In this document: positions 1 through 64,000 of the stretch, in pieces | Position numbering within the stretch: the stretch's first letter is position 1 | Layout: the number at the start of each line of letters is the position of its first letter | NCBI GenBank assembly: GCA_028867115.1 | Contig: JAGWGY010000001.1 | Location: forward strand, 8,380-72,379 | Direction: 5' to 3' | Length of the DNA stretch: 64,000 nucleotides | Source: Candidatus Micrarchaeota archaeon | GTDB lineage: Archaea > Micrarchaeota > Micrarchaeia > Micrarchaeales > CABMGC01 | The notes under the pieces: model-generated | What the model saw: only the letters and a program-made list of their open reading frames with translations | Database searches by the model: none | What the model was told of the DNA's origin: nothing | Translations under genes and position numbers: made by a program

Positions 1-3
1 AAA

Positions 4-294
4 ATGCGACCGGCAAACATATACAGGATATCTAAGGTCAAGAGGATCATAGAGGTCGTAGCCTACGGCTCGCTCATACTCGATTTTGCGATAAGCATAG
101 TGACGCTGGTCTCGATAAACACCAAGACAACCAGCCTTGCGAGCCTGCAGTGGTTCCTGAATGTTGCACTGAGCGGAGTGATAGTGCTAACGACCATACT
201 GTTCCTTACTGTCCTCTTCCTCTCGCAGTACGACAACATAGTCTACGGATTCAGCAAGACTGGGATCAGCATAAAGTACAAGAAGAGGGGCTAG
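4..294 (+). CDS. hypothetical small membrane protein
   Basis: 96-aa ORF with two long hydrophobic segments (VVAYGSLILDFAISIVTLV; VALSGVIVLTTILFLTVLFL); no family recognised. Confidence 0.35.
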   Translation: MRPANIYRISKVKRIIEVVAYGSLILDFAISIVTLVSINTKTTSLASLQWFLNVALSGVIVLTTILFLTVLFLSQYDNIVYGFSKTGISIKYKKRG

Positions 295-337
295 CCGCGA
301 ATTTAGGGGTTTAAATCCTGGCGAAAGCTAAGAATAG

Positions 338-348
338 TTTTAAATACC
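338..348 (+). promoter_or_regulatory. TATA-box-like element upstream of 376..1626
   Basis: GTTTTAAATAC lies 28-38 nt upstream of the ATG at 376; similar (G)GTTTAAATA-like cores precede many first-in-unit genes in this window. Confidence 0.4.
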
Positions 349-375
349 TCGGGAGAGCAATTTATCCAGATATAG

Positions 376-1626
376 ATGGCTAGACGAAAAACCGTGCGCA
401 GGGAGAAGAACGATCGGCTGCTCGTGCTAGCTATAGACATAGACAACGACCTGTACCGCAAGACGAAGATAAGCGGGCCTGTCATGGGCAGGGTCCAGAA
501 CCTCAATGCGGCAAACCAGCTGATACTGGCAGACCCGGAGGACACCGATGGGAACACGATGTTCCAGGCGGTGAAGACGTATGATGATCTCAAGAAGGAG
601 GGCTACTCCGTCAACATAGCGACGATAACAGGCACGGAGAACGAGGGGTATGATGCCGACAGGGAGATCGCGAGGCAGCTCGAGCTCGTCCTCTCCAGCT
701 ACAAGGTGGATGCGTGCGTCTTCGTGACTGACGGCGCGAGCGACAACCGCGTCCTGCCGATAGTCGAGTCCAGGATAAAGATAAACAGCGTAAAGCTGGT
801 CACGATCAAGCAGGCGCGCGAGCTTGAGAACACCTATTTTGTCATGCTAGAGAAGCTCAAGGAGCCCCACTACGCAAGGATAGTATTCGGGATACCGGCG
901 ATACTGCTGCTGCTCTTCGCCGTGAGCTTTGCGCTAGGGCTTGGATGGGAGCCACCCGTTGCGCTTATTGGAATATACCTGGTGATGAAGGGCTTCGGAC
1001 TTGAGGACATGATAGTCGAGTCCTTCAGGGGGTTCGGGTTCAGCATAGACAGGATAAGCTTTGTCTTCTACCTCAGCTCGATGATATTCTTCTTCGCAAG
1101 CCTCCTGATAGCGTACGGAAACTATGCGACCGAGCTTGGCGTGACGAGCTCCCCGCTCCAGCTTGGCGCATACACTATCGAGGGGTTCCTTATACTCACC
1201 CCCATAATGCTGATACTCTACCTTATCGGGAGGATACTTGACGCAAAGAACAGCAGGTACCTGTTCAGGAACTTCAAGTACGGCACTTACATCGGCTCAT
1301 CTGTGATACTATGGGTGCTGCTCTATTCGTTCGTGGCGTGGGTGATAGGTCAGATATACTTCGGTCAGATGCTCGACTACGCGATAGGCGCGATTGTGAT
1401 AGGCATAGGCATCTCTGTCGCTACCGGGATGCTGCGGGTGAAGGCGCTTAGGACAAGGAGGATGAAGGACAAGCTTGTGGTGAACGAGCTAGGCGCACTT
1501 ATCGGGAAGGTTTCCGGAGTCGACATAAGGAGGGGCTCGCTAATAATCAACACCAGCTTCGGCAACCCTATCCGATACAGCGTGGACAGGATTGTTGATG
1601 TCTCTAACAAGGTAGTGATAAAGTAG
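376..1626 (+). CDS. DUF373-like integral membrane protein
   Basis: 416 aa; soluble N-domain (LLVLAIDIDNDL, ADPEDTDGN, VFVTDGASDNRVLP) followed by about 7 hydrophobic helices; architecture resembles archaeal DUF373 family (by eye). Confidence 0.55.
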   Translation: MARRKTVRREKNDRLLVLAIDIDNDLYRKTKISGPVMGRVQNLNAANQLILADPEDTDGNTMFQAVKTYDDLKKEGYSVNIATITGTENEGYDADREIARQLELVLSSYKVDACVFVTDGASDNRVLPIVESRIKINSVKLVTIKQARELENTYFVMLEKLKEPHYARIVFGIPAILLLLFAVSFALGLGWEPPVALIGIYLVMKGFGLEDMIVESFRGFGFSIDRISFVFYLSSMIFFFASLLIAYGNYATELGVTSSPLQLGAYTIEGFLILTPIMLILYLIGRILDAKNSRYLFRNFKYGTYIGSSVILWVLLYSFVAWVIGQIYFGQMLDYAIGAIVIGIGISVATGMLRVKALRTRRMKDKLVVNELGALIGKVSGVDIRRGSLIINTSFGNPIRYSVDRIVDVSNKVVIK

Positions 1627-1983
1627 CTATTTCGGTGCGAAATTCGGGAATAGCTTCTTCCACATCTGACTTACCTCCTTCTGGCCTTCTTCCACCAGCT
1701 TTTCTTTTTCCTTCTCAAGGCGCACGAGATCTTGTGGTGAGTCGCGTATCTGGCCCATGAGCGCCCTGCCCGCCTCGCTGAGCACCTTGACGCTTTCGAC
1801 GCATGAGAACTGCTTCCCCTCCCACGAGTATGTCGGCGTTTCAACAAGCCCGAGCGCGGAGAGCTCGGCTACCGCCTTTCTTGCACTTTTGGAGAGTGGG
1901 TCTACCACCATCGGAGTCTGCAGCACTTTCATCACAAGGTACTGCTGCCCATCTACACCGCTAAGTTTGAAGCTCTTTGGCAT
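1627..1983 (-). CDS. hypothetical protein, winged-helix-like N-domain plus charged coiled tail
   Basis: 118 aa, 4 nt downstream of 1988..2593 on same strand; N-terminal ~75 aa share a helix/GL[LIV] pattern with 1988..2593 and 20808..21158; tail LVRLEKEKEKLVEEGQKE. Confidence 0.45.
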   Translation of the reverse strand: MPKSFKLSGVDGQQYLVMKVLQTPMVVDPLSKSARKAVAELSALGLVETPTYSWEGKQFSCVESVKVLSEAGRALMGQIRDSPQDLVRLEKEKEKLVEEGQKEVSQMWKKLFPNFAPK

Positions 1984-1987
1984 CCGA

Positions 1988-2593
1988 TCACTCGACGTAG
2001 AGAAGCGCCTGGCCCATCTTCACCTCTTCTCCCTTCCCAACGCAAACATCCTTCACCACGCCAGGCCTGTGGGCTTTTATGTTCAGCAGCATCATCATCG
2101 ATTCCACAGTGAACAGCACCTGGCCGACATTTATCCTCTCGCCTTTTGAGACCTTTACCGACTTTATGTGGCCCGGAACCTGGCTTTTAAGTGCGTATTT
2201 GTCCTCGTATGCCATGTCGCGCAGGATCTCACTGAATGGCCTTGCGCAAAAGTCCGGGTTTATTATCTCACCCAGGGTTTTTGATGGGTCGCGATTTAGC
2301 TTCTCCACAACCGCTTTAAGGTCGGTCATGCCCTCCATTATCGAGGACCTCACCCTGTCACCGAGCCTGCTCACGTGAAGCCTCTGGACATTATCCATGT
2401 AGATGCTTGCCCCGCTCCCAAAAGCAAGAAGCCCCGCTTTGTGCAGCTCCTCTAGAGCCTGCGCATAGGGCTCTGCGTAAATGCGCCTCTCGTCCTTCCA
2501 AAACGACGTGCCCGACAGTCCTGCATCCACAAGCATCCCAAGATGGTATCCTGTCAGTTCTGCGGCACTCTCCGGTATCTTTTTTGTCTTCAT
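1988..2593 (-). CDS. winged-helix-like domain fused to biotinyl/lipoyl-type hybrid-motif domain lacking the modifiable lysine
   Basis: 201 aa; C-terminus PGHIKSVKVSKGERINVGQVLFTVESMMMLLNIKAHRPGVVKDVCVGKGEEVKMGQALLYVE follows the BCCP pattern but canonical E-A-M-K-M is E-S-M-M-M. Confidence 0.55.
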   Translation of the reverse strand: MKTKKIPESAAELTGYHLGMLVDAGLSGTSFWKDERRIYAEPYAQALEELHKAGLLAFGSGASIYMDNVQRLHVSRLGDRVRSSIMEGMTDLKAVVEKLNRDPSKTLGEIINPDFCARPFSEILRDMAYEDKYALKSQVPGHIKSVKVSKGERINVGQVLFTVESMMMLLNIKAHRPGVVKDVCVGKGEEVKMGQALLYVE

Positions 2594-2770
2594 CTGCTCC
2601 CCGCGAATAGTCGGCGTTGAGTTTATTTAAAGATGCTCTACAAATTCCGCCTACTTTCAGCTCGCAGTCGGATTGCTCTTTCCCTCTCCTGCGTGCACTT
2701 GGGCAACATCGCTGAGGCAAGGTTTAAATACTTGTTCGGGATATAAAAATGTGCAAGAAGCAATAGCTTC

Positions 2771-3061
2771 ATGCGATACAACAACAGGAACATAGTTCTT
2801 GGCGAGCTCATCGGGCTCAAGGCAAGGGTTGTAAAGTGCCTAGACAGAAAGCAGGTTGGCCTGCAGGGCACGATCATCGATGAGACAAAAAACATGTTTT
2901 TCCTCGAGACAAAACATGGAACCAAGAAGGTTGTTAAAGCGACTGCAACATTCCGGTTTTACGCCGGTGGAAAGTCGTATGTTGTGAAAGGTGAAGAGGT
3001 AAACTTCAGGCCCGAGGAGCGGCTTGAGAAAAGCATGAAGTATTACAGGCTAAGAGATTGA
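2771..3061 (+). CDS. rnp1: RNase P protein component 1 (Rpp29/Pop4)
   Basis: 96 aa; LIGLKARVVKCLDRKQVGLQGTIIDETKNMFFLET Sm-like barrel pattern typical of Rpp29; located immediately before S17 as in archaeal clusters. Confidence 0.8.
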   Translation: MRYNNRNIVLGELIGLKARVVKCLDRKQVGLQGTIIDETKNMFFLETKHGTKKVVKATATFRFYAGGKSYVVKGEEVNFRPEERLEKSMKYYRLRD

Positions 3062-3071
3062 AAGTGATAAC

Positions 3072-3365
3072 TTGGAATGCAGCGATCCCAAATGCGCAAT
3101 ACACGGAGGGCTCAAGACTAGGGGAGCCGAGTTCACGGGGAGAGTTGTAAGCGACCGCGCGAAGAAAACCGCGATCGTGGAGCGCGATTATACGATGTAC
3201 ATGTACAAGTACGAGAGGTACCTCAGAAAGAGGTCGAGGATACCTGCCCACAACCCGGAGTGCATCGACGCTAAGGTCGGGGACGTGGTAAGGATTGCTG
3301 AGAGCCGCAAGCTCAGCAAGACAAAGGCATTTGTGATAACTGCGGTAGTGAAGAAAGCTGAATAG
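3072..3365 (+). CDS. rps17: 30S ribosomal protein uS17
   Basis: 97 aa, TTG start; GRVVSDRAKKTAIVERDY...RIPAHNP...GDVVRIAESRKLSKTK; conserved order rnp1-S17-L14. Confidence 0.9.
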   Translation: MECSDPKCAIHGGLKTRGAEFTGRVVSDRAKKTAIVERDYTMYMYKYERYLRKRSRIPAHNPECIDAKVGDVVRIAESRKLSKTKAFVITAVVKKAE

Positions 3366-3367
3366 GT

Positions 3368-3772
3368 GTGATTATGAAGGCGCTATCCTCAAAAGTATCA
3401 AAGTCGCTCGTTCCTGGGGCTGTGCTCGTATGCGCAGACAACAGCGGCGCGCTTGAGTTCAGGATGATACACATAATAGGAAAGGGAGGAAAGCACGGCA
3501 GGATGGCCTCAGCTGGCGTCGGTGATGTGATATCGGCAAGCGTCAGGAAGGGGACTGCAACATACCTAAAGAAGCCGGTTAGAGTGGTCGTGATAAGGCA
3601 GCGCGACGAGATCCGCAGGCCAAACAACGTTAGGCTGATGTTCGAGGACAATGCGGGAATTATGATAAATGACGACAACCTCCCTGTCGGAACGGAGGTA
3701 AAGGGCGCGATGGCAAGGGAGGTGGCAGAGAGGTTCGTGAAGGTCGCGGGGATCGCCTCGAGGATTGTGTGA
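3368..3772 (+). CDS. rpl14: 50S ribosomal protein uL14
   Basis: 134 aa; VLVCADNSGA...IRRPNNVRLMFEDNAGIMIN; GTG 3368 or ATG 3374 start; GGTG SD-like upstream. Confidence 0.9.
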   Translation: MIMKALSSKVSKSLVPGAVLVCADNSGALEFRMIHIIGKGGKHGRMASAGVGDVISASVRKGTATYLKKPVRVVVIRQRDEIRRPNNVRLMFEDNAGIMINDDNLPVGTEVKGAMAREVAERFVKVAGIASRIV

Positions 3773-3776
3773 TCAT

Positions 3777-4154
3777 ATGTTCATCCAGAGCAGCAAATCA
3801 AGAAAGCAGCGAAAGTTCAGGTACACTGCGCCGCTTCACGTCAGGCAAGGCTTCGTGCACGTCCATATCTCAAAGGAACTGGCTACAAAGCTCGGGATAA
3901 AGAAGAGGACGATAGCGGTCAGGAAGGGAGACACAATCAAGGTGATGGCAGGCGGGCAGAAGGGAAAGAGCGGGAAGGTGAGCAGCGTGAACCTTCGCAG
4001 CGCCAAGATACTCGTCGAAGGGATAGTGCGCAAGAACATGAAAGGCAAGGAGAGCATGATACCGATAAGCTCGTCGAACGTATACCTTACGGAGATAGAC
4101 GCCAAGGACAAGCTCAGACAGGAGATGATCAACAGGTTCAAGTCAGCAAAGTGA
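3777..4154 (+). CDS. rpl24: 50S ribosomal protein uL24
   Basis: KOW motif VRKGDTIKVMAGGQKGKSGKV; ATG at 3777 preferred over upstream TTG 3765 that overlaps L14. Confidence 0.88.
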   Translation: MFIQSSKSRKQRKFRYTAPLHVRQGFVHVHISKELATKLGIKKRTIAVRKGDTIKVMAGGQKGKSGKVSSVNLRSAKILVEGIVRKNMKGKESMIPISSSNVYLTEIDAKDKLRQEMINRFKSAK

Positions 4155-4158
4155 GAAA

Positions 4159-4839
4159 ATGGGAGGAAAAGGAGGAAGTAGACATCTGAAGAGGCTCGCA
4201 TCGCCAAGCTACATGAAGGTGAGGCGAAAGGACTCGAAGTTCATGCTCAGGCCTAGCCCCGGCAGGCACACCAAGGAGGGCAGCATAGCAATCTCAACGT
4301 TCCTGCGCGAGAAGATCGGCGTTGCATCGAGCGCTGCGGAGGCGCGTAAGGTAATAATAGCAGGCAAGGTGGAGATCAACGGGAGGGTGAGGAGGTCTTA
4401 CAAGTACCCGATAGGCTTCGGTGACATAGTCAGGATCATACCTAGCAACGAGAGCTACATAATAGCGGCAGGCAAGTACGGCGCATTCGAGCCAAAGAAG
4501 GTGGAGAAGGACGCCAAGAGGACGCTCAAGGTTGTTGGCAAGTACATCGCAGAGGGCAAGAAGCAGATGATAAGGCTCAACAACGGCAACATATTCAACT
4601 TTGACAAGGAGGTCAAGGTCAACGACTCGGTCATAGTAGACCAGAGGAAGATATCGAAGGTGCTCAAGTTCGAGAAGGGCGCGAGCTGCATCGTGATAAA
4701 GGGGATGCACGCGCCTGAATCCGGCAAGATCTCGGAGATCAAGGAGGGCACAGCGCTCAGGGACGCGACAGTAACGATCCAGGGCAAGGGCGGCTCGTTT
4801 GAGACCATTGTTGAAAACATAATTGTGACAGGTGAATGA
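4159..4839 (+). CDS. rps4e: 30S ribosomal protein eS4
   Basis: 226 aa; GSRHLKRLASP...RPSPGRH...GKVEINGRVRRSYKYPIGFGDIV; archaeal order L24-S4e-L5. Confidence 0.9.
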   Translation: MGGKGGSRHLKRLASPSYMKVRRKDSKFMLRPSPGRHTKEGSIAISTFLREKIGVASSAAEARKVIIAGKVEINGRVRRSYKYPIGFGDIVRIIPSNESYIIAAGKYGAFEPKKVEKDAKRTLKVVGKYIAEGKKQMIRLNNGNIFNFDKEVKVNDSVIVDQRKISKVLKFEKGASCIVIKGMHAPESGKISEIKEGTALRDATVTIQGKGGSFETIVENIIVTGE

Positions 4840-5357
4840 ATATGACCAATCCCATGAGAGAGATAGTTCTTGACAAGGTCGTGGTGAACATAGGGATTGG
4901 ATCAAACGACCAGCTCTTCCAGAACTCGAAGATGCTCATCAGCAAGCTGACAGGCAGGAATGCGGTCGCAACAAAGGCCCGAAAGAGAGACCCTTCCCTT
5001 AACATAAAGAGAGGGCAGGTGATAGGCGCGATGGTGACATTGAGGAAGGGGGCCGCATCAGACATGCTCAAGCGCGCTCTGGACGCAAACAACAACACGC
5101 TCAAGGAGAGGTCGATAATCGACAACTCCCTCAGCTTCGGCATAAAGGAGTACATAGACTTCGCAGGAGTGAAGTACGACCCGAAGATAGGCATGATGGG
5201 GATGAACATCAACGCGAACTTCTCAAGGAAGGGCAAGCGCGTGGAAATGCGAAGGCGCATGCGCGGAAAGGAGGACCACGAGCACAGGCGCGTGAGCAGG
5301 GAGGAGATAACTCAGTTCATGGAGAAGAATTTCGGCGTCAAGATTTCAAACGAGTGA
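4836..5357 (+). CDS. rpl5: 50S ribosomal protein uL5
   Basis: 173 aa; NPMREIVLDKVVVNIGIG...FGIKEYIDF...GMMGMNI; ATGA overlap with S4e stop. Confidence 0.9.
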   Translation: MNMTNPMREIVLDKVVVNIGIGSNDQLFQNSKMLISKLTGRNAVATKARKRDPSLNIKRGQVIGAMVTLRKGAASDMLKRALDANNNTLKERSIIDNSLSFGIKEYIDFAGVKYDPKIGMMGMNINANFSRKGKRVEMRRRMRGKEDHEHRRVSREEITQFMEKNFGVKISNE

Positions 5358-5364
5358 TGATCAT

Positions 5365-5523
5365 ATGGCAATAAGATATGAACTTAGGCAAAGGGGCAAG
5401 GGGATGCGCAAGTGCAAGATATGCGGCGGCTCGCGCGCGCTTATCCGCTCTTACAAGCTCTACGTCTGCAGAAGGTGCTTTAGGGAGAACGCAGAGCGCC
5501 TGGGTTTCGAGAAGCTTTCGTGA
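5365..5523 (+). CDS. rps14: 30S ribosomal protein uS14 (zinc-ribbon type)
   Basis: 52-aa ORF below the ORF-track cutoff, hand-translated: MAIRYELRQRGKGMRKCKICGGSRALIRSYKLYVCRRCFRENAERLGFEKLS; CxxC..CxxC; between L5 and S8. Confidence 0.85.
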   Translation: MAIRYELRQRGKGMRKCKICGGSRALIRSYKLYVCRRCFRENAERLGFEKLS

Positions 5524-5527
5524 TATC

Positions 5528-5755
5528 ATGCTGGGACATAAGATTAATAACGAGGACCTGCTAAAGGAGGAGGAGCTGCGCGCAAGGACCCCTGCAGAGC
5601 TTGAGCAGATATACAACAACTGCAAGAAGGCGCTCAGGGAGGATGCGAAGGCGCAGCTTGGCAACAAGAGCGTTCCTGCAGGCTCTGAGTCAATATCAAA
5701 GATAATGAATGCTGCAGGTAGGATTTACCTGGAGAAGACAGGAAGGGCGATATAG
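5528..5755 (+). CDS. uL29-like small ribosomal-cluster protein (tentative)
   Basis: 75 aa from the ATG 4 nt after the S14 stop, abutting the S8 ATG; EEELRARTPAELEQIY....ALRED...AGRIYLE resembles the L29 two-helix pattern (I-R-x-x-T/S-x-x-E-L ... A-R-I); the ORF-track N-terminal extension from 5378 overlaps S14 and is discarded. Confidence 0.5.
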   Translation: MLGHKINNEDLLKEEELRARTPAELEQIYNNCKKALREDAKAQLGNKSVPAGSESISKIMNAAGRIYLEKTGRAI

Positions 5756-6136
5756 ATGGATCTGCTAGCTGATACAATCAACACGATAAAGGTCAACGAG
5801 AATGCCGGGCTCGCCTCATGCACCGTACGCGACACGAAGCTGATAAAGTCCGTGATCGAGGTGATGAAGAGGAGCGGCTACATAACCGACTACGATGTCA
5901 TAAAGGAGGGCAAGAGGACTGCGATAAAGGTCTCGCTTGCGAAGAAGATAAACGACGTCGGGATAATAAAGCCCAGGTTCGCGGTTGGGCTTGCGGATTT
6001 CCAGAAGTACGAGACAAGGTACATCCCGAGCAAGGACTTCGGGATATTGATACTCTCAACCCCAAAGGGGATCATGACAAACAGGGAGGCAAAGGAGCAG
6101 AGGATGGGGGGCAGGCTGCTCGCATACGTATATTAG
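5756..6136 (+). CDS. rps8: 30S ribosomal protein uS8
   Basis: 126 aa; LADTINTIKVNE...GYITDY...ILSTPKGIMTNREAKEQRMGGRLLAYVY. Confidence 0.9.
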   Translation: MDLLADTINTIKVNENAGLASCTVRDTKLIKSVIEVMKRSGYITDYDVIKEGKRTAIKVSLAKKINDVGIIKPRFAVGLADFQKYETRYIPSKDFGILILSTPKGIMTNREAKEQRMGGRLLAYVY

Positions 6137-6144
6137 TGATATTC

Positions 6145-6669
6145 ATGTTCGAGATCGAGATACCAAACGGCATCGAGGTGCACATCGAGGGCGACATTGC
6201 CACGGTGAAGGGAAAGAACGGAGGCACCACCAAGAAGTTCTCGTCAAAGCTCGTGGATGCAAAGGCGGATGGCAAGAAGATAACCGTTGAGGCGGTAAAG
6301 GAGAAGAAGCTTGCGAGGAAGGCCGCCCTTGCCGCGCACGCCTTCGCGACCGTGATAAAGAACGCGGTTGAGGGCACTGACAAAGGGGTAGAGAAGAAGC
6401 TCCAGATAGTTTCGGCCCACTTCCCGATATCCCTCGAGGTCAAGGGCAAGACGATATTCATCAAGAACATCTTCGGTGAGAGGGTCCCAAGGGAAGTCGC
6501 AATACAGGGGGACACGAAGATAGAGGTGAAGGGTCAGGAGGTGAAGGTAAAGGGAGTTGATATTTACGATGTCACACAGACAATCGCGAACATACGCAAG
6601 GGCTGCTACGCCTGCGGGCACGACACAAGGGTGTTCCAGGACGGGCTCTACCTTGTGAGAGAGGAATGA
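6145..6669 (+). CDS. rpl6: 50S ribosomal protein uL6
   Basis: In-frame ATG 6145 (GTG 6136 possible) within ORF 5818..6669; IPNGIEVHIEGDIATVKGKNG...RVFQDGLYL; upstream part of the ORF overlaps S8 and is spurious. Confidence 0.88.
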   Translation: MFEIEIPNGIEVHIEGDIATVKGKNGGTTKKFSSKLVDAKADGKKITVEAVKEKKLARKAALAAHAFATVIKNAVEGTDKGVEKKLQIVSAHFPISLEVKGKTIFIKNIFGERVPREVAIQGDTKIEVKGQEVKVKGVDIYDVTQTIANIRKGCYACGHDTRVFQDGLYLVREE

Positions 6670-6673
6670 TCAT

Positions 6674-7147
6674 ATGAAGATTAGCAAGAAGAACCACCCA
6701 AGATTCGTTGTGCCAGGATACGGGACAAAGAACAGGTCAAGGATCCCAGACCGATGGAGAAAGCAGCGCGGAACCGACAACAAGAAGAGGGTAGCGCTCA
6801 GCGGATACGGGGCAACCCCGCACATAGGCTACAGGAACAGCGACTCAGTCAGGTTCCTCAGGGCGGACGGCAGCAGGGAGGTGCTTGTGCACAACCACAA
6901 CGAACTCATGGCGCTTACATCCAATCCGAAGGAGATAGTCGTAGTGCTTGCACACGACCTTTCGAGGAGAAAGAGGCTGGAGATGCAGGGCGTGGCAGAC
7001 AAGTTCAAGCTCAGGATAGCAAACAGGACTAAGGCCCCTGAGCCAAAGCCGCAGAAGAAGGCGCCCGCCAAGGCAGAGCAGAAGAAGCCTGATGCTACGG
7101 ATGCTAAGAAGGAGGCAGCGCAGGGCGCTGGAGAGAAGAAGGTGTAG
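6674..7147 (+). CDS. rpl32e: 50S ribosomal protein eL32 with K/A/P-rich C-terminal tail
   Basis: 157 aa; PRFVVPGYGTKNRSRIPDRWRKQRGTDNKKR...YRNSDSVR; tail PEPKPQKKAPAKAEQKKPDATDAKKE. Confidence 0.88.
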   Translation: MKISKKNHPRFVVPGYGTKNRSRIPDRWRKQRGTDNKKRVALSGYGATPHIGYRNSDSVRFLRADGSREVLVHNHNELMALTSNPKEIVVVLAHDLSRRKRLEMQGVADKFKLRIANRTKAPEPKPQKKAPAKAEQKKPDATDAKKEAAQGAGEKKV

Positions 7148-7149
7148 AT

Positions 7150-7641
7150 ATGACGCTTAAATTCGCAAGGAGAGTAGCAGCCCAGATCCTAAAGAGGGGA
7201 GAGAGCGCAATCAGGTTCAACTCGGATGCAACCGAGGAGATAGGCAAGGCGCTCACCCGCGAGGACATCAGGAGACTGGTAGGCGAAGGAAAGATAATCG
7301 CGCTCAAGGCAAAGGACAATGTGAGCAGGAGGTCAAAGATACTGCGCCAGAAGAGGGCCGAGGGAAGAAAGAGGGGTCCTGGAAGGAGAAAGGGAACCTC
7401 GAAGGCAAGGCGCGGCAGCACCTGGGAGAAGAAGGTGAGGTCCCAGAGGATCTTCCTCAAGCAGCTAAGGATGGCGGACAAGCTCGACTCCAAGTCCTTC
7501 AGGAAGTTTTACATGCTGATAAAGGGCAACGCTTTCAACAGCAAGGCGTCGATGCTCCTGCACATGAAAGAGCAGGGGATAAGCGTGAGCGAGGCTGAGG
7601 TTGCCAAGATTAACGAGAACATAAAGAAGATGTATGAGTGA
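7150..7641 (+). CDS. rpl19e: 50S ribosomal protein eL19
   Basis: 163 aa; LKFARRVAAQILKRGESAIRF...RRKGTSKARRGSTWEKKVRSQR. Confidence 0.9.
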   Translation: MTLKFARRVAAQILKRGESAIRFNSDATEEIGKALTREDIRRLVGEGKIIALKAKDNVSRRSKILRQKRAEGRKRGPGRRKGTSKARRGSTWEKKVRSQRIFLKQLRMADKLDSKSFRKFYMLIKGNAFNSKASMLLHMKEQGISVSEAEVAKINENIKKMYE

Positions 7642-7646
7642 TTTTT

Positions 7647-8225
7647 ATGCCAAGGTCAACAATGCAGGTATTGAAGTTCAGGCGAAGGCGAGAGAGCAAG
7701 ACGAACTACGTCAAGAGGCTCGCGCTCGTCAAGGGAAACATGGACAGGATAGTCGTCAGGAAGAGCAACAGGCGCATAATCGGGCAGATCGTCAGGTACG
7801 ACGAGAAGGGCGACGTTGTAAGGTACAGCGCCGACTCAAACGAGCTCAAGGCGATGGGATGGCCGAGCAGGAGCAACAAGCCTACCGCATACCTGACAGG
7901 GATACTGCTAGGCTCAAAGATAAAGGCGGAGGACAAGGGCAGCGAATTCATACTCGACATAGGGCTCAGCTCTCCTGTGAAGGACTCGATACCTTTCGTT
8001 TTCGCGAAGGGATGCATTGAGGGCGGGATGAAGGTCAGGGGCAACATCGAGATAGAGCAGAAGGCGTATGACGCCTCGCTGATTGCAAATTACGCAAAGG
8101 AGCTAAAGGAGAAGGACCAGAAGGCCTACCAGAGGCAGTTCGGCTCGTACATAAAGGAGAATGTTCAGATAGAGGAGATGCCAAAGCTCTTTGCAGAGGC
8201 GAAGCAGAAGATAATGAAGAAGTGA
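7647..8225 (+). CDS. rpl18: 50S ribosomal protein uL18
   Basis: FRRRRESKTNYVKRLALV...RIVVRKSNRRIIGQIV; ATG 7647 preferred (GTG 7638 overlaps the L19e stop). Confidence 0.9.
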   Translation: MPRSTMQVLKFRRRRESKTNYVKRLALVKGNMDRIVVRKSNRRIIGQIVRYDEKGDVVRYSADSNELKAMGWPSRSNKPTAYLTGILLGSKIKAEDKGSEFILDIGLSSPVKDSIPFVFAKGCIEGGMKVRGNIEIEQKAYDASLIANYAKELKEKDQKAYQRQFGSYIKENVQIEEMPKLFAEAKQKIMKK

Positions 8226-8229
8226 TGTT

Positions 8230-8898
8230 TTGGATTACCGCAGATACGATAGAAGGGACAGGGAAGAGGTGAAGTTCAACCCTGAGAACTGGACGCCCAG
8301 GACCAAGATAGGAGAGATGGTCAAGAACAAGCAGATAGTGAGCGTCGAGCAGATATTCGAGAGCGGCAAGCCGATAAAGGAGGTCGAGATAGTAGACACG
8401 CTACTCCCGAACCTCGAGATGAAGGTTCTTGAGGTCTCATCGGTCCAGAGGATGACAAAGAACAACAGGAAGGGCAAGTACAGGGCAACCGTAGTCGTTG
8501 GAGACAGGAACGGCCACGTAGGAATCGGTTCGGGGAAGGACGTAGAGGTCAAGCCTGCTATAGACTCGGCCCTAAAGGACGCGAAGAAGAAGATAATCAG
8601 CATTAACTTCGGGTGCGGGTCGTGGGAATGCAGCTGCGGGACGCAGCACAGCCTGCCGCTCCAGGTGAGGGGCAAGTGCGGAAGCGCGGAGATCAAGCTC
8701 ATGCCGGCCCCGAGAGGAGTCGGAGTAGTCGCAGGGGAGGTTGCAAAGCAGGTTCTGGAGGTCGCAGGGATCAAGGACGTATGGAGCTTCTCGCGCGGAA
8801 GGACAAGGGACATCTACAACATCGCGATTGCAACTTACATCGCTCTAAAGCAGATAAGCAAGCTCAAGAGCATAGAGAGGCTCAAGGCAACCGCCTGA
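8230..8898 (+). CDS. rps5: 30S ribosomal protein uS5
   Basis: 222 aa, TTG start; WTPRTKIGEMVKN...VVVGDRNGHVGIGSGKDVEVKPAI...APRGVGVVAG. Confidence 0.9.
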   Translation: MDYRRYDRRDREEVKFNPENWTPRTKIGEMVKNKQIVSVEQIFESGKPIKEVEIVDTLLPNLEMKVLEVSSVQRMTKNNRKGKYRATVVVGDRNGHVGIGSGKDVEVKPAIDSALKDAKKKIISINFGCGSWECSCGTQHSLPLQVRGKCGSAEIKLMPAPRGVGVVAGEVAKQVLEVAGIKDVWSFSRGRTRDIYNIAIATYIALKQISKLKSIERLKATA

Positions 8899-8908
8899 TC
8901 GGGATATT

Positions 8909-8992
8909 ATGCGACGGATAACAAAGAAGACAAGGCACAAGATGAAGATGAGGCGACTCAGGAAGATGCACGGCAGCGTGAGTGGCAGATAG
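8909..8992 (+). CDS. eL41-like very basic 27-aa ORF (tentative)
   Basis: Hand-translated MRRITKKTRHKMKMRRLRKMHGSVSGR, 10 nt after the S5 stop; KMKMRRLRKM resembles the [14 protein letters not shown] core of eukaryotic eL41. Confidence 0.4.
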   Translation: MRRITKKTRHKMKMRRLRKMHGSVSGR

Positions 8993-9219
8993 ACGGGAAC
9001 ATACTTTTTCTTCAAACTGCCGCGGCCATTAAAGCCAGGGGATTTCTTAGGCTGCAGCATGTATAATCGGCTAATGGCACTGTATTTGCCAGGGCGCCAA
9101 GCTTGGATACGCTTGGGGGAACTGCCCCGCTTGGCCTATTTTTCTTTGCCATAAAATCCCGATGATACGGCGCGGAGAGGGCATTTATGATTTAAGGGGA
9201 ACAAAGAGTTCTGACGTTT

Positions 9220-9915
9220 CTATCTTGACCTGACTACGCTTCCGCGGAAGTTACTTCCCTTTATCGTGAGTATGAGGTTCTTCTCATCAAGGTTCGAGAA
9301 GCGCACCTCTATGTTCTCCCTCTTTGCAATCTTCGAGGCCTCGAGATCAAAGATGAAGTGCGTGCCGGGCTTTCGGTTGTCGAATCTGCGCGCTATGCGC
9401 AGCATGGTCTGATGGTCGAGGGAATGGATTGCACGCGCCCCCTTTGCCGTCGGTTTCTTGTTGTACACATACATCACCGCGCTAACATTTACGAGCAGCT
9501 TCGAACGTAGCTTCTTGCACGCAAGCGCTGCGACTGCGTCCGTTGATATCCCGGGACGCAGCCCTCCCATGACCGCGACCCTGTGCCCGCGAAGGGCGCC
9601 TGGGAGCTCTTCTAGAGTCTGGAGCACTTTAGGGAAGGTGCTTATTTTCTTGGATAGGTACTTCATTACTATGAGCGCATTCACCCTTGTTACCGCAATG
9701 CCGACCTCGTCCAGGTCCCGATCATTCCCAAGGAGTTTCGTTGAGGAGCTTATGTACTGCCTGCTCGCCGCCCCTCCTCCCACAACCACGACGAACTTGT
9801 CGGATTTTTCAGACCGTGATAGCGCGGAGGCGAAATGCTCCAGATTATCAGGGATTATTCCGCGCTTGCCCAGGATGCTACTTCCACCCAATGAGATGCA
9901 TATTGTGTTCGTCAT
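9220..9915 (-). CDS. pyrH: uridylate (UMP) kinase, archaeal type
   Basis: Amino-acid-kinase fold pattern ICISLGGSS...FVVVVGGGAASRQY...AVMGGLRPGISTDAVAA; start set at internal Met (MTNTICISLGG); longer ORF to 10020 overlaps the divergent gene. Confidence 0.75.
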   Translation of the reverse strand: MTNTICISLGGSSILGKRGIIPDNLEHFASALSRSEKSDKFVVVVGGGAASRQYISSSTKLLGNDRDLDEVGIAVTRVNALIVMKYLSKKISTFPKVLQTLEELPGALRGHRVAVMGGLRPGISTDAVAALACKKLRSKLLVNVSAVMYVYNKKPTAKGARAIHSLDHQTMLRIARRFDNRKPGTHFIFDLEASKIAKRENIEVRFSNLDEKNLILTIKGSNFRGSVVRSR

Positions 9916-9985
9916 AAGAATCCAGCTTGTGGGCATATTATTCTGCAGAATACCCATTTTTAAATTGTCGCATTGATATATATCC

Positions 9986-10882
9986 ATGACATCAGTAACC
10001 CTCACGCGCGTGGACCCCATCTCGTATGGGAAGATTCAGGCAGTCTTCGCTGCAATAGTGGGATTTGCCTATGGCATATTCGCCGCTTTCATCCTCGGTA
10101 CATTGGGGATCTTAGGCGGAAGCACGATGGTTATAAGCGGAGGGCTTGCCATCGCAATGCCTTTCTTTGGGATTATAGGCGGTGTGATACTGGGATTCAT
10201 TTTTGCAGCGATATCTGCAATAGTATACAATCGCGTGGCTGGGGCCATAGGCGGCGTTACAATTGACCTTGGTTCAAAGCCGACCGTCATCAACAGCATA
10301 AACAAGATGTCGCTTGCAAAGATTGCGGCGGTAGTCGCACTAATAGTATTCATAGTTATTGCAATAATCATGGTTGCCGCATTTCCGGTCATAATCGGCA
10401 TGATTGGGGGCGGGATTGCAGCATCGTCTGTTACGGGTCAGGCGGCAACAACCGGAATAAGCAGTACCCTGACATCCGAACTGCAGGGAGTTTCAGGGAC
10501 AGTCGAGGTGCTGCTCCTCATAATCATCCCGATCGTGGGAGTTATCGGGGGCTTCATATACGGCTTCCTTTACGCGCTGATATATGACTTCCTTGCAGGC
10601 GAGATTGGCGGGATAAAGTTCACCCTCTCTGCGAAGCCTTCTACAATCACCGCAGTGGACCCGATGTCTTATGCAAAGATGTCCGCTTCGATTGCGGCGG
10701 TAATCGCTTTGATTACAAGCCTGATTGACTTTGTGATACACCACACCATAATAAGCGCATTGAGCGTTATTGGGATACCCATATTCGACTTTGTGATAGG
10801 ATTCGTGGTGACCTTCATCTTTGCGTGGATCTACAACGCAATTGCGCCAAGGATAGGCGGAATACAGATTGTGCTGAAATAA
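9986..10882 (+). CDS. polytopic membrane protein built from three tandem repeats
   Basis: 298 aa; module [VDP-x-SY-x-K ... G-rich TM ... IYN/IYD-x-x-A-x-x-IGG-[VI]-x-[IF]-x-L] occurs three times. Confidence 0.6.
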   Translation: MTSVTLTRVDPISYGKIQAVFAAIVGFAYGIFAAFILGTLGILGGSTMVISGGLAIAMPFFGIIGGVILGFIFAAISAIVYNRVAGAIGGVTIDLGSKPTVINSINKMSLAKIAAVVALIVFIVIAIIMVAAFPVIIGMIGGGIAASSVTGQAATTGISSTLTSELQGVSGTVEVLLLIIIPIVGVIGGFIYGFLYALIYDFLAGEIGGIKFTLSAKPSTITAVDPMSYAKMSASIAAVIALITSLIDFVIHHTIISALSVIGIPIFDFVIGFVVTFIFAWIYNAIAPRIGGIQIVLK

Positions 10883-10958
10883 CACAATCTTTAGATTAGC
10901 TAACTGACGAATTGCCGCATAGATTAAAATAGCGGGTAAGGACATCCTTATCGATTCG

Positions 10959-11519
10959 ATGCCTGAAAACAAGGTTAAAAGACTGAGCGAGAAAGTGCTG
11001 TACTCAAATGAGAAGGGCAGCATGAAGCTGATAGAGACCATCGATATTGTTGGCGGAAAGGAGATAAAGAAAAGATTCGTGCGTGAGGGTGACAGCGTGA
11101 CAATCATCCCGCTGCTTGGCGACAATAGGATAGTAATGTTGAGAAATTACAGGGCAGCAGGGCTTAGGAAGGGAAGCGAGGAGGACGCATTCTCCTACGA
11201 ACTCCCAAGCGGCCACATAAACGATGGCGAGGACCCCATGGCTGCGGTAAGGAGGGAGCTGAAGGAGGAGACGGGCTTTTCCGTTAGTGATGTAGAGCCG
11301 CTTATGTCGCACTACATAGGCCTGTATATAACCGCACTAAAGGACCATGTCTTTGTTGCCAGGGGGCTTGAGGAGGGGAGAACAAGGCTTGAGGATGATG
11401 AGTCAATAACCTGGGAGGCCGTAAAAGTGAGCGAGCTTCGAGAGTTACTGCGGAACGGCACAATAAAGGACGCGAGTTCGCGTGATGCCCTCTTCCACTG
11501 GCTGGCGTTTGGAAAGTGA
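10959..11519 (+). CDS. NUDIX hydrolase (ADP-ribose pyrophosphatase-like)
   Basis: 186 aa; Nudix box GHINDGEDPMAAVRRELKEETGF. Confidence 0.8.
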   Translation: MPENKVKRLSEKVLYSNEKGSMKLIETIDIVGGKEIKKRFVREGDSVTIIPLLGDNRIVMLRNYRAAGLRKGSEEDAFSYELPSGHINDGEDPMAAVRRELKEETGFSVSDVEPLMSHYIGLYITALKDHVFVARGLEEGRTRLEDDESITWEAVKVSELRELLRNGTIKDASSRDALFHWLAFGK

Positions 11520-11520
11520 A

Positions 11521-11531
11521 GGTTTATAAAT
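11521..11531 (+). promoter_or_regulatory. BRE/TATA-like promoter of 5S rRNA
   Basis: GGTTTATAAAT about 25 nt upstream of the inferred 5S 5' end. Confidence 0.5.
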
Positions 11532-11550
11532 TTTAAATCCTATGTAAATA

Positions 11551-11669
11551 GCGTCATACGGCCATAGGAACAGGGAAACGCCCGAACCCTTACCGAACTC
11601 GGAAGCTAAGCCTGTTCACGACATGAAATACTGCCCCTTTGGGCGGGAACGCGTGTTGCCGTCTGGCAC
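11551..11669 (+). rRNA. 5S ribosomal RNA (stand-alone)
   Basis: CGGCCATAGGAACAGGGAAACGCCCGAACCCTTACCGAACTCGGAAGCTAAGCC matches the conserved 5S loop A/helix II-III/loop C region; termini GCGTCATACGGC / GCCGTCTGGCAC pair as helix I; ends +/- a few nt. Confidence 0.85.
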
Positions 11670-11672
11670 TTT

Positions 11673-12695
11673 CTATTTCTTTCTGACATAGAGCTCTTCG
11701 ATAGCCGAGAGCATTATCTTCGTATACTCGTTGTCCGGCAGCATGCCTCTATAATGCTCTATCGTTTCAGTGGCCTTCCTGCCATAGTGCTTTGCCTTCT
11801 CCTCTGCGTACTCGAGGCCCCCGTACTTTGCTATCATGCTTCTGAGGAAATCGATCTCCTCTCTTGTCTTGCTCTCCCTTGCCTTGCGGTATATCGCGTC
11901 AATCCTGTCGCGCTCCTCCGGGGTTGCCTTCTCGTACGTATGCAGTATCATCAGGGTCAGTTTACCCTCGTAGAGGTCCCCGAAGTTCCTCTTGCCGAAC
12001 ACCTTCTCGTCCGCAGTCATGTCGAGTATGTCGTCGACAATCTGGAACGCGATTCCGGCGTTTGTCCCTATCTCCCTTAGCATCTCAAGAACGTTGTCCG
12101 GCTGGTCCGCGGCTATCGCTCCGAGCTGCATTGGGCCGTACACCGTGTAGAAGCAGGTCTTGCTGTCAAGGATCCTATAGTATAGATTCTCAGACGCCTT
12201 ACGGAGATCCTTTGTGTTGTGTATGAACATGTTCTCCACGTACTGGCCCTCTACAGTATACGCAATCATCTCGTAGAACTTCTCATAGAGGCGGTTGCCC
12301 TTCTTTTCTCCTACCTGCAGTAGGTAGTCCTTGAGCATCTTCCACATCGACATCTGGCCACTGTTTGTGGCATTCATCGCATGCACCCAGCCGTGCAGCC
12401 TCTGCGCCGCGGGCTTGCCTCTCCTCAGCTCCGAATCATCCTCAACGTCATCCTGCATCAGTATCCAGTCCTCCGAGAGCTGCTCTGCCGCTGCAGGCAG
12501 TACCAGGTCTGAGAGCTTTGCGCCGAACATCTGCCCGGTGAGCATAACCAGCCCTGGCCTTCTGTAGCTTCCCTGCCTGTCGATATAGTCCCTCATTATC
12601 CCGTAGTGCCCAGTGGGCTCCTTCACTTTGACGTACTCGCATATTTTTGAGTATACTTCGGCCCTATGAAGCTCTATGTATTCCTTGAAATTCAT
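11673..12695 (-). CDS. trans-polyprenyl diphosphate synthase (GGPP-synthase-like) 1
   Basis: Start at internal ATG (MNFKEYIEL); FARM MQDDVEDDSELRRGKP and SARM FQIVDDILD; longer ORF to 12803 overlaps the upstream paralog. Confidence 0.8.
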   Translation of the reverse strand: MNFKEYIELHRAEVYSKICEYVKVKEPTGHYGIMRDYIDRQGSYRRPGLVMLTGQMFGAKLSDLVLPAAAEQLSEDWILMQDDVEDDSELRRGKPAAQRLHGWVHAMNATNSGQMSMWKMLKDYLLQVGEKKGNRLYEKFYEMIAYTVEGQYVENMFIHNTKDLRKASENLYYRILDSKTCFYTVYGPMQLGAIAADQPDNVLEMLREIGTNAGIAFQIVDDILDMTADEKVFGKRNFGDLYEGKLTLMILHTYEKATPEERDRIDAIYRKARESKTREEIDFLRSMIAKYGGLEYAEEKAKHYGRKATETIEHYRGMLPDNEYTKIMLSAIEELYVRKK

Positions 12696-12714
12696 CAAAT
12701 CAACTTTTGAACGC

Positions 12715-13854
12715 CTAGCTCGTCCTTGTAACCGCAAATGTTGCAAGCTGCTTGAGGAACGTCTTCGCCTCCGAGTCGGGCAGGAACTTCTCAACGATGT
12801 CAATCGCTACGGAGCTTTTCGCCGCGGCTTCCTTCTCCGCCTTCTCCTTCCCGCCATACTTGTCGACTATCCCAATCGCCTCAGCTATCAGTTTTTCATC
12901 CTCTGTCTTCATCCCTAGAATGGAAAAGAACCTCTTCTTGTCCTGCTCGCCTGCCTCTCGCATCGCCTTTATCATTGGAAGGGTATACTTGCCATCGGTA
13001 ATGTCCTCGCCCACCTTCCCCTTGTTGCTCGCAACCTCGCTTGCGCTGATGTTTAGCACATCGTCGTGTATCTGAAATGCGAGGCCCAGGTTGATCCCGA
13101 ACTCCTCAAGCGCCTTGAGCGTCTTCTTGTCGACTCCGGCGACTATGCCGCCGACCTTTGCCGCAAACCCCATCAGCACGCCGCTCTTGTTTGCGATTAT
13201 CTCCATGTAGTTGCCCTCGGTCCTCTTCATTTTGTAACTTATGTCTCCGCCCCCCATCTCAAGGTCCAGTGACTGGCCTAGGGCGAGCTTGAGCATGTCT
13301 ATCACGTACTCCCTTCGTATCGCGTCCTTCTGCTTCTCGTTTATCTTCTCGCTCCCCTCCAGCGGGACGATCGGGAGATAATAGGCTGCAACACTCGAAT
13401 TAAACGATCTCGCCTCCCCGAACTTGACGTGCACGGCTGGCTTGCCCCTTCGCGTCAGGGAGGAGTCCTCTATGTCGTCTTGTATTAGCGACGCGTTGTG
13501 TATCGCCTCCGGGATTGCGGAGAACTCGACGTAGTTGTCGGAATTTTTTGTAAAGGCGTCCATGACAAGTAGAGTCAGCGCGCCCCTCATCCTCTTCCCG
13601 CCCAGCCCGTAGAGGTAGAGTAGAGGCTCTTTTATCCCCTTCCGCAGCGCCTCGCGGTCGTGCTTGAACCCCTCCCTCTCGAGCAGCTTGTCAAGGAGGT
13701 CGGACTTGAGGATCTTCTCAAGGTACTCGTTTATCAGGGGGATTTTCTGCTCCAGGTACGCAAAGATGTCTCTATCGCTCTTCTTTTCAGGTGGCTTTGT
13801 CCCCATCATTACCGCGCCCAACTCGATGTGTGTATTACTCATTGGTGAGTGCAT
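12715..13854 (-). CDS. trans-polyprenyl diphosphate synthase 2 (DDxxN second motif)
   Basis: 379 aa; FARM IQDDIEDSSLTRRGKP; second motif FQIHDDVLN; GKYTLP; start uncertain among several N-terminal Met. Confidence 0.75.
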   Translation of the reverse strand: MHSPMSNTHIELGAVMMGTKPPEKKSDRDIFAYLEQKIPLINEYLEKILKSDLLDKLLEREGFKHDREALRKGIKEPLLYLYGLGGKRMRGALTLLVMDAFTKNSDNYVEFSAIPEAIHNASLIQDDIEDSSLTRRGKPAVHVKFGEARSFNSSVAAYYLPIVPLEGSEKINEKQKDAIRREYVIDMLKLALGQSLDLEMGGGDISYKMKRTEGNYMEIIANKSGVLMGFAAKVGGIVAGVDKKTLKALEEFGINLGLAFQIHDDVLNISASEVASNKGKVGEDITDGKYTLPMIKAMREAGEQDKKRFFSILGMKTEDEKLIAEAIGIVDKYGGKEKAEKEAAAKSSVAIDIVEKFLPDSEAKTFLKQLATFAVTRTS

Positions 13855-13938
13855 ATAAAGGTATCAGTGGGGTTTGTCTAAATCGCCAGCTGACGCTACC
13901 CACCAGATGGTTTAAGTTGGTTGAGATTCAGTGCGGGA

Positions 13939-14406
13939 TCAGAGTTTGACTTCGCCGCTGTCGATCTTCTTTATCATCTCGACGGCGCTTACCCCTTCGC
14001 AGGTGATGTTCATGCTCTTGCACGTGCCAAGGACCTGCTTGACCCTATCCGCAACAGAGTTGCCGTAGAGCGATGCCTCCTTCTGCTTTGCAATCTTCTT
14101 TACCTGCTCAATCGTGATGTTGCCTGCGACCTCGTCCTTTGTCTTTGCGCCCTTTGCAATTCCGAGCTCCTTGAGTATCAGCGCGCTGGTGGACGGGGAG
14201 CCGACTTCCACAGTGAATGACTTTGTGAGGGGGTCAACGGACACCTTCACCGCGATCTTCATGCCCTCGAACGCCTTCGTCTTCGCATTGATCTCGTTTA
14301 TTATGCTCGTAACGTTCACTCCCAATGGACCAAGCGCTGGCCCGAAAGGAGGGCCGCCGGTAGCCTTGCCCCCTTCAATTAGTCCGTTTATAACAATCTC
14401 TGCCAT
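13939..14406 (-). CDS. rpl11: 50S ribosomal protein uL11
   Basis: GGKATGGPPFGPALGPLGVN...; start at MAEIV. Confidence 0.9.
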   Translation of the reverse strand: MAEIVINGLIEGGKATGGPPFGPALGPLGVNVTSIINEINAKTKAFEGMKIAVKVSVDPLTKSFTVEVGSPSTSALILKELGIAKGAKTKDEVAGNITIEQVKKIAKQKEASLYGNSVADRVKQVLGTCKSMNITCEGVSAVEMIKKIDSGEVKL

Positions 14407-14407
14407 C

Positions 14408-14857
14408 TCATGCACCTGCTTCTGCCTTCTGGATTATCCTTGCTATGTTCGACTTGGTGGTTACCGGTATAGGAACAGCCACGTCCATTAGCTCTACAGT
14501 GATTTCATCCTTTGTCGAATCAACCTTAATTACCTTTGCCTTATATCCCTTGAACGGGCCTGATAGGAACTCCACTATGTCGTTTATCCCTATCTCCTGC
14601 ACCGTCCTCTTCACATCGAGCATCTTGTCAAGCTCCTCCTGGCTGAGCGGCTTCGGGAGCATTCCCTTGACGTGGGGCTCGTTCATTATCAGCTCGCGCA
14701 CTGCGACCTCGTTGTCCGCCTCTATTATCAGGTAGCCGCGCATCCCCTCGACCAGCACCACTGAGTGCACAGGTATGCTGGACTTTGAGATCTTGTACTC
14801 AAGTATGTCAGCCGTTATCTTCTCCTGGCTCGATGTTACTCTTACAACGAAATACAA
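14408..14857 (-). CDS. spt5: transcription elongation factor Spt5 (NusG homolog)
   Basis: 149 aa, TTG start; NGN domain (FVVRVTSSQEK...GYLIIEA) plus KOW (GPFKGYKAKVIKVD); directly upstream of L11. Confidence 0.85.
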   Translation of the reverse strand: MYFVVRVTSSQEKITADILEYKISKSSIPVHSVVLVEGMRGYLIIEADNEVAVRELIMNEPHVKGMLPKPLSQEELDKMLDVKRTVQEIGINDIVEFLSGPFKGYKAKVIKVDSTKDEITVELMDVAVPIPVTTKSNIARIIQKAEAGA

Positions 14858-14904
14858 ACAACCACTTCCTTAATCTTTTATACTTTGAATGAACAGCTTT
14901 CCTT

Positions 14905-15942
14905 GTGCTTGCCCTTAAAGTGAACAAGAAACAAGCCGAGAAGGCGCGCCACTACTTGGAGGTGCACGCTCAGCTATCCACTAAACACAAGATATATGGT
15001 GACAATTCATTTATATACCTACCTATAGGGCCCTCGGCTGATGACAAAACCGCCAGAGCCGCTGCGAAAAAGCTTGGGGCAAGCCTTGTCGAAAAGGGGT
15101 TTGAAAAGCTGCGGGAGAGGAGCGCATACAGGCAGATCCTTGCAAAGGAGCTTGGCGAGAAGTACGCGGAGGTCACCAAGAGCTATGATCTCATCGGCAA
15201 TATCGCCCTGATAGACGCAGAGGGCAGCGCTGCAAAGAAGATTGCAAGCGCGATCATGCAAACAAACAGGAACATACAGACCGTGATCAGCAAGGGTGGC
15301 GCGGTCAAGGGAAGGTACAGGACAAGGAGCTATAGGCACGTTGCCGGAAAGAGGAATTTCGTTGCAACTTACAAGGAGAACGGAGCCGTGCTAAAGTTTG
15401 ACATACGCAAAACATTCTTCTCATCAAGGCTTGCGTACGACAGGCTGAGGATAGCAAAGCTCGTCAAGGACAATGAGAACGTCCTGGTGATGTTTGCGGG
15501 GATGGGTCCATTTGCAATCGAGATAGGGATCATGCACAAGGGTGCGAATGTTGTGGGTATTGAACTCAACAGAAGCGCGTACGGGTACATGAGGCAGAAC
15601 ATAATCCTGAACCGCCTAAAGAACGTTACGGCGGAAGTTGGCGACGTCAAAAAGGCAGTTGCGAAGTACAGGGGGTTTGCGGACAGGATAGTCATGCCGC
15701 TTCCGAAAGACGCATATGATTTCCTTGGTTCGGCGCTCACCGCGGCAAAAAGGAGGTGCATAATACACTACTATGGGTTCGGTGGGAAGGACAGCGCATA
15801 TTCAGAGCACGAACAGAAGGTAAGGAGGTTCTTCGAATCGAAGGGGGTGAAGGTGAAGGTAATTGGGAGGAGGGAGGTGAGGAAGTATTCCCCCGCAGAA
15901 ATCGAGGTAGTGATAGACTTCCAAATATCAAAGCCGCGCTGA
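14905..15942 (+). CDS. trm5: tRNA (guanine37-N1)-methyltransferase Trm5/Taw22-like
   Basis: 345 aa, GTG start; class I SAM fold VLVMFAGMGPFAIEIG, IELNRSAY, DRIVMPLP. Confidence 0.7.
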   Translation: MLALKVNKKQAEKARHYLEVHAQLSTKHKIYGDNSFIYLPIGPSADDKTARAAAKKLGASLVEKGFEKLRERSAYRQILAKELGEKYAEVTKSYDLIGNIALIDAEGSAAKKIASAIMQTNRNIQTVISKGGAVKGRYRTRSYRHVAGKRNFVATYKENGAVLKFDIRKTFFSSRLAYDRLRIAKLVKDNENVLVMFAGMGPFAIEIGIMHKGANVVGIELNRSAYGYMRQNIILNRLKNVTAEVGDVKKAVAKYRGFADRIVMPLPKDAYDFLGSALTAAKRRCIIHYYGFGGKDSAYSEHEQKVRRFFESKGVKVKVIGRREVRKYSPAEIEVVIDFQISKPR

Positions 15943-15990
15943 AACGGAGACTGCGGGATAGTATATTAAGCCCGAAAAAAGATTTGGCAT

Positions 15991-16581
15991 ATGGGCTCTT
16001 TCACCATCAGTATAAGGGACTACAGGCCGCTTGAGGATGCGCTTCGAAGCGGGAAGATTATGAAGCTCGATGCACAGTGCACCCACAACAGCAACGTGAT
16101 AAGGGAGATACTAAGATATGCCCCAAGAGTGCTGCCGCAATTCGGCTCCCTCTCCGATGGCGAAGTCCGCCAGATCGCCGACAGTGTGGCATACCTGATG
16201 AGAACCGACATAATTAAGGCTGGGGCATTCGCATTCGGCCCGATGCCATTCCAAGGCAATCCAAAAAGGAGCAAGGTGTCAGGAACGGTGCATATCAGGG
16301 CGGAGGTAGAGGCGCTCTCGCCGGATTTTGAGATTCCTTACGAGAACAACCCCCGTGCGAACATGGCAGGGGAGCTTTTCCGGTGCTATGTTGCAACGCA
16401 GACCTGGATGAGCCTAACAGAGCGCCTGGATCCAAAGCACCGTTCGCTTGCACCCAGCTTCAAGCTCGCAGACCTCACCGCGCACCTGATAGAAACGGAT
16501 GACCTTGTTGACTATGTTTACACGGCCGAGGAGATAGCGCAATATAGGAAGGCCCTGTCAGGAGAGCTGCGCGATGTGTAG
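15991..16581 (+). CDS. hypothetical protein
   Basis: 196-aa ORF with host-like composition; no motif recognised. Confidence 0.4.
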   Translation: MGSFTISIRDYRPLEDALRSGKIMKLDAQCTHNSNVIREILRYAPRVLPQFGSLSDGEVRQIADSVAYLMRTDIIKAGAFAFGPMPFQGNPKRSKVSGTVHIRAEVEALSPDFEIPYENNPRANMAGELFRCYVATQTWMSLTERLDPKHRSLAPSFKLADLTAHLIETDDLVDYVYTAEEIAQYRKALSGELRDV

Positions 16582-16654
16582 CCCTCCGGTTTAGCAACCA
16601 ATAAAAACCTTTACTAACTAATATAGATTATAAAGTTCATTTCTTCGTGTTTTG

Positions 16655-17086
16655 ATGGCAAAGAAGAACCTTGAGAATAAACTACTTGCAGTGGTGCGGG
16701 TCAGAGGCCGCGCTAGAGTGAGGCAGAGCATCACGGAGACGCTCAACAGGCTAAACCTAAAGCGGGTCAACAACCTGGTGCTACTCTACGGAAGCAAATC
16801 AAACATAGGCATGCTCAACAAGTGCGTCGACTTTGTCACGTTCGGCGAAATAGACACCACAACTCTCGAGAAGCTTCTCAAAGAGAAGGGAGTCGAGGCG
16901 AAAAAGGAGCTTGTAGACGAACTTGAGAATGGAAAGAAGAACATGAAGGAGGTAAAGGTCCAGCTCCCCATGAGGATGCACCCGCCTAAGCACGGATACG
17001 AGGGGATAAAGGTGTCGTATAACGCCGGCGGCGCGCTAGGATACAGGGGCGCAGAGATAAACGACCTCATAAAGAGAATGATGTGA
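16655..17086 (+). CDS. rpl30: 50S ribosomal protein uL30
   Basis: LLAVVRVRGRARVRQSITETLNRLNLKRVNN...; ATG 16655 (TTG 16652 alternative); own A/T-rich upstream region. Confidence 0.88.
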   Translation: MAKKNLENKLLAVVRVRGRARVRQSITETLNRLNLKRVNNLVLLYGSKSNIGMLNKCVDFVTFGEIDTTTLEKLLKEKGVEAKKELVDELENGKKNMKEVKVQLPMRMHPPKHGYEGIKVSYNAGGALGYRGAEINDLIKRMM

Positions 17087-17090
17087 TCAA

Positions 17091-17492
17091 TTGGTAGTCA
17101 GAATAAAGCAAAGGAACAGAAAGTACCTAGGCACTAGGAGATGGGGCATGGGCAACATCAAGAACGCCAGGGGCGCGGGAGACCGCGGAGGCGTCGGGTT
17201 TGCAGGCCGAAAGCACAAGTGGACAAGGATAGTCAAGTACGCACCGGAGACGATCAGGAAGAAGGGATTCGTGAACAAGAACGGTGCATCAATTCTAAAG
17301 GAGACGGACCTCGGCAGGATCGCAGACATTGCGGCTGCATCAAAGGAGGGCAAGCCGACAGTTGAGCTCAAGGGATACAAGGTCCTTGGGGACGGGATGA
17401 TACAGAAGGCGATTGTCGTGAAGGCGAGCGGATTCTCAAAGAGCGCTGAGGAGAAGATAAAGAAGGCTGGAGGCGAAGCTATAAGAGTCTGA
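17091..17492 (+). CDS. rpl15: 50S ribosomal protein uL15
   Basis: 133 aa, TTG start; RGAGDRGGVGFAGRKHKW...YKVLGDG. Confidence 0.88.
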   Translation: MVVRIKQRNRKYLGTRRWGMGNIKNARGAGDRGGVGFAGRKHKWTRIVKYAPETIRKKGFVNKNGASILKETDLGRIADIAAASKEGKPTVELKGYKVLGDGMIQKAIVVKASGFSKSAEEKIKKAGGEAIRV

Positions 17493-17519
17493 TTGCTCAC
17501 CTTCAAAATCAGGTAATAC

Positions 17520-18686
17520 ATGGAGAACATTAACATTGCTTTTTACTCGGACACTTATCTCCCCGCGATGGACGGGGTCGTAAACTCGATGCTCAACTTC
17601 AAGCGGGAGCTGGAGAAGCGCGGCCACGGGGTCTACATCTTCACAACTGGCGATGAGCACGCAAAGAGGACGTACTCAGGCAGGAACGTGATAATGACAA
17701 CAGGCATCCCGTTCAAGCCCTACCCGCAGTACAAGATAGCGCTCTTCCCGTACAAGGCGATAATGAGGATGAGGTCGATGCGCATCGACGTGATACACGC
17801 GCAGACCCCTTTCACGATGGGTATAACTGCGATGTCGATTGCAAAGCTCGGGAAGTATCCGCTGGTCGGGTCGTTCCACACGATGATAAACAACCGCGCG
17901 ATAATCGAGAGCTACTATCCAAAGAACAAGGTGCTCAAGGAAGTCACAAGCAAGTACCTGTGGGAGTACACGAAGTTCTTCTACAGGAGATGCGACGCGA
18001 CAATAGTGCCATCGGAGGCGATAGGCAGCATGCTTACAAGGAGCAATGTGCCGAACACATATGTCGTCCCGAACAGCGTGGACACGCAGAACTTCAGCCC
18101 TAAGAACAGCGGCGATTTTGTCAGGCGCAAGCTGAAGATAAAGGACGACGATAAGGTTGTGCTGTACGTGGGAAGGGCGAGCAGGGAGAAGAGGATAGAG
18201 ATACTCTTGAAGGCTGCAAAGGGCATACTCAAAAAGCGCGATGACGTGAAATTCGTGATCGCAGGAACGGGCCCTGCGCTTGATTATTACAAGAATATGG
18301 CAACGCAGCTCAAGCTAGGGAGCCATGTTAAGTTCATAGGGTTCGTAGAGCAGCAGATGCTCCCTAAGGTTTACGCGGCGTGCGACGTGTTCTGCATACC
18401 GTCCACATTTGAGACCCAGGGGATAGTGGCCCTTGAGGCCATGGCAAGCGGCAAGCCGGTCGTAGGCGCGGACTACCTTGCGCTCAAGGAGCTGATAGTG
18501 AACGGCAAGAACGGCGAGAAGTTCGCTCCTGGCGATTACCAGGCGTGCGCCAAAAAGATAGAAAAGGCTTTAAATAATTCGAGCACATATAAACAACGTA
18601 CTGTAGAGACGGCAAGATCTTTTGCAATAGACAGGGCGACAGACAAGCTGCTTGATGTTTATAATCTTCTCTTGAATAACAATTAG
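17520..18686 (+). CDS. GT-B glycosyltransferase (family 4-like)
   Basis: 388 aa; VGRASREKRIEILL, PSTFETQGIVALEAMASGKPVVGAD (E-x7-E region). Confidence 0.75.
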   Translation: MENINIAFYSDTYLPAMDGVVNSMLNFKRELEKRGHGVYIFTTGDEHAKRTYSGRNVIMTTGIPFKPYPQYKIALFPYKAIMRMRSMRIDVIHAQTPFTMGITAMSIAKLGKYPLVGSFHTMINNRAIIESYYPKNKVLKEVTSKYLWEYTKFFYRRCDATIVPSEAIGSMLTRSNVPNTYVVPNSVDTQNFSPKNSGDFVRRKLKIKDDDKVVLYVGRASREKRIEILLKAAKGILKKRDDVKFVIAGTGPALDYYKNMATQLKLGSHVKFIGFVEQQMLPKVYAACDVFCIPSTFETQGIVALEAMASGKPVVGADYLALKELIVNGKNGEKFAPGDYQACAKKIEKALNNSSTYKQRTVETARSFAIDRATDKLLDVYNLLLNNN

Positions 18687-18697
18687 GGTAAGGCGAT

Positions 18698-19390
18698 TTG
18701 CTGGAAAGTAACGTAACAGAACAGGTAAAGGAAGTGAAGGTAGAGGACAAGGGAACAGAACAGCCAAAGCCGCCGCTCTCGCCAAAGGAGCAGAAGATTG
18801 CAGAGCTCAATTCCAAGATAGAGGAGGAGAGGAAGAAGAGGCTATCGCTAATCGACACCGCGCGAAGGCTCAAGTACAAGCTTGCATACAAGCAGGCGGA
18901 GCTCGCGGCGCTATCAAAGCTCACGGAGATCAAGCCAACCGAGAGGACTAAGAGCATCGGGTACCTAAAGAGGCAGAAGGAGAGGCTTGAGTTCAAGATA
19001 TCCACAGAGGCCTCCTCGCTGAGCGCTGAGAAGGACCTGATAAGGAGGATAAACGAGATAGACGAGGAGCTTGACAAGGCGATAAAGAGCTACAAGCAGA
19101 AGAAGAAGGTCGAACTGATAAAGGGAGACATAGAGGAGGCGATAAAGCTAATTGGGGAACAGGACAAGAAGATACTCGATTCAAACAAGGTGCTCGACCT
19201 GCTCTACGACGAGCTCAGGTCGATCACCGGATATCGCGGCGAGAGGAGGGAGTACAAGCCTGGAGAGAGGAGAGAACACAAGCCGCAGAAGCCTCAGGAG
19301 ATAAGCCTCGCGGACATAGCAATAATAAAGGATAAGAAGAACGGAAATGGAAACGACACTGAAGACGACATAGATTTCAGTAGCAACTAA
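18698..19390 (+). CDS. archaeal coiled-coil protein (COG1340-like architecture)
   Basis: 230 aa, heptad-rich K/E sequence; tandem GERREYKP/GERREHKP; acidic tail. Confidence 0.4.
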   Translation: MLESNVTEQVKEVKVEDKGTEQPKPPLSPKEQKIAELNSKIEEERKKRLSLIDTARRLKYKLAYKQAELAALSKLTEIKPTERTKSIGYLKRQKERLEFKISTEASSLSAEKDLIRRINEIDEELDKAIKSYKQKKKVELIKGDIEEAIKLIGEQDKKILDSNKVLDLLYDELRSITGYRGERREYKPGERREHKPQKPQEISLADIAIIKDKKNGNGNDTEDDIDFSSN

Positions 19391-19418
19391 ATGAAATAAC
19401 AGATAAAGGAAATAACAG

Positions 19419-20741
19419 ATGAATAACATGAAAATAAAGTTTTACGGAGCAGCAGGAGAAGTTGGACGAAGCTGCATACAGATAGAAGGAGCCAACACAA
19501 AGGTTCTGCTTGACGCAGGAGTTAAGCTCGGAAAACCCGAGCAGTATCCGGTCATAGAGGACAGCGAGCTCAAGAACGTTGATGCGATAATACTCTCGCA
19601 CGCACACCTTGACCACTGCGGATACCTTCCGCACATATTCAGCACAGGATGGAACGGCTACGTCTACACGACAAAGCCCACATTCGAACTGGTGAACATA
19701 CTTCTGAGCGACTACATGAAGATCTCAAACCCTAAGAACGTGACGAAGGAGGGTTTGAACAAGGTGAACAAGCACTTCAAGATAGTGGACTACGAGAAGG
19801 AGTTCCGCATCAAGGGGCTCAAGTTCAAGCTCTATCAGGCAGGGCACATGCTGGGAAGCTCGCTTGTCGAGGCAAGCGACGGGAAGCACACGGTGCTCTA
19901 CACAGGAGACATGAGCCTCAAGAAGACAAGGGTGCTCGAGCCTGCGCACATAGAGAACCTGCACGCGGACACGCTGATAATCGAGAGCACTAACGCAGGC
20001 GAGAAGGACCTGCCGAAGAGCGAGACCGAGACAATAAACAACATGGTCAAGAGCATCACCGACACGATAAAGCAGGGAGGCAAGGTTATCATACCCAGCT
20101 TTGCAACAGGAAGGGCGCAGGAGGTGCTGTTCATACTTGACGATTACATGAGATCTGGCGTGATACCCAAGGTGCCGATATTCATCGACGGGATGATCGG
20201 CAAGGTCACAAGGGTGCACAGGCACAACGTCATCTTCTGCAGAAAAGAGCTGCAGCAGAGGATACTCATGAGCGAGGACGACCCGTTCAAGAGCCCGAAC
20301 TTCCACAACATAACGACAAAGCAGATGCGAAACAAGGTAATAGGCGAGCACGACTCGTGCATAATAGTCACAACCAGCGGGATGCTTACGGGAGGGCCGA
20401 TAGTCAAGTACCTTGAGAAGATGGCAGGAGACCACAAGAACAAGCTGATGTTCGTCGGGTACCAGGTCGAGGGGACGCCGGGAAGGCAGATACTGGACGG
20501 TGCAAAGGAGGTGGAGCTTGACGGCAGGAAGGTGCAGATAAAGCTCGCGGTCGAGATGTCAAGGATATCCGGACACGCGGACCGCCAGCAGCTGATGCGC
20601 TTCATATCCGCGATAAAGGGGCTAAAGGAGGTCTTCTTGATCCACGGAGAGGAGGGCAAGAGGGCGGAGATGAAGGAGGCGCTGCCAAAGCACTTCAAGG
20701 TCATGCTCCCTGTGCTCGGGGAGGAGTTTGACCTCAAGTAA
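19419..20741 (+). CDS. beta-CASP metallo-beta-lactamase RNase (aCPSF2-like, no KH domains)
   Basis: 440 aa; ILSHAHLDHCGYLP (HxHxDH), GDMS, ...SGHADRQQL. Confidence 0.8.
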   Translation: MNNMKIKFYGAAGEVGRSCIQIEGANTKVLLDAGVKLGKPEQYPVIEDSELKNVDAIILSHAHLDHCGYLPHIFSTGWNGYVYTTKPTFELVNILLSDYMKISNPKNVTKEGLNKVNKHFKIVDYEKEFRIKGLKFKLYQAGHMLGSSLVEASDGKHTVLYTGDMSLKKTRVLEPAHIENLHADTLIIESTNAGEKDLPKSETETINNMVKSITDTIKQGGKVIIPSFATGRAQEVLFILDDYMRSGVIPKVPIFIDGMIGKVTRVHRHNVIFCRKELQQRILMSEDDPFKSPNFHNITTKQMRNKVIGEHDSCIIVTTSGMLTGGPIVKYLEKMAGDHKNKLMFVGYQVEGTPGRQILDGAKEVELDGRKVQIKLAVEMSRISGHADRQQLMRFISAIKGLKEVFLIHGEEGKRAEMKEALPKHFKVMLPVLGEEFDLK

Positions 20742-20807
20742 GATGGAAACGAAAGAGTGAAAGCCATTTATAAATCCCCCAGCGCCAGCCCTAACAAAGA
20801 TGGTTGA

Positions 20808-21158
20808 ATGGCTGTTAAGAAAAAGCTACCTGAGAACATATCCGAGATGACATACGCGCACTATGTTGTGCTTGAGGCGCTTGGAACGCCAAGGGAGATC
20901 AAGGAGTTTGACGGGAGGGGAGAGAAGCAGGCCTTCAAGGACCTCAAGAAAATGGGGCTGATCGCAAGATTTGAGACATTCACATGGCCCGCGTACATCA
21001 GAACCGAGCGCGGCAACTCGCTTTTCGATACAATAGAGGAAACTCCAAAAATAAAGGATAGGTTTGAGGCCATGGAAAAGGCAGAGGAGCTAAGGGGAGT
21101 GAAGAGGATAACGCTGGCGCCGATGGAGACTTTTGGCAAGGCTACGGTCAGGTACTGA
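20808..21158 (+). CDS. hypothetical protein, paralog of the N-domains of 1627..1983 and 1988..2593
   Basis: 116 aa; LPENISEMTYAHYVVLEALGTP...QAFKDLKKMGLIA parallels IPESAAELTGYHLGMLVDAG...QALEELHKAGLLA. Confidence 0.45.
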   Translation: MAVKKKLPENISEMTYAHYVVLEALGTPREIKEFDGRGEKQAFKDLKKMGLIARFETFTWPAYIRTERGNSLFDTIEETPKIKDRFEAMEKAEELRGVKRITLAPMETFGKATVRY

Positions 21159-21206
21159 GCCAGCAAGGCTTAAATAGCTGAATATTGAAGCAATATCGGT
21201 GTAATA

Positions 21207-21452
21207 ATGAAGAAAGGATTGCTTGTAATCGGCGTGATAGTGCTAATAGTAGGAATCGTGATTTTCGCTATGAGCTACGGAACTGTTGCAAAGTGCAACA
21301 CGTTCTTCGGAGGGCTCTTCGCAACAATCTCCACCCTTTTCGGAGGGAACGGCGCGCAGACGTGCTCGAACGCGAGGGCGTACGAGGTGATCGGCCCTGC
21401 GATTGCGATAATCGGGCTTGCCGGAATAATAATCGCATTCAGGCACAAGTAA
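21207..21452 (+). CDS. small two-TM membrane protein
   Basis: 81 aa; hydrophobic helices at both ends; AAGGCTTAAATAG TATA-like element about 30 nt upstream. Confidence 0.5.
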   Translation: MKKGLLVIGVIVLIVGIVIFAMSYGTVAKCNTFFGGLFATISTLFGGNGAQTCSNARAYEVIGPAIAIIGLAGIIIAFRHK

Positions 21453-21551
21453 GCGCGGAGAGCTAATCTTTTTATATATTGCCGGCGCAATATATTCAGC
21501 TAAAGATAGCTACTTTTCCCGCTATCACTGCAATTTGCAGGAGGGTTCAAC

Positions 21552-22187
21552 ATGGAACAGGTAAAGCTAGACGAAATAACCAAGTTCATCGGCGAGAACA
21601 AAGGCAAGCGAAAGTTCAAGCAGTCAGTCGAGCTCGCGATAAACTTCAAGGGCGTAGACTTCAACAAGCAGGACAACAAGCTCAATTTGGAGGTCAGCCT
21701 GCCCCACGGCAAGGGCAAGGTGAAGAAGCTTGCGGTTTTCGCAACAGACAAGAACATACTCGAATCGGCGCAGAAGCTCGGGATAGAGGTTTTTGACGGG
21801 AACCGACTCGGAGAGATTGCAGCTGACCAGGTGAGGCTCAGCACGCTTCTGAACTACGACCTTGTGGCGCAGCAGAGCCTGATGCCGCAGATCGCAAAGT
21901 TCCTGGGTCAGTTCCTAGGGCCTAGGAACAAGATGCCAAAGCCGCTTCTCGGAAATGCAACCCTTGCAACGATCGCAAACGACATGAGCAAGAGGATCAC
22001 GATCAGGACAAAAGGCAAGAACCTCCCCACTGTGCACTGCATAGTGGGCAGCGAGGACCTCGAGCCGCAGAAGATATTCGAGAATGTCAACGAAGTGATA
22101 AGCAGCGTGACAAAGAAGGTCGGACAGAACAGGATAAGGTCGGTCTACCTAAAGCTCAGCATGAGCAAGCCGATCAAGGTGATGTAA
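21552..22187 (+). CDS. rpl1: 50S ribosomal protein uL1
   Basis: 211 aa; KRKFKQSVELAINFKGVD...LGPRNKMP. Confidence 0.9.
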   Translation: MEQVKLDEITKFIGENKGKRKFKQSVELAINFKGVDFNKQDNKLNLEVSLPHGKGKVKKLAVFATDKNILESAQKLGIEVFDGNRLGEIAADQVRLSTLLNYDLVAQQSLMPQIAKFLGQFLGPRNKMPKPLLGNATLATIANDMSKRITIRTKGKNLPTVHCIVGSEDLEPQKIFENVNEVISSVTKKVGQNRIRSVYLKLSMSKPIKVM

Positions 22188-23029
22188 TGGTAATGCTCAA
22201 AGCGCAAAAGGTCGCATACGCAAAGAAGCTCAAAGAGGAGATAAAGCGCTACCACACCGTGGGAGTGCTCCCCCTAGGCGCACTGCCTGACCGATTGCTC
22301 CAGAAGGTGCGAAACCAGATAAAGCCGGACACGAAGCTCATAATCGCAAGGAAGAGCCTTGTGCTCAAGGCGATGGAAGGGGACGCAAGGCTGGACAAGC
22401 TCAAGCCTTACATAGAGAAGAACGTCGCAGTAGTGCTAACTAACAAGAATCCATTCGAGCTTCATAGGATGATAGCATCCAACAGGCTGAAGCTTGCCGC
22501 AAAGCCGAACCAGATCTCGCCCGATGACATACCTATAGAGTCAGGGGAGACCGCAATTGCGCCAGGGCAGGCCGTAACAGACCTTAAGGCTGCAGGAATC
22601 GACGTGCAGATACAGAAGGGCAAGGTAGTGATAGCAAAGAGCAAGGTTCTGGTGGCGAAGGGGGCTAAGATAACGCTTCAGGTCGCGAAGGCGCTAAAGA
22701 TGCTAGACATAAAGCCGTTCGAGACTGGCGCGTCGCTTGAGGCGCTCATATCAAACGATCTGTTCATAACAAGGGAAGTGCTCAACATAACCCCTGAACT
22801 TGTGACAATGCAGGTTTCAGAGGGCTTCAGCGTTGCAAACGCGCTCACGACCAACATTGGATATGTGACGCCTTACAACGTATCGACGCTGGTGAAGCGC
22901 GCATACATGAGCGCTCTTGGGGTCGGGCTTGCGGCGAAGTGCTACGAGCCAGGGATAGTTGAGAAGCTGCTTGCCGAGGCTGTGCTTCAGGCGGTATCGG
23001 TATCAGGCGCTGCGCCGACGGCACAATGA
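22187..23029 (+). CDS. rpl10: ribosomal stalk protein uL10 (P0), short form without acidic tail
   Basis: 280 aa; KEEIKRYHTVGVLPLGALP...; ends AVSVSGAAPTAQ with no E/D-rich ...LFG tail. Confidence 0.85.
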   Translation: MVMLKAQKVAYAKKLKEEIKRYHTVGVLPLGALPDRLLQKVRNQIKPDTKLIIARKSLVLKAMEGDARLDKLKPYIEKNVAVVLTNKNPFELHRMIASNRLKLAAKPNQISPDDIPIESGETAIAPGQAVTDLKAAGIDVQIQKGKVVIAKSKVLVAKGAKITLQVAKALKMLDIKPFETGASLEALISNDLFITREVLNITPELVTMQVSEGFSVANALTTNIGYVTPYNVSTLVKRAYMSALGVGLAAKCYEPGIVEKLLAEAVLQAVSVSGAAPTAQ

Positions 23030-23046
23030 CACTTAAGGTGAAATAG

Positions 23047-23349
23047 ATGGAATACATATACGCTGCACTCTTGCTTGATGCAGCTGGAAAGGAGATAAGC
23101 GAGCAGAATCTGGAAAGCATCGTTAAGGCGGCGGGGATGTCCCCTGACCAGGCTAGGGCTAAGGCAATAGTCGAGTCCCTAAAGGGAGTCAACATAAAGG
23201 ACATCATAAAGAACGCGCAGAACGTCCAGGCAGCCGCACCAGCAGCACACGGCGGAGCAGCCCCTGAGGCAAAGAAGGAGAAGCCAAAGGAAGAGGAGAA
23301 GAAGAGCGAGGAGGAAGCGGCAAGCGGACTTGCAAGCCTCTTCGGCTGA
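23047..23349 (+). CDS. rpl12: ribosomal stalk protein P1 (aL12)
   Basis: 100 aa; MEYIYAALLL...; tail KKSEEEAASGLASLFG. Confidence 0.9.
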   Translation: MEYIYAALLLDAAGKEISEQNLESIVKAAGMSPDQARAKAIVESLKGVNIKDIIKNAQNVQAAAPAAHGGAAPEAKKEKPKEEEKKSEEEAASGLASLFG

Positions 23350-23355
23350 TCTTCC

Positions 23356-24750
23356 ATGGCTGATGGCCAGGCTCTAGCAGAATATGCTGTCGCCCTAGCT
23401 GAGAGGAGGGGATTCGGTTATGGCGAGGCATATTTTGAGCAGAGCTCTGGCACAGGCTACGCGATTGAGCAGGGCAGGCTGAACAGCTCATCCTATTTTG
23501 AGAAGAGCGGCCTGCGAATCCGCCTCCTAAAAGAAGGGAGGATGTACGTCTTCTCAACAAACATCCTAGAGAAGGATGCGATAAGGAATGCGATCGAGGG
23601 TTTCAGGAGATTCGAGAGCTCAAGGACGCAGCTCTCTAGGGAAAGCCCGCAGAAGGCCAAGGTTGCAGTAAAAGAAAGGAAGAAATTCGACAAAGAGAGA
23701 CTACTAAAGGACCTGCTCTCTCTAGATAAGACGCTCGCATCTAAGAGATATATCAAATTCAGGAGCCTCTATGCTGGCTTCGGCAAAGATTCTAGCTTCA
23801 TGACAAACAGCGATGGCAGCTCGATACTTCAGGAGACCCCTAGGGTGGATTCCACCTTCAGCATAATAGTAGGGAAGGGGAAGGAAACAAGGCAGAGGAT
23901 GTCCCAGTTCGGCGGAGTCGGCGGATACGAGATGCTGAATATACAGAGGATAGAGGAGCAGCTGCTTGGAGATTCGAAGGCCATGCTCGATGTGATTGAG
24001 AAGGGGGTTAGGCTCAGCGATCCGGAGCTCAGGAAGATAGAGAATGTTTTGATCTCCCCGGAGATTGCGGGGATTGCGGTTCACGAGAGCGTAGGCCATC
24101 CGAACGAGGCGGACAGGGTGTTTATGAGGGAGGCGGCGCAGGCTGGCACCAGCTATGTGAACCCAGATAACCTGGGGCTGAGCATAGGCAGCGAGCATGT
24201 CACGATAATTGATGATCCCACAATCCCGAACAGCTTCGGGTTCTACAGATATGATGACGAGGGAGTCAAGGCAAGGGCGAAGCAGATTGTTAGCAGGGGC
24301 AAGCAGAACGAGCTGCTGAACAACAGGGAATACGCCAAAATACTCAAAACGAAGAGCAACGGCTCTGCAAGGAGCGACTCTTACAGCAATGAACCGATAG
24401 TAAGAATGTCGAATACGTACCTCAAAAAGGGCAGTGCGAGCTTCGAAGAGCTGGTAGGGGAAGCAGGGAATGGGGTGTACATAAAGAACTTCATGGAGTG
24501 GAATATCGACGACACCAGGACGTTTTCGCGCTACCAGGGCAACGAGGCGTACATGATAAAGAACGGCTCTGTTGAAAAGCCGATAAAGAATTATAGGCTC
24601 GAGACGAAGACACTGGATTTCTGGCACGCAGTAGCACTTCTTGGGAAGGACTTTGAGCTCTCATTAGGAAACTGCGGCAAGGGAGAGCCGATGCAGGGCG
24701 TCCCAGTTACGATGGGCGGGCCGCATGCGCTGCTCTGTTTTGGGAGGTAG
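23356..24750 (+). CDS. tldD: TldD-family metalloprotease (peptidase U62)
   Basis: 464 aa; HESVGHPNEADRV; C-terminal GNCGKGEP...GGP pattern. Confidence 0.8.
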   Translation: MADGQALAEYAVALAERRGFGYGEAYFEQSSGTGYAIEQGRLNSSSYFEKSGLRIRLLKEGRMYVFSTNILEKDAIRNAIEGFRRFESSRTQLSRESPQKAKVAVKERKKFDKERLLKDLLSLDKTLASKRYIKFRSLYAGFGKDSSFMTNSDGSSILQETPRVDSTFSIIVGKGKETRQRMSQFGGVGGYEMLNIQRIEEQLLGDSKAMLDVIEKGVRLSDPELRKIENVLISPEIAGIAVHESVGHPNEADRVFMREAAQAGTSYVNPDNLGLSIGSEHVTIIDDPTIPNSFGFYRYDDEGVKARAKQIVSRGKQNELLNNREYAKILKTKSNGSARSDSYSNEPIVRMSNTYLKKGSASFEELVGEAGNGVYIKNFMEWNIDDTRTFSRYQGNEAYMIKNGSVEKPIKNYRLETKTLDFWHAVALLGKDFELSLGNCGKGEPMQGVPVTMGGPHALLCFGR

Positions 24751-24754
24751 TTGA

Positions 24755-26107
24755 ATGGCAAGGAGCGCTGAGGAGATAGTGAAGATCGCAATGGGTCGCG
24801 GGTTCGATGAGGCAGTCGCAAACGTGTTTACCTATAGGGTAAGCTACCTCAAGATAGCAAATTCTGCGGTCGACTCGATAGTTACAAAACTGGAGAACAC
24901 CGCAAACCTGTTCGTTTCGGGCAAGAAGAGGGTATTTTTCACGAACATAGACAGGGTTGAAGACGGCAATATCGCAAGCGCAATCAAGGTAGCAAAGGAG
25001 ACCATTCCGATGCTAAAGCCAAAGGAGGACTATAATGGGATAGTCGAGGGGCCTTTCAGTTACGAGTGCAAGTGCATATACCAGAAGAAGATGGCCAACT
25101 TCGACAACAAGATGATGTCCGATATCGCTTATGCTGCCATAAACTCCGCGCTTGAGAGCGGGGCAGATAGCATAGCAGGCACTCTTGAGATGACGGACTT
25201 CACAAAGGAGATGGCAACCAGCAAGGATGCGGCAGGAACAGAGAAGTGCGCATTCGCAAGGCTCTCTCTCAGGGTGTTCAGGAAAGGGCTGTCAGCGCAA
25301 AAAGTCGTGGCAACAAAGAAGATAGGGGAGATAAAGCCAGAGGCGTTGGGGAGGACAACCACCGAACTTGCCAGCCTTACGAATGAGAAGGGCAAGGTGT
25401 CTAACGGGAATTACGACATAATCTACATGCAGCAACCTGCAGGGCTGCTTCTAGCGGATGTCAACGACATGGCATGCATAGGCAGCGTGGAGACGGGAGG
25501 ATTCCTTACAGGCAAGCTCCACAAGGAGGTAGCGAACAAAAACATCAAGATTTACGATGACGGCAAGAGCCCCGAGCTTATCGCAACCTCCGACTTCGAC
25601 GACGAAGGTTACCCCACGCAGAAGACCACACTTATAGAGGGTGGAAAGTTGAGGGGATACCTTCACAACCATTCGACGGCAGTCAAGTACAAAACGAAAA
25701 GCACAGGAAATGCGGGATTGGTACTTCCGGAGTCAAATGCGTTTGTGATGGAGCACAAGAAGAAGGCAAGGGACATAGATGCGCTTATAAGGAAGATTGA
25801 CAGGGGGATACTAGTTACAAATACGTGGTACACCAGGTACAGCGATTACCTTGTGGGGAATTTCTCCACTGTGCCAAGGGACGCCGCAATATACATAGAG
25901 AATGGGGAGCCGAAGTTCGCAATCAAGCAGCTGGGCCACACCTCAGGCACAGGGATAAGGATAAGCGACAACATCATAAGGATGCTAAAGAACACAGAAT
26001 GCGCAGCAGACGACTCGATGCAGACGGCATCGTGGGACTCCGGATCGAATTACTACGTGACACCCAGCGTGCTCGTTAGGGGGGTCGATGTCACAGTCGC
26101 GCACTGA
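24755..26107 (+). CDS. pmbA: PmbA/TldE-family protein (peptidase U62 partner)
   Basis: 450 aa, 4 nt after tldD; same fold pattern without the HExxxH site. Confidence 0.7.
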   Translation: MARSAEEIVKIAMGRGFDEAVANVFTYRVSYLKIANSAVDSIVTKLENTANLFVSGKKRVFFTNIDRVEDGNIASAIKVAKETIPMLKPKEDYNGIVEGPFSYECKCIYQKKMANFDNKMMSDIAYAAINSALESGADSIAGTLEMTDFTKEMATSKDAAGTEKCAFARLSLRVFRKGLSAQKVVATKKIGEIKPEALGRTTTELASLTNEKGKVSNGNYDIIYMQQPAGLLLADVNDMACIGSVETGGFLTGKLHKEVANKNIKIYDDGKSPELIATSDFDDEGYPTQKTTLIEGGKLRGYLHNHSTAVKYKTKSTGNAGLVLPESNAFVMEHKKKARDIDALIRKIDRGILVTNTWYTRYSDYLVGNFSTVPRDAAIYIENGEPKFAIKQLGHTSGTGIRISDNIIRMLKNTECAADDSMQTASWDSGSNYYVTPSVLVRGVDVTVAH

Positions 26108-26158
26108 TACTTCGATAAACGTGTCGGGGCGTGCCTTTTTAAGAATTGCCGCGGCATA

Positions 26159-26512
26159 ATGGATTATTCAAAGAGTGAGAGAATGGACGTATACGTTGAC
26201 AAGCCGAAGTGCACAGGTTGCCAGCACTGCAAGGATGTCTGCCCAGTGGCAGTGTTCGAGATGATTCCGCTAAACCAGGAGATTAACAAGGACAACGCCC
26301 CTGAGGAGATGAAGTGGAAGGGCACGCACGACCCTGAGATACACGCGAAGTTCGCGACCGTGCAGGACGGCCACACCCACTACACTGAGAAGTCTGTCGC
26401 AGTAAACGGCAGCGCATGCATTCTCTGCCAGGCGTGCCTGATAGAGTGCGAAGGGGAATGCATCCACATAATTGACGACAACGGCGTCAAGTACCAGTCG
26501 ATCTACAAATAG
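26159..26512 (+). CDS. 2x[4Fe-4S] ferredoxin-like protein with long inter-cluster insert
   Basis: 117 aa; CTGCQHCKDVCP and CILCQACLIECEGEC separated by about 55 residues. Confidence 0.7.
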   Translation: MDYSKSERMDVYVDKPKCTGCQHCKDVCPVAVFEMIPLNQEINKDNAPEEMKWKGTHDPEIHAKFATVQDGHTHYTEKSVAVNGSACILCQACLIECEGECIHIIDDNGVKYQSIYK

Positions 26513-26522
26513 GGATAACAGC

Positions 26523-28148
26523 TCACTTCAATCCTTGGATTGCCACGGCATATGCGCTCCAGGCATCACTCCCACCAGTGGTGGGTTCTACGGATGATGC
26601 GCTATATTTGCAGGTGCCGGTAAGCCCGGGACAGTACCATATTACGGTCTTTGGTATGTTTGCGCTAACTTGCTTTGCTGAAACGATATTATACGAAACA
26701 TAAAGTATGTTTCCCGTAGTAACTGTTCCTGTTATCTTTGAATACCCTGAGGGGAAGGTCATCTTATCGGTGTAGTGGGATGGGGATGTCACTGCTATCA
26801 GGATGTCGTTTGCATGGTTTGTGTTGTAATATGCGTAGGCGTTGAAGGAGTGTGCGCTTGCGGACATCGAGAGGGTATTTGGGATTAGGGAATTAAGATC
26901 AAAGGGGGTCACGGTGTTTTCCCCAGACCAGGTCGATACTGATACCTGGTAGTAGATGAGCCCGCTCAGCGGCCCGTATGTGACAATAATGTTGTCGCTT
27001 GTAAGCTTGTTCGGCACTATCGCGTAATAGACTCCAGGGGGATATACGCTACTGCTGTACTGTGTAAATGATAGAAGACCCTGAGAGTCGGTAACTGATT
27101 CCAATGGCTCCCCTGTATATTGCATCATGACAAGGACAAGTTCCTGCGAATATGCAGTAGTAATGCCGGTGAATTTCACGACGTTTGTTGAGGGGTTTGT
27201 CGGAGGAATGCAGCATGCGAGGCCAGAGTCCGCATACTGGTCCAGTGCAAGTGGCGCTGTTGTTGAGGTTGTGGAGGTTGAGGTGCTTGTTGTAGATGAA
27301 GTGGTGGAGGTTGAGGTGGAAGTAGTTGATGTTGTGGTTGTTGAGGTTGAAGTGGAAGTGGTAGTTGAAGTTGTTGTTGTAGAATAGAATGTCGCAATGA
27401 GATTACCCGGGGATATGGTGTTCATTACGGTGTTTTGTGATGTTGTAGATATGACGCTAACACCACCCTGGGTGCTCCAGCTGGAGAAGAAGTACGAGCT
27501 CGGTGGAAGTGCATAGATCGTGTAAGGGCTCTGGTAGAGAAGGATTATCTGCGTATTCGAGGGGTATGCCACCCCATCCACAACAATCTGACCAGGAACA
27601 GGGTTTGTCTGCAGATTTACCTTAAGTATCGGGTTTGCAACTTGAGGAGAGATGCCCATTGAAGCAAACCCTGTTGTATTTATTGTGTTTGCGGAGGATA
27701 TTGGAAATACGCAACTGGGTTTCTGGCATACCTGATAGTTGAGAAGGAATTTTGGGCTTATCTGCGTCCCTGGAGAAGCTATTGATTTTGAGATTGTAAC
27801 ATTGCAAGTTACGACGGCGCCCTTGACCGCATTGTAGGGAAGGCAGATGCCATTGTAAGTCTGCCCGGAGAAGGTCGGATTCACCACTATCCCGTTTATA
27901 TTAGGGAAGCTTATCTGGGTGCCAAGGTTGTTTATGAATATAACGATGAACCTTGAAGATGCGGAGTTTGACATGAATACGGACGTTACGCATGGGAAAC
28001 TAGGCGAGATGTAGCAGCTTGAAGGGGTAAACCCTGATGGATTGCGGACGGTGACAACAGCGAGTATGAAGGCCAAAAAGACTGCGATTGCAAGGAAGGC
28101 CCAGGAGTAGGTGAGCAGGAACTCTATAGACGACTGGAGTTTACCCAT
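26523..28148 (-). CDS. large secreted protein with class III (type IV pilin-like, QxSxE) signal peptide and Thr/Ser linker, paralog A
   Basis: 541 aa; N-terminus MGKL-QSSIEFLLTYSWAFLAIAVFLAF; about 40-residue T/S run; many N-x-S/T sequons. Confidence 0.7.
   Translation of the reverse strand: MGKLQSSIEFLLTYSWAFLAIAVFLAFILAVVTVRNPSGFTPSSCYISPSFPCVTSVFMSNSASSRFIVIFINNLGTQISFPNINGIVVNPTFSGQTYNGICLPYNAVKGAVVTCNVTISKSIASPGTQISPKFLLNYQVCQKPSCVFPISSANTINTTGFASMGISPQVANPILKVNLQTNPVPGQIVVDGVAYPSNTQIILLYQSPYTIYALPPSSYFFSSWSTQGGVSVISTTSQNTVMNTISPGNLIATFYSTTTTSTTTSTSTSTTTTSTTSTSTSTTSSTTSTSTSTTSTTAPLALDQYADSGLACCIPPTNPSTNVVKFTGITTAYSQELVLVMMQYTGEPLESVTDSQGLLSFTQYSSSVYPPGVYYAIVPNKLTSDNIIVTYGPLSGLIYYQVSVSTWSGENTVTPFDLNSLIPNTLSMSASAHSFNAYAYYNTNHANDILIAVTSPSHYTDKMTFPSGYSKITGTVTTGNILYVSYNIVSAKQVSANIPKTVIWYCPGLTGTCKYSASSVEPTTGGSDAWSAYAVAIQGLK
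27258..27381 (-). repeat. low-complexity poly-Thr/Ser coding repeat (linker of paralog A)
   Basis: Plus strand reads GTTGAGGTTGTGGAGGTTGAGGTG...; translates on minus strand as STTTTSTTTSTSTSTTTTSTTSTSTSTTSSTTSTSTSTTSTT. Confidence 0.85.
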
Positions 28149-28253
28149 CCAAACACTTGTTTTTGCTATAGTCTAACTATAAACCTTTTTATGCCTTACA
28201 ACTGCAACTGGGGGGCAAATATAGTGGGAACCGTAGGCGGCCATGAACAGAGA

Positions 28254-29888
28254 CTATGGAAAACCTTGGATTGCAACTGCAAAATCAACCCACCCGTCGC
28301 TACCCCCTGCTGTTGGCTCTTGTGATGTTGGTACGTATTTGCAGGTCTTGTCCTTGTAGCTAGGGCAGTAGAACACAAGGGTCTTTGGGGTGTTTGCGCT
28401 TGCTTGGATTGCACTGACAACATTATATGAGACATATAGTATGTTGCCTGTTGAGACGCTGCCTGTTATCTTGGTGTATCCGCTTGGAAACTTGAAGTTG
28501 TCCCATAGGTGGCTGGGAGTTATAGCGGATATGAGAATGTCATTGGCATTGCTAGTTGTGTAGTATGCAAACGCATTAAAGGAACGTGATGTTGCGGCCA
28601 TACTCATTGTGTTTGGTATCTTTGAGTTTGTGTCGAATGGAGTCACGGTATTCTCGCCAGACCAGAGCGAGAGCGATACCTGGTCATCTATGAGCCCTGA
28701 GAGCGGACCGTATGTTACAGATACCTGGTCGTTTGTAAGAGTTCCTGGGACTATGGCGTAATATACTGTCGGATCAACAGATGTGCCATACTGTGAGAAC
28801 GTGAGCTGGCCCTGAGAGTCTGTGACGGACTCTATGGGCTCCCCTGCCTGGTCTGACATGACCAGCACCAGCTCGTCGCTGTAAGTGGTTGTAATCCCTG
28901 TGAAAGTGACCACGTTTGTTGACGGGTTGGTTGGCGGGCTGCAGCACGCAAGCCCTGAATCCCCATACTTGTCAAGCCCAAGTGGCGCTGTGGTTGTGGA
29001 GGTTGAGGAAGTCGTGGAGGAGGTTGTTGACGTGCTTGTAGTGGAAGTTGTCGAAGTTGAAGTTAAGGAGGTTGTGGTGGAGGAGGTTGATGTGGAAGTA
29101 ATGGTGGATGTCGTAGTCGTGGAGTAGAATACTGCAATGATGTTCCCAGGGGATATTGCGTTCACAATCGCGTTCTGGGTTGTTGCAGGTGATACGCTGA
29201 CGCCGCCTGTCGTCGCCCAGCTGGAGAAGAAGTATGAGCTTGGAGGGAGAGCATACACTGTGTAGGGATACCCGTACAGGAGGTGGACCAACACGTTTGA
29301 GGGGTATACTACGCTGTTAAGCACTATCTCCCCTCCGACCGGCAGGGTCTGCAGTCCCGCTAGTACGATCGCGTTGGGCACCATCGGGGATACTTCCATC
29401 GTGGAAAAGCCCGACGTGTAGAGAAGGTTTTGAGGTACAATCGGGAAGTCGCACCCGTCGCTATGGCACAACTCGTAGTTTAGCGTGAATTTCGGACTTA
29501 TCTGCGCCCCCACAGATGCGAGTTGCTTTGGCGCAGTGACGTTGCAGGTTACAACAGAGCCTATAGGCGCATTGTAGGGCAGGCAGACCCCGTTATAAAT
29601 CAGGCCCGAGAACGTGGGGTTCATCGTTATGCCGTTCGATTCGGGGAAGCTTATCGCCCTTCCCAGATTGTTTTTGAAGATTAGGATGAAAGCGGATGCT
29701 GCAGTGTTTGTCATGAATACCGAAGTTCTGCACAAAAGCCTTGTGTTTATGTAGCAGCTTCCTGGAGTCAGGCTTGCAGGATTTCTCACCGTTACCACGG
29801 CGAGTAGGAATGCGAGAAATACGGCAATCGCTAGAAAGGCCCAGGAGTAGGTGAGCAGGAACTCTATAGACGACTGGAGCTTACGCAT
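28254..29888 (-). CDS. large secreted protein with class III signal peptide and Thr/Ser linker, paralog B
   Basis: 544 aa; MRKL-QSSIEFLLTYSWAFLAIAVFLAF; collinear with paralog A; 44-nt identical stretch over the signal peptide (28096-28139 = 29836-29879). Confidence 0.7.
   Translation of the reverse strand: MRKLQSSIEFLLTYSWAFLAIAVFLAFLLAVVTVRNPASLTPGSCYINTRLLCRTSVFMTNTAASAFILIFKNNLGRAISFPESNGITMNPTFSGLIYNGVCLPYNAPIGSVVTCNVTAPKQLASVGAQISPKFTLNYELCHSDGCDFPIVPQNLLYTSGFSTMEVSPMVPNAIVLAGLQTLPVGGEIVLNSVVYPSNVLVHLLYGYPYTVYALPPSSYFFSSWATTGGVSVSPATTQNAIVNAISPGNIIAVFYSTTTTSTITSTSTSSTTTSLTSTSTTSTTSTSTTSSTTSSTSTTTAPLGLDKYGDSGLACCSPPTNPSTNVVTFTGITTTYSDELVLVMSDQAGEPIESVTDSQGQLTFSQYGTSVDPTVYYAIVPGTLTNDQVSVTYGPLSGLIDDQVSLSLWSGENTVTPFDTNSKIPNTMSMAATSRSFNAFAYYTTSNANDILISAITPSHLWDNFKFPSGYTKITGSVSTGNILYVSYNVVSAIQASANTPKTLVFYCPSYKDKTCKYVPTSQEPTAGGSDGWVDFAVAIQGFP
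28989..29123 (-). repeat. low-complexity poly-Thr/Ser coding repeat (linker of paralog B)
   Basis: Translates as STTTTSTITSTSTSSTTTSLTSTSTTSTTSTSTTSSTTSSTSTTT. Confidence 0.85.
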
Positions 29889-29999
29889 TGATAGCCCTAC
29901 ATATTTAATCCTTTTATTACTTTATCAACACCAGACAAATTAGTAATTGCCCCTATCTGCATATGGCCAGGTATGGGCGTGGTTTACCTGAGTGAATTC

Positions 30000-30806
30000 A
30001 TGATAGGGATTATTTATTCCGCAGATGACCCAGCCTCTGCAAACGCCGCAGGGCAATTGAAGGAGACTCACGATTTTAGTGAGTCAAGAATTTCTGGAAG
30101 AACGTGCTGGAAAAACGGGGATATTGTCCTCTGGGAAGCGGACTCAAGACTTATCGATGCCAAATCCGTTGACACGATGGGGTTTGAGGTAGCATACTTT
30201 CTTAGCAAGCACAAGAGTGCAAACGGGGTCGGCGCATTTACTACGCACCCTCTTGGGAACTGGACAGCAGAGGCTGCGATAGGAGGGACACCAAGAGAGC
30301 TCTCTATAGCCGCGCCTGCAGAGATGCTCTGCGTTCTCGCTGCAATCGCGCGCATAGATGCGGTTGGGATTGAGAGGACATATGAGGCAACCCATCACGG
30401 TCCGCTTCTCAATACCCCCTCACTCTTTGTTGAGCTTGGAGGAAATGACGCTGCAATCGGCAACGTCCAACTAGCACACAAGCTTGCGGATGCGGTTTTT
30501 TCGGCGCTTTCTGGAAAACAGGATCTTCAGGATAAAGTTGTGATTGGAATCGGGGGAACGCACTACCCTGTAAAGTTTACCAAGCTCGCGCTTGAGAAGG
30601 GTTATGCGTTTGCGCATATAATGCCAAAACACGCCATACTCAATCATGATGGGAGCGACAATCTAGGGATGCTTTCGCAGGCAGTTGAGCGATCAAAAGC
30701 GCCACCTGAAGCTGCGGTGATAGATTGGAAAAGTATAAATGCGGAGACAAGGAATAAGGTGCTAAAGGAGCTATCCGCAATTGGTATTGACTATGAGAGG
30801 GTTTGA
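30000..30806 (+). CDS. dtdA: D-aminoacyl-tRNA deacylase, archaeal DTD2 type
   Basis: FTTHPLGNW, YEATHHGP, IGIGGTHY, VIDWKS; start at MIGIIYS (ORF track starts 29973). Confidence 0.8.
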   Translation: MIGIIYSADDPASANAAGQLKETHDFSESRISGRTCWKNGDIVLWEADSRLIDAKSVDTMGFEVAYFLSKHKSANGVGAFTTHPLGNWTAEAAIGGTPRELSIAAPAEMLCVLAAIARIDAVGIERTYEATHHGPLLNTPSLFVELGGNDAAIGNVQLAHKLADAVFSALSGKQDLQDKVVIGIGGTHYPVKFTKLALEKGYAFAHIMPKHAILNHDGSDNLGMLSQAVERSKAPPEAAVIDWKSINAETRNKVLKELSAIGIDYERV

Positions 30807-32793
30807 GCGCGGTATTTATACGGTGTGCATTCTCTCCCTTCTGCTTATGGGATCGGCCAACGCACAGTACTGGTACCAGTTCGGAGCAAGGGGAGGAATA
30901 ACCTCAACAGGCAACTCTGGGGCGTCTGTATCAATACAGACGATAACCCCCCAGACAAGCGACTTCGGATCCATAGGGTACTGGGTGGGCGAGGACCTGA
31001 GCAACGGCGCATTCCTCCAGGCAGGATACGTCATTGAGAACCAGTCCGGCTCGTACCCAAGCTTCTGCGACATGTCAGGGTGCTCCAACTACCAGCAGCT
31101 TAATGCAGGGGATGCGCAATGGTTCTACGAATATTTCCCTGCGGGCTTTTCCGGAGGATTCCTTGGGAGGATAGGGCCTGCAGATTCGGCAGGCAGGAAC
31201 GGCACTTTCCATTCATACTCATTCTACTTTACAAACGGCCAGTGGGACTTTGCAGTTGATGGCAACGTGGTTGGAAATACGACATTGGGCACTTCTACTT
31301 CAGGCTCAAACGCGCCAGTGGCGTTCGGTGAGATAGCAAACACAACAGGGGTTGCAGCGACACTGCCGCATGTGATTTTTAATAATCTGTCTGCATACAA
31401 GAACGGCGCCTGGTTCCCTGCGCAATCTGGCACAGCGTACATAGGCTACGGCGTGGGCAGCCTCACTAACCTGAAAAATCCGTACGGGGTTGAGGAGATA
31501 ACAAATAGGGTAAATTATTTTGCGGTAGGCTCAGGCCTCCCGCAGCCAAGGAACAACTCCCAGCTATGGAGCCTTGGTTACGGCCTTAGTGTTGTCTCGG
31601 CATACGGCAATCTCTCCTCAAGCGGCGCTTACGTCGCATACTCGAACGTGAAGATATCTGCGCCGCAGAGCGTACAGCTATCTGGCAACACGAGGGTGGT
31701 ATTCGCGGGATGGAAGGGGACTGGTATAGGCTCTTATAGCGGTCCGCTAGACAGCGTCACGCTCGCTATGGACAGCAACATAACAGAGACAGCGCAGTGG
31801 CAGACCCAGTATCTGCTGAACGTCTCCTCGCCATATGGACAAACGTACGGAAGCGGGTGGTATGCCTTGGGCAGCTCGGCAGGATACGGGATAAGAAATG
31901 GCACCGTGCCCACTAGCGCTACCTCCCGAGAGGTTTTCGAGGATTGGAGCAACGGGAATGCTGCTCTTGGCGGGACGGCCACAATGAACGGCCCCACAAA
32001 CATCAACGCGACATGGACGCAGCAGTTCCTAGTAACCCTGCAGTCGCAGTACGGCAACGCGACAGGAGGGGGATGGTACAATTATGGAGGGGAGGCAAAG
32101 ATAGGGATAAACATAGGCAACATAACAGTCTCGCCAAGCGAGAGGATAGCCTTCTATCAGTGGAGCAACGGGAATTTGAACCGCAGTTTCTTCCTTAACG
32201 TAACAGGGCCGCAGTTCTTAACAGCGCAGTTCAGGAAAATAGGGCTTGCGACCTTCAACCCCCAGAACGCGAATGGGGAAAGCCTGGGCAACGTGACTCT
32301 TTATATGGGCAATTCAACTGTAGGGCAGAGCGAGTTCCTCTTCGAGAACCAATCCTACACGATAAGCTACGCATATTATAAGGGGGTCAGGATGATTGTC
32401 AGCGACACGTTCACTTTCTCATCTTCCGGCCCTGTTGATGTGAAGCTGCCGGTGTATAACGTGCAGATAGCGACAAGGGACCTGTTCGGCCAGCCTATAC
32501 AGTCTGCCGTAAGCGTCAGGTTCTCAAACGACAGTGTGCTCAGGGCAACAACTGGATCAAGCGGGATGATAAACTTCACCAACGTACCGTACGGCTACGT
32601 TAACGTGACTGCAAGCAACCTGGGCATAACACAGCAGGCGGTCGCAAGAAACGGAGGCACCACAAGCCTGCTCTTTGTCTCGAATTTGGACATGGCGATC
32701 TTTGCAGGGGTGATAGCTGCGATTGCGGGGGCGTTCTTCGTTGCAAGGCACTTTGCGCGCAGGCCAGGCCAAAGCAGCGCGCAGCAGGCATAA
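30793..32793 (+). CDS. cell-surface glycoprotein: signal peptide, jelly-roll N-domain, repeated beta-sandwich modules, C-terminal TM anchor
   Basis: N-terminus MRGFERGIYTVCILSLLLMGSANAQ; about 25 N-x-S/T sequons; repeats F-x-x-W-x-G...Q-[YF]-L-[LV]-x-[VL]-x-S-x-YG...G-x-GWY; C-terminus IFAGVIAAIAGAFFVARHFARR. Confidence 0.65.
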   Translation: MRGFERGIYTVCILSLLLMGSANAQYWYQFGARGGITSTGNSGASVSIQTITPQTSDFGSIGYWVGEDLSNGAFLQAGYVIENQSGSYPSFCDMSGCSNYQQLNAGDAQWFYEYFPAGFSGGFLGRIGPADSAGRNGTFHSYSFYFTNGQWDFAVDGNVVGNTTLGTSTSGSNAPVAFGEIANTTGVAATLPHVIFNNLSAYKNGAWFPAQSGTAYIGYGVGSLTNLKNPYGVEEITNRVNYFAVGSGLPQPRNNSQLWSLGYGLSVVSAYGNLSSSGAYVAYSNVKISAPQSVQLSGNTRVVFAGWKGTGIGSYSGPLDSVTLAMDSNITETAQWQTQYLLNVSSPYGQTYGSGWYALGSSAGYGIRNGTVPTSATSREVFEDWSNGNAALGGTATMNGPTNINATWTQQFLVTLQSQYGNATGGGWYNYGGEAKIGINIGNITVSPSERIAFYQWSNGNLNRSFFLNVTGPQFLTAQFRKIGLATFNPQNANGESLGNVTLYMGNSTVGQSEFLFENQSYTISYAYYKGVRMIVSDTFTFSSSGPVDVKLPVYNVQIATRDLFGQPIQSAVSVRFSNDSVLRATTGSSGMINFTNVPYGYVNVTASNLGITQQAVARNGGTTSLLFVSNLDMAIFAGVIAAIAGAFFVARHFARRPGQSSAQQA

Positions 32794-32847
32794 GACGGCG
32801 TCGCAGGATAAATTTATAGCTTGTTGTTCAGAAGCTATACCGATTGG

Positions 32848-33375
32848 ATGAGGGCGCTGATTGTCATAACCCCAAGGAACTTCCGCGACGAGACGGTATC
32901 GCTTGCGCGGCTGCTTTTCGGAAAGTGGGGAGTTACCCCAGTCATAGCAAGCTACACAAAGGGGGAGAAGGAGTGCGTTGGGACCCATGGCGCAATCTAC
33001 AAGCCAGAGCTCAACGCCACAAAGCTCACCTCTGAGGGGTTCGATGCGCTCCTTGTTGTTGACGGGCCGGGAGTTGACGAGTACAAGCTGCATGATTTCA
33101 GGCCGCTGCTCGATCTGATAAAGGATTTTGTTTCGAACAAGAAGGTCGTAGGCGCCATAGGGAACTCAGTAAAGGTTGTCGCCAGGGCGAATGTAATCAC
33201 AGACAGGACGATATCCGCACCGAAGGATGAAGAGATCTCAAGGCTAGTCCGCATATACAGGGGGAGGGAGTCGGAGAAGCCGATAGAGTACGACAAGTTC
33301 CTGCTTACAGCAAGGAACCCGCAGAGCGCAGAGCAGTTCCTAAATGCAATGCTAGAGCAGATGGGCGTAAAGTGA
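32848..33375 (+). CDS. DJ-1/PfpI-fold protein lacking the nucleophile Cys
   Basis: ALLVVDGPG...KKVVGAIGNSVKVVARANV aligns to the PfpI elbow A-I-C-H-G-P but has G-N in place of C-H. Confidence 0.55.
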   Translation: MRALIVITPRNFRDETVSLARLLFGKWGVTPVIASYTKGEKECVGTHGAIYKPELNATKLTSEGFDALLVVDGPGVDEYKLHDFRPLLDLIKDFVSNKKVVGAIGNSVKVVARANVITDRTISAPKDEEISRLVRIYRGRESEKPIEYDKFLLTARNPQSAEQFLNAMLEQMGVK

Positions 33376-33687
33376 CTATTTGTAAAAGACGTGGGTCTCT
33401 GCTCCGCATTCGCACTTATAGGCCACGTAACCTTTTGAGCTTGCAAGCCGGACTGTGCAGTTGAGGCCGGTGACAAAAACGTTGCCGCACTTTTTACATA
33501 TCCTTTCCCTGATATCATTAGGCATCCTGACCTTGTAGTGGGTGCTTATCTTATTGGCTATTTTGACATACCTTTTTGCAAGCCTCCTAGAATCGCTATC
33601 TCCCTTTTTCGTTCTCTGCTGCGCTAGCTCAAAGAGCCTGTGTATCCTGTCCAGCGCAACCTCATTGACAAAAGAGTCCTTTTGCAT
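33376..33687 (-). CDS. rnp4: RNase P protein component 4 (Rpp21)
   Basis: 103 aa; helical N-half (RIHRLFELAQ...AKRYVKIA) plus zinc ribbon CKKC...CECG. Confidence 0.8.
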   Translation of the reverse strand: MQKDSFVNEVALDRIHRLFELAQQRTKKGDSDSRRLAKRYVKIANKISTHYKVRMPNDIRERICKKCGNVFVTGLNCTVRLASSKGYVAYKCECGAETHVFYK

Positions 33688-33820
33688 AATACGTATCTGC
33701 GCGTTTGTCTTATATCCTTTGTCGTTGCACTAGATGCATGAAAAGCGAAAAGGGGATGAAGCAGACTAAGAACTTTGGGCGGTAGGTCATCGGAGCAGGG
33801 ATTAAATAAAACGGATTAGC

Positions 33821-34693
33821 ATGAAAATATATTTCAGAAACGAACTGCGTCTAAGAAAACTTCTCTTTATCTATGATTTGGGCGCTCCTGGGGCCCTTAC
33901 GAGTGCAATGAAAGAGGTGCCGTGGATCTTTGGGGACAGATTAGCATATTCGGTTAAAATTTACGATGAATATATAAGTGATGCGAGGTATCACAACAGG
34001 GTCTGGTACGCCCTCGCAACAAATAACCGCCCCAGGATTCTCACAAATAAAGAATATTCAAATTTGATAACGCTTCTAGATAAGATCGATGTTCCAATTT
34101 TAAGTGAAGGGGATCAATTCTTCGAGAAGCTTATTGGTGGCCTACAGAAAGTATACAATACGAATGAGGAGAGGATTGCAAAACACATTAAGGATGTTTT
34201 CGGATTTAAAATGCCAAAAGAGGCAACAGTCATACTTTCAGAGAGCGGGAGTAGGAGATTAAGTTTTGGCGGTGGGCTTGCTTTTGACAAGAAAAGAAAT
34301 TCTGTGATTTTTGGTCTGGGCGTTGGAAGAAATACGAAGAGCTGGAATAAGACGACAATGGCCGTTTTCATCCACGAGTTGCTGCACAAACTAATAGCAA
34401 TGAACGGCACCTTAAAAAAGAAGGTAGATGGGGATGAAAACCCTCAATACTTTGAAGAGGCAGTTCTTGATTACTTTGTCCCAAACGGCATTCTTGGTGA
34501 AAAGCTAGGACTTATGGAGAAAAAGGACATATCCAGCCATAAAAAGAAGAATGACGCACAGAGGGAAGTGGCAAAAGGGATATCAGACAGGCTGCTCATC
34601 CCAATCAAGGAGTACTCTAAATCCTATGGGAAAGTTACCATTTGGAACTTCCTTGCAAAGCGCGGGTTTGCAAAATATATAAACAACAAATAG
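33821..34693 (+). CDS. hypothetical protein with HExxH motif (possible minimal Zn-metallopeptidase)
   Basis: 290 aa; FIHELLHKL followed about 27 aa later by FEEAVLDY; gene noticeably more A/T-rich than neighbours. Confidence 0.4.
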   Translation: MKIYFRNELRLRKLLFIYDLGAPGALTSAMKEVPWIFGDRLAYSVKIYDEYISDARYHNRVWYALATNNRPRILTNKEYSNLITLLDKIDVPILSEGDQFFEKLIGGLQKVYNTNEERIAKHIKDVFGFKMPKEATVILSESGSRRLSFGGGLAFDKKRNSVIFGLGVGRNTKSWNKTTMAVFIHELLHKLIAMNGTLKKKVDGDENPQYFEEAVLDYFVPNGILGEKLGLMEKKDISSHKKKNDAQREVAKGISDRLLIPIKEYSKSYGKVTIWNFLAKRGFAKYINNK

Positions 34694-34745
34694 GTGTTGT
34701 GGATCGTTTTGCTCCCCCTTTGGAGTGCAGTTAAGGCTTCGGAAA

Positions 34746-35813
34746 CTAGATTAAACCCTTTGCGATAGCGTACTCTGCAGATGCAACGAGCCCGAGGCCT
34801 GCGCCTATCCCAGTATTATCTGTTGTCGCCCTGAACATAAGGGTGTTTTCATCGGCTTTCTTGATCTCACCTATCGCTGTGGCCATCGGTCCGAAGTTCT
34901 TTGTGTGCAGTTCTGGCACCACCTTCCCGTTCCACAGGACTATCGTGTTTGTAGGGAGCGTATAGAGTGAATAACCGTGTGTTGGGGTCAGTATTGCATT
35001 TAGTATCTCCCCGAGGTCGAATGAATTTTTCATCCTGACAAGTATGCGCTCGTCATGGACGTTCTCCCTGTAGACCCTTGTGCAGAACGCACTTATCTCA
35101 AAGTCAGCATCCTTTCGCATTGTATTTATTGCATCGAAAGATCCAAGGACCTGTTTTGACTCGCTCATCACTTTCTCGTTCTCCCCCTCTATGTACGGGT
35201 ACTTCCCGACCTTCCTTACCATAGACCTGTAGGCATTCCCCTCCTCAAGCCCCTTCTTTCCTGCTCCGGATAATGCTTGCTCTGTTGATACGGACACGTT
35301 CCTTATCCCATAATGCGCGACCTTCTTGAGCACGCTGACTATAGGGGAGGTCGTGCAGTTTGACTTCGAAACTATGAACCCTCGCCTGCCGAATTTTGCC
35401 TTCTGTGCCCCGACCATCTCCATATGCTCGTCGTTCACGGTGACGTTGTGTATCGGCACAAGGGATGCGTACCTGTTTGCGCTAGCCGCAGTGAAAACGG
35501 GGGTGTCTTCCGCGAATCTAGCTTCGTATTTTGCGGCAACATCCGAATCCAATGTTGAAAAGATAATCTCGCACTCTTTTGGGTCGAAGTTTTTTATGCC
35601 CTGGACAACCATGTCCATCACCCTTGTGCTAGGGACATTTGAATCAAGCTTTTGAAAGAAAGGAGTTATCGCATCTGCCAAGCGCTTGCCTGCCGAACTC
35701 TCTGATGCAACAACTCTTGCTACTTCGAGAAATGGATGGCGCTCCAGGTAGGCAACCAATTTTTGGCCCGCAGGGCCTGTTGCCCCCACAACGGCGCATT
35801 TGAGCTTCTCCAT
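34746..35813 (-). CDS. asd: aspartate-semialdehyde dehydrogenase
   Basis: 355 aa; VVGATGPAGQKLV Rossmann start, catalytic SNCTTSP. Confidence 0.75.
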   Translation of the reverse strand: MEKLKCAVVGATGPAGQKLVAYLERHPFLEVARVVASESSAGKRLADAITPFFQKLDSNVPSTRVMDMVVQGIKNFDPKECEIIFSTLDSDVAAKYEARFAEDTPVFTAASANRYASLVPIHNVTVNDEHMEMVGAQKAKFGRRGFIVSKSNCTTSPIVSVLKKVAHYGIRNVSVSTEQALSGAGKKGLEEGNAYRSMVRKVGKYPYIEGENEKVMSESKQVLGSFDAINTMRKDADFEISAFCTRVYRENVHDERILVRMKNSFDLGEILNAILTPTHGYSLYTLPTNTIVLWNGKVVPELHTKNFGPMATAIGEIKKADENTLMFRATTDNTGIGAGLGLVASAEYAIAKGLI

Positions 35814-35862
35814 AACAGGGATGGGGATTCAAGCGCTAAAAGGGTTCTCTACAGGGAGGCTT

Positions 35863-36456
35863 TTACTGTCTTATGCTGTCCCTGAACAGTATGTCACCGC
35901 TTATCGCGCTCTGCATGCCCTGTAGCACGCTGACAGCATGGAAATTCCTCTGATTGAGCCCGCTGTCAGGAGCGTGTTTTGAGGTCGCCTCATCAATCAG
36001 GACCAGCAGGGCGGCGCTCAGTGCCTTTGCAGGCTCTGTTTTGCTGAATGCGAATATCTCCGCGCAGCTCACTTTATGTTTCTGTTTTTCATTTCTATGA
36101 AGCGCCTCGAATGCGCGTTTTGTCATCTTAATATCGCTGGATTTCCAGGCGTCTTTGGAGTATGTTGGTTCGTATAATATGAAGTAGCTGCTCCCCGCCC
36201 AGCTCTCGCCCCTTTTTTTCTCCCTGAAGTGTATATTCCTGAGATCGCGAAGGTTGTGCACCCTGATATGGTAGACCTCGCTTGAGAAATTTGGCCTTAT
36301 CTCAAATGAGACTATCCCAAATTCCTTCATGCCGTCTTCTGGCGTGATTGCGGCCCTTACTGAATAGCTCTTGTCCTTGGATTTGCCAACATGAAATGTG
36401 CCTATGCCGCTATACCTTTCAAAATCGTAGCCATTGAAAACGGACTTCTGCCTCAT
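35863..36456 (-). CDS. hypothetical protein
   Basis: 197-aa ORF, no recognised motif. Confidence 0.35.
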   Translation of the reverse strand: MRQKSVFNGYDFERYSGIGTFHVGKSKDKSYSVRAAITPEDGMKEFGIVSFEIRPNFSSEVYHIRVHNLRDLRNIHFREKKRGESWAGSSYFILYEPTYSKDAWKSSDIKMTKRAFEALHRNEKQKHKVSCAEIFAFSKTEPAKALSAALLVLIDEATSKHAPDSGLNQRNFHAVSVLQGMQSAISGDILFRDSIRQ

Positions 36457-36520
36457 TCAATCGGGACTAATCGTCTTGCCCCGTTTTTATACATATACTT
36501 GAGGAACGTTTAGAACAGAA

Positions 36521-36609
36521 TGGGCCCAAGGGGATTTGAACCCCTGACATCTGGCTTTCTTACGGATTGATATAAGACCAGCGCTCTAACCAGGCTGAGC
36601 TATGAGCCC
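36521..36609 (-). tRNA. tRNA-Ile (anticodon UAU) with 14-nt intron at 37/38
   Basis: Minus strand GGGCTCA-TA-GCTC-AGCCTGGTTA-GAGC-G-CTGGT-CTTATA[TCAATCCGTAAGAA]A-GCCAG-ATGTC-AGGGG-TTCAAAT-CCCCT-TGGGCCC-A; 4-bp CTTA/TAAG helix flanked by 3-nt bulges (relaxed BHB); no encoded CCA. Confidence 0.8.
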
Positions 36610-36673
36610 CCAAAGTACACTATTATATTCGTTAACATTTTAATATTAATACTACTTTTGCGCGTTGGTTGCG

Positions 36674-37978
36674 ATGGATCTAGGAGAGGGTTTGAGGAAG
36701 GCGATCGCAAGGCTGAGCGGCGCCACAATCATAGATTCGAAGAGCATCAGGGAGTTCAACAAGGAGCTGCAGAAAGCGCTGCTCGGCAGCGATGTTGAGG
36801 TCAAGCTCGTCCTTGCCCTAACTAAAAAGATAGAGGAGGCTGCGCTAAAGTCCGACCTGCCCGAGGGAGTAACGCCAAGGGACTACATCACGAACCTCGT
36901 GTATGAGGAGCTCGTGAAGCTGATGGGCAAGAAGTATGAGCCTGTTCTCGAACCGAAGAGGATACTGCTCCTCGGGCTTTACGGCTCCGGTAAGACGACC
37001 ACGTCAGCAAAGCTCGCGAAGTTCTACCAGGACAGGGGCCTCAGCAGCGCTCTTGTGTGCTGCGACGTATCAAGGCCGGCCGCCTACGAGCAGCTGGAGA
37101 CTCTCGCAAAGCAGGCCGGAGTAGGGTTCTTCGGCATAAAAAACGAGAACAGTGTGCGCAGGATCGTGAAGGGCGCGGTTAGCGCGCTAAAGGACAAGAA
37201 AGTGGTGATATTCGACTCAAGCGGCAGGAACGCGCTTGACGCCCAGCTGATAGAGGAGCTCAAGGAGATAAACTCCGAGGCGGATCCGAAGGAGAAGATA
37301 CTCGTCATAAGCGCAGACATAGGGCAGGTCGCTGGCAAGCAGGCAAAGGAGTTCGATGAGGCAGTGAGGCTCACCGGGGTAATTGTCACAAAGCTGGACG
37401 GCTCGGGTAAGGGCGGAGGGGCGCTCAGCGCAGTGAACGCTGCAAATGTCAATATAACATTCATAGGCACCGGGGAGAAACTTGGGAACATAGAGCTGTA
37501 CGACTCGAAGAAGTTTGTCGGGAGGCTGCTTGGGATTCCTGACATAGAGTCGCTGATATCACACGTGCAGCAGGCGGTCAAGGAAGCGAACATCAATCCG
37601 GAGGAGATGGCGATGACAGAGCTCAACTTCGAGAGCTTCTATGCGCAGCTAAAGGCGATGTCGAAGATGGGGCCAATAAAGAACATGCTCGGCATGTTCG
37701 GGGTTGTGGACGCGCCAAAGGAGATGCTTGAGCAGAGCGAGGTCAAGATGAAGCGGTACAAGTCGATAATAGGCTCTATGACCGCCGAGGAGCGAAAGGA
37801 CGAGAGGCTGATGCACAATTCCGATAGGATAAAGCGGGTTGCTGTTGGCAGCGGCACGAGCGAGAAGGACGTTAGGGAGCTGCTCAAGGATTTTGGCAAG
37901 ATGAAGAAGATGGTCGGCGCGCTTCAGAACGACCGCGACATGAAGAGGAAATTGGCAAAATTCATGCCAAAGATGTGA
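36674..37978 (+). CDS. srp54: signal recognition particle protein SRP54
   Basis: GLYGSGKTTTSAKLA, DVSRPAA, TKLDGSGKGGGALS, Met-rich M domain. Confidence 0.9.
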   Translation: MDLGEGLRKAIARLSGATIIDSKSIREFNKELQKALLGSDVEVKLVLALTKKIEEAALKSDLPEGVTPRDYITNLVYEELVKLMGKKYEPVLEPKRILLLGLYGSGKTTTSAKLAKFYQDRGLSSALVCCDVSRPAAYEQLETLAKQAGVGFFGIKNENSVRRIVKGAVSALKDKKVVIFDSSGRNALDAQLIEELKEINSEADPKEKILVISADIGQVAGKQAKEFDEAVRLTGVIVTKLDGSGKGGGALSAVNAANVNITFIGTGEKLGNIELYDSKKFVGRLLGIPDIESLISHVQQAVKEANINPEEMAMTELNFESFYAQLKAMSKMGPIKNMLGMFGVVDAPKEMLEQSEVKMKRYKSIIGSMTAEERKDERLMHNSDRIKRVAVGSGTSEKDVRELLKDFGKMKKMVGALQNDRDMKRKLAKFMPKM

Positions 37979-38452
37979 CTACTTCCTCTGCGGCATGCGC
38001 AACACTATCTCGGTATTAGTGTCGTTAACTCCATCCGCCTTTCTTATCAGTTCTATGCGATCGTTGAGCTCCTTCTTATTGGGCGCATATATTATTGCCA
38101 CTACATCATGCTCCCCGCTTGTCTCGTAGATGTTTGATATCCACCCGTAATGGCGCAGATCATCTGAAACTTTTGAGGTCGTTACGCCCGGCAGTATTTT
38201 GATGTTGACTATCGCCTGATGATACTCCTCGCCTATGTCTGTCGTTGATCCGCCGAGTTTCTTTGCGCCCCTGAGACTTTTTATCCATGCCGTGACTTCT
38301 GCATCTTTCATCTTGAGAGACTTTGCCATCTCGGAAACTGAGGCGTTCGCATCGCGAACCAGCATTGAGATTATCTGCTGCTCTATGTATTCAGGGGATT
38401 TCGCCACTCCGCCCTTTTCCTTTGCAGCGCCTGCGTCAACTGACCTTTTCAT
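37979..38452 (-). CDS. Lrp/AsnC-like transcriptional regulator
   Basis: 157 aa; HTH (ASVSEMAKSLKMKDAEVTAWIKSL) plus RAM-like C-domain (IYETSGEHDVVAIIYAP). Confidence 0.6.
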   Translation of the reverse strand: MKRSVDAGAAKEKGGVAKSPEYIEQQIISMLVRDANASVSEMAKSLKMKDAEVTAWIKSLRGAKKLGGSTTDIGEEYHQAIVNIKILPGVTTSKVSDDLRHYGWISNIYETSGEHDVVAIIYAPNKKELNDRIELIRKADGVNDTNTEIVLRMPQRK

Positions 38453-38591
38453 ATTCCCACTTACTTATCATTATTTGGTTGGGTTAATTAAAACTCTCTA
38501 CAGTTTTGTACGATAAAGAATCAGATGGAGAGAAAAAGAAGAAAAGGAGAAAAGAAAAGAAAAAACAAAAGGTTTTACCTAGTTAAAGGTT

Positions 38592-38666
38592 TTACCTCCT
38601 TGACTTCTTTCTCCTTGTCGTCTTCTTTGCACTCTTTCTCTTAGTCGCTTTTTTTCTCATTGCCAT
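38592..38666 (-). CDS. candidate 24-aa highly basic mini-protein
   Basis: Hand-translated MAMRKKATKRKSAKKTTRRKKSRR; A/T-rich TATA-like AATATTTTTAAA about 20-30 nt upstream on the minus strand; followed by multiple oligo-T runs. Confidence 0.35.
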   Translation of the reverse strand: MAMRKKATKRKSAKKTTRRKKSRR

Positions 38667-38764
38667 TTTATCCCTTTTGGTAACGTTTAAAAATATTATT
38701 TAGAAAGGTATTTAGAGTGTCGTAATCTAAGCGTGCATTCATATAAACGAATTGCGCATTCTAA

Positions 38765-39895
38765 TTGCGCATTTTACTGGGGAATTATTTGGTAGACGAG
38801 TCACTCAAGAGGAAACTAGATGAGCTTCAGCAGGAATACTCCAAGACCAGCTACAACAAGGCAACCAACAAGCACCTTGGGATACTGCGCGCGAAAATAT
38901 CTAACATCAAGAAAAAGATGACCGAGAGGAAGACAAAGAAGGGGAAGGGATTCTCGGTAAAGAAGACTGGAGATGCGACAGTCGCTCTCGTCGGCTTTCC
39001 GAACGCAGGAAAATCATCGCTGCTCAAGCTGCTGACAAACGTGGACTCAAAAGTTGCAGACTACGCCTTCACAACCCTTGATGCGATACCAGGGATACTG
39101 CATTACAATGGCGCAAAGATCCAGGTGTTTGACCTTCCCGGACTGATCGAGGGAGCGCATCTCGGCAAGGGGGGAGGAGCGCAGATCGCAAGCGCAATAC
39201 GCGTCTCTGACCTCCTTCTATTCGTGATAGACTCTCGCAGCCAGCAGAACCTATACACGCTTGTGAAGGAGCTTTCTGATCTTGGAATACATGCAGGAAA
39301 GGAGAAACCGGAGATAAAGGTTGAGCGCACGAACTCCGGAGGGATAAAGGTGGAGAACAAGGGGTACAAGATACCGGACAAGGGCACAACAGCAAAGATA
39401 CTAAACGAATTCGGGATATACAACTGCAACATAAAGTTCTACAACGACTCCGGCGAGGACGACATAATAGACTACCTTGCAGGGAATGACGCTTACGTAA
39501 AGGCGATGGTCGCTCTGAACAAGATAGACCTGAACAGCGATTACCAAAAAGTTGCCACCGAGATATCAGGCAAAACAAAGATGAAGGTCGTTCCGATCAG
39601 CGTCCTCAAGGGAACAAACATAGACCAGCTCAAGGCGGACCTGTTTTCATCGCTGCACCTCTCACGCATATACCTCAAGCCAAAAGACGGCGAACCTGAC
39701 TACAAAAAGCCGATGATAGTCAGGGAGGACAGCACAGTATTTGAAGTTGCAAAGAAGATCCACACAGACCTTGCAAAAAGCCTGAGGTATGCATATGTCA
39801 CAGGCAAGAGCGTGAAGTTCCGGGGGCAGAAAGTGGGCAAGGAGCACGTGCTTGCAGACGAGGACATTGTCACGATGGTCTATCAAAACGCTTAA
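38765..39895 (+). CDS. DRG-family GTPase (Obg-like) with TGS domain
   Basis: G1 GFPNAGKSSLL, G3 DLPGLIEGA, G4 NKID, C-terminal TGS; exact start uncertain (TTG 38765). Confidence 0.85.
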   Translation: MRILLGNYLVDESLKRKLDELQQEYSKTSYNKATNKHLGILRAKISNIKKKMTERKTKKGKGFSVKKTGDATVALVGFPNAGKSSLLKLLTNVDSKVADYAFTTLDAIPGILHYNGAKIQVFDLPGLIEGAHLGKGGGAQIASAIRVSDLLLFVIDSRSQQNLYTLVKELSDLGIHAGKEKPEIKVERTNSGGIKVENKGYKIPDKGTTAKILNEFGIYNCNIKFYNDSGEDDIIDYLAGNDAYVKAMVALNKIDLNSDYQKVATEISGKTKMKVVPISVLKGTNIDQLKADLFSSLHLSRIYLKPKDGEPDYKKPMIVREDSTVFEVAKKIHTDLAKSLRYAYVTGKSVKFRGQKVGKEHVLADEDIVTMVYQNA

Positions 39896-39917
39896 TAACT
39901 TGCGATATTCCATAATA

Positions 39918-40406
39918 GTGGCGATTTCGGTGTCTATAAAGTACTGGGAGTGGGAGGATGCACCGCTTCGTGAGAAGCTAAAGAACCCTAACGTTAGGGA
40001 GATTGCAAGGTTCTATTTTGAGAACGAGACAAAGGCCAGCAGGCTCGCAAAGGCGCTGACCGAGGTCAAGAAGCGCGGAAACCTGAGGCTGAAGGACTGC
40101 GGGAAGGAGCTGCCGCTTGCCACGTGGAAGAGGTACCTCGACTTTGCAGTCAACGTCGGGATCCTAAAGCACGAGAGCAATTCCTACTCGTTCACTGACA
40201 GGTACTCAAAGCCCCTCAAGAACTTCGGCGAGTACATCAAGAAGTGGATGGAGAGGGAGGAGGCTGAGGACCTTGCGGTGCTCTTTGCAAATGCAAGGAA
40301 CGAGAGGCAGGTGAAGAGGGGAGGGAGAAGGATGATAAAGGAGAGCGAGGCAATAGAGGCCGAGCTGGAAGGGGAGGAGAAGAAGGAGGAGAACGTAGCA
40401 GCCTGA
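39918..40406 (+). CDS. hypothetical protein (possible winged-helix), acidic tail
   Basis: GTG 39918 chosen to avoid overlap with the DRG gene; ORF track starts 39852; tail EAELEGEEKKEEN. Confidence 0.4.
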   Translation: MAISVSIKYWEWEDAPLREKLKNPNVREIARFYFENETKASRLAKALTEVKKRGNLRLKDCGKELPLATWKRYLDFAVNVGILKHESNSYSFTDRYSKPLKNFGEYIKKWMEREEAEDLAVLFANARNERQVKRGGRRMIKESEAIEAELEGEEKKEENVAA

Positions 40407-40408
40407 TT

Positions 40409-41176
40409 TCAGCTTATGCTCTGGTTGACTATTATCTGGCCGTAGTTCGGATACGGCGAGCGGCCCTGCACAAAGTCGCCGATCGCTATGTACTGCTTGC
40501 TTGTTGTGTAGCTCCCCACCACGTCAGCCACCACCCTTATCGAGACATTCTGGCATAGTACCGTAGACATTGGCATGCTGCCGTTTAGGAACTGGCTGAA
40601 AGGATAGAGGTTGGACTGCGTGTATGTATTGAAGTGCGTCACGACCTTGGGCACGCCGTTGGCAAGGATCTCGACGTACAGCGCGCCGTTCTGCGGCGAT
40701 ATTATCTTGAAGTTTAGGAAAGGCTCTGTCACAAGGAACGTATTTGATGTGAGGTTGCCTGGCTGGACGCCCAGGCCGCCGTGGAAGGTGCTTGCGAAGA
40801 ATGTTCCGTTATATCCGATCCAGGTGTGGTTGAAGTACCCGCCGTTCTGGTTTGCCTGAGTTGAGTTGAGGGGCGCAAGGCCGAATCCCCCGCCGGTCTG
40901 GTTCCATCCTTCGTATGTCCCCGTAGAAAAGTTGCCATTGAATATTTTTACTGTTGGTGAAGAGGAGAGGCAGCTTGAGAAAGGCACCGTCGTGGTCGAG
41001 AGCACAATCGTTGTGCTGGCTGAGGATACGGGGGTTGTGGTTGTGGGAACGCTCGTCGTGGCTTTCGAAGGTATCGATGTAGTCGTCACTATCCCTTTCG
41101 CGGGATTGTATGTGAAATAGGCGAATATTCCTATGACTACTAGTATCCCTACATAAACGAGGACCGACTTCTTCAT
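40409..41176 (-). CDS. membrane-anchored surface glycoprotein with Thr-rich stalk and jelly-roll-like domain
   Basis: 255 aa; N-terminal TM (VLVYVGILVVIGIFAYF), T/S-rich stalk, FNGNFSTGTYEGWNQTGGGFG pattern, about 9 N-x-S/T sequons. Confidence 0.55.
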   Translation of the reverse strand: MKKSVLVYVGILVVIGIFAYFTYNPAKGIVTTTSIPSKATTSVPTTTTPVSSASTTIVLSTTTVPFSSCLSSSPTVKIFNGNFSTGTYEGWNQTGGGFGLAPLNSTQANQNGGYFNHTWIGYNGTFFASTFHGGLGVQPGNLTSNTFLVTEPFLNFKIISPQNGALYVEILANGVPKVVTHFNTYTQSNLYPFSQFLNGSMPMSTVLCQNVSIRVVADVVGSYTTSKQYIAIGDFVQGRSPYPNYGQIIVNQSIS

Positions 41177-41363
41177 GGGTTCACTACACCTATTCTTGGA
41201 TGTATATTATTTAAACATTATTAAAAGCGCCCTGAAGGCGCCTTGGGATTTTGGTGGCTTGTAGTGGCAGTGCGCTCTGGTTTAAAAACATATATAAAGG
41301 TTTTTATACTAATACATTTTTATCTAACCATCTTGTTAGAGCTAGTGCTGTGGCCTAGGTGAA

Positions 41364-41618
41364 TTGTTGGCGGGAGAGAGAGAGCAATCCATCGTATCTT
41401 ACGAAAACGTTTTGGTACCAAAACACGAGATCCTTAGCGACGCAGAGGCAAAGAAGGCCCTCGAAGAGCTCGGAGCAACTGGAGAGAAGCTCCCGAGGAT
41501 TTTGTCCACCGACCCTGCGCTTGCCGGAAAGGCAAAGCCTGGACAGGTGATAAGGATACACAGGGAGGACCTGAAGGGCAGGAAGTACCTCTACTACAGG
41601 ATAGTGATAGAAGGCTAG
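41364..41618 (+). CDS. rpoH: RNA polymerase subunit H (Rpo5)
   Basis: 84 aa; LVPKHEILSDAEAKKALEELG...LPRILSTDPA...GQVIRIHR. Confidence 0.88.
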   Translation: MLAGEREQSIVSYENVLVPKHEILSDAEAKKALEELGATGEKLPRILSTDPALAGKAKPGQVIRIHREDLKGRKYLYYRIVIEG

Positions 41619-41621
41619 GCC

Positions 41622-43106
41622 TTGGTGAAATCTATGGGAAATGAACTTATTGACGCTTACGTAACATCAACCTCTCTTATGCAGCACCAGATAGAGAGCT
41701 ACAACAGGTTCCTCGATTTCGGACTGCAGAAGATAATAGACAAGCAGGCATCGATAGAGCCGAATGTCGAGGGATTCTCGCTCAAGCTGGGCAAGATCAG
41801 GCTTGACAAGCCATCGATAATCGAGGCTGACAGCTCGAGGAGGAATATCTTCCCGAACGAGGCGAGGCTGCGAAACCTGACATATGCTGCGCCAATGTTC
41901 CTTGAGTTCGTACCGGTAGTCAGGGGGATAGAGAAGCCCGCGTCATACGGAGAGGTATTCGTTGGCGAGCTTCCGGTGATGCTCAGGAGCAGCATCTGCC
42001 ACATGAAGGTGATGACAAAGTCGCAGCTGCAGGAGAACGGGGAGGACCCGGAGGATCCTGGCGGATATTTCATAATCAAGGGGACCGAGAGGGTCCTTAT
42101 CGGGCTCGAGGACCTTGCGCCAAACAGGATAATGACAACCCGAGAGAAGGGAGGAGCAGAGGTCGTGAGCAAGGTGTTCTCTACCGCCGCAGGCTTCAGG
42201 GCAAGGTGCGTCGTGACTAGGGACCAGCACGGAAACCTTAATGTCAACTTCCCGACTGCGCCTAAGGCGATAAACTTCACGATGATGCTGCGCGCTCTGG
42301 GCGTGCAGGCAAAGGAGATACTGGAGATGGCAGACGACATACAGGCGGTCAAGAACGACCTGCTGCTCAACATAGAGATAAGCGACGCAAAGGACATGGG
42401 CCCTACCGACGCAATACTCGAAATCGGGAAGCTCGCTGCGCCAGGGCAGGCAAAGGAGTACCAGCAAAAGAGGGCTGAGACGCAGATAGACACATACCTG
42501 CTGCCGCACCTCGGGACCGACCCTGCCGCAAGGAAGGAGAAGGCAAGGTACATAGTTGAGATGGCAAAGAAGGCATCGCTCGTTTCAAACAGGTACGTCA
42601 AGCAGGACGACAAGGACCACTACGCAAACAAGAGGGTGAAGTTCGCAGGCGAGCTGATGGAGGAGCTCTTCGCATACGCGTTCAGGTTCTTCGTGAAGGA
42701 CGTGAAGTACCAGATAGAGAGGACGAGCGCAAGGGGTAGGAAGATGACGATTCAGACGATCATCAGCCCAGACACGCTAACAGAGAAGATCAACTACGCA
42801 ATGGGCACAGGGACATGGGTCGCAGGACAGACCGGAGTGTCGCAGGTTCTTGACAGGACGAACCTGATCAGCACGTACACCCACCTGCGAAGGATCAAGT
42901 CGCCGCTTGCAAAGAAGCACCCGCACTTCCGCGCAAGGGACGTTCACGGAACGCAGTGGGGCAAGATCTGCCCGTCTGAAACGCCTGAAGGTCAGGAGGT
43001 AGGGCTCACCAAGTACCTTGCGGTAATGGCAAAGGTTACAGTGGGGGCAGATGAGAAGCTTACTACACAGAAGCTCAAGGACGTTGGCGGGCTAGAAGAG
43101 GATTGA
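41622..43106 (+). CDS. rpoB2: RNA polymerase subunit B'' (Rpo2 N-terminal half)
   Basis: 494 aa; QHQIESYNRF, GYFIIKGTERVLI, ...LRRIKSPL...CPSETPEG; TTG 41622 or ATG 41634 start. Confidence 0.92.
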   Translation: MVKSMGNELIDAYVTSTSLMQHQIESYNRFLDFGLQKIIDKQASIEPNVEGFSLKLGKIRLDKPSIIEADSSRRNIFPNEARLRNLTYAAPMFLEFVPVVRGIEKPASYGEVFVGELPVMLRSSICHMKVMTKSQLQENGEDPEDPGGYFIIKGTERVLIGLEDLAPNRIMTTREKGGAEVVSKVFSTAAGFRARCVVTRDQHGNLNVNFPTAPKAINFTMMLRALGVQAKEILEMADDIQAVKNDLLLNIEISDAKDMGPTDAILEIGKLAAPGQAKEYQQKRAETQIDTYLLPHLGTDPAARKEKARYIVEMAKKASLVSNRYVKQDDKDHYANKRVKFAGELMEELFAYAFRFFVKDVKYQIERTSARGRKMTIQTIISPDTLTEKINYAMGTGTWVAGQTGVSQVLDRTNLISTYTHLRRIKSPLAKKHPHFRARDVHGTQWGKICPSETPEGQEVGLTKYLAVMAKVTVGADEKLTTQKLKDVGGLEED

Positions 43107-43110
43107 TTAT

Positions 43111-44943
43111 TTGGCAAAGAGAGCAATAAATGATAAATGCTATGTTTACATAAACGGCAAGATACTCGGCTACGTAAAGGACGGGAGGGCGTACGCAAAC
43201 GAGATCAGGACCGCGAGGAGGGGAGGAGTACTCTCCGGAGAGGTGAACGTCTCATACGTCAAGAAGCTCAATGCAGTCCACATAAACACAGACAGCGGAA
43301 GGATCAGGAAGCCGTACATAATCGTCGAGGGCGGCAAGTCGAAGCTCACCCCAGAGCTGATCGAGAAGCTTCAGAAGAAGGAGGTTGACTTCAACTACCT
43401 GCTGAGGCACGGAGTCCTCGAGTACCTAGACGCTGAGGAGGAGGAGAACGCCCTTGTTGTCTTCAAGGAGGCTGATGCCACACCTGATACGACGCACCTT
43501 GAGGTCGACACAACTTCCATATTCGGATTCACGCTAAACACATCCCCATTCCCGGAGCACAACAACGCTGCAAGGCACGCGATGCTCTCGAACTTCATCA
43601 AGCAGAGCCAGGGACTCTACGCGACGAACTTCAACCTGAGGTTCGACTCGAGGGCGTACTTGCTTTTCTATCCGCAGGCCCCGATCGTGAGCACGGCGGT
43701 TTATGACGCCGCAAGGATGCAGCAGCACCCTAGCGGGCAGAACTTCGTTGTCGCGCTAACCACGTACTACGGATACAACATGGCAGACGCCATAGTGATA
43801 AACAAGGGCGCAGTTGACAGGGGGCTTGGAAGGAGCATGTTCTATAAGACATACACTGACGAGGAGAGAAGGTACCCTGGAGGCCAAAAGGACGTGTTCA
43901 GGGTTCCGCCTCCGACTGCAGAGGGGTATCTTGGAGAGCACGCCTACTCAAAGCTCAGCGAAGACGGGATAATCGAGCCCGAGACCACGGTCGAGGAGGG
44001 GGACGTACTCATCGGAAAGGTGGCGCCGCCTAGGTTCCTTGAGGAGAGCATCAGCGCAAGCGGGCTTGAGGAGAAGATCAGGGACGACTCGTCCACACTG
44101 AAGGCAGGAGAGCGCGGAGTCGTCGACAGCGTAGTGTTCACAGAATCAACAGGGGCGACGAAGGTCGTAAAGGTCAGGATAAAGAGCCTGCGAATCCCAG
44201 AGAAGGGGGACAAGTTTGCAAGCAGGCAGGGTCAGAAGGGAGTAGCAGCGTACATAGTGCCGCAGGAGGACATGCCTTTCAACGACCACGGAATAGTTCC
44301 GGACCTTTTGCTAAACCCGCACTCTGTACCTAACAGACTTACATTCGGGCACCTGCTTGAGGAGATCGCAGGAAAGGCTGGCGCGCTTTCGGGAAAGAAG
44401 ATTGACGGGACAGCATTTGCAGAGAAGGGATCCTCCAGAATTGAGGAATATGGAAAGACGCTGGAGGAGAACGGATTCGACAAGTTCGGGGACGAGACAC
44501 TCTATGACGGGATAACAGGCAGGAGGTTCAAGGCGAAGATATTCAACGGGATCGTATACTACAACAGGCTCTACCACATGGTCAGCAACAAGCTGCAGGT
44601 GAGAAGCCGCGGACCGGTACAGATACTCACCCACCAGCCTACGGAAGGAAAGGCAAGGCAGGGAGGTCTGCGATTCGGAGAGATGGAACGTGACGTTCTT
44701 GTAGGATACGGAGCAAGCCTGCTGCTCAAGGAGAGGCTGCTCGACCAGAGCGACAAGGCGACGGTGCTCATCTGCAAGGAGTGCGGGAACATCGGATATT
44801 ATGATTACATAAAGAGGACGGTTGTCTGCCCTATAGATGGCGGAACGGCGATGTCAGAGGTCGAGATAAGCTACGCTTTCAAGCTGCTGCTCGACGAGAT
44901 AAAGTCGATGCACATCTTCCCTGGGCTGAAACTGAAGGAGTGA
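43111..44943 (+). CDS. rpoB1: RNA polymerase subunit B' (Rpo2 C-terminal half)
   Basis: 610 aa; GDKFASRQGQKG, FGEMERD, C-terminal zinc ribbon CKECG...CP. Confidence 0.92.
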   Translation: MAKRAINDKCYVYINGKILGYVKDGRAYANEIRTARRGGVLSGEVNVSYVKKLNAVHINTDSGRIRKPYIIVEGGKSKLTPELIEKLQKKEVDFNYLLRHGVLEYLDAEEEENALVVFKEADATPDTTHLEVDTTSIFGFTLNTSPFPEHNNAARHAMLSNFIKQSQGLYATNFNLRFDSRAYLLFYPQAPIVSTAVYDAARMQQHPSGQNFVVALTTYYGYNMADAIVINKGAVDRGLGRSMFYKTYTDEERRYPGGQKDVFRVPPPTAEGYLGEHAYSKLSEDGIIEPETTVEEGDVLIGKVAPPRFLEESISASGLEEKIRDDSSTLKAGERGVVDSVVFTESTGATKVVKVRIKSLRIPEKGDKFASRQGQKGVAAYIVPQEDMPFNDHGIVPDLLLNPHSVPNRLTFGHLLEEIAGKAGALSGKKIDGTAFAEKGSSRIEEYGKTLEENGFDKFGDETLYDGITGRRFKAKIFNGIVYYNRLYHMVSNKLQVRSRGPVQILTHQPTEGKARQGGLRFGEMERDVLVGYGASLLLKERLLDQSDKATVLICKECGNIGYYDYIKRTVVCPIDGGTAMSEVEISYAFKLLLDEIKSMHIFPGLKLKE

Positions 44944-44947
44944 TTGT

Positions 44948-47500
44948 ATGCAGGCAGAGATAATAGACCATGTAAAATTCGGGATTCTTTCAGTGGACCA
45001 GATACGAAGGCTCAGCGTCGCAAAGCTCACCGTGCCTGACACGTACAACGAGGACGGCTACCCTATCGACGGAGGGCTGCTCGACCAGAGGCTTGGAGTT
45101 ATAGACCCGGGACTCATCTGCAAGACGTGCGGCGCTCGCGCAAAGGTCTGCCCAGGCCACTTCGGCCACATAGACCTTGTGAGGCCTGTCATCCACTCGG
45201 AATTCTCGAAGATCCTCTACCTGTTTTTGCAGTCAACATGCCAGCAGTGCCACAGGATACTGCTCAACGAGGAACAGGTCGAGCAGGTCAAGGGCAAGAT
45301 AAAGAACATAGTGGAGGCGGAGATAACGGACATCAACATAGGCACCGAGAGCGAGAGGATGGACGAGAGGGACACGATGTTCAAGAAGCTAAAGAGCATC
45401 AAGAAGTGCCCGCACTGCGGATCGGTGCAGCAAAAGGTCAAGTTCGAATCGCCCACATACTTCTATTTCGGAGACATCAGGCTCAAGCCTGACGAGATAA
45501 GGGACATGCTCTCAAAGGTCACAAACGATGACCTGCAGGTTCTGGGCATAGACCCGAGGACTAGCAGGCCGGAGTGGCTGATAATATCGGCGCTCCTTGT
45601 TCCGCCTGTAAATGTCAGGCCATCGATCACCCTCGAATCCGGTGAGAGGAGCGAGGACGACCTGACGCACAAGCTTGTCGACATAATGAGGATAAACCAG
45701 AGGCTAGAGCAGAACATAAACGCCGGCGCCCCTCAGATAATAATCGACGACCTATGGGAGCTGCTCCAGTACAACGTAACAACATACTTCAACAACGAGA
45801 CGCCAGGCATTCCTCCCGCAAGGCACAGGAGCGGAAGGGCGCTAAAGACCCTTGCGCAGAGGCTCAAGGGAAAGGAAGGCAGGTTCAGGTACAACCTGTC
45901 GGGAAAGAGAGTCAACTACTCGGCGAGAACGGTCATATCCGTTGACCCGTACCTTGACATCGACCAGGTCGGTGTACCGTTTGAAATAGCATCAAGGCTC
46001 ACAGTCCCATTCTTCGTAACGGCATGGAATCTCGATGCGGCAAAGGCGCTAGCGGAGAGGAAGGAATACCCAATGGTAATGGGGGTGACAAGCAAGGACG
46101 GCAAGAGGAAGAGGATCTCGGACATCAACAGGGAGGAGGTCGTGAAGGCGATAGGCATAGGGGACATACTTGAGAGGCAGGTCACGAACGGGGACATCGC
46201 GCTCTTCAACAGGCAGCCTTCGCTGCACAGGCCGTCAATCATGATGCACAGGATAAAGGTGTTGCCAGGCAAGACATTTAGGCTAAACTACTGCACAACC
46301 CACCCGTACAATGCCGACTTCGACGGAGACGAAATGAACCTGCACATCCCTCAGACACTTGAGGCACAGGCAGAGGCCGAGTACCTCATGTCGGTCAAGG
46401 ACCAGATCTTCTCGCCGAGGAACGGAGAGGCGATCATCTCGAACAACGAGGACGGCATAACGGGAGTGTACCTGCTTACAAACGATCAGACGAAGCTCAC
46501 AAAGGAGGAGGCTTCCCACCTGCTCAGCCTGGCGGAGATATACGAGCTGCCCGAGGCGGAGAAGAACGGCACATACGACGGCAAGGCGGTATTTTCTATG
46601 CTGCTCCCTAAGGGACTCAACTTCGAGCAGAAGACGAAGAGGGGGATGTTCAGGGTCAAGAACGGAAAGCTTGTGGAGGGAGTGCTTGCAAAGTCCACAT
46701 TCGGACTAGGCAGCAAGCTTCTTGCAAAGATATCCGCAGACTACGGCAACGACGTGCTAAAGGACTTCATCTCAAAGGCGAGCAGGGTAAGCTATGCATA
46801 TTCAACAACCCACGGAATCACCGTCGGCATAAAGGAGTACCTCATCACCCCGAAGATTGCGGAGAGCAGGGAGAGGATACTCAAGGAGACGTTCGGAAAG
46901 GTGAGCGCGCTTATCGAGCAGTACAGGAACAAGAAGCTCGAGTCGCTCATCGGCTACACGCTAAAGCAGTCCCTTGAGCAGCTGATAATGGCAGAGCTCG
47001 ATAGGGCAAGGGAAAAGGCAGGGGAGGAGATAGTGGCATACACCACTGTCGACAACCACGCAATAACCATGGTCAACGCAGGATCGAGGGGAAGCATTCT
47101 CAACCTTGTCCAGATGAGCATGCTTCTAGGCCAGCAGGCGACATCATCGGGAGGCAGGATCAAGCGCGGATACGGCACTAATAGGGTGCTCCCGCACATC
47201 AAGCCAGGGGACATCAGCCCGATCGCAAAGGGATTCGTGACTACTAGCTACTTCATGGGATTCGAGCCGATCGACATGTACATGCACGCGATAGGTTCAA
47301 GGACATCTGTGGTCTACAAGGCGATGCTCACCGCAAAGTCGGGTTACCTGCAGAGAAGGCTGATAAACGCGCTGCAGGACTACCAGATAGAGAAGGACCT
47401 GACAGTCAGGGACGTCCACGGCAACATCGTCCAGACAAGCTACGGCGGCGACTCGATAGACCCGACAAAGATCGACATAGCCAAGGTGGCAGAAGAGTGA
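44948..47500 (+). CDS. rpoA1: RNA polymerase subunit A' (Rpo1 N-terminal part)
   Basis: 850 aa; CKTCGA...CPGHFGHI, catalytic [10 protein letters not shown]. Confidence 0.93.
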
Positions 47501-47504
47501 TATC

Positions 47505-48554
47505 ATGGCAGATAAAAAAGACAGATTTATTGTGACTACAGGAGAACCGGTGGGAGTCATCGCTGCGCAGTCGATAGGGGAGCCTGGAACCCAGATGGTC
47601 CTCAGATCGTTCCACTACGCAGGAGTCGCATCATCCATAGCAACGTCTGGTCTGCCAAGACTCGTGGAGATCGTGGACACAAGGAAGAAGCCTGCGACCC
47701 CATTCTCATACGTATACCTGAAGGGCAAGGCTGCAAAGAACTTCGAGGACGCTGAGAAGGTCGTCAAGAAGATAAGCGAAGTGAGGGTAAATGACATCGC
47801 AAGGAGGATACTTGAGAACTTCTCAAAGGGCACGATACTCATCAAGCTCGACGACCAGAGGATGGAGGCGAACGAGCTGACCGCAAAGGGGGTCGCGTCC
47901 AAGATAGAGAAGCTGACAAAAATTGAGTGCAGCGCATCAGAGAACGCAATACTTGTAAAGACCCACACTAAGAACACCAAGCAGATAAGGAGCATGGCCG
48001 TCCAGATAGGAAAGCTCACCGTTAACGGCATAGAGAATGCGGGCAGGGCGGTGATAAAGCAGGACAAGGAGACTGGGGAGTTCTACATTGTAACAAACAA
48101 CAGCAACCTGGTCGGGATACTCGGCATCGAGGATGTGGATTCTTCAAAGATTTACACCAACGACATCTTCGAGATATACAGAGTATTCGGAGTCGAAGCC
48201 GCAAGGAATGCAATCGCAAGGGAACTCGACACAGTGCTGAGGGAACAGGGCATAAACGTGGACAAGAGGCACCTATTCATACTAGCTGACGCAATGACAC
48301 TCTCCGGAGGCATAAAGAACGTCGGAAGGCGCGGTCTGAGCGGCGAGAAGGAGTCAATATTCGCAAGGGCAGCATACGAGGAAACCGTAAAGCACCTGAT
48401 CAACGCAGCGGCTTTCGGGGAAAGGGACGACATGCGCGGCGTAACTGAGAACGTGCTAATAGGCAAGCAGATAATGCTCGGGACCGGGTCAGTCACGCTT
48501 GCAATAAAGAAGGAGGACCTTGCTAAGATCAGCGAGAAGAAGGGAAAGAAATAA
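47505..48554 (+). CDS. rpoA2: RNA polymerase subunit A'' (Rpo1 C-terminal part)
   Basis: 349 aa; [19 protein letters not shown]... Confidence 0.92.
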
Positions 48555-48603
48555 TAAGATGCTTCTTTTAAGGATATGAGTTTGTTTTATTTTTGGTGAA
48601 CTG

Positions 48604-48825
48604 ATGAACGAGAGACCATTCGATCTTCTGAACAAGTCAATTGGACAGCAGGTCCTAATTAGGCTGAAGAACGGCACAGACATAAGGGGCAAGATGTCCG
48701 CATTCGACATCCACATGAACCTGGTGTTAGACAACGCGGAGGAGCTTGAGGACGGGAACCTCAAGACAAAGGTGGGCACGATACTTCTGCGCGGCGGGAA
48801 CATCCTCTGGGTCTCCCCTGCCTGA
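48604..48825 (+). CDS. Sm-like archaeal protein (SmAP/LSm)
   Basis: 73 aa; Sm1 (VLIRLKNGTDIRGKMSAFDIHMNLVLDNAEE) and Sm2 (ILLRGGNILWVSP). Confidence 0.88.
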   Translation: MNERPFDLLNKSIGQQVLIRLKNGTDIRGKMSAFDIHMNLVLDNAEELEDGNLKTKVGTILLRGGNILWVSPA

Positions 48826-48870
48826 TTGCATTTGATAATCCAAAGCGCTTAGCAGCGCCCTTGTTAAAAT

Positions 48871-48880
48871 GCTTAAATAA
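48871..48880 (+). promoter_or_regulatory. TATA-like element upstream of tRNA-Ala
   Basis: GCTTAAATAA about 30 nt upstream of tRNA position 1. Confidence 0.4.
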
Positions 48881-48908
48881 TTGCCCTACGTATCTCTTAT
48901 GTTCGCTT

Positions 48909-48980
48909 GGGCTCCTGGCGCAACGGTAGCGCGCCTGCATGGCATGCAGGAGGTTGCGGGTTCGAATCCCGCGGAGTCCA
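48909..48980 (+). tRNA. tRNA-Ala (anticodon GGC)
   Basis: GGGCTCC-TG-GCGC-AACGGTA-GCGC-G-CCTGC-ATGGCAT-GCAGG-AGGTT-GCGGG-TTCGAAT-CCCGC-GGAGTCC-A; G3:U70 Ala identity pair; 3' end plus trailer (CGCGGAGTCCAGAC, 48970-48983) is the core of three downstream repeats. Confidence 0.9.
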
Positions 48981-48987
48981 GACCTTT

Positions 48988-49596
48988 TTATTTGGTGAAA
49001 TTTATTGATAGCGTTGCAACTCTAGTAAGGTATGCCTCCCAGGAATCTAAAATTGACGAATTGTAAGCTAAAGTCCCATCTAAATTATTTACAATTATAT
49101 TAGATACTTTACTAGATCCGTCAATCTCTACAACGCCCCTACCAGCTATTGAAAAAACCGACATTGGCACGTAGGGACCTAAGGCGTTCAGTTTTGGCAG
49201 CGGAGGTGCGGGTGAGAATGTGGTATTTATTGGTTGCTTGACAACCCAAGGATAACCGGACTGTGATTCTAAATTTGATAGTTGTACAAATTGTTGAAAA
49301 TATGACCTTGCATCATTATCGTCTGTAAATGCCCTATAGTATACACTTATGTCATCAGGTATTGAATCATTAGAATTTATTCTCATAAGCTGCTGGGTGC
49401 AATAAAAGATTTGCCCGGCGTTTGTTGATGTATTAGTGCAATAGGGATTTATCGAAGCCGAATAATTACCATTAATTATCCCGATTTTTGATAAATCAGG
49501 CAAAGGTCGAGGATGATAACTTAAAAAATTAAAGTAGAAAAGTACTGAAATAATTATTATTGCAATAAGCAAAAATACGATAAGTTTTGGATTCAC
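48988..49596 (-). CDS. membrane-anchored hypothetical protein (AT-rich module)
   Basis: 202 aa; N-terminal TM IVFLLIAIIIISVLFYF; N/S/I-rich composition; a 60-nt line in this gene (49081-49140) has about 30% G+C by my count. Confidence 0.5.
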   Translation of the reverse strand: MNPKLIVFLLIAIIIISVLFYFNFLSYHPRPLPDLSKIGIINGNYSASINPYCTNTSTNAGQIFYCTQQLMRINSNDSIPDDISVYYRAFTDDNDARSYFQQFVQLSNLESQSGYPWVVKQPINTTFSPAPPLPKLNALGPYVPMSVFSIAGRGVVEIDGSSKVSNIIVNNLDGTLAYNSSILDSWEAYLTRVATLSINFTK

Positions 49597-49655
49597 ATCA
49601 TCAACTAAATTTTGCGTTTGAATATATAAACCTATAAACTATTATATAAAACACC

Positions 49656-50234
49656 ATGTCAACAAAAACATTCAGATACATCGTTTCCATTTTTAGTATA
49701 TTCATTGGATTATTCTTCGTGCAATCTTCGCCAAATTACAATGTTCTGATTTTTATTTTGGGTATTTTGCTAATAATTGGCGGCGTGATAGTCTCTTTGG
49801 GAACGAGCAATAAACTTGGTGGCTGGCTAGTTATCATTGGGGGGATAATATATTTGTTGGGAAAAGGGCCTGGCATCTTTAGCTCGTTTCCATATTGGCT
49901 CTCAGTCTACGGGCAACCAAATTTATTGTACATGTTTTATAATTTTGGTCAATTAATAGCACCATTCGTCATTGGTGTATTGGTACTCTGGAAAAAATCC
50001 GCAGCGTTTAGGATACTTGGGGGCAGTCTATCTATATTGCTCTTTATCTGGTTAAATATATTCTATAATGGGTTTAGTCCTGGTTGTAAAGCGCCAGATG
50101 TTATGGTGTGGCTGCTAAATTGCTTCTCCGTATATTATGCGTGGGTTTTATTTTTACTCGGGGGTATTGTGATTATTTTGGCAGCTTGTAAACCCATTTT
50201 TAAGCTATTTACTACTAAATACTATCAAAAATAA
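49656..50234 (+). CDS. polytopic membrane protein (AT-rich module)
   Basis: 192 aa, about 6 hydrophobic helices; stop codon lies inside repeat R1 left arm. Confidence 0.5.
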   Translation: MSTKTFRYIVSIFSIFIGLFFVQSSPNYNVLIFILGILLIIGGVIVSLGTSNKLGGWLVIIGGIIYLLGKGPGIFSSFPYWLSVYGQPNLLYMFYNFGQLIAPFVIGVLVLWKKSAAFRILGGSLSILLFIWLNIFYNGFSPGCKAPDVMVWLLNCFSVYYAWVLFLLGGIVIILAACKPIFKLFTTKYYQK

Positions 50235-50280
50235 CCCCAACCCGACGTGGGAAGTTCGCGGAGTCCAGACTTTCTATTTA
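50221..50280 (+). repeat. tRNA-Ala 3'-end-derived direct repeat R1 (att-like)
   Basis: ACTATCAAAAATAACCCCAACCCGACGTGGGAAGTT-CGCGGAGTCCAGAC-TTTCTATTTA; core 50257-50270 identical to 48970-48983. Confidence 0.8.
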
Positions 50281-52478
50281 ACTGTTGACATTTCAGCCAA
50301 CCTACTAAGCAATTGCTGCACATCCTTCGTGCCGTGGAGGTTGAACCGCGCATACGACTGTGCCATCCCTACCCTTATAGAATATGCGCTTTTCGGCAGT
50401 GACTTGAACGTATCCTCGTCAGTATAATCATCGCCTATCGCAAGAATGAAATCGGGGCTGTGCAAATTTATGAAATGCGCCGCTGCTACGCCCTTGTTGA
50501 CGCCTGAGTTCTTAACCTCGATTATCTTGTTCCCCTTACACACCTGTACATCCGCGTTTGCGGTAATCTTACTGAGATTGTCAAAAAGTTCTGAGACTCT
50601 GAGTGATGCAAATTCCGATTCAGACTTTCTATAGTGCCATACAATAGAGAATTCCTTCTCTTCTACAAACGACCCTGGCAGCCTACCTGCGTAGTCGTTT
50701 ATTATGGGCATTATCATCGGCTTCCATTCTGCCGTCAGCGGTCTAATGAGGCGCCAGTCTGCGCCGCGTTCTTTTATAAAAACTCCGTGCTCGGCAACCA
50801 ATGAAACGCCGATTCCCGAAAACCATTTGTCTAGCGTAGCCTTGTCCCTCCCGCTGGTCACAACGACCTCGTTTTTAGGGTCGCTGCACAGTGACCTTAG
50901 CATGTCAAGGGTCTGCTTTGTGGGCGACGCTTTCCTAGGTTCCTCTGTGAATGGGACCATCGTTCCATCGTAATCCAGCAGCAGGAGTGCCTTCCCGGCC
51001 TTCCCATGGTCGGACAGCAAGGCGGCTTCATTGCCGCCAAGAAGCTTTGCATTGAAGACTTCCTGCATCTCCTTAAGCTTTGCAAGCTCCTTCATGAAAT
51101 CATTCCCCCATCTTACTATGTCATATGACCTCACCCTCTCCTGCATCGCAATCATTCGGCGCATCTGCTCCTCTATGGGCATGGTGAGCGCCGTTTCCAG
51201 CGCATTGCATATCTCGCCGGGGTGGTTTGGGTTGACCATCACCGCTTCCCCGAGTTCTTTGGATGCTCCGGCCATCTCGCTGAGCACGAGAACGCCGGGG
51301 GATTCTAGCTTGCTTGCAACATATTCTTTTGCGATAAGGTTCATGCCGTCACGCAAAGGCGTCACCAATGCCACATCTGCCATATTAAATAGAGCGGAAA
51401 GGGTGCTCGAATCGAGGAACCTATACTGATATGTGATAGGTGCCCAGTCGATTGCACCGAACCTGCCGTTTATTCTCCCTACCTTCTCATCGATCGCCAT
51501 CTTCAGCTTCTTGTATTCCCTGACTCCCTCCCTTGATGGCACGACCACTAGTACAAGGCGGACCCTTCCCCGCATCTGCGGGTGCCTCTCCAAGAAAAGA
51601 TCATAGCCGTTTAGCCTGTTCAGGATTCCCTTTGTGTAATCCAGCCTGTCTATCGAGAAGATTATCTTCGCATCACCTATGCTCTTTTTGAGTTTGTCCT
51701 TCTCCTTTGCGACAGAATCGCTCCTGGAGAGCGCCTGCAAATTGCCGAAATCTATGCCCATTGGGAATGCATCAACCCTCTTTAGCTCGGAGTCCGGCCC
51801 CTCTATGTATCCAAGATTGCTGTCATATCCTAGCAACCTTGAGACGCTAGTCACAAAATCCTGCATGTAATCGTACGTGTGGAACCCTATCAGGTCTGCG
51901 CCCAAAAGCCTCGACAGCAGAGCCCTGCCCCATCCGCCCGGCAGGAGCCTGAAGACTTCATAAGACGGGAACGGTATATGCAGGAAGAATCCTATCCTTG
52001 CTTGCGGCCTGCGCCCCTTTAGCATGGCGGGCAGCAGCATCAGGTGGTAGTCGTGGATCCAGACAATGTCGCCAGGCTGCACGATGCCGGCCACTTCCTC
52101 GCAAAACCGCTCGTTAACCTTGCGGTAGGCTTCCCATTCGTCATCGTCGTAATTGGCGTACTCTGTAAAGTAATGGAAGAGTGGCTGCAGGGTGCTGTTG
52201 CAAAAGCCGTTGTAGAAGCCCTCATAGTCCTTTTCGGCAAGGAAGACCGGGGAACATTTGGACTTGCCTGCCATCCTCCTTATGTCCTTCCTGTCGCTAT
52301 CGTCATCAAATACCCCGCCCGGCCACCCCACCCAGAGGTAATCATCGATTTTTGCAGCCTTGAGATAGGATTTTATTCCACTTGCAAGCCCTCCAGCCGC
52401 TTCGGAAACGGCGATCTTCCCATCAGGGCCCTTTGTGAAAGATAGCGGCAGCCTGTTGGACACTATTATGTACCTCAT
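50274..52478 (-). CDS. bifunctional trehalose-6-phosphate synthase/phosphatase (OtsA-OtsB fusion)
   Basis: GT20 motifs [39 protein letters not shown]; C-terminal [12 protein letters not shown] ... [10 protein letters not shown]; ATG 52478 preferred (GTG 52487 in ORF track). Confidence 0.9.
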
Positions 52479-52500
52479 CCATGCCACCGTCGCACTTTTC

Positions 52501-52524
52501 CTGAGCCAGAACTATCTGGCTCAG
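52501..52524. other. perfect 10-bp inverted repeat (hairpin) between the DUF1059 stop and the ots start
   Basis: CTGAGCCAGA-ACTA-TCTGGCTCAG; overlaps the stop codon at 52521-52523; 22 nt upstream of the ots ATG on the minus strand. Confidence 0.7.
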
Positions 52525-52694
52525 GCGTCCTTTATTGCAGCGCTGACTTTTGCCTTAGTGGCATCATCAAGCTGCGCCATGTTGTGGGCGACCCTGGCAT
52601 GGTCTGCGATCTTCGGCATCAGCTCCTCCACAGTTGCCCCCTCTGCCGTAAAATCACATGCAAAACCTATGTCCCTGCACACAAACTTCTTCAT
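52521..52694 (-). CDS. DUF1059-like small protein
   Basis: 57-aa ORF below the ORF-track cutoff, hand-translated: MKKFVCRDIGFACDFTAEGATVEELMPKIADHARVAHNMAQLDDATKAKVSAAIKDA; matches the DUF1059 pattern (F-x-C-x-D-x-G-x-x-C-x-F ... H-A-x-x-x-H). Confidence 0.6.
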   Translation of the reverse strand: MKKFVCRDIGFACDFTAEGATVEELMPKIADHARVAHNMAQLDDATKAKVSAAIKDA

Positions 52695-52760
52695 GACAAT
52701 CGTAAGGCTTGGCGAATCGGACGTATATATCGCTTTTCGATCTGGGACAGAATTGCGCGC

Positions 52761-53174
52761 TCAGCCGAGCAGCATGTCTCGCATCTTGAGCAGCGCCAGG
52801 TACACCTGGCCGTCGTTGCGGAGCCTCTCTATGCTCTTGTAACCGAGGTGGATCCCGCTGATGGAGGAGAAAAGCGTGAGCATATATGACATCCCCCTGT
52901 TGCTCATGCCCATAAGCTGCTGCACCAGGAGTATTATCAGCTTCTGCTCAAGGTCCAGGCTCGGCTTCCTGCCCCTTCCCAAACTTGGCCTAACCGATAT
53001 CGATGCGTCACGTATTGTTGGCATGAGTATCCTAATGGTCTTCTTTATCTGGCTTGACCTTTTCTGCCTATAAGTCCTCCAGTCGCTTATTGCATACCTC
53101 GGAAGCACCCGCTCCCTGACTATGGACTCTATCTCGCATAGCAGCGCGTTGATGCCTATCAGAGCTTCTTCCAT
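52761..53174 (-). mobile_element. IS-type transposase N-terminal (HTH) fragment, catalytic domain absent
   Basis: 137 aa; GRGRKPSLDLEQKLIILLVQQLMGMSNRGMSYML resembles the HTH region preceding DDE domains in IS4/IS5-like transposases; ORF stops after it. Confidence 0.4.
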
Positions 53175-53269
53175 GGTTCCTATGCGCTAGGAAAAATTAA
53201 ATTAGTTATGTCCAAATGCGCGGCAAGCAATGCATAAACTTTTATGATTTTGGCTGGATAATAGAATCG

Positions 53270-54187
53270 ATGCAGATGCCTGCTCAAAAGCCAAACCCCC
53301 ACATCGGGTACTTCGTTCTATTCCTAGTCGCGCTCGCACTGGGCATATCCCTAGCGCTGCTCTCCGGCAAGGTGCTTGCGGGGGTGGGCATAACCTCGCC
53401 TCAGTATCTGGAGTATGCTGATATCCTCATAACCGTGGCGTTCGGCTATGCCGCGCTCAAGCTGCTCTCAGATTCGATAATCGAGTATGGGAAGAGGAGG
53501 CCGCGGATAGACGAGAGGCTGCTAGCAAAAGTCGTGCGCATCATAGGGTATGTGATAATAGTGCTGTTGGTGATGTCGATCTTTAGGATAGACCTGACCG
53601 GGGTGCTGATAAGCGCGGGCTTTTTGGGCATAGTGATAGGTCTTGCTGCTCAGTCCACATTGGGCAACCTCTTTGCAGGCATCTCGATGATGGCCGCAAA
53701 GCCGTTTGCCAACGGGGACAGGGTAACTTTCTCCTCATGGCAGTACGGCGCGCTGCCCCCATCCTACGCACACAGGTTCCTCAGGCTTGGCTTTTCAGGC
53801 ATCATAGAGGAGATAGACCTTATGTATACGAGGCTGAGGCAGGATGACGGCACAGTGCTGTATGTGCCAAACGGCGTGATGAATGGCGCGGCAATAATAA
53901 ACTACTCGGTATCTGATGTCATAGACGTGAATTTCAGGCTTGAGCTCCCTCTGGAGGCCGACTTTGCGTCTTTTAGGTCAAAAGTGCTCAAGGAGATTGA
54001 CAGGCACAGCAGGCTTCACAAGGCCATAAAGGGAAAGCCCGAAGTCATAATAACCGACATAGCCTCACAGATGTACGGGGTGGATGTGATAGCTAGAAGC
54101 GAGATACGCAGCGAAGCGTACGTAAAATCCGAAATAGCTGCTATCGTGCTGCGCATAGCCTCAAAAACCATGGAGGGGGGAAAATAG
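53270..54187 (+). CDS. mscS: small-conductance mechanosensitive channel (MscS family)
   Basis: Three TM helices then LGNLFAGISMMAAKPFANGDRVTF; start at ATG 53270 (ORF track 53216). Confidence 0.8.
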   Translation: MQMPAQKPNPHIGYFVLFLVALALGISLALLSGKVLAGVGITSPQYLEYADILITVAFGYAALKLLSDSIIEYGKRRPRIDERLLAKVVRIIGYVIIVLLVMSIFRIDLTGVLISAGFLGIVIGLAAQSTLGNLFAGISMMAAKPFANGDRVTFSSWQYGALPPSYAHRFLRLGFSGIIEEIDLMYTRLRQDDGTVLYVPNGVMNGAAIINYSVSDVIDVNFRLELPLEADFASFRSKVLKEIDRHSRLHKAIKGKPEVIITDIASQMYGVDVIARSEIRSEAYVKSEIAAIVLRIASKTMEGGK

Positions 54188-54204
54188 GGAATACGAACAG
54201 CATT

Positions 54205-54272
54205 TACTATCAAATGATATCAAAAATAACCCCAACCTGACGTGAGAGGTCCGCGGAGTCCAGACCTTTTTA
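54205..54272 (+). repeat. tRNA-Ala 3'-end-derived direct repeat R2 (att-like)
   Basis: TACTATCAAATGATATCAAAAATAACCCCAACCTGACGTGAGAGGTC-CGCGGAGTCCAGAC-CTTTTTTAA; core 54252-54265. Confidence 0.8.
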
Positions 54273-54318
54273 ACCCAAAAGCTTAAAATATCATAACTGA
54301 CGTAATATTAGTGACTAA

Positions 54319-54528
54319 ATGGGCAGAAAATACACGATAATCATAACCAAGGGAGAAGTCGCATATGTCGCTTATTGTGAGGAGCTCGGAATAGCGAGCC
54401 AGGGAAAGAGCGTAAAGGAGGCAAGGAAGAACATAAAGGAGGCAATAGAACTATACACTGAAGAGGCAAAAGACTCGAAGCTCGCTAAGTCAGCTTTGCC
54501 CATAGTGACAACGATAAGCGTGGGATGA
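54319..54528 (+). CDS. hicB: HicB-like antitoxin (UPF0150 fold)
   Basis: 69 aa; YTIIITKGEVAYVAYCEELGIASQGKSVKEARKNIKEAIELY. Confidence 0.65.
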   Translation: MGRKYTIIITKGEVAYVAYCEELGIASQGKSVKEARKNIKEAIELYTEEAKDSKLAKSALPIVTTISVG

Positions 54529-54532
54529 TGAG

Positions 54533-54760
54533 ATGGGCAAACTTCCCATCGTTTCGGCGCTAGATGTTGTAAAGGTGCTCAGAAAGAACGGCTTTAGCAT
54601 ATCAAGGCAGAGGGGAAGCCACATAATACTTATAAAATTTGTTGATGACAAGAAACGGATAGTTGTCGTCCCTAACCACAGGCAGATTGACCCTGGTACA
54701 CTGCTTTCCATAATAGCCCAATCTGGCATGCTAAAAGACGAATTCCTTGATTCTTTGTGA
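54533..54760 (+). CDS. hicA: HicA-family mRNA-interferase toxin
   Basis: 75 aa; VVKVLRKNGFSISRQRGSHIIL...VVVPNHRQIDPGTLLSIIAQSGM. Confidence 0.75.
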   Translation: MGKLPIVSALDVVKVLRKNGFSISRQRGSHIILIKFVDDKKRIVVVPNHRQIDPGTLLSIIAQSGMLKDEFLDSL

Positions 54761-54773
54761 GGATGATAACATT

Positions 54774-54832
54774 CACTACCAAAAATAACCCAAACCTGAC
54801 GTGGGAGGTTCGCGGAGTCCAGACCTTTTTAT
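54774..54832 (+). repeat. tRNA-Ala 3'-end-derived direct repeat R3 (att-like)
   Basis: CACTACCAAAAATAACCCAAACCTGACGTGGGAGGTT-CGCGGAGTCCAGAC-CTTTTTAT; core 54811-54824. Confidence 0.8.
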
Positions 54833-54865
54833 GATTTTGAGTTCTAGGGGGGAAATAATCAGACT

Positions 54866-55087
54866 TTAATTACAGTTTGAGCGAGTTGGTGAGGAGAATT
54901 TTGGATAGCTATAATTGAACAGTACAACATTGTGAAAATTACATTCTAGTTCTTGTGTTGTCAAAAACACCGCGTAAGCATATGCCGTTTGAATACCATA
55001 AATGTATTTGGTCATAATATAATTTGAGTAGATTCCAGATATTACGAGCACCAATGATACTGCCAAAAATATCCCGTAAGCAGACAT
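54866..55087 (-). CDS. small membrane protein, last gene of pilus operon
   Basis: 73 aa; N-terminal hydrophobic helix; abuts the upstream gene. Confidence 0.4.
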   Translation of the reverse strand: MSAYGIFLAVSLVLVISGIYSNYIMTKYIYGIQTAYAYAVFLTTQELECNFHNVVLFNYSYPKFSSPTRSNCN

Positions 55088-55471
55088 TCAATCACCAACT
55101 TCAATGCAGAGCGTGCTATTCCTTTTGCCATAATAAATACATGTTTGTACCAAAGGTGAGTTGACATAGCCTAAGCTAATATTAGGTGCCTTTGCTGCAA
55201 TATTTACTTTGTATAATTTGTTATATATCAGAAATAAGTTGCTTAAACATGTAGAATTACTTGATGATAGGTTCTCAACACATAACTTCGTAGAGCCATT
55301 AAAATCTAGCTGATTGATAAGATCATATATGGCAAAGTTGCTTATCAATGCACTCTTCTGTGTAAAGAGGGTTAAAGTTGCAGAGTTCATGGCATTGGTA
55401 GTATAAGTAATAGCAAAAATTGCCAGCAAGATAGAGGTAACTGATTCGGCCACTGCAAATTGCGCCTTCAT
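55088..55471 (-). CDS. pilin-like protein (degenerate class III signal)
   Basis: 127 aa; MKA-QFAVAESVTSILLAIFAITY. Confidence 0.5.
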   Translation of the reverse strand: MKAQFAVAESVTSILLAIFAITYTTNAMNSATLTLFTQKSALISNFAIYDLINQLDFNGSTKLCVENLSSSNSTCLSNLFLIYNKLYKVNIAAKAPNISLGYVNSPLVQTCIYYGKRNSTLCIEVGD

Positions 55472-56737
55472 TTAAGCACCTTTTACGTTAATATAGGATC
55501 CAAGGTATTGAAGAGTCATATTTTCTATGCTAAGCCCATTAAAAGATGCATTTATGATGTATGAGAAAGGATATTGTGAGTAGCAAGTATAATTCTCTAT
55601 GTTGAAGGTACAGCCTTTGCCTAGAATTCCTGAGCTATTGAGCAGCTTATTTACTGTATTAATGTAGCTAAATCCCATGGATTCCAAAGCAGATGCGATA
55701 TCTGGCGAGACTTCTGATCCATTGTACGCACTAAGTTGGGAATATAGGGAGTTCTTATCGGATAGGTATGCCTGATAATTTGAGGAATTTACGGGTGAGA
55801 TCCCTTTGGGACCATCGAGGAAGTTTTGGTTTATTTGTTGTGCAATACCGCTCGCATTCTCTACTGACGCATTTCCTACATCCAGATTGTTTAATGTAAG
55901 CCTGCTGGATTTATTGTTCGAGATATTAGAGCGGATAGTAAAATTTTCTGAGGCTAATTTCAAAGTGAAGTTATAATGCAACGAGGCGCCTGCTTGCCCA
56001 GCGGACATATCCTGGTAGCCACTATCTACAGGGATAAAGCAGTAGGTTTCGGTATAGTAGCTACTTGTTTGGTAACAAACGTCTGAGAATACTGATACCG
56101 ACCACTCTCCACCAGAACCGCACTGTTGTCGTGTAGGCCCCCACCCATTTGCATAGGTACAGTGGGAGAATACCTGCATTTGAATTATGTTGCCGGCATC
56201 TAATAGTGGATATACGTATGACTCGTTTCTATTTAGTATAGTCGCTGTTAGCTGATTAGTCTGCAGTTGTATACCTTGTTTAGTTCCATAGGTGGAATAT
56301 GTAGTGTTTATTGTTCTTCTAATGTTATTGCACGTGGTCGTCGAATTTACGCTTATTTGGTTATACCCCATATTAAGAGGAGTAAAATAGATATCAAAAA
56401 CCTCAATGCCGCTTAAGGTGGAATTTAGCGAATCTTGTGAAAAAAGTACAGATTTAGAGATAAAATTTAGTCTTATTGACCCATTACACCCATATGCAAC
56501 GAGCCGCATTATGTTTGGGTTATCAAGAACTGCGCTCTGTGGTACAAAAACCCTTACCTCCATATTCTGCGGGTAAATAATTTGTGGACCGTATGTAGAT
56601 GCGTTAAAAGAACTAAAATTATTGAACTTAGATTGGTTAGAATGGATCGTTTGGCTGTAAGATGAGACCATTATAACAATCAGTACACTTATCGTGCTTG
56701 CAGCAAGTAGGAACTCTACACTAGCCTGCATTTTCAT
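55472..56737 (-). CDS. large pilin-like protein (class III signal plus about 390-aa N/S/T-rich domain)
   Basis: 421 aa; MKM-QASVEFLLAASTISVLIVIMV. Confidence 0.6.
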   Translation of the reverse strand: MKMQASVEFLLAASTISVLIVIMVSSYSQTIHSNQSKFNNFSSFNASTYGPQIIYPQNMEVRVFVPQSAVLDNPNIMRLVAYGCNGSIRLNFISKSVLFSQDSLNSTLSGIEVFDIYFTPLNMGYNQISVNSTTTCNNIRRTINTTYSTYGTKQGIQLQTNQLTATILNRNESYVYPLLDAGNIIQMQVFSHCTYANGWGPTRQQCGSGGEWSVSVFSDVCYQTSSYYTETYCFIPVDSGYQDMSAGQAGASLHYNFTLKLASENFTIRSNISNNKSSRLTLNNLDVGNASVENASGIAQQINQNFLDGPKGISPVNSSNYQAYLSDKNSLYSQLSAYNGSEVSPDIASALESMGFSYINTVNKLLNSSGILGKGCTFNIENYTCYSQYPFSYIINASFNGLSIENMTLQYLGSYINVKGA

Positions 56738-57101
56738 GACTTAACACCAGGATTATGCTCTTTCCATTTAGAGTGACTATTCGGCAAACCCCCATAGTTT
56801 CACAGCCAGCTGGAGAAGAGTTGGAAAGCTGTAGGATTTGCGATTGTATCAGGTTTTCTGAGGAGTAATTACTAATGAAAGAAATTAATCCAGAATTATT
56901 TTCTGGATAACTATCGATAACAGAAGCGATTATCTGCGAGATAGTGTAGAGCTTGAGCTGCATCACACTGTTTGTGGAAAGAGAGGATAACGAGAGCGTT
57001 TGCATATGCCAGGTGTAAAGTAATAGAAGCACTGCTGTCGAGACTATTGGCAAAGAGATAGTAAGATCTAGTGAAATGAGTGCACCAATAATTTTTGACA
57101 T
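56721..57101 (-). CDS. minor pilin-like protein
   Basis: 126 aa; MSKIIGA-LISLDLTISLPIVSTAVLLLL. Confidence 0.45.
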   Translation of the reverse strand: MSKIIGALISLDLTISLPIVSTAVLLLLYTWHMQTLSLSSLSTNSVMQLKLYTISQIIASVIDSYPENNSGLISFISNYSSENLIQSQILQLSNSSPAGCETMGVCRIVTLNGKSIILVLSHENAG

Positions 57102-57310
57102 GAAATCAACCTTAAATCAACTACACAACTGGCACACGAGGCGGCCAATTCTTCGGTATATGTAGCAGCGCTACAGGACGCATTCTTTTCAATCCCAATA
57201 ACTTTAGTTGCTCCAAAGTGGAGTTTTGAGAGCAGCAACAGCGAGGATAATGCAAATAACATAACTATTGACATACCTACAATAACCTCTAAACTAATCT
57301 GAGCTCGCAT
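57068..57310 (-). CDS. type IV pilin-like protein (QxSxE)
   Basis: 80 aa; MRA-QISLEVIVGMSIVMLFALSSLLLL. Confidence 0.6.
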   Translation of the reverse strand: MRAQISLEVIVGMSIVMLFALSSLLLLSKLHFGATKVIGIEKNASCSAATYTEELAASCASCVVDLRLISCQKLLVHSFH

Positions 57311-57693
57311 TACGACACCCTGTTTAGTATGTAATATTCTCCCTTGTAGGAAATGCTTAGGACCGATCCCCCTCCATCAGGACAAAATACCCCCTTAGGG
57401 ATAGAAATGCCATCTGCAATGCTTAGATTTCCATAAATTGTGGAAAGGACGCCAGATTTCACGTATGCACTGCACATCCCGCTTGGGAGATATGCCGAGA
57501 ACTCCTGGTAGGCTACTCCTGTGAGTGCTGCAGAGTTTAATTTAGAGACCATGGATGAGACCTGGTATTCACTGAGCAGGTAGGTGACGTGCACCATCCC
57601 AACACGTAGCGTGTTTGCAATGAACAGCAGTGATACGCCCGAGAGGGAGATGTAAGCAAGTACCTCAAGTGAGAGCTGCGCCCTCATCATCAC
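57310..57693 (-). CDS. type IV pilin-like protein (QxSxE)
   Basis: 127 aa; MMMRA-QLSLEVLAYISLSGVSLLFI. Confidence 0.6.
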   Translation of the reverse strand: MMMRAQLSLEVLAYISLSGVSLLFIANTLRVGMVHVTYLLSEYQVSSMVSKLNSAALTGVAYQEFSAYLPSGMCSAYVKSGVLSTIYGNLSIADGISIPKGVFCPDGGGSVLSISYKGEYYILNRVS

Positions 57694-57944
57694 TACACCA
57701 CATTAGATGAAAGCGAGGATAGCTCATGGGATATTGCACCGGATATGCTCATGTTGCTCCCATTTACCATTATATTTGAAGTCGCGGCACCTTTCAGCTT
57801 CACCACCATGGCCAAGGCTATCGCTATTACAAGACTAGCCGCTGCAAGCATCATTATGTACTCCAATGATCCTTGCCCCTTCTTTGACCTCGCCACTGCG
57901 AGCAACGCTTTTGCTTCCAAAAGGAATCTTATTCTATTTTCCAT
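57693..57944 (-). CDS. small type IV pilin (candidate major pilin)
   Basis: 83 aa from internal ATG 57944: MENRIRFLLEAKALLAVARSKKG-QGSLEYIMMLAAASLVIAIALAMVV; the longer ORF-track form overlaps the upstream gene. Confidence 0.6.
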   Translation of the reverse strand: MENRIRFLLEAKALLAVARSKKGQGSLEYIMMLAAASLVIAIALAMVVKLKGAATSNIMVNGSNMSISGAISHELSSLSSNVV

Positions 57945-57952
57945 TTTCCCAC

Positions 57953-58606
57953 CTATATTACATAAGAAGAAAAGCCAAAGGATGCAGATTGCAATGCATA
58001 TGCTATGCCCGCTAAGGGGGCAACATATTGCAGAATCTCGGAAATTCGTAGCCAAGGCTTGATTAGGATTCTGTTTATGCAAAGGACAATTATGATGTAG
58101 AGCATGCTTATCGATCTTATACCCCATGTCGTCACGGCTTTGCCAGTTCCAATCAATGAGCTGGAAGCTATACTTGATGCAATTCCGCTGAATAATGGGA
58201 AGAAAAGGATTACACCTATCACTGACAGTGTCTGCATCCCACTTACTTTGGCGTTCATCATGTTCCTAAGTTCGCTCTTCTGCAATTGTAAGGAGTGGAA
58301 ATCTTCCAGATTTTTCTCTATTTCAACCCCATTAGATGCACCTAAATGAAGTATTTTCAGAAGATTGTACATTTCCGCCCCGAATTTTTGTGGTATTTCT
58401 GCGCCAAAGTCGGACATCCTCCAACGTTTTGCGAGAACACATAGTGTTTCGTATTTAACATCATTAGAGACTGCCGCCTCGAGCGCCTTTATTGCAGAAT
58501 GCGAGGCCCTATAGTTATAGAGTACGCTTGAGCTGAGGGAGATTATTTCGGACAGGCTATCGCTATTTGCATTGATTAATACGGATGATCTAGACCACAT
58601 TTTCAA
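57953..58606 (-). CDS. pilus platform membrane protein, half 2 (single T2SSF/TadC-like domain)
   Basis: 217 aa; helical cytoplasmic N-part then 3 TM segments; follows half 1 with a 17-nt overlap. Confidence 0.5.
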   Translation of the reverse strand: MKMWSRSSVLINANSDSLSEIISLSSSVLYNYRASHSAIKALEAAVSNDVKYETLCVLAKRWRMSDFGAEIPQKFGAEMYNLLKILHLGASNGVEIEKNLEDFHSLQLQKSELRNMMNAKVSGMQTLSVIGVILFFPLFSGIASSIASSSLIGTGKAVTTWGIRSISMLYIIIVLCINRILIKPWLRISEILQYVAPLAGIAYALQSASFGFSSYVI

Positions 58607-59276
58607 TTAATCTCCTCGATAACGCAGTAACGCTTGTAGCATAGACAAAAGGCAGTACAATTAACAGCCCAATTGACAACCCGATAAGGCTAATGCTCGT
58701 TTGGCTGATAACAGTCGAACCAATATACCCAAAAATGAGAAATGAGGGCAATATTGCCGATAAAAACATGCTAATTGTAGAATAGCGCTGAATGGAATCT
58801 GATGCTGTTGATAGCCGCGCCTTTCGTTTTTGTAAAGAGGAGACAACAAATCTGCTTACTTTATCATATAAATCTCCAGAAGTGGGGATTGTGTTTTCAC
58901 CCCCAATAACCTCTATGAATTCTGCGTTTATTGCATTAAGGAGCGTATCCCCCAGGCGGATCCTGTTCTTTATCCTAATTAGGTTTGGTGGGCTGCTTGC
59001 CCCGAAAGACCTTTCTACCATCTCTTTTGAGGTTGCATTGCGATATTTGTAATAGATGATAGAGGATAGGAACTGCAGGACTTGGCCTTTAAGTATTGCT
59101 TTTTGGTAGAGGTCTGCAAGCAATCCCATGGCCCTTAACAGGAATAGCAGGAGAAATGCGCAGATTAGGAGGATATCGGTTTCAAGAAAGAGGCTTGTTA
59201 TCCCATTAATTACGACTATCAAAAAACAGACTAGGAGCGAAAGTGCAAGTGCGCTAATTAATTGATGATATTTCAT
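58590..59276 (-). CDS. pilus platform membrane protein, half 1 (single T2SSF/TadB-like domain)
   Basis: 228 aa; TM-helical-TM topology; ATGA overlap with the ATPase gene. Confidence 0.5.
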   Translation of the reverse strand: MKYHQLISALALSLLVCFLIVVINGITSLFLETDILLICAFLLLFLLRAMGLLADLYQKAILKGQVLQFLSSIIYYKYRNATSKEMVERSFGASSPPNLIRIKNRIRLGDTLLNAINAEFIEVIGGENTIPTSGDLYDKVSRFVVSSLQKRKARLSTASDSIQRYSTISMFLSAILPSFLIFGYIGSTVISQTSISLIGLSIGLLIVLPFVYATSVTALSRRLIENVV

Positions 59277-60766
59277 TTTTGTAACCCATATTGGTGTATA
59301 TATTCTACCAGTTCGATGGTAGCTGTAGTACCGCCAGACAGCTTCTTTAGGAAATCTGCGCGCTTTCGGAGCTCCTTGAGCGCCTGTGATTTAGAAACTG
59401 ACTTTTTCTTTGAATAGACTTCAATAATTTTTGATTCTGAGAGTGCTTTTTGATCGACTGCGGCATTTAAGGCCACCTCATTTGTGCTTAGCATATCATC
59501 ACCGATTTTTATGCCCCCTCCGAGAATTTCTGCCCTGCTTAGCCATTTGTACTCTGTAATCCCTGTTACCAATCGTGATCCGAACCCATTATGGGTCATC
59601 TGTACGGATATATCTAGAGAACTTAATGACTCCTGCTGCACGCTCATCGGATTAACCATGAGTCGCTTTATTACAGATATTCCCGCCTCGCTGCTGTGGA
59701 TAGTTGCTAGGAAAGGAACGCCAAAGTTTGCGCCAGTGAAGAGTTCCCGCGTCTCTTCGCCACGCAGCTCCCCGACCACCAGAAGGTCTGGGCGCATCCG
59801 AAGCGAGTTTATTACCTGGGACCTAACGTCCACACCTTTCCCGTGCCTGAACCCATTCAAAGCGACTACGCTCTGCACATTGGGATAGAACTTGAGCTCG
59901 TTTACGTCCTCCTCTATGGTTATAACCCTGCTGTGTGCTGGCGCTAATGCAATAAGAGAGCTGAGTAATGTCGTTTTGCCGCTTGCTGGCGCGCCGGAAA
60001 TAAGAATGCTTGCGCCACTCTCTATTGCAATCCACAAGTAAGCTGCAGAATCATAATTGATAGTAGAGGTTTGCAGCAAACGAACGATGTTGGACTCTTT
60101 CCTCCCTCCCATCCTTATTGTGGCACATGCCCCGTTTACAGCATAAGGCCTAAGCTGTGCGTGGATCCTAGCATCTGCTACCTGGACATCTATTACAGGA
60201 GTTGACTCGTTTATTTCAGCATCGCAATCGTAGATTAGCCTATTAATGGCACTGCGGAATTCTGTCTCTCCGCAAAATTGCAGATTTGTGACGCACCTGC
60301 CATATTTTGAGTGGTAGATTGAGATCGCAGAAGTTGGGGAGTTGATTTCTATTTCCTCTATATTGACCTTATCCTCCATCAGTATCCCGATAGGCCCATA
60401 GCCGATGGTGTCGTGTGCAACAATCTCTGCGAGTTTTCTGGCATTTTGAAAAGGCATGGCAGAGGAGAGTTCTGCGACTGCAATCTGCTTTGCACGCTCA
60501 AAATCTTCAGGAGTTATAGTACTTTTTGAAGAGAGTTCGTCCACTACTCTCCCTTTTGCAAAACCGGCTGCTTTAATCTCTGATTGTGCAAACTGCGCCT
60601 GGTCATATCCCACGAGATACTGTGGAATTTTTCCAGTGCGGCAAATACAGCGTTTAATCGGAAGGTCTACTACCTCTTCTATAGGGCCATGTTCTGTGGA
60701 ATAAATCGAGAATCCAAGTTTAGAATAAGGTTTGGGCTTCTGCGGTTCTTTTCTGAACGAAAACAT
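59273..60766 (-). CDS. type IV filament assembly ATPase (GspE/VirB11/ArlI-PilB superfamily)
   Basis: 497 aa; Walker A ISGAPASGKTT, Walker B/Asp box PDLLVVGELRGEE, His box ATIHS. Confidence 0.85.
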   Translation of the reverse strand: MFSFRKEPQKPKPYSKLGFSIYSTEHGPIEEVVDLPIKRCICRTGKIPQYLVGYDQAQFAQSEIKAAGFAKGRVVDELSSKSTITPEDFERAKQIAVAELSSAMPFQNARKLAEIVAHDTIGYGPIGILMEDKVNIEEIEINSPTSAISIYHSKYGRCVTNLQFCGETEFRSAINRLIYDCDAEINESTPVIDVQVADARIHAQLRPYAVNGACATIRMGGRKESNIVRLLQTSTINYDSAAYLWIAIESGASILISGAPASGKTTLLSSLIALAPAHSRVITIEEDVNELKFYPNVQSVVALNGFRHGKGVDVRSQVINSLRMRPDLLVVGELRGEETRELFTGANFGVPFLATIHSSEAGISVIKRLMVNPMSVQQESLSSLDISVQMTHNGFGSRLVTGITEYKWLSRAEILGGGIKIGDDMLSTNEVALNAAVDQKALSESKIIEVYSKKKSVSKSQALKELRKRADFLKKLSGGTTATIELVEYIHQYGLQK

Positions 60767-60785
60767 TTACTATAACACCATTTTG

Positions 60786-60797
60786 ATTATTTAAGTA
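60786..60797 (-). promoter_or_regulatory. TATA-like element for the pilus operon
   Basis: Minus strand ACTTAAATAAT ends about 20 nt upstream of the ATPase ATG (60766); extremely A/T-rich 150-nt region. Confidence 0.4.
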
Positions 60798-60925
60798 AAT
60801 AATATTTATTATAATATACATAATAAGATTTATATAGCTTGCGAAAAAAGTTTCCTGAAAGTAAAAGTATTTTCCACGGCGGGCCCCGAATATATCTTTA
60901 TAAAACTTCACGGAGATGTATTATC

Positions 60926-61252
60926 ATGGCAGGCAGAGAGAAGGAGAAAGACGAGATATGGAAGGTGCGCAAACTCCTCAGCAGACCCAATTATGCCGTG
61001 CTAAAGCTGCTCATGGAAAAGTCCCCAAGGACAACCCGCGAGCTCTACCAGAAGCTCGGGACCCATTTCACAAGAAAGACGCTAATCATAACGCTGCGCG
61101 ACCTCTCGATGCAGCTAAACGTGCTCCAGCCGACGCACATACGCACGGACAGGGGATACGGCCTGGGCTACAGCATAAACCCAAAGCTGAAGGAGGTCAT
61201 AAAGTCGGTTGAGAAGTTCGAGAAGGTCGTCGAGTCGCTAGGAGACAACTAA
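60926..61252 (+). CDS. winged-helix transcriptional regulator (ArsR/TrmB-like)
   Basis: 108 aa from ATG 60926; NYAVLKLLMEKSPRTTRELYQKLGTHFTRKTLIITLRDL. Confidence 0.55.
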   Translation: MAGREKEKDEIWKVRKLLSRPNYAVLKLLMEKSPRTTRELYQKLGTHFTRKTLIITLRDLSMQLNVLQPTHIRTDRGYGLGYSINPKLKEVIKSVEKFEKVVESLGDN

Positions 61253-61263
61253 ATAGTGGTTCT

Positions 61264-61680
61264 TTGCACAGGCTGCAGATCACCCCGGGCCTAAGGAAGG
61301 TGCTAGAGGAGGTGCACGAGAAGAAGCTCTCGCTTAAGCAGTCCGCAGACCTCCTTGCGGGATACAACATAGGCCCAGACACCCTGCGTGAGCTCTGGGG
61401 CATGATAGGGCTGAAGCCAAACTACGACTATTACGCAAAGAGCATGACGGATGAGGTTAGGGTGGATGTTGAAATCCTCTACGGGCAGAGGTACAGCCCG
61501 AAGGAGATCTCGATGGAGCTCAAGATCACCAAGAGGAACGCAGAGGAGGAGATTTGGCGGATAGACATAAGGAAGGCAAAGGAGAGGAATGATGCCCAGA
61601 AGACGCAGACACCACCAGCCAAGGACAATTGGGCTGGGATTTCGGATGCCTTCCCGACCTTTAACAAAAAGACAAAGTAA
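61264..61680 (+). CDS. hypothetical protein with HTH-like segments
   Basis: 138 aa, TTG start; SLKQSADLLAG... and YSPKEISMELKITKRNAE resemble HTH units. Confidence 0.4.
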   Translation: MHRLQITPGLRKVLEEVHEKKLSLKQSADLLAGYNIGPDTLRELWGMIGLKPNYDYYAKSMTDEVRVDVEILYGQRYSPKEISMELKITKRNAEEEIWRIDIRKAKERNDAQKTQTPPAKDNWAGISDAFPTFNKKTK

Positions 61681-61713
61681 TTTAAGTTTTGAAATGAAAA
61701 TGGGTATGGTTTT

Positions 61714-62436
61714 ATGATAACAAAAAAGCCTTACGTCATAACTGAGATAATAAAGGAGACGCCCGATGTGAGCCTTTTCAAGTTCAAGGCACAGGACGGC
61801 AGCACTCTTAGCTACGATCCTGGCATGTTCGTCATGATCCACTACCGCAACCCGCAGACGGGAGAAGAGATAGGCAGGGCTTTTTCCCTCGCATCAAAGC
61901 CAGATGATGCTGAGCTCGAGTTTGCGATCAGCATGATCCATGGCAGGTTCACATCGCATCTTGACACGGCAAATGTCGGGGACGTGTACTACTTCAGCGG
62001 GCCTTACGGCCAGTTCAAGTACAACCCTACGGAGAACAAGAAGGTTCTCTTCGTTGCAGGTGGCACAGGCGTTGCGCCGTTCCTGTCGATGCTCAGGCTT
62101 ATCGACGAGAAGAAGTACGACACTGACGTGAAGCTCATCTACAGCATGAGGCACCCCGAGGAGATAATAAGGAAGGGGGAGCTCGATTCGTACAAAAGCA
62201 CGATGAAGTTCGATTACGTTATCACTGTGACAAGGCAGGAGACAGATGCGGACAAGTCATGGCAGGGGGAGCACGGGCACGTTGATGCGGAGATGATCAA
62301 GAGGCACCTTAACGACACGCCTGAGAGGACCTGCTATGTGTGCGGTCCGCTCAAGTTCACTAAGGCGGTGCAGGATGCGCTCACCGCGATTGGGGTCGAC
62401 AAGTCCAGGATAAAGGCGGACGTCTGGGGGGAATGA
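61714..62436 (+). CDS. ferredoxin-NADP reductase-like FAD/NAD(P)-binding oxidoreductase
   Basis: 240 aa; RAFSLAS (RxYS), GPYG, VAGGTGVAPF, CYVCGP. Confidence 0.7.
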   Translation: MITKKPYVITEIIKETPDVSLFKFKAQDGSTLSYDPGMFVMIHYRNPQTGEEIGRAFSLASKPDDAELEFAISMIHGRFTSHLDTANVGDVYYFSGPYGQFKYNPTENKKVLFVAGGTGVAPFLSMLRLIDEKKYDTDVKLIYSMRHPEEIIRKGELDSYKSTMKFDYVITVTRQETDADKSWQGEHGHVDAEMIKRHLNDTPERTCYVCGPLKFTKAVQDALTAIGVDKSRIKADVWGE

Positions 62437-62867
62437 TTTTGATGAGATGCCTCTCGGTATCTCAGCCGTATGCCGACCTTATAGTCTCGGGCAAGAAGAC
62501 AATAGAACTTAGGGCATGGAACACCAAGTTCAGAGGCGAATTTTTAGTTCATGCGCCATTGAAGGTTGATGCCAATGCTTGCAGGGTACTTGGGATCAAT
62601 GCCGCCAACCTTAGAAAAGGTGCGATAATCGGGAAGGCAGAGATTTGGGGCGTGAAAAAGTACAGGACCATAAAAGAGCTAAGAGAAGACCAGGACGGGC
62701 ATCTTGCAGGAAAAGGGTATCTTGACCACAGGTACGGATTTTTACTTAGGAATCCGAAGAGCCTCGAGGTTCCGATACCATACAAGGGAGCTTTGGGCTT
62801 CTTTGAAGTAAAGCTAAAATCAAAAATGAGGTTTAGAAACAATGAGGCGACAAATCGCCATCCTTAG
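62433..62867 (+). CDS. ASCH (PUA-like) domain protein
   Basis: 144 aa; LSVSQPYADLIVSGKKTIELRAW... Confidence 0.5.
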   Translation: MILMRCLSVSQPYADLIVSGKKTIELRAWNTKFRGEFLVHAPLKVDANACRVLGINAANLRKGAIIGKAEIWGVKKYRTIKELREDQDGHLAGKGYLDHRYGFLLRNPKSLEVPIPYKGALGFFEVKLKSKMRFRNNEATNRHP

Positions 62868-63766
62868 AGCTCCTTGCTCGCGATGTACAGTATTATCGCC
62901 TTCTCGATGAGCAGCTTGTTCTTCGCCTGCTCGAACACCACGCTCTGCTTTCCGTCCAATACCTCTGCCGTTATCTCCTCGCCCCTGTGCGCAGGCAGCG
63001 GGTGCATCACTATCGCCTTCTCGTCCGCCATCCTCAGGACCTTTGCGTTGAGCTGGTATGGCATGAAGAGCTTGCGCCTAAGGTCCGCTTCGCCCTCCTC
63101 ACCCATGCTGACGAATGTGTCCGTGTAGAGCACGTCTGATCCGTCCACGCCCTCCTCGACGTCATCGGACATCTTCAGTATTCCGTACTCCTTAGCCTTT
63201 GCGACAAACTTTGGGTGGGGTATGTAGTTTGCAGGCCCTACAAGCGCAATCTCCATTCCCATCTTTGTGCCTGCGAGTATCAGGGAGTTGAACGTGTTGT
63301 TCGCAGTGTCCCCGAGCAGGGACATCTTCAGCCCGTGCAGCTTCCTCTTGTACTGCCTAATGGTGTAAAGGTCGCCAAGAGCCTGCGTCGGGTGCTCAAG
63401 GTCCGTTAGCGCATTGATCACAGGGACAGAAGAGTTCTTTGCGATCTCGAGCAGGTCGGAGTGATGGAACAGCCTAGGGATTATGAAATCCACGTAGCTG
63501 CTGATCACCTTCGCGGTGTCCCCCCAGCTCTCCCCACGCGAGAGCTGCGTGGTCCTCGGGTCCACATAGATGTAGTTCCCGCCCAGCTGCGCCATCGCAA
63601 CCTCAAACGAGATCCTCGTCCTTGTGGACGGCTTCTCGAAAATAAGGACTGCTATGGCCCCCTTCTTTAGTGAGAGCCTCTCCTTGCCCTTCTTGAGGTC
63701 GTCAGCTATCTCGAATATCTCCTCTATCTGCGACTTTGAGAAGTCTTCAACGCTCAAGAAGTGCAT
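62864..63766 (-). CDS. argF: ornithine carbamoyltransferase-family protein (HPLP variant)
   Basis: STRTR, HPTQALGD, DTFVSMGEE (OTC-type DxxxSMG) but VMHPLPAHRGEE instead of HCLP; start at MHFLSVEDF. Confidence 0.7.
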   Translation of the reverse strand: MHFLSVEDFSKSQIEEIFEIADDLKKGKERLSLKKGAIAVLIFEKPSTRTRISFEVAMAQLGGNYIYVDPRTTQLSRGESWGDTAKVISSYVDFIIPRLFHHSDLLEIAKNSSVPVINALTDLEHPTQALGDLYTIRQYKRKLHGLKMSLLGDTANNTFNSLILAGTKMGMEIALVGPANYIPHPKFVAKAKEYGILKMSDDVEEGVDGSDVLYTDTFVSMGEEGEADLRRKLFMPYQLNAKVLRMADEKAIVMHPLPAHRGEEITAEVLDGKQSVVFEQAKNKLLIEKAIILYIASKEL

Positions 63767-63773
63767 CAAGGTA

Positions 63774-63989
63774 TCAGCCAAACAGGTATCCGAATCCGCT
63801 CTCGGCCTTTGACTGTTCTTCAGCAATCGAAGCTATAATCTTTTTCTCCGTCTCCGGATCCGCCCTCTTGACCCCTTCCAGTTGGGCGGCGAGCTTCTTG
63901 TCCGCCTTTTCAAGGAACTCTTCCGTTGCGCTTATGTAGAGGTAGTTCTTCTCCCGGTCGAGGCCCAGGGCCGCGCCCTCCTTTATCAT
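63774..63989 (-). CDS. small hypothetical protein ending in a stalk-like GFGYLFG tail (may extend beyond window)
   Basis: 71 aa in window, no upstream stop before the window edge; C-terminus EEQSKAESGFGYLFG. Confidence 0.4.
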   Translation of the reverse strand: MIKEGAALGLDREKNYLYISATEEFLEKADKKLAAQLEGVKRADPETEKKIIASIAEEQSKAESGFGYLFG

Positions 63990-64000
63990 GCAGGTCTGCC

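Follow-up and report, generated by a model that had tools for sequence, protein, structure and literature searches.

Tandem genes for candidate modular type IV pilin-like adhesins in a Candidatus Micrarchaeota genome

Two tandem genes in a Candidatus Micrarchaeota MAG (source assigned from protein matches) are predicted to encode paralogous archaeal modular type IV pilin-like adhesins, a reading that we hold with moderate confidence and that carries with it the prediction of leader cleavage, filament incorporation, glycosylation and binding. The general kind of protein is known; the family itself is undescribed. The genes lie within the 64,000-nt stretch of DNA analyzed here (the window), and both encode a M-[GR]-K-L-QSSIEFLLTYSWAF leader and a Thr/Ser linker of 42-45 residues, and share a 44-nt tract of identical DNA. 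Because a pilin-type anchor is combined with a putatively sugar-bearing stalk and with an outer domain that is exchangeable and has relatives among the tail proteins of viruses, we propose them as candidate host-attachment proteins.

Organization of the two proteins

The order of parts is the same in both proteins: leader (residues 1-4), helix (residues 5-34), two beta domains (residues 35-255), linker, and a C-terminal domain of 244 residues (Table 1). A sequence-only reading of this DNA had described the tandem paralogues, the leader, the Thr/Ser linker and the 44-nt tract, and the ORFs and coordinates bear all of these out; its visual estimate of 55-60% protein identity was too low, the computed value for the whole proteins being 66%. 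The two copies now differ in charge, with isoelectric points of 6.9 and 4.6. The A/T-rich boxes upstream of the two genes resemble each other.

Table 1. Features of the two genes and of the type IV pilus locus in the window (positions count from the first nucleotide of the window).
Feature	Position	Strand	Basis
Paralogue A (P0001, 541 aa), modular pilin-like surface protein	26523..28148	-	ORF; 100% identical to hypothetical protein KGH52_00260, Candidatus Micrarchaeota archaeon
A: leader MGKL, residues 1-4; predicted cleavage before Q5	28137..28148	-	Family motif; cleavage predicted
A: hydrophobic alpha-1 helix, residues 5-34, QSSIEFLLTYSWAFLAIAVFLAFILAVVTV	28047..28136	-	AF2 helix 2-34; Q5 and E9 nearly invariant
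A: domain D1, residues 35-170, six-Cys beta-sandwich	27639..28046	-	Alignment A1; AF2 pLDDT ~85-90
A: domain D2, residues 171-255, InlB B-repeat (Flg_new_2)-like beta domain	27384..27638	-	AF2 pLDDT 88-97
A: linker, residues 256-297, 42 residues, all Ser/Thr	27258..27383	-	Sequence
A: C-terminal cargo domain, residues 298-541, beta-rich	26526..27257	-	hhalign profile comparisons
A: candidate archaeal BRE/TATA element, A/T-rich box ATAAAAAGGTTTATA, 30-44 nt upstream of start	28178..28192	-	Sequence reading only; promoter role putative
Paralogue B (P0002, 544 aa)	28254..29888	-	ORF; 66% identity to A; KGH52_00265
B: leader MRKL and alpha-1 helix, residues 1-34	29787..29888	-	ORF, alignment
B: domains D1 and D2, residues 35-255	29124..29786	-	Alignment
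B: linker, residues 256-300, Ser/Thr 43/45	28989..29123	-	Sequence
B: C-terminal cargo domain, residues 301-544	28257..28988	-	69% identity to C-domain of A
B: candidate promoter, A/T-rich box ATAAAAGGATTAAATA, 14-29 nt upstream of start	29902..29917	-	Sequence reading; promoter role putative
44-nt tract, probable gene-conversion tract	28096..28139 (A) = 29836..29879 (B)	-	Exact DNA match
Type IV pilus locus	54866..60766	-	PF00437 on ATPase, PF04021 on small pilin, motifs
Pilus-locus ATPase	59273-60766	-	PF00437
Pilus-locus split platform	58590-59276 and 57953-58606	-	
Pilus-locus pilins or pilin-like genes	57693-57944, 57310-57693, 57068-57310, 55472-56737, 55088-55471	-	PF04021 on small pilin 57693-57944; motifs

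Both N-termini (M-[GR]-K-L-QSSIEFLLTYSWAFLAIAVFLAF) have the hallmarks of an archaeal class III (prepilin-type) signal, namely Lys at -2, Gln at +1, Glu at +5 and a hydrophobic helix of ~30 residues. Across 138 family members the -2 residue (K3 in both proteins) is Lys or Arg in 124 (90%), and Gln (+1) and Glu (+5) are fixed; this set was chosen by the motif itself, and alignment A1 independently has Q5 and E9 nearly invariant. The residue at -1 is Leu (L4) in both proteins rather than the small Gly, Ala or Ser, and it varies in the family (Q 28, L 24, A 22, G 18, S 18, and others; ~42% canonical Gly/Ala/Ser). For recognition by archaeal prepilin peptidases, positions -2, -1 and +1 are reported to matter most (PMC3387779). 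The Pfam model PF04021 (Class_IIIsignal, DUF361; QXSXEXXXL; gathering threshold 23.7 bits) matches neither N-terminus even at E<=10, and NCBIfam likewise gave no match for either, whereas PF04021 scores 26.7 bits on the small pilin of the pilus locus. Aligned with QXSXEXXXL, QSSIEFLLT agrees at the Q, S and E positions, with Thr at +9 and Leu at +7 and +8. The earlier assignment to a class III type is supported by these hallmarks, with three caveats: the Leu at -1, the missing PF04021 match and the lack of a prepilin peptidase gene among the window ORFs scanned. Its further remark that Q-x-S-x-E recurs in the pilins of the pilus locus is also correct (55088-57944, 25-28 kb away), and the leader is common to pilin-sized proteins (133-183 aa) in related genomes. 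PF04021 pilins such as those processed by EppA in Methanococcus maripaludis share with the window proteins Q-x-S-x-E, Gln at +1, a basic -2 residue and the hydrophobic helix, but they have Gly at -1 and are six to seven times smaller.

The carrier module (residues 1-255) begins with the class III-like leader and helix and continues with a six-Cys beta-sandwich and then a domain that resembles InlB B-repeats. In the AF2 model (mean pLDDT 85), residues 2-34 form a helix and two beta domains come after it, which is the lollipop layout of type IV pilins. Six Cys (45, 53, 102, 115, 141, 146) are invariant in alignment A1, and D1 also has a conserved sequon (N116); the single ~230-aa domain of the sequence-only reading is in fact two, with all six conserved Cys confined to the first. 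PF18998 (InlB B-repeat/Flg_new_2) is found in 37 of 76 extended family members; on the window proteins it is below the Pfam threshold with no match at E<=1, and profile positions 187-250 match proteins with long B-repeat arrays (20-39 repeats). Foldseek with the N-terminal module returned only generic tandem Ig-like matches (TM ~0.2), with no archaeal pilin among them.

The linker had been described as pure Thr/Ser, which is accurate for paralogue A and not for paralogue B. In paralogue A, the linker DNA is made up of imperfect tandem repeats. N-x-S/T sequons, which had been listed as a feature of the proteins, are instead depleted (two and one observed against 9.1 and 7.9 expected; P ~0.003).

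The carrier family and its exchangeable domains

By profile comparison, the carrier module defines a large unannotated family: among 1.84e9 representatives, the profile of residues 1-255 matches 5147 proteins at E<=1e-3 and 235 at E<=1e-30, and many of the matches listed are 245-280 aa long and span the whole module. Stand-alone carrier proteins of <300 aa that end where the linker would start make up 52 of the 138 members, and other members join the carrier through a Thr/Ser linker to Kelch, LamG, Big_1, propeller or other binding domains (added domains in the 76 extended members: Flg_new_2, Big_1, DUF2341, Kelch, LamG_3, NHL, fn3 and propellers). One syntenic orthologue (L004) has a Kelch-type cargo in place of the C-terminal domain of the window proteins, and the orthologue beside the ferredoxin gene in L019 has the same type of cargo as the window. 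Positional orthologues carry different C-terminal domains, and the C-terminal domain of the window proteins is one such exchangeable cargo.

The C-terminal domain has no Pfam or PHROG annotation, and its AF2 model is poor and unreliable (pLDDT 53). The window C-domain aligns with the C-domains of other family members (hhalign probability 97%, E 7e-11), and the profile of this domain family aligns with stand-alone proteins of viral tail gene modules (95%, E 1.7e-8); compared directly with the viral group the window pair reaches only 23%, the viral link running through intermediates. The IMG/VR contigs that encode the stand-alone relatives also have genes for terminase, portal and tail proteins, and the domain family occurs in stand-alone viral and secreted proteins. 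The family member P0015 has a C-domain 48-54% identical to the stand-alone relatives on tailed-virus contigs. By these profile comparisons, the C-terminal domain belongs, as a remote member, to a domain family that also occurs in tail gene modules of tailed viruses.

This architecture resembles the modular pilins PilB and PilC of Streptococcus sanguinis (Raynaud et al. 2021, PMC8179133), in which a class III pilin module bears a linker and a grafted binding module. The same study describes one carrier with many cargo architectures, including lectin/ConA-like and other binding folds, a size of ~50 kDa, incorporation into pili and a proposed role in adhesion. As in modular pilins, the N-terminal module of the window family also exists without an extra module, and the extra module is an independent domain that is found outside pilins too. 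The window proteins differ in being archaeal (DPANN), with a K/R (-2), Q (+1) leader in place of the IPR012902 N-methylation motif of bacterial pilins, in having a carrier of ~250 aa (helix plus two beta domains) instead of a small pilin, and in their long Ser/Thr linker; pilus incorporation is here only predicted. The large LamG and adhesin-like proteins linked to type IV pilus loci in Micrarchaeota and other archaea (Golyshina et al. 2017, PMC5498576; bioRxiv 10.64898/2026.04.22.720090) agree with the window proteins in phylum and in the rationale of host attachment. LamG, Kelch and propeller cargo also occur in the window family, one member of which adjoins a locus of this kind. The available portions of these two sources contain no description of a carrier family with helix, six Cys and B-repeat, of cargo swapping at Ser/Thr linkers, or of cargo related to viral tails.

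Age of the duplication and the 44-nt tract

In every domain the paralogues have a dN/dS of 0.09-0.12, with saturated dS (>2), which indicates that they diverged long ago and that purifying selection acts on them. The diversification that had been suggested for the exposed domains is thus contradicted, no domain having any sign of diversifying selection in the paralogue comparison. No exact DNA match between the two genes is longer than the 44-nt tract, and no other common block reaches 20 nt. The tract covers 14 consecutive codons without a synonymous change, whereas outside the tract the same codon is used at only 43% of identical-residue positions (chance P ~8e-6 at one position, ~0.003 corrected for all positions). 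Gene conversion and strong constraint on the leader had both been offered for this tract; because orthologues encode the same leader peptide with many synonymous differences, constraint at the DNA level is unlikely, and local gene conversion is the probable best explanation. An old tandem duplication would thus have produced the two copies, purifying selection would keep both, and a recent short gene-conversion event would have homogenized their 5' ends.

Display at the cell surface

Both genes are surrounded by housekeeping genes, with flanking synteny conserved across MAGs, and no viral genes are nearby. A surface glycoprotein-like gene (30781-32793) is a neighbor. The type IV pilus locus lies 25 kb away and, with its split platform, is laid out like archaeal system 1, which is reported in methanogens and DPANN; the locus may supply the assembly machinery for both proteins, a putative functional link. 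A homologue in MAG REEA61 adjoins a T2SSE-type ATPase gene and two platform genes, and a pilus ATPase is encoded within 7-8 kb of only one of ~25 related loci. Of the window ORFs that were scanned with Pfam, none was identified as a prepilin peptidase gene; Micrarchaeota are reported to have a single FlaK-like peptidase along with two systems for type IV pili (PMC5498576).

As modular pilin-like adhesins, the proteins would be inserted into the membrane by the N-terminal helix, the prepilin peptidase of the genome (presumably encoded outside the window) would remove M-[GR]-K-L to leave Gln as the new N-terminus, and the type IV pilus ATPase and platform would pull the helix out, making the protein a low-abundance subunit in a filament of smaller family members. 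The Ser/Thr stretch, probably O-glycosylated, would form an extended stalk of ~10-15 nm that holds the C-terminal domain off the filament and the S-layer, where it would bind a ligand, the most plausible one being a structure on the surface of the host cell that carries the episymbiont. The description in the sequence-only reading, pilus-displayed or membrane-anchored adhesins of unknown family, is a fair one because the proteins combine the signal hallmarks, pilin-sized relatives, an ATPase-adjacent homologue and binding-type cargo, and because a search of Pfam and NCBIfam for known S-layer or enzyme families gave no match.

The proteins could instead be anchored on the membrane and never enter a filament, the helix staying in the membrane, cleaved or not, while the carrier and the Ser/Thr stalk push the cargo through the S-layer, as for Sulfolobus bindosome substrates or stalked surface glycoproteins; we regard this as a somewhat less probable alternative. 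A subunit of ~57 kDa with a flexible linker of 42-45 residues would be bulky for the body of a filament, the genes lie among housekeeping genes outside any pilus operon, most related loci are without a nearby ATPase, and class III signals are documented on archaeal non-pilin surface proteins (PMC3387779). The same leader and helix on pilin-sized proteins, the homologue beside ATPase and platform genes, and the entry of ~50-kDa bacterial modular pilins into pili (PMC8179133) argue against anchoring alone. Bindosome substrates are likewise large non-pilin extracellular proteins with a prepilin-type signal that need a type IV pilus-like machinery (PMC3387779), whereas the window proteins have adhesin-like, exchangeable cargo; a bindosome-type class III solute-binding protein was considered and rejected, as neither a solute-binding domain (Pfam) nor an adjoining ABC transporter (neighboring genes) was found. 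Unlikely, in our view, is an uncleaved signal anchor of type II topology with a non-functional resemblance to prepilins: the Leu at a highly variable -1 position, the lack of Pfam and NCBIfam class III matches and the lack of a peptidase gene among the scanned window ORFs are consistent with it, but a plain anchor leaves unexplained both the basic -2 residue with fixed Gln and Glu ahead of the helix and the same Q-x-S-x-E spacing in the pilins of the pilus locus.

The stand-alone C-domain relatives on tailed-virus contigs, and the similarity of the P0015 C-domain to them, could also mean that the genes are virus-related, as remnants of an integrated virus or as host-encoded decoys or receptor mimics. 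This is very improbable given the conserved housekeeping flanks and synteny, the absence of viral genes nearby, a dN/dS of ~0.1 with saturated dS that points to long residence in the genome, and the distant position of the window C-domain within the domain family. It is slightly less probable still that they are S-layer subunits or secreted enzymes, which large, Ser/Thr-rich extracellular proteins beside a surface glycoprotein-like gene might suggest: besides the lack of family matches, the characterized Micrarchaeota S-layer protein (SLP_Mh of Ca. Micrarchaeum harzensis) has a mass of 101 kDa and belongs to PF05123, a Sec signal would have a shorter hydrophobic stretch than these proteins do, and N-glycosylation sequons are depleted, not enriched.

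How DPANN episymbionts recognize and grip their hosts is largely unexplained, and the carrier family, if its members are modular pilin-like adhesins, offers concrete, testable candidates: the conserved carrier can be searched for in any Micrarchaeota genome, and its cargo is exchangeable, differs between positional orthologues and in one type is shared with tail gene modules of tailed viruses. The family would extend the bacterial concept of the modular pilin to archaea, and its class III-like signal, in which the -1 position is relaxed, is relevant to how specific archaeal prepilin peptidases are and to predictors of the FlaFind kind. A bolder and rather doubtful proposal is that Micrarchaeota use one conserved pilin-type carrier as a display scaffold, that recombination at the Ser/Thr linkers swaps its outer domains, and that these domains are also traded with tailed viruses, the window C-domain being a viral-type receptor-binding module for the surface of the host archaeon. 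If this is true, episymbionts and viruses would draw on a common pool of host-recognition domains.

The paralogous pair and its leader

The two genes lie where the sequence-only reading had placed them (paralogues A and B; Table), and their products, which begin M-[GR]-K-L-QSSIEFLLTYSWAFLAIAVFLAF, are identical to KGH52_00260 and KGH52_00265, 'hypothetical proteins' of a Candidatus Micrarchaeota MAG. That reading held as an observation, and its interpretation is supported in part. Over their full length the proteins are 66% identical and 79% similar, above the 55-60% identity first estimated, and their Ser/Thr linker, described as pure, is so in paralogue A (42/42 residues) and nearly so in paralogue B (43/45). 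They differ in charge, with mature pI values of 6.9 (A) vs 4.6 (B) and C-terminal domain net charges of -5 vs -11. Upstream of each gene is one A/T-rich box, a putative promoter. Full-length searches of both paralogues against Pfam and NCBIfam gave no real matches, and an exact search of JGI metagenomes with 41 nt of the leader matched nothing.

Positions of the features discussed, in the window unless another contig is named
Feature	Position (strand)	Length	Annotation
Paralogue A gene	26523-28148(-)	541 aa	
Paralogue B gene	28254-29888(-)	544 aa	
Longest exact DNA match, A/B	28096-28139 and 29836-29879	44 nt	
C-terminal domain insertion, A/B (~500-527)	26523-26640 / 28257-28380	~23 residues	two Cys, C506 and C513 in paralogue A
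ORF in the slot after Trm5	15991-16581(+)	196 aa	no Pfam match
Surface protein	30781-32793(+)	670 aa	Sec-like signal; C-terminal transmembrane anchor; sole Pfam match a weak CarboxypepD_reg
HicB-like ORF	54319-54528(+)		weak DUF7387 match
HicA toxin gene	54533-54760(+)		PF07927, E 3e-18
Type IV pilus locus	54866-60766(-)		T2SSE ATPase, split platform, five pilin-like genes
Pilus-locus protein	55472-56737	421 aa	
LamG-like proteins (contig L002)	2048-6927(+)	738 and 890 aa	
Tandem pilin-sized genes (contig L007)	6343 and 8007	182 and 183 aa	identical leader DNA, KAQSAMEYLMTYGWAILII
Micrarchaeota contig L005	1-6913	6.9 kb	both ends inside family-gene 5' ends

Several features argue for a class III signal. 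Among 138 fetched family members (those carrying the leader motif), position -2 is K/R in 90%, with Q at +1, E at +5 and then a hydrophobic stretch of ~30 residues, which AF2 predicts as a helix (residues 2-34) leading into two beta domains (mean pLDDT 85). Related contigs encode pilin-sized proteins (133-183 aa) with the same leader, and the Q-x-S-x-E spacing is, as previously noted, also used by the pilins of the pilus locus (55-58 kb of the window), where the small pilin alone among the pilin-like genes reaches the Pfam Class_IIIsignal threshold. However, -1 is Leu in both paralogues, and the family has Q, L, A, G or S there in similar numbers, so that the residue is canonical in about 42% of members only; the key determinants for archaeal SPase III are positions -2, -1 and +1 (PMC3387779). 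Neither PF04021 nor NCBIfam models matched the N-termini of the paralogues. We therefore regard the N-terminus as a class III-like signal, relaxed at position -1, for which cleavage is predicted from sequence.

The sequence-only reading took the identity of the leader DNA as consistent with gene conversion or strong constraint, with diversification of the exposed domains. The 44-nt tract is indeed the longest exact match between the genes, which have no other common block of at least 20 nt, and it stands out from the background (P about 8e-6 uncorrected, about 0.003 corrected). Orthologues in other MAGs have the same leader peptide with many synonymous differences, and functional constraint at the nucleotide level is therefore unlikely and was rejected as the cause; the tract is best explained by gene conversion that was short and recent. 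For the pair as a whole, the Nei-Gojobori estimates (dN 0.26; dS 2.2, saturated) and a dN/dS that stays within 0.09-0.12 from domain to domain, the C-terminal one included, point to an old duplication with purifying selection on both copies. Positive or diversifying selection between the paralogues was thus rejected at pairwise resolution.

The tandem genes of L007 are another case of homogenised 5' ends in pilin paralogues. The two family-gene ends that bound L005 are inverted and have near-identical leaders; paralogous leader sequences appear to be points at which assemblies break.

The N-x-S/T motifs listed as a feature of the proteins proved to be depleted (2 and 1 sequons, where shuffling gives expectations of 9.1 and 7.9; P about 0.003), and richness in N-glycosylation was rejected on this basis. 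One conserved sequon, N116, immediately follows Cys115. This depletion contrasts with other proteins of the cell surface, the neighbouring 670-aa protein and the 421-aa pilus-locus protein, which are strongly enriched (21 sequons vs 9.9 expected, and 20 vs 9, respectively). By analogy with archaeal Thr-rich stalks, the Ser/Thr linker would probably be O-glycosylated.

The N-terminal module and its cargo

Homologues in Micrarchaeota have residues 1-255 in common with the paralogues and diverge after the linker; within the shared part, Q5 and E9 are nearly invariant and six Cys (45, 53, 102, 115, 141 and 146) are invariant. A profile of this N-module, searched against 1.84 billion cluster representatives, matched 5147 proteins at E<=1e-3 and 235 at E<=1e-30. 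Among the matches listed, many are 245-280 aa long and span the whole profile, and the N-module therefore also occurs by itself, as a stand-alone protein. A few others, of about 180-200 aa, match over the helix and first domain only. Some of the best matches are long arrays that align to positions 187-250 only, which points to the second domain (D2) being of the InlB B-repeat (Flg_new_2) type. The 138 leader-bearing members divide into 52 of <300 aa and 86 that are extended. In a Pfam scan of 76 extended members, Flg_new_2 was found in 37, together with Big_1, DUF2341, Kelch, Laminin_G_3, NHL, fn3 and several beta-propellers; these cargo domains are all of binding type, and no clear enzyme family dominates. 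Residues 1-255 are thus a conserved, autonomous module.

The AF2 model of the N-module is confident. Its Foldseek matches in the PDB were confined to generic proteins with tandem Ig-like folds, among them Gram-positive pilins and adhesins (TM about 0.2), and a PDB sequence search with the profile was empty; the modelled fold is therefore most aptly summarised as a helix and two successive beta-sandwich-type domains, without a specific relative. The family, designated unknown earlier, is uncharacterised; the papers we searched contained no description of it, although full-text searching cannot prove absence.

The C-terminal domain and its viral relatives

The 244-aa C-terminal domain (C-domain) had no sequence match in Pfam, NCBIfam, PHROG or, by profile, the PDB, and a homologue search with it as sole query returned nothing, the query itself included. 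The AF2 model is all-beta and poor (pLDDT 53), and Foldseek found nothing for it in the PDB or BFVD at E<=0.001; the weak BFVD matches of this low-confidence model include minor tail and tail fibre proteins.

The same type of domain was found again in six family members (P0018, P0005, P0015, P0161, P0157 and P0107), and the C-domains of the window pair, set against these and two non-pilin relatives, aligned over 170 columns at an hhalign probability of 97% (E 7e-11). A profile search recovered unannotated stand-alone proteins of 210-300 aa, which the family profile still matched after removal of its closest member (95%, E 1.7e-8). The stand-alone proteins, to which PHROGs assigned no family, adjoin a phage capsid gene, and also occur on IMG/VR viral contigs with terminase, portal, tail and tail-fibre PHROGs, inside the tail gene module. 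The C-domain of P0015, a family member, is 48-54% identical to these viral proteins. By sequence comparison, the window C-domain is a distant member of this domain family. Compared directly with the viral group, the window pair scores 23% only, and an HMM from its two C-domains alone found no further member; the link to viral proteins is therefore transitive.

Stand-alone relatives lie in tail gene modules of tailed-virus contigs (L009-L016); in L012 the C-domain type makes up the first third, from the N-terminus, of a 660-aa protein adjoining a tail-fibre PHROG. In another protein (P0186) it stands behind an ordinary Sec signal. The two-Cys insertion of the window pair, which no other member of the domain family has, may be a disulfide-bonded loop specific to the lineage.

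Genomic setting and proposed role

The window pair is surrounded by housekeeping genes (TldD, PmbA, 4Fe-4S ferredoxin, D-aminoacyl-tRNA deacylase, a DJ-1 family protein, ribosomal proteins and SRP54), 25-31 kb from the type IV pilus locus. In MAGs TC-S (L003) and REEA72 (L004) its slot is held by a single family gene, in the order SRP54 ... DJ-1, 670-aa surface protein, deacylase and then the divergently transcribed family gene, within which the L003 contig stops; in L004 it is followed by genes for ferredoxin and ribosomal proteins L10 and L1. As an instance of cargo swapping, the L004 protein (P0003) has Kelch-like repeats as its cargo, not the window C-domain type; the window cargo type is present in the family gene that adjoins ferredoxin in L019. 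The 670-aa protein beside the family gene in L003 and L004 is 54-58% identical to that of the window, and is a candidate surface glycoprotein partner. The slot after Trm5, filled in the window by a 196-aa ORF, holds a family member in L001, L018 (a stand-alone protein of 245 aa) and L019.

The pilus locus has a G+C content of 0.40-0.44 vs about 0.51, which suggests that it may have been horizontally acquired. The HicA toxin gene, preceded by the HicB-like ORF, lies at its edge. No prepilin peptidase gene was found among the window ORFs scanned. A family member next to a pilus ATPase and platform occurs in only 1 of about 25 loci: in REEA61 (L002) its immediate neighbours are a 517-aa T2SSE-type ATPase and two platform genes. 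Upstream of that locus are two large LamG-like proteins, the longer with a canonical K-K-G|L-F class III-like N-terminus. Micrarchaeota have been reported to possess one FlaK-like peptidase and two pilus systems to which LamG proteins are linked (PMC5498576), and the L002 arrangement matches this report.

Identity as a known S-layer or enzyme family was named beforehand as an outcome that would count against a pilin-type reading. The paralogues had no Pfam or NCBIfam match and are unlike the S-layer proteins characterised in Micrarchaeota, and an S-layer identity was rejected; nor are they solute-binding proteins of the bindosome type. The best-supported reading is that they are an archaeal counterpart of bacterial modular pilins (PMC8179133), from which they differ in their archaeal leader with a relaxed -1 position, their large, two-domain carrier, their long Ser/Thr linker and a pool of cargo domains shared in part with viral tail proteins. 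The least certain points of this reading are leader cleavage, assembly into a filament, and what fold and ligand the C-domain has. As an archaeal modular pilin, each protein would consist of a pilin-type carrier and a stalk that bears a grafted binding module. Displayed either along a filament or at the membrane, this module would serve in attachment, for which the episymbiont's host is the most plausible target.

Follow-up and report, generated by a model that had tools for sequence, protein, structure and literature searches.

An intron-containing tRNA-Ile(UAU) gene as the likely dedicated AUA decoder of a Micrarchaeota archaeon

The stretch of 64 kb of Micrarchaeota DNA that was analyzed in this work (the window) carries what is, with a probability of about 0.88, a functional intron-containing tRNA-Ile(UAU) gene, most likely the dedicated AUA decoder of this Micrarchaeota (DPANN) archaeon. 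The evidence comes from the structure of the gene, from its comparison with orthologues located beside the same neighboring gene in other species, and from the use of AUA codons in the window.

Location, structure and conservation of the tRNA gene

The tRNA gene spans exactly positions 36521-36609, and the same coordinates were returned by the Rfam tRNA model and by ARAGORN. An initial annotation of this DNA had placed a tRNA at these positions; the coordinates were correct, and the strand, which had not been given, was found to be the minus strand. Alignment to RF00005, whose gathering score is 29 bits, gave a score of 59.8 bits (E = 2e-10) over model positions 1-71 of 71. The parts of the gene and its surroundings are listed below (BHB, bulge-helix-bulge).

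36521..36609, minus strand: complete pre-tRNA-Ile(UAU), 89 nt (RF00005, ARAGORN coordinates and sequence)
36571..36609, minus strand: 5' exon, tRNA positions 1-37 (sequence, with the parse anchored on stem complementarity)
36573-36576, minus strand: C32-A35, partner of the intron UAAG in the predicted central BHB helix
36572..36574, minus strand: anticodon U34-A35-U36, predicted to read the AUA codon (RF00005 alignment; same in 37/37 orthologues)
36557..36570, minus strand: intron UCAAUCCGUAAGAA, 14 nt, between A37 and A38 (limits set by the intron-less orthologues, which read CUUAUA-AGCC)
36559..36562, minus strand: intron nucleotides 9-12 (UAAG), 3' strand of the 4-bp central BHB helix (register test)
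36521..36556, minus strand: 3' exon, positions 38-73 (sequence, with covariation in the T, anticodon and acceptor stems)
36636..36652, minus strand: putative promoter, A/T-rich box ATTAATATTAAAATG, approximately 27-43 nt upstream of the tRNA +1
36674..37978, plus strand: SRP54 gene, divergent neighbor that anchors the synteny and lies outside the tRNA gene (Pfam SRP54_N/SRP54/SRP_SPB)

The 5' half of the precursor reads GGGCUCA UA GCUC AGCCUGGUUA GAGC G CUGGU CUUAUA and is followed by the intron, after which the 3' half reads A GCCAG AUGUC AGGGG UUCAAAU CCCCU UGGGCCC A. The 5' exon therefore contains the acceptor strand GGGCUCA, the D arm, the anticodon stem strand CUGGU and C32, U33, U34, A35, U36 and A37, and the 3' exon contains A38, GCCAG, a variable loop of 5 nt (AUGUC), the T arm AGGGG-UUCAAAU-CCCCU, the acceptor strand UGGGCCC and the discriminator A73. 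The CCA end is absent from the gene, where A73 is followed by TTC. U8, A14, G18-G19, U33 and the UUCAAAU T-loop are all present, and folding prediction gave a cloverleaf for the spliced tRNA. The canonical cloverleaf drawn in the initial annotation was thus borne out by the Rfam score, by standard pairing at all of the 21 stem pairs and by covariation among the orthologues.

These orthologues were obtained from 80 related loci, taken from a species-level genome collection by means of the adjacent SRP54 gene. Nearly all of the loci are labelled Micrarchaeota, Micrarchaeia, Micrarchaeales or Micrarchaeaceae, and a few bear other labels (Marsarchaeota, Acidoferrum, "bacterium" or "archaeon"). The same tRNA was found directly upstream of SRP54, in divergent orientation, in 36 other Micrarchaeota species; a search with nhmmer and a nearly full-length tRNA profile recovered the copy of locus L006 and truncated copies in L023 and L032. 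The closest species representatives in GTDB, labelled Micrarchaeota or Micrarchaeales, share 81-83% SRP54 identity with the window, and an identical SRP54 and tRNA pair is present on contig JAGWFY010000019.1 of the MAG GCA_028867695.1. Among 26 distinct orthologue sequences, 1 of 546 cells was non-standard over the 21 cloverleaf pairs, compensatory (double-sided) changes were observed at 7 of these pairs, and the anticodon loop was invariant across the aligned orthologues. As judged from these sequences, the finding that at least 37 Micrarchaeota species keep tRNA-Ile(UAU) beside SRP54, with an unvarying anticodon, would be the new, if modest, observation of this work.

The A/T-rich box upstream of the gene sits in the intergenic region common to the tRNA and the divergent SRP54 gene. 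A box of this kind is present approximately 20-45 nt upstream of nearly all of the orthologues. In the 37 orthologous upstream regions the A+T content was 0.75-0.85 at positions -45 to -20 and approximately 0.55 further out, and a AAGGTTAAAAT-type motif recurs upstream of tRNA-Ile(UAU) in many relatives. The box may be regarded as a putative archaeal TATA/BRE promoter.

Some other features of these loci were recorded. The tRNA of L006 (8859-8957, minus strand, with an intron of 29 nt) has the T-loop UCCAAAU, with a C at the near-universal U55 (pseudouridine 55) site, which is either a true variant or an assembly error. In more distant Micrarchaeota, tRNA-like matches were detected downstream of SRP54 (L057, 16299-16386; L048/L049, approximately 13235-13290; L059, 13207-13262; L075, 13199-13255), which ARAGORN misses or calls '???'; these are probably other intron-containing tRNAs. 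A tRNA-Arg(TCT) lies at a similar place, several kb downstream of SRP54, in neighboring species.

The window also encodes other functions related to tRNA, none of them specific to tRNA-Ile(UAU): a Trm5/TYW2-family methyltransferase (15256-15942, plus strand), a D-aminoacyl-tRNA deacylase (29973-30806, plus strand; Pfam tRNA_deacylase) and the RNase P protein Rpr2 (33376-33687, minus strand). A stand-alone 5S rRNA gene was found at 11554-11667 (plus strand; Rfam 65.3 bits) and neither 16S nor 23S rRNA genes were found in the 64 kb, so that the rRNA genes are unlinked. Two tandem paralogous ORFs (26523-28148 and 28254-29888, both on the minus strand) encode proteins of 541 and 544 aa that share 66% identity and match no Pfam family. 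The N-terminus of both proteins is hydrophobic (M-x-KLQSSIEFLLTYSWAFLAIAVFLAF) and similar to the type IV pilin-like (class III) signals of archaea; behind it comes a linker of approximately 55 residues made of Ser and Thr only. They are probably surface or pilin-like proteins, and could bear on the attachment of DPANN archaea to their hosts. Finally, the GC content falls from approximately 0.53 to 0.35 right after a tRNA-Ala(GGC) gene (48908-48981), opening a low-GC stretch (49000-61000), and between 54 and 61 kb it remains at 0.37-0.46. Among the genes of this region are those of a trehalose-6-P synthase/phosphatase fusion, an MscS channel and a T2SSE/type IV ATPase, together with several ORFs that match no family. 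This stretch may be DNA acquired beside tRNA-Ala; no att-like repeat of the 3' end of tRNA-Ala was found in the window.

The intron and its bulge-helix-bulge motif

The precursor was examined for a BHB motif, defined by a central helix of 4 bp, two bulges of 3 nt and splicing after the second nucleotide of each bulge. C32-U33-U34-A35 pairs with intron nucleotides 9-12 (UAAG) over 4 bp, with U36-A37^U and A-A^A38 bulging out on the 5' and 3' sides, respectively. The outer helix consists of a single C-G pair around a loop of 5 nt, which falls short of a strict hBHBh' motif; because of this single pair, the predicted BHB of the window gene is of the relaxed class (hBH/BHL). The minimum free energy fold of the precursor has a matching anticodon-arm architecture, in which the 5' bulge merges into the loop.

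Comparison with the relatives defined the intron further. In eight orthologues (L005, L007, L012, L015, L028, L037, L042, and L046) the gene lacks an intron and CUUAUAA is read directly. The other 29 genes, the window gene included, bear 28 distinct introns of 13-39 nt, all of them at 37/38. The sequence of these introns is unconstrained except for the last 6 nt, with the consensus U-A-R-G-A-A. C32-A35 paired over 3.64 bp on average with the four intron nucleotides that end 2 nt before the 3' splice site, and the same measure at other intron offsets ranged from 1.2 to 2.1 bp. At the canonical offset, pairing of at least 3 bp was observed in all of the 28 introns and pairing of 4 bp in 18, and none of 2000 intron shuffles equaled the observed pairing. 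This offset corresponds precisely to the BHB register predicted for cleavage after the second bulge nucleotide. The predicted product of ligation is the sequence of the intron-less orthologues, so that exact excision restoring the anticodon loop CUUAUAA is supported by the comparison. The intron of 14 nt at 37/38 and the relaxed BHB with a CTTA/TAAG helix of 4 bp and bulges of 3 nt, both proposed at the outset, agree with these boundaries, with the shared insertion site, with the register conserved in 28/28 introns and with the 1-bp outer helix.

The outer helix varies with the size of the intron. Introns of 27-39 nt in the relatives form outer helices of 7-10 bp and strict motifs; the window gene and its nearest relatives L002 and L003, with introns of 13-14 nt, have an outer helix of 1 bp and relaxed motifs. 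The exons of the intron-less gene of L005 (9094-9168) and of the gene of L003 (9847-9934, intron of 13 nt) are nearly identical, both tRNAs beginning with GGGUUCA and finishing with UGGACCCA, which points to a recent and precise loss or gain of the intron at 37/38. Across the Micrarchaeota, gain, loss and change of size of the intron have occurred freely at one fixed site.

Anticodon assignment, AUA usage and alternative readings

The use of AUA was counted in 48 non-overlapping ORFs of the window, comprising 15,793 codons. AUA accounts for 689 of the 1,211 Ile codons (57%), or 43.6 per 1000 codons, and is more frequent than AUG. The GC content of the window is approximately 50%, yet AUA is strongly preferred for Ile. 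The meaning of the codon was examined in codon alignments of SRP54 and DRG, with approximately 70-80 orthologues: columns with ATT or ATC in the window are ATA in 40-58% of the orthologues, and columns with ATG in the window are ATA in only 7.7%. By this comparison, AUA is isoleucine in this organism. The preference for AUA coincides with a genuine UAU-anticodon tRNA.

In the canonical archaeal route, the same task of reading AUA as Ile without reading AUG is performed by tRNA-Ile2(CAU), whose C34 is converted to agmatidine by TiaS (PDB 4RVZ/3AMT), whereas the window tRNA has U34. The components of this route were searched for with a TiaS probe from A. fulgidus, which matches PDB 4RVZ, 'tRNA(Ile2) 2-agmatinylcytidine synthetase TiaS', at 100% identity along 420 residues. 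No match was found by tblastn in the window and 81 related loci, which add up to 1.34 Mb and represent the same syntenic region; the best scores were at the level of noise (E = 4.4 for the whole set; E = 0.042 and 27 bits for the window alone). No CAU-anticodon tRNA was detected by ARAGORN in the window or in the related loci, again one syntenic region. The absence of TiaS and of this tRNA from the loci is weak evidence, since the loci sample one genomic neighborhood. No Pfam domains of TiaS, EndA or RtcB were found among 40 ORFs of the window and in the Pfam table of the identical contig, and no entries for TiaS, K06932, arCOG01115 or COG1571 were found in the supplementary tables of DPANN/Micrarchaeota genomics papers. 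The genome paper of ARM-1 makes no mention of tRNA introns. Absence of TiaS and tRNA-Ile2(CAU) from the genome as a whole is suggested by the literature on the ARMAN archaea.

Regarding the anticodon, ARAGORN gave outputs at odds with UAU. Its default mode called the window gene Tyr(ata), and its intron mode called it Ser(tga) with an intron at 34/35; both assignments were rejected on the comparative evidence. A reading in which the intron lies elsewhere and the anticodon is another one, namely Tyr(AUA), Ser(UGA) if the intron is at 34/35, or the suppressor UUA that ARAGORN called for L002 and L050, is favored by these outputs and by the fact that the 34/35 product also folds as a cloverleaf. 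The folding energy is identical for the 37/38 and 34/35 splice products (both -30.5 kcal/mol) and does not discriminate between them. The orthologues, by contrast, do: the eight intron-less genes, which carry CUUAUAA in full, were called Ile(tat) by ARAGORN itself, whereas its calls for intron-bearing relatives were Stop(tta), Tyr(ata) or '???'. Placing the intron at 37/38 gives UAU in 37 of 37 genes, and placing it at 34/35 gives a mixture of UGA (27 orthologues), UAU (8) and UGU (2). The BHB pairing exists in the 37/38 register only, and the RF00005 alignment sets UAU at positions 34-36, with the anticodon loop aligned as C-U-U-A-U-A, an insertion of 15 nt (the intron of 14 nt plus A38) and the 3' anticodon stem GCCAG. 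A tRNA-Ser has a long variable arm, and the variable loop of the window tRNA has 5 nt; archaeal tRNA-Tyr identity requires C1-G72, and the first pair of the window tRNA is G1-C72. The class I body with its short variable loop, A73, G1-C72, A37 and A38 agree with Ile and do not fit Ser or Tyr. Since the intron-less orthologues read CUUAUAA and the 37/38 placement alone gives a single anticodon in 37 genes, the isotype calls of ARAGORN are artefacts, and another anticodon is extremely improbable. Formally, these calls contradict the anticodon and intron site of the initial annotation; under the comparison, the spliced loop CUUAUAA with the anticodon UAU held, as it did in the Rfam alignment.

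The remaining alternatives accept the anticodon UAU and concern its role. A redundant isoacceptor, in which the genome would also encode TiaS and tRNA-Ile2(CAU), AUA would be read twice and tRNA-Ile(UAU) would be accessory, had been raised as the key caveat in the initial annotation, and 64 kb of this genome were examined. This arrangement is unlikely: ARMAN-2, -4, and -5 are reported to be without TiaS and without tRNA-Ile(CAU) (PMC3239211), the searches of the 1.34 Mb from one syntenic region found neither of them, 37 species have kept the gene with its anticodon unchanged, and the place of AUA as the majority Ile codon is what would be expected of a main decoder and not of a reserve. It is very unlikely that the gene is a decaying, non-functional pseudogene or a tRNA-like relic of an integrated element. 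Two features would fit decay, namely the near absence of the outer BHB helix and the fact that a standard tRNA finder misses or mislabels the gene; against it stand the perfect cloverleaf with all of the conserved residues given above, the position and orientation by SRP54 kept in 37 species with compensatory substitutions, and the very high demand for AUA decoding. A reassignment of AUA, such as the one to Met known from many mitochondria, with the tRNA carrying another amino acid, would have in its favor only the unusual abundance of the codon, and is made next to negligible by the distribution of AUA between the Ile and Met columns of SRP54 and DRG. The dedicated decoding of AUA by tRNA-Ile(UAU) is the most likely reading.

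Incorrect anticodons were given by ARAGORN for the window gene and for those of L002 (5328-5415), L050 (357-450), L026, L027, L029, and L040, and its '???' calls carry anticodons of 4 nt (tata, ataa). Such errors on tRNA-Ile(UAU) are an annotation hazard for DPANN MAGs, and some of the calls would suggest suppressor tRNAs.

Proposed maturation pathway and relation to known systems

From these data, a pathway can be proposed for the tRNA. Transcription would start from an archaeal A/T-rich promoter approximately 30-40 nt upstream, and the 5' leader would be removed by RNase P. The anticodon arm and the intron would fold as a relaxed BHB, C32-A35 pairing with UAAG, a structure based on the sequence and its comparison; in each of the bulges U36-A37-U and A-A-A38 the predicted splice site follows the second nucleotide. 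Both sites would be cut by an archaeal splicing endonuclease, presumably of the epsilon2 type with its broad specificity, by analogy with ARMAN-2. Since the outer helix has 1 bp, cleavage would need an endonuclease that tolerates relaxed motifs, and an EndA of this kind is assumed for this organism from ARMAN-2. The exons would be joined by an RtcB-type ligase and, because CCA is not encoded, this end would be added post-transcriptionally. The mature tRNA, with the loop CUUAUAA, would be charged by IleRS and would read AUA through U34:A pairing, in place of the usual route of tRNA-Ile2(CAU) and TiaS-made agmatidine.

The anticodon of eukaryotic tRNA-Ile(UAU) is pseudoU-A-pseudoU and its gene contains an intron, which in yeast guides the formation of pseudouridine 34/36. 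A U-type position 34 for AUA and an intron at 37/38 are also found in the window gene. The strategy of the ARMAN archaea for AUA was likened to the eukaryotic one by Fujishima et al. (PMC3239211). As the intron is missing from eight orthologues, a modification that strictly depends on it cannot be general in the phylum. In haloarchaea, U34 mutants of tRNA-Ile misread AUG, and the U34, modified to cnm5U, bound the codons in the order AUA > AUG > AUU (PMC3895270), so that some adaptation must exist in Micrarchaeota. By the account of PMC3575796 given in PMC3895270, the tRNA-Ile(UAU) of Mycoplasma mobile likewise uses U34 for AUA, this U34 being unmodified and causing no significant misreading. 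In Micrarchaeota, AUG could be avoided either with an unmodified U, the tRNA and the ribosome being adapted to each other as in M. mobile, or with a modified U or pseudouridine. AUA being the majority Ile codon with a U34 decoder, the misreading of AUG in haloarchaea also leads to a more speculative reading, which is doubtful at present: an undescribed fidelity mechanism, consisting of a new modification of U34/U36 or a co-adaptation of tRNA, IleRS and ribosome, with the intron guiding modification of the anticodon in some lineages, as in yeast. The latter idea comes from the coexistence, among the orthologues of this one gene, of 8 species lacking the intron and 29 with an intron of 13-39 nt. 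If so, the intron would be functional and not a passive passenger.

The closest known system is that of the ARMAN archaea, which include Micrarchaeota, the phylum of the window organism. A tRNA-Ile(UAU) was reported in ARMAN-2, -4, and -5 (Fujishima et al. 2011, NAR 39:9695; PMC3239211), and the pre-tRNA-Ile(UAU) of ARMAN-2 was cleaved in vitro by its epsilon2 endonuclease (PMC3239211; PMC12397907), an enzyme that also cuts relaxed motifs (PMC3239211). The same substrate was used in a 2025 paper on the structure of the ARMAN-2 endonuclease with RNA (PMC12397907). ARMAN-2 (Candidatus Micrarchaeum acidiphilum) has the phylum, the anticodon UAU and the intron site 37/38 in common with the window gene, and the same decoding logic, without TiaS and tRNA-Ile(CAU), is inferred for the window lineage. 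The ARMAN-2 precursor is also said to have been used again in a structural study by Hirata et al. in 2012. In comparison with its published description, in which the intron has 25 nt and a strict hBHBh' motif, the window intron has 14 nt and a relaxed hBH/BHL motif. The species are different, the nearest GTDB representatives of the window being at 83% SRP54 identity.

A genomic UAU anticodon for AUA is also found in Korarchaeum cryptofilum and Nanoarchaeum equitans, and the Korarchaeum gene carries an intron, as the window gene does (PMC6000648; PMC3895270); both organisms belong to other phyla than the window organism. The initial annotation had limited genomic tRNA-Ile(UAU) to a few lineages such as these, a view that is outdated since the 2011 report on the ARMAN archaea (PMC3239211). 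It can probably be traced to a 2018 survey of 167 archaeal genomes, in which tRNA-Ile(UAU) turned up in Korarchaeum and Nanoarchaeum alone and whose text contains neither "DPANN" nor "Micrarch-" (PMC6000648).

An orthologue of the window gene has already been described, and used biochemically, in the same phylum. UAU-decoding in ARMAN/Micrarchaeota has been known since 2011, and this picture is left unchanged. The descriptive novelty is modest and consists of the conservation linked to SRP54, the turnover of the intron, the dominance of AUA and the systematic mis-annotation by ARAGORN. The gene places this organism among the few archaeal lineages in which AUA is read by a true UAU anticodon and not through agmatidine. 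tRNA-Ile(UAU) is useful for annotation, given that ARAGORN labels it wrongly as Tyr, Ser or suppressor, and it also helps in assigning lineages.

Follow-up and report, generated by a model that had tools for sequence, protein, structure and literature searches.

CIMEs, which are att-flanked elements without an integrase, and tandem accretion have been described in bacteria (PMC5704250), where they occur at the 3' ends of tRNA genes or of fda in Streptococcus and other hosts (Pavlovic 2004 and Bellanger 2011, in PMC5704250). Arrays that re-use a single att site are known from archaea (PMC6563490), and archaeal att sites span 8 to 243 bp and include a stem-loop-free site of 14 nt (PMC8371274). 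The SSV-type family of integrated elements has been recorded for Sulfolobales, Thermococcales, and Archaeoglobales (with Desulfurococcales and Methanosarcinales given in parentheses) and not for DPANN archaea, and an exogenous related integrase has been seen to excise archaeal integrated elements (PMC8371274).

The window that we analyzed is a 64-kb stretch from one Candidatus Micrarchaeota MAG (Table 1). Its source is a symbiotic DPANN archaeon with a tiny genome. We read the region at 48984-54824, with a probability of roughly 0.55, as an array of small, non-autonomous, att-bounded gene cassettes adjoining the tRNA-Ala(GGC) 3' end. On the left (attB/attL side), the array is anchored at this fixed tRNA gene, in which the CCA is not encoded, while site C3 is its attR-like end and the type IV pilus-like operon beyond is the ancestral right flank, outside the array. 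The left flank rpoA'-rpoA''-LSm is conserved, and the synteny rpoA''-LSm-tRNA-Ala is kept in four relatives (L005-L008; ~80% RpoA'' identity) with a near-identical tRNA-Ala that lack the repeated core and arm described below. In one of them (L007), unrelated genes occupy the 3.5 kb that separate tRNA-Ala from a homologous pilus operon downstream. Judging by these sequence comparisons, the array is lineage-specific.

Table 1. Features of the tRNA-Ala(GGC) locus and its flanks in the 64-kb window.
Feature	Positions	Strand	Description	Basis
rpoA'	44948-47500		left flank	Pfam
rpoA''	47505-48554		left flank	Pfam
LSm gene	48604-48825	+	left flank	Pfam
tRNA-Ala(GGC) gene	48909-48980	+	anchor	Rfam RF00005, 65.6 bits; ARAGORN 48908-48981
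Core (identity segment) at tRNA locus	48970-48990	+	CGCGGAGTCCAGAC + CTTTTTA; family D2	strain BLAST overlap
Cassette C1	48984-50270		1,287 bp, 36% GC; two genes, divergent	
202-aa ORFan	48988-49596	-	C1; N-terminal hydrophobic segment	
192-aa hydrophobic protein	49656-50234	+	C1; apparently multi-pass membrane protein	
Site C1	50205-50277	+	arm CTATTTACTACTAAATACTATCAAAAATAACCCCAACCCGACGTGGGAAGTT, core CGCGGAGTCCAGAC, then TTTCTAT; family D1	
Cassette C2	50271-54265		3,995 bp, 51.5% GC, host-like; osmoprotection set	
OtsA/OtsB fusion	50274-52487	-	C2; trehalose-6-P synthase/phosphatase	Pfam
DUF1059 protein	52521-52694	-	C2	Pfam
137-aa protein	52761-53174	-	C2; conserved operon partner	
MscS-type mechanosensitive channel	53216-54187	+	C2	Pfam
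Site C2	54201-54272	+	arm CATTTACTATCAAATGATATCAAAAATAACCCCAACCTGACGTGAGAGGTC, core, then CTTTTTA	
Cassette C3	54266-54824		559 bp, 43.5% GC; HicAB	
HicB-like antitoxin	54319-54528	+	C3	Pfam HicB_lk, weak; PHROG HicB-like 4.1e-07
HicA toxin	54533-54760	+	C3	Pfam HicA 3.1e-18; PHROG toxin 3.4e-13
Site C3	54770-54831	+	arm CATTCACTACCAAAAATAACCCAAACCTGACGTGGGAGGTT, core, then CTTTTTA	
Type IV pilus-like operon	54866-60766	-	class III signal peptide protein, T2SSE ATPase	Pfam

A preliminary description of this DNA had pointed to a 14-nt string from the tRNA-Ala 3' end that recurs in the same orientation, and this is borne out by exact copies of CGCGGAGTCCAGAC at 48970, 50257, 54252, and 54811, all direct and on the plus strand (four occurrences were reached in 0 of 100 shuffles). 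Read 5' to 3', the 14-mer covers the final 3 nt of the T-stem, then the acceptor 3' strand (7 nt) and the discriminator A, and ends with GAC from the trailer. For the copies at 54252 and 54811, identity with the tRNA locus reaches 21-22 nt (CGCGGAGTCCAGACCTTTTTA), unlike the copy at 50257 where the 14-mer is followed by TTTCTATTT. Since this identity continues beyond the mature tRNA into the trailer, the duplication took place at the DNA level and not from mature tRNA.

As proposed earlier, a common arm precedes each of the three downstream copies, and a 23-nt arm pattern matches only at these 3 places in 64 kb (0 expected). Aligning them with the site of a fourth cassette from sister strains (C0, see below) delimits a conserved block of ~62 nt, from CATTTACTATC to CTTTTTA, in which an arm of ~41-52 nt is joined to a core of 14-21 nt identical to the tRNA 3' end/trailer. 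This common site is sharply bounded: all four blocks have the same distal and proximal limits, with unrelated flanking sequence on either side. The arms are 78-90% identical to one another, which may reflect mere common descent given that there are only four site sequences. Arm plus core is no dispersed repeat: neither the remainder of the window nor any other locus examined contains it, and arm patterns had no true match in three public DNA collections (genome_contigs, viral_contigs, and metagenome_contigs; 2 chance matches lie inside a coding region). The reported resemblance of GGAGGTT in the arm to the variable-loop region of the tRNA is present, with 7/7 positions in the copy at 54811 and fewer in the others; homology through a deleted T-arm is not statistically secure, as free local alignment is not above shuffles (121 to 1464 of 2000).

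Each cassette comprises one to four genes and a ~62-nt site at its right end. The cargo of C1 is two ORFan membrane or secreted proteins with no match in Pfam, NCBIfam, or PHROG, and no homologue of the 202-aa protein outside its own species was found among 5.8 billion proteins. For C2, the nearest OtsAB homologues are 63-69% identical and located outside cassette contexts, and other Micrarchaeota keep the gene order 14x-aa/DUF1059/sugar-phosphate synthase at ordinary chromosomal sites. The 137-aa protein of this set, previously taken for a truncated transposase HTH, is instead a conserved partner in the sugar-phosphate synthase operon: it has no Pfam, NCBIfam, or PHROG match, and its homologues are full-length at 144-146 aa and come first in the conserved operon. 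The host-like GC content of C2 and the chromosomal location of its operon in relatives would be odd for an incoming element, though capture is possible. The cassettes are gene-tight: in C1 and C2 the first gene has its stop codon only 3-4 nt from the core, in C3 hicB starts 53 nt from it, and in C0 the first ORF lies 112 nt away. At the other end, the last stop codon falls within the arm in C1 (that of the 192-aa gene) and 5-15 nt ahead of the site in the other cassettes. There is therefore no space for decayed integrase genes.

Comparison of the window with two same-species MAGs (L001 and L002), which are 98.8-99.8% identical to it and gap-free apart from one cassette, uncovered polymorphism. 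Both carry C0 (1,457 bp), which is missing in the window, between the tRNA and C1; this cassette encodes a 146-aa ORF and a SAM methyltransferase and terminates in its own copy of arm and core. The BLAST blocks that border the 1,457-bp indel overlap by exactly the 21-nt CGCGGAGTCCAGACCTTTTTA. The strains differ by one whole, core-bounded cassette, in a comparison that the preliminary description had asked for and that strengthens the recombination reading. Among the strains, C0 and C1 together contain 1 SNP in 2,744 nt (C1 has 1 among three strains), compared to 11 in 3,139 nt of upstream core genes (p=0.008) and 70 in 3,995 nt of C2 (p=6e-15), 58 of which are specific to L001. The GC content is 38.5% in C0 and 36% in C1 versus 50% in the window and 53% in the upstream flank. 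Low SNP count and low GC of C0 and C1 fit a recent arrival at the tRNA-proximal end. Neither a circular junction nor a fully cassette-free site was seen in the same species.

Serial site-specific recombination with integrase-less modules that share an arm, as suggested initially, is supported by the repeats, the shared site, and the strain indel. The proposal that accretion at the tRNA gene might be undescribed is not, given the bacterial CIMEs and tandem accretion (PMC5704250) and the att-reusing archaeal arrays (PMC6563490). The closest known analogue is indeed bacterial CIME formation and tandem accretion, combined with an integron-like logic. Similar to CIMEs, the cassettes are att-flanked, lack genes for integration or transfer, form a tandem series at a target gene's 3' end, and would obtain their recombinase from another element. 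However, CIMEs are decayed ICEs/IMEs, usually of several kb and with recognizable remnants, whereas the cassettes are 0.56-4 kb, gene-tight, and remnant-free, with no known related autonomous element, and their host is a DPANN archaeon with no conjugative partner seen in the examined sequence. Tandem arrays at tRNA genes of archaea and bacteria (Islander-type islands; arrays in PMC6563490) likewise have an intact tRNA at one end and displaced tRNA 3' fragments as direct repeats at every boundary; part of their units have foreign GC content, and the repeats are places of presence/absence polymorphism. These islands normally have a tyrosine integrase beside one att site, in contrast to 0/4 units here, where one short conserved site is common to all four.

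Absence of an integrase had been noted for 48.9-60.9 kb, where Pfam confirms it, and holds for the entire window, in which no recombinase or transposase domain was found; no recombinase was identified in the orthologous contigs either. This recombinase-free stretch also agrees with an alternative in which the cassettes are dead relics—once-autonomous elements (viruses, plasmids, or islands) that used their own integrases to enter tRNA-Ala serially and then lost integrases and backbones, leaving attR junctions. It is accepted that bacterial CIMEs arose by decay of integrated elements, of which remnants between att sites are left (PMC5704250), and tandem archaeal arrays that re-use one att site have precedent (PMC6563490). 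Moreover, C0 is present in L001 and L002 while the window is nearest to L002, so that parsimony favors a loss in the window lineage, which the relic explanation sees as recombinase-independent deletion between 21-nt direct repeats. Taken alone, the C0 difference could be explained just as well if homologous recombination or slippage between these repeats had removed the cassette. Yet four independent decays would be needed, each trimmed exactly to the ~62-nt site limit and gene-tight cargo, and there is neither an integrase pseudogene or fragment nor non-coding space for one. The HicAB unit of 559 bp bears no resemblance to a trimmed virus or plasmid, nor does the host-like osmoprotection operon, and the arms are still highly similar though selection would be absent. 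We consider dead relics rather unlikely, though worth weighing.

Quite improbable, in our view, is that the host chromosome-dimer resolvase XerA or a paralogue acts on Xer-exploiting modules, even if use of a host recombinase would explain why no dedicated integrase lies nearby. Like IMEX and the pdif modules of Acinetobacter plasmids, the cassettes are recombinase-less and bounded by short sites, and a housekeeping recombinase moves the known modules. Toxin-antitoxin pairs are common in such modules, including those with pdif, and pdif sites alternate in orientation, whereas the present locus has direct repeats linked to the 3' end of a tRNA. The site also contains a weak dyad, ACCCCAACCTC ACGTAA GAGGTTCGCGG, with symmetry of 8/11 in C0, 7/11 in C3, 6/11 in C2, and 5/11 in C1. 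Its 11-6-11 geometry is that of archaeal dif, where a pair of 11-nt inverted repeats surrounds a spacer of 6 nt (PMC8371274). But most of the dyad falls beyond the stretch that the site has in common with the tRNA gene, and its spacer varies (ACGTAA, ACGTGG, ACGTGA) and differs from the tRNA T-loop, which is unfavorable for strand exchange. Its symmetry is barely above chance (the best value was reached in 197/5000 shuffles).

Alternatively, the ~62-nt blocks might be no recombination sites and instead copies of a functional element that was duplicated locally, such as a bidirectional transcription terminator or insulator, and that happens to contain the tRNA terminator region. Oligo-T runs exist on both block strands (CTTTTTA on plus, TTATTTTTG on minus), a scan finds a hairpin with T-run on the minus strand of the C1 and C3 arms, and genes stop right at the blocks from both directions. 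However, a terminator role does not predict the exact core-bounded indel, and the remaining ~58 kb of the window, with dozens of gene ends, contain no such block. In 7/8 folds, hairpin energies are no better than in shuffles (z between -0.5 and +1.1), and only the minus strand of the C0 site deviates (z -1.87, 9/200 shuffles). Nor is the region enriched for terminator-like sites (6 found vs 6.6 expected). An element of this kind without a recombination role is very improbable. Terminator role and recombination could coexist at the block.

The cassettes resemble an integron in that a fixed site is followed by compact, recombinase-less cassettes, each with a recombination site of its own at the end, with a toxin-antitoxin cassette included and the tRNA-proximal ones looking youngest. 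Unlike in integrons, the 3' end of a tRNA serves as the fixed site, with no intI beside it, the sites are sequence-conserved and unstructured instead of attC hairpins, and genes lie in both orientations with spacers that could hold promoters. The block as an integron attC was rejected, having no stable fold and no Rfam match. SSV-type elements (PMC8371274) share archaeal tRNA-gene integration and excision that depends on a complete integrase from another element, but have cores of 40-50 bp compared to 14-21 nt and int(N)/int(C) fragments that are absent here. A true integron (IntI and attC hairpins), or arms derived from int(N)/int(C) fragments of split "suicidal" integrases, is hardly credible and largely refuted for the window: integrase domains of every kind are missing, also beside the tRNA. 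Variable arm columns are distributed 8/4/0 across the three phases of a frame on the minus strand that reads KKVWTPRTSHVRLGLFLIV, a pattern that an attP formerly located within a gene would produce, as in suicidal integrases (PMC8371274), but the bias does not reach significance (p about 0.06), the frame has no start codon, and the arms contain indels of 10-11 nt.

We give a slightly better than even chance to site-specific recombination having built the array and still reshuffling its cassettes. From the comparisons above, we infer the crossover position, action in trans, recombinase class, and cassette circularization as follows. A tyrosine-type recombinase encoded elsewhere (in the genome, a virus, or a plasmid) would pair the site of a circular cassette with the tRNA core, and strands would cross over within the common CGCGGAGTCCAGAC(CTTTTTA), making the core at 48970-48990 the probable crossover region. 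The tRNA would stay intact and the incoming cassette be placed adjacent to it. Repeated rounds would stack cassettes with the youngest closest to the tRNA, and any two direct copies may recombine to excise one or more of them.

Direct repeats of the 3′ end of tRNA-Ala(GGC) bound four cassettes—C1, C2, and C3 downstream of this gene in the window and C0, which is present in sister strains only—and one conserved site recurs on their unrelated cargo. As already noticed in the preliminary description of this region, the tRNA-Ala 3′ end is repeated downstream of the gene: The 14-mer CGCGGAGTCCAGAC starts with the final 3 bases of the T-stem, continues with the 3′ acceptor strand GGAGTCC and the discriminator A, and ends with 3 trailer bases; it has 4 exact copies, all on the plus strand, and four matches were reached by none of 100 dinucleotide shuffles. 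Besides the copy at the tRNA locus, there is one at the far boundary of every unit (see table), and in two downstream copies, the identity with the tRNA locus extends to 21 to 22 nt (CGCGGAGTCCAGACCTTTTTA). Because the repeat identity goes beyond the mature tRNA end into the trailer and does not include CCA, the duplication is one of gene DNA and not of mature tRNA. At E≤1, Rfam matched the tRNA alone and none of the copies. A split or tRNA-half gene of the Nanoarchaeum type was rejected, given that the copies comprise 3 T-stem nt and the acceptor 3′ strand but no T-arm. A second tRNA in the window, on the minus strand (36521-36609; 89 nt), was called “tRNA-Tyr (ata)” by ARAGORN; by eye, it looks like an intron-containing tRNA with the anticodon TAT, namely tRNA-Ile(UAU), whose intron of ~14 nt follows position 37. 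No repeat of its 3′ end was found anywhere in the window.

Table. Features of the tRNA-Ala(GGC) locus (window positions unless stated otherwise).
Feature	Position	Strand	Remarks
tRNA-Ala(GGC)	48909-48980	+	ARAGORN; Rfam 65.6 bits; intact target gene at the end of the array
Exact copies of CGCGGAGTCCAGAC	48970 (tRNA locus); 50257, 54252, 54811 (far boundary of each unit)	+	
Cassette C0	1,457-bp insertion, L001 and L002		38.5% GC; 146-aa ORF and SAM-dependent methyltransferase
Cassette C1	48984-50270	divergent genes	36% GC; two ORFan hydrophobic proteins
Cassette C2	50271-54265	three genes minus, one plus	51.5% GC; OtsA/OtsB fusion, DUF1059, 137-aa protein, MscS channel (Pfam)
OtsAB of C2	50274-52487	minus	
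Operon partners of OtsAB	52521-53174	minus	
Cassette C3	54266-54824		HicB/HicA pair (profile matches)
Cassette sites compared	50213-50277, 54201-54272, 54770-54831; L002 4553-4617		sequence string of the cassette site: CATTTACTATCAAAAATAACCCCAACCYSACGTRRGARGTY
Type IV pilus-like operon	54866-60766	minus	right flank

The copied tRNA 3′ end and trailer (the core) is preceded by an arm that is common to the three downstream copies, and a 23-nt arm pattern matches at those 3 places only (0 expected in 64 kb). Aligning all four sites, including that of C0, reveals one discrete block of ~62 nt reaching from CATTTACTATC to CTTTTTA, whose limits are identical in 4 of 4 sites with unrelated flanking sequences; the sites are thus conserved at the sequence level, with small internal duplications of a TACTATC-like motif in two arms. 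This block is not a generic or dispersed repeat: Patterns of the arm and of arm plus core gave nothing real in the rest of the window or in three DNA collections (genome_contigs, viral_contigs, and metagenome_contigs), and the sole external matches, in L003 and L004, were two chance ones within a coding region. An additional degenerate site at 55059-55075 lies inside an ORF without a core and was discarded as chance. It had also been proposed that the arm matches the variable-loop region of the tRNA as if the T-arm had been deleted. The likeness of GGAGGTT is real in one copy, but free local alignment of arm and tRNA stays at shuffle level and does not support such homology.

When the four sites were folded as DNA on both strands, seven of the eight structures were shuffle-like, with an MFE of −2.7 to −3.9 kcal/mol and z of −0.5 to +1.1; the exception, the minus strand of the C0 site, is marginal (−7.1 kcal/mol, z −1.87, 9 of 200 shuffles). 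Folds no better than those of shuffles argue against an attC-type hairpin of integrons and, together with the Rfam match to the tRNA only, rule out attC-like, tRNA-like, and sRNA readings of the site. Over the phases of a minus-strand frame in the arm (peptide KKVWTPRTSHVRLGLFLIV), the variable columns are distributed 8/4/0, i.e., 8 of 12 fall on third codon positions (phase-bias p ~0.06). A coding arm was rejected because of this p value, because the frame has no start codon on its ~20 to 50 codons to a stop, and because the distal arm carries 10- to 11-nt indels. The phase bias may be chance or a faint hint at the trace of an ancestral attP located within a gene, an arrangement known from the suicidal integrases of archaea (PMC8371274). 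Oligo-T runs are found on both strands of the block, with CTTTTTA following the core on the plus strand, and a terminator scan detected a hairpin and T-run on the minus strand of the C3 and C1 arms (54791-54812 and 50235-50252). The block may double as a bidirectional terminator or transcriptional insulator between cassettes, but such a role explains neither the indel boundaries nor the absence of the block elsewhere in the window.

The four cassettes are not only bounded by this site but also vary at it. Two MAGs of the same species, L001 (GCA_028867775.1) and L002 (GCA_028867695.1), share 98.8% to 99.8% identity with the window, to which they align gap-free except for one insertion directly 3′ of the tRNA, cassette C0, which is missing from the window. 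C0 terminates with its own arm and core (TACTATCAAAAATAACCCCAACCTCACGTAAGAGGTT CGCGGAGTCCAGAC), followed by exactly the sequence that stands behind the tRNA in the window, and the alignment blocks on either side overlap on the 21-nt repeat. As judged from the sequence, this junction is that expected from recombination between two core copies. Polymorphism at the repeats, for which the preliminary description had suggested a comparison with related genomes, is therefore real and concerns a whole cassette with breakpoints in the core. C0 is identical in L001 and L002, and C1 differs by one SNP among the three strains, which amounts to 1 SNP in 2,744 nt compared to 11 in 3,139 nt of upstream core genes (p=0.008) and 70 in 3,995 nt of C2 (p=6e-15). 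This scarcity makes the tRNA-proximal, low-GC cassettes C0 and C1 look younger than the divergence of the strains. A set of 58 L001-specific SNPs is confined to C2 (50790-54251), with C0, C1, and the start of C3 near-invariant. Recombination has made mosaics of the strains, and the exchange may have gone cassette by cassette. Another 10 SNPs specific to L002 are clustered in rpoA′/rpoA″ (46757-47807). Logan contigs from three runs added no alternative junction; one of them terminates within site C3.

The array is flanked on its left by rpoA′, rpoA″, and LSm upstream of the tRNA (Pfam) and on its right by the pilus-like operon. Four more distant relatives (L005 to L008; ~80% to 83% RpoA″ identity) have kept rpoA″-LSm-tRNA-Ala with an almost identical tRNA, and neither a second copy of the tRNA 3′ end nor the arm was found at these loci. 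In one of them, L007 (REEA36), 3.5 kb of unrelated genes separate the tRNA from a homologous pilus operon downstream. The pilus operon is therefore the ancestral neighbor and the stretch 48984-54824 the inserted material, in line with the initial view of this region. By eye, the 3.5-kb gap of L007 contains a radical-SAM/SPASM-like fragment, a pentapeptide-repeat protein, a methyltransferase, and a phosphoesterase, and no repeats of tRNA fragments; variation at this spot arose by a different route in this other species. L007 also has a 219-aa gene between LSm and tRNA-Ala; gene and gap lie within 11328-15562 of this locus.

The cassettes are packed tightly around their genes. Core and stop codon of the next gene are 3 to 4 nt apart in C1 and C2, one stop codon falls within an arm, and gene ends abut the sites. 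No homologue of the 202-aa protein of C1 was found outside the species. The 137-aa ORF of C2 had been taken for a truncated transposase HTH fragment, the only relic of mobility in the region, but it has no profile match, and its homologues of 144 to 146 aa head a conserved operon of other Micrarchaeota at ordinary chromosomal sites. The order of this operon (a 14x-aa protein, DUF1059, and a sugar-phosphate synthase/phosphatase; L021 to L026) is the same in C2, which identifies C2 as an osmoprotection module and not as the decayed backbone of a mobile element. The enzyme is OtsAB in the window and sucrose-phosphate-synthase-like or GT4 elsewhere, and DUF1059 and the unannotated small protein may regulate compatible-solute synthesis or act as partners in it. 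Homologues of OtsAB and of the 137-aa protein are found in ordinary chromosomal contexts only, and neither arm nor core is present at any of the loci carrying cassette-protein homologues. Among these loci, L018 (GCA_021817325.1; 3693-4756) shows a tRNA-Arg(CCG) followed immediately by a 298-aa Phage_integrase gene and then by four genes without annotation, all just upstream of a 65%-identical OtsAB homologue, with no displaced tRNA fragment (attR) within the locus. Provided that this MAG is a relative, the lineage does have integrases of the classical, tRNA-linked type. At L021, a 286-aa DDE_Tnp_1 transposase gene (12327-13187) is absent from the same place in the otherwise collinear L022 to L024, which is an IS insertion polymorphism beside a PIN toxin pair. 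Elsewhere in the window, two tandem paralogues of ~550 aa (26526-28172 and 28257-29921, minus strand) with an N-terminal hydrophobic segment, long Ser/Thr-rich tracts, and no Pfam match are probably surface proteins.

No recombinase gene is encoded in cis. Every stop-to-stop ORF of 90 aa or more in the window was compared to Pfam after removal of overlapped ones, leaving aside the rpoB″ segment 43096-44940 that is RNA polymerase subunit B by annotation of the orthologous L001 contig. No recombinase or transposase domain was detected in 44.9 to 63.8 kb or in the other scanned ORFs of the window, which includes the 48.9 to 60.9 kb that had been described as devoid of integrases and recombinases. 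When the island was compared by BLAST with phages and plasmids, similarity was limited to the tRNA and otsA, and searches of the viral, genome, metagenome, phage, and plasmid collections revealed no related autonomous element.

We favor, with a probability of roughly 0.55, that the locus is an array of cassettes mobilized in trans at the tRNA-Ala 3′ end. A tyrosine-type recombinase supplied in trans would join the site of a circular cassette to the core at the tRNA gene, and crossover within the 14 to 21 nt of identity would restore the tRNA and leave an arm-core junction at the right of each cassette. Incoming cassettes would land beside the tRNA, and recombination between direct copies would remove them. 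Archaeal att sites can be as short as 8 to 14 nt, and integrated archaeal elements have been excised by an exogenous integrase (PMC8371274). The main rival sees the units as relics of elements that were once autonomous and attributes the loss of C0 to homologous recombination from one 21-nt repeat to the other. The relationships of the strains do favor loss of C0 in the lineage of the window, but relics of this kind would fit poorly with site boundaries that are identical across units, with the gene-tight packing, and with the lack of any integrase remnant in 4 of 4 units. The interpretation first offered for this region is partly supported: Integrase-less modules at the tRNA-Ala 3′ end are borne out by the repeats and the C0 indel; the transposase relic and the T-arm deletion are not supported.

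Compared to known systems, the array departs from tRNA-integrated islands in the integrase alone and has precedents among CIMEs and archaeal arrays. With such islands and tandem arrays it shares the intact tRNA, direct repeats of the 3′ fragment, and presence/absence polymorphism bounded by these repeats; only the integrase within the unit is missing. Of the concepts described so far, bacterial CIMEs with their tandem site-specific accretion come closest; they are defined as att-flanked and devoid of integration or transfer genes (PMC5704250), and archaeal arrays re-using one att site have been noted (PMC6563490). The array agrees with this definition. CIMEs originate by decay of ICEs or IMEs, of which no remnant genes are left here, an absence that by itself does not speak against such an origin. 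SSV-type suicidal integrase elements leave int(N) and int(C) fragments at their att copies, whereas no integrase domain is found here. Xer/dif modules (IMEX, pdif) have boundary sites with 11-nt inverted arms and a 6-nt spacer; in this 11-6-11 geometry, the cassette sites show weak dyads of 5 to 8 out of 11 positions, 8 being reached by 197 of 5000 shuffles in this symmetry score. The locus resembles the logic of integrons but differs in three defining features. Instead of intI beside attI, LSm, rpoA″, and rpoA′ lie upstream of the tRNA, and the window has no Phage_integrase match; attC sites are imperfect palindromes that form single-stranded hairpins and are conserved in structure, the sites here in sequence; and integron cassettes are mostly promoterless, of one orientation, and read from Pc, unlike divergent C1 or C2 with genes on both strands. 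In this DPANN archaeon, the array at the tRNA 3′ end is made up wholly of miniature cassettes that bear a site but no integrase. Further reaching, and only tentatively proposed, is an integron-like capture platform of Micrarchaeota without resident integrase. The tRNA 3′ end would serve as acceptor where a recombinase acting in trans from a virus, a plasmid, the host archaeon’s mobilome, or housekeeping Xer inserts and excises mini-cassettes of cargo plus ~62-nt site and exchanges them between strains.

DPANN genomes are very small, and little is understood of the ways in which genes enter and leave them. The locus is a concrete, testable case, with the tRNA-Ala 3′ end as acceptor, a site of ~62 nt on each cassette, no fewer than 4 cassettes, and standing variation among strains that occur together. 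Even if the cassettes are nothing but relics, it is a clean example of tRNA-targeted integration leaving adaptive cargo (trehalose synthesis with MscS, and HicAB) in a reduced genome. If they are mobilized in trans, it would be an archaeal counterpart of CIME accretion or integron-type capture without a linked integrase, and the short site could be used to fish the recombinase and more cassettes from metagenomes. Should the capture platform hold true, a symbiont genome of ~1 Mb could in this way sample adaptive genes for osmoprotection, toxin-antitoxin functions, and surface proteins.
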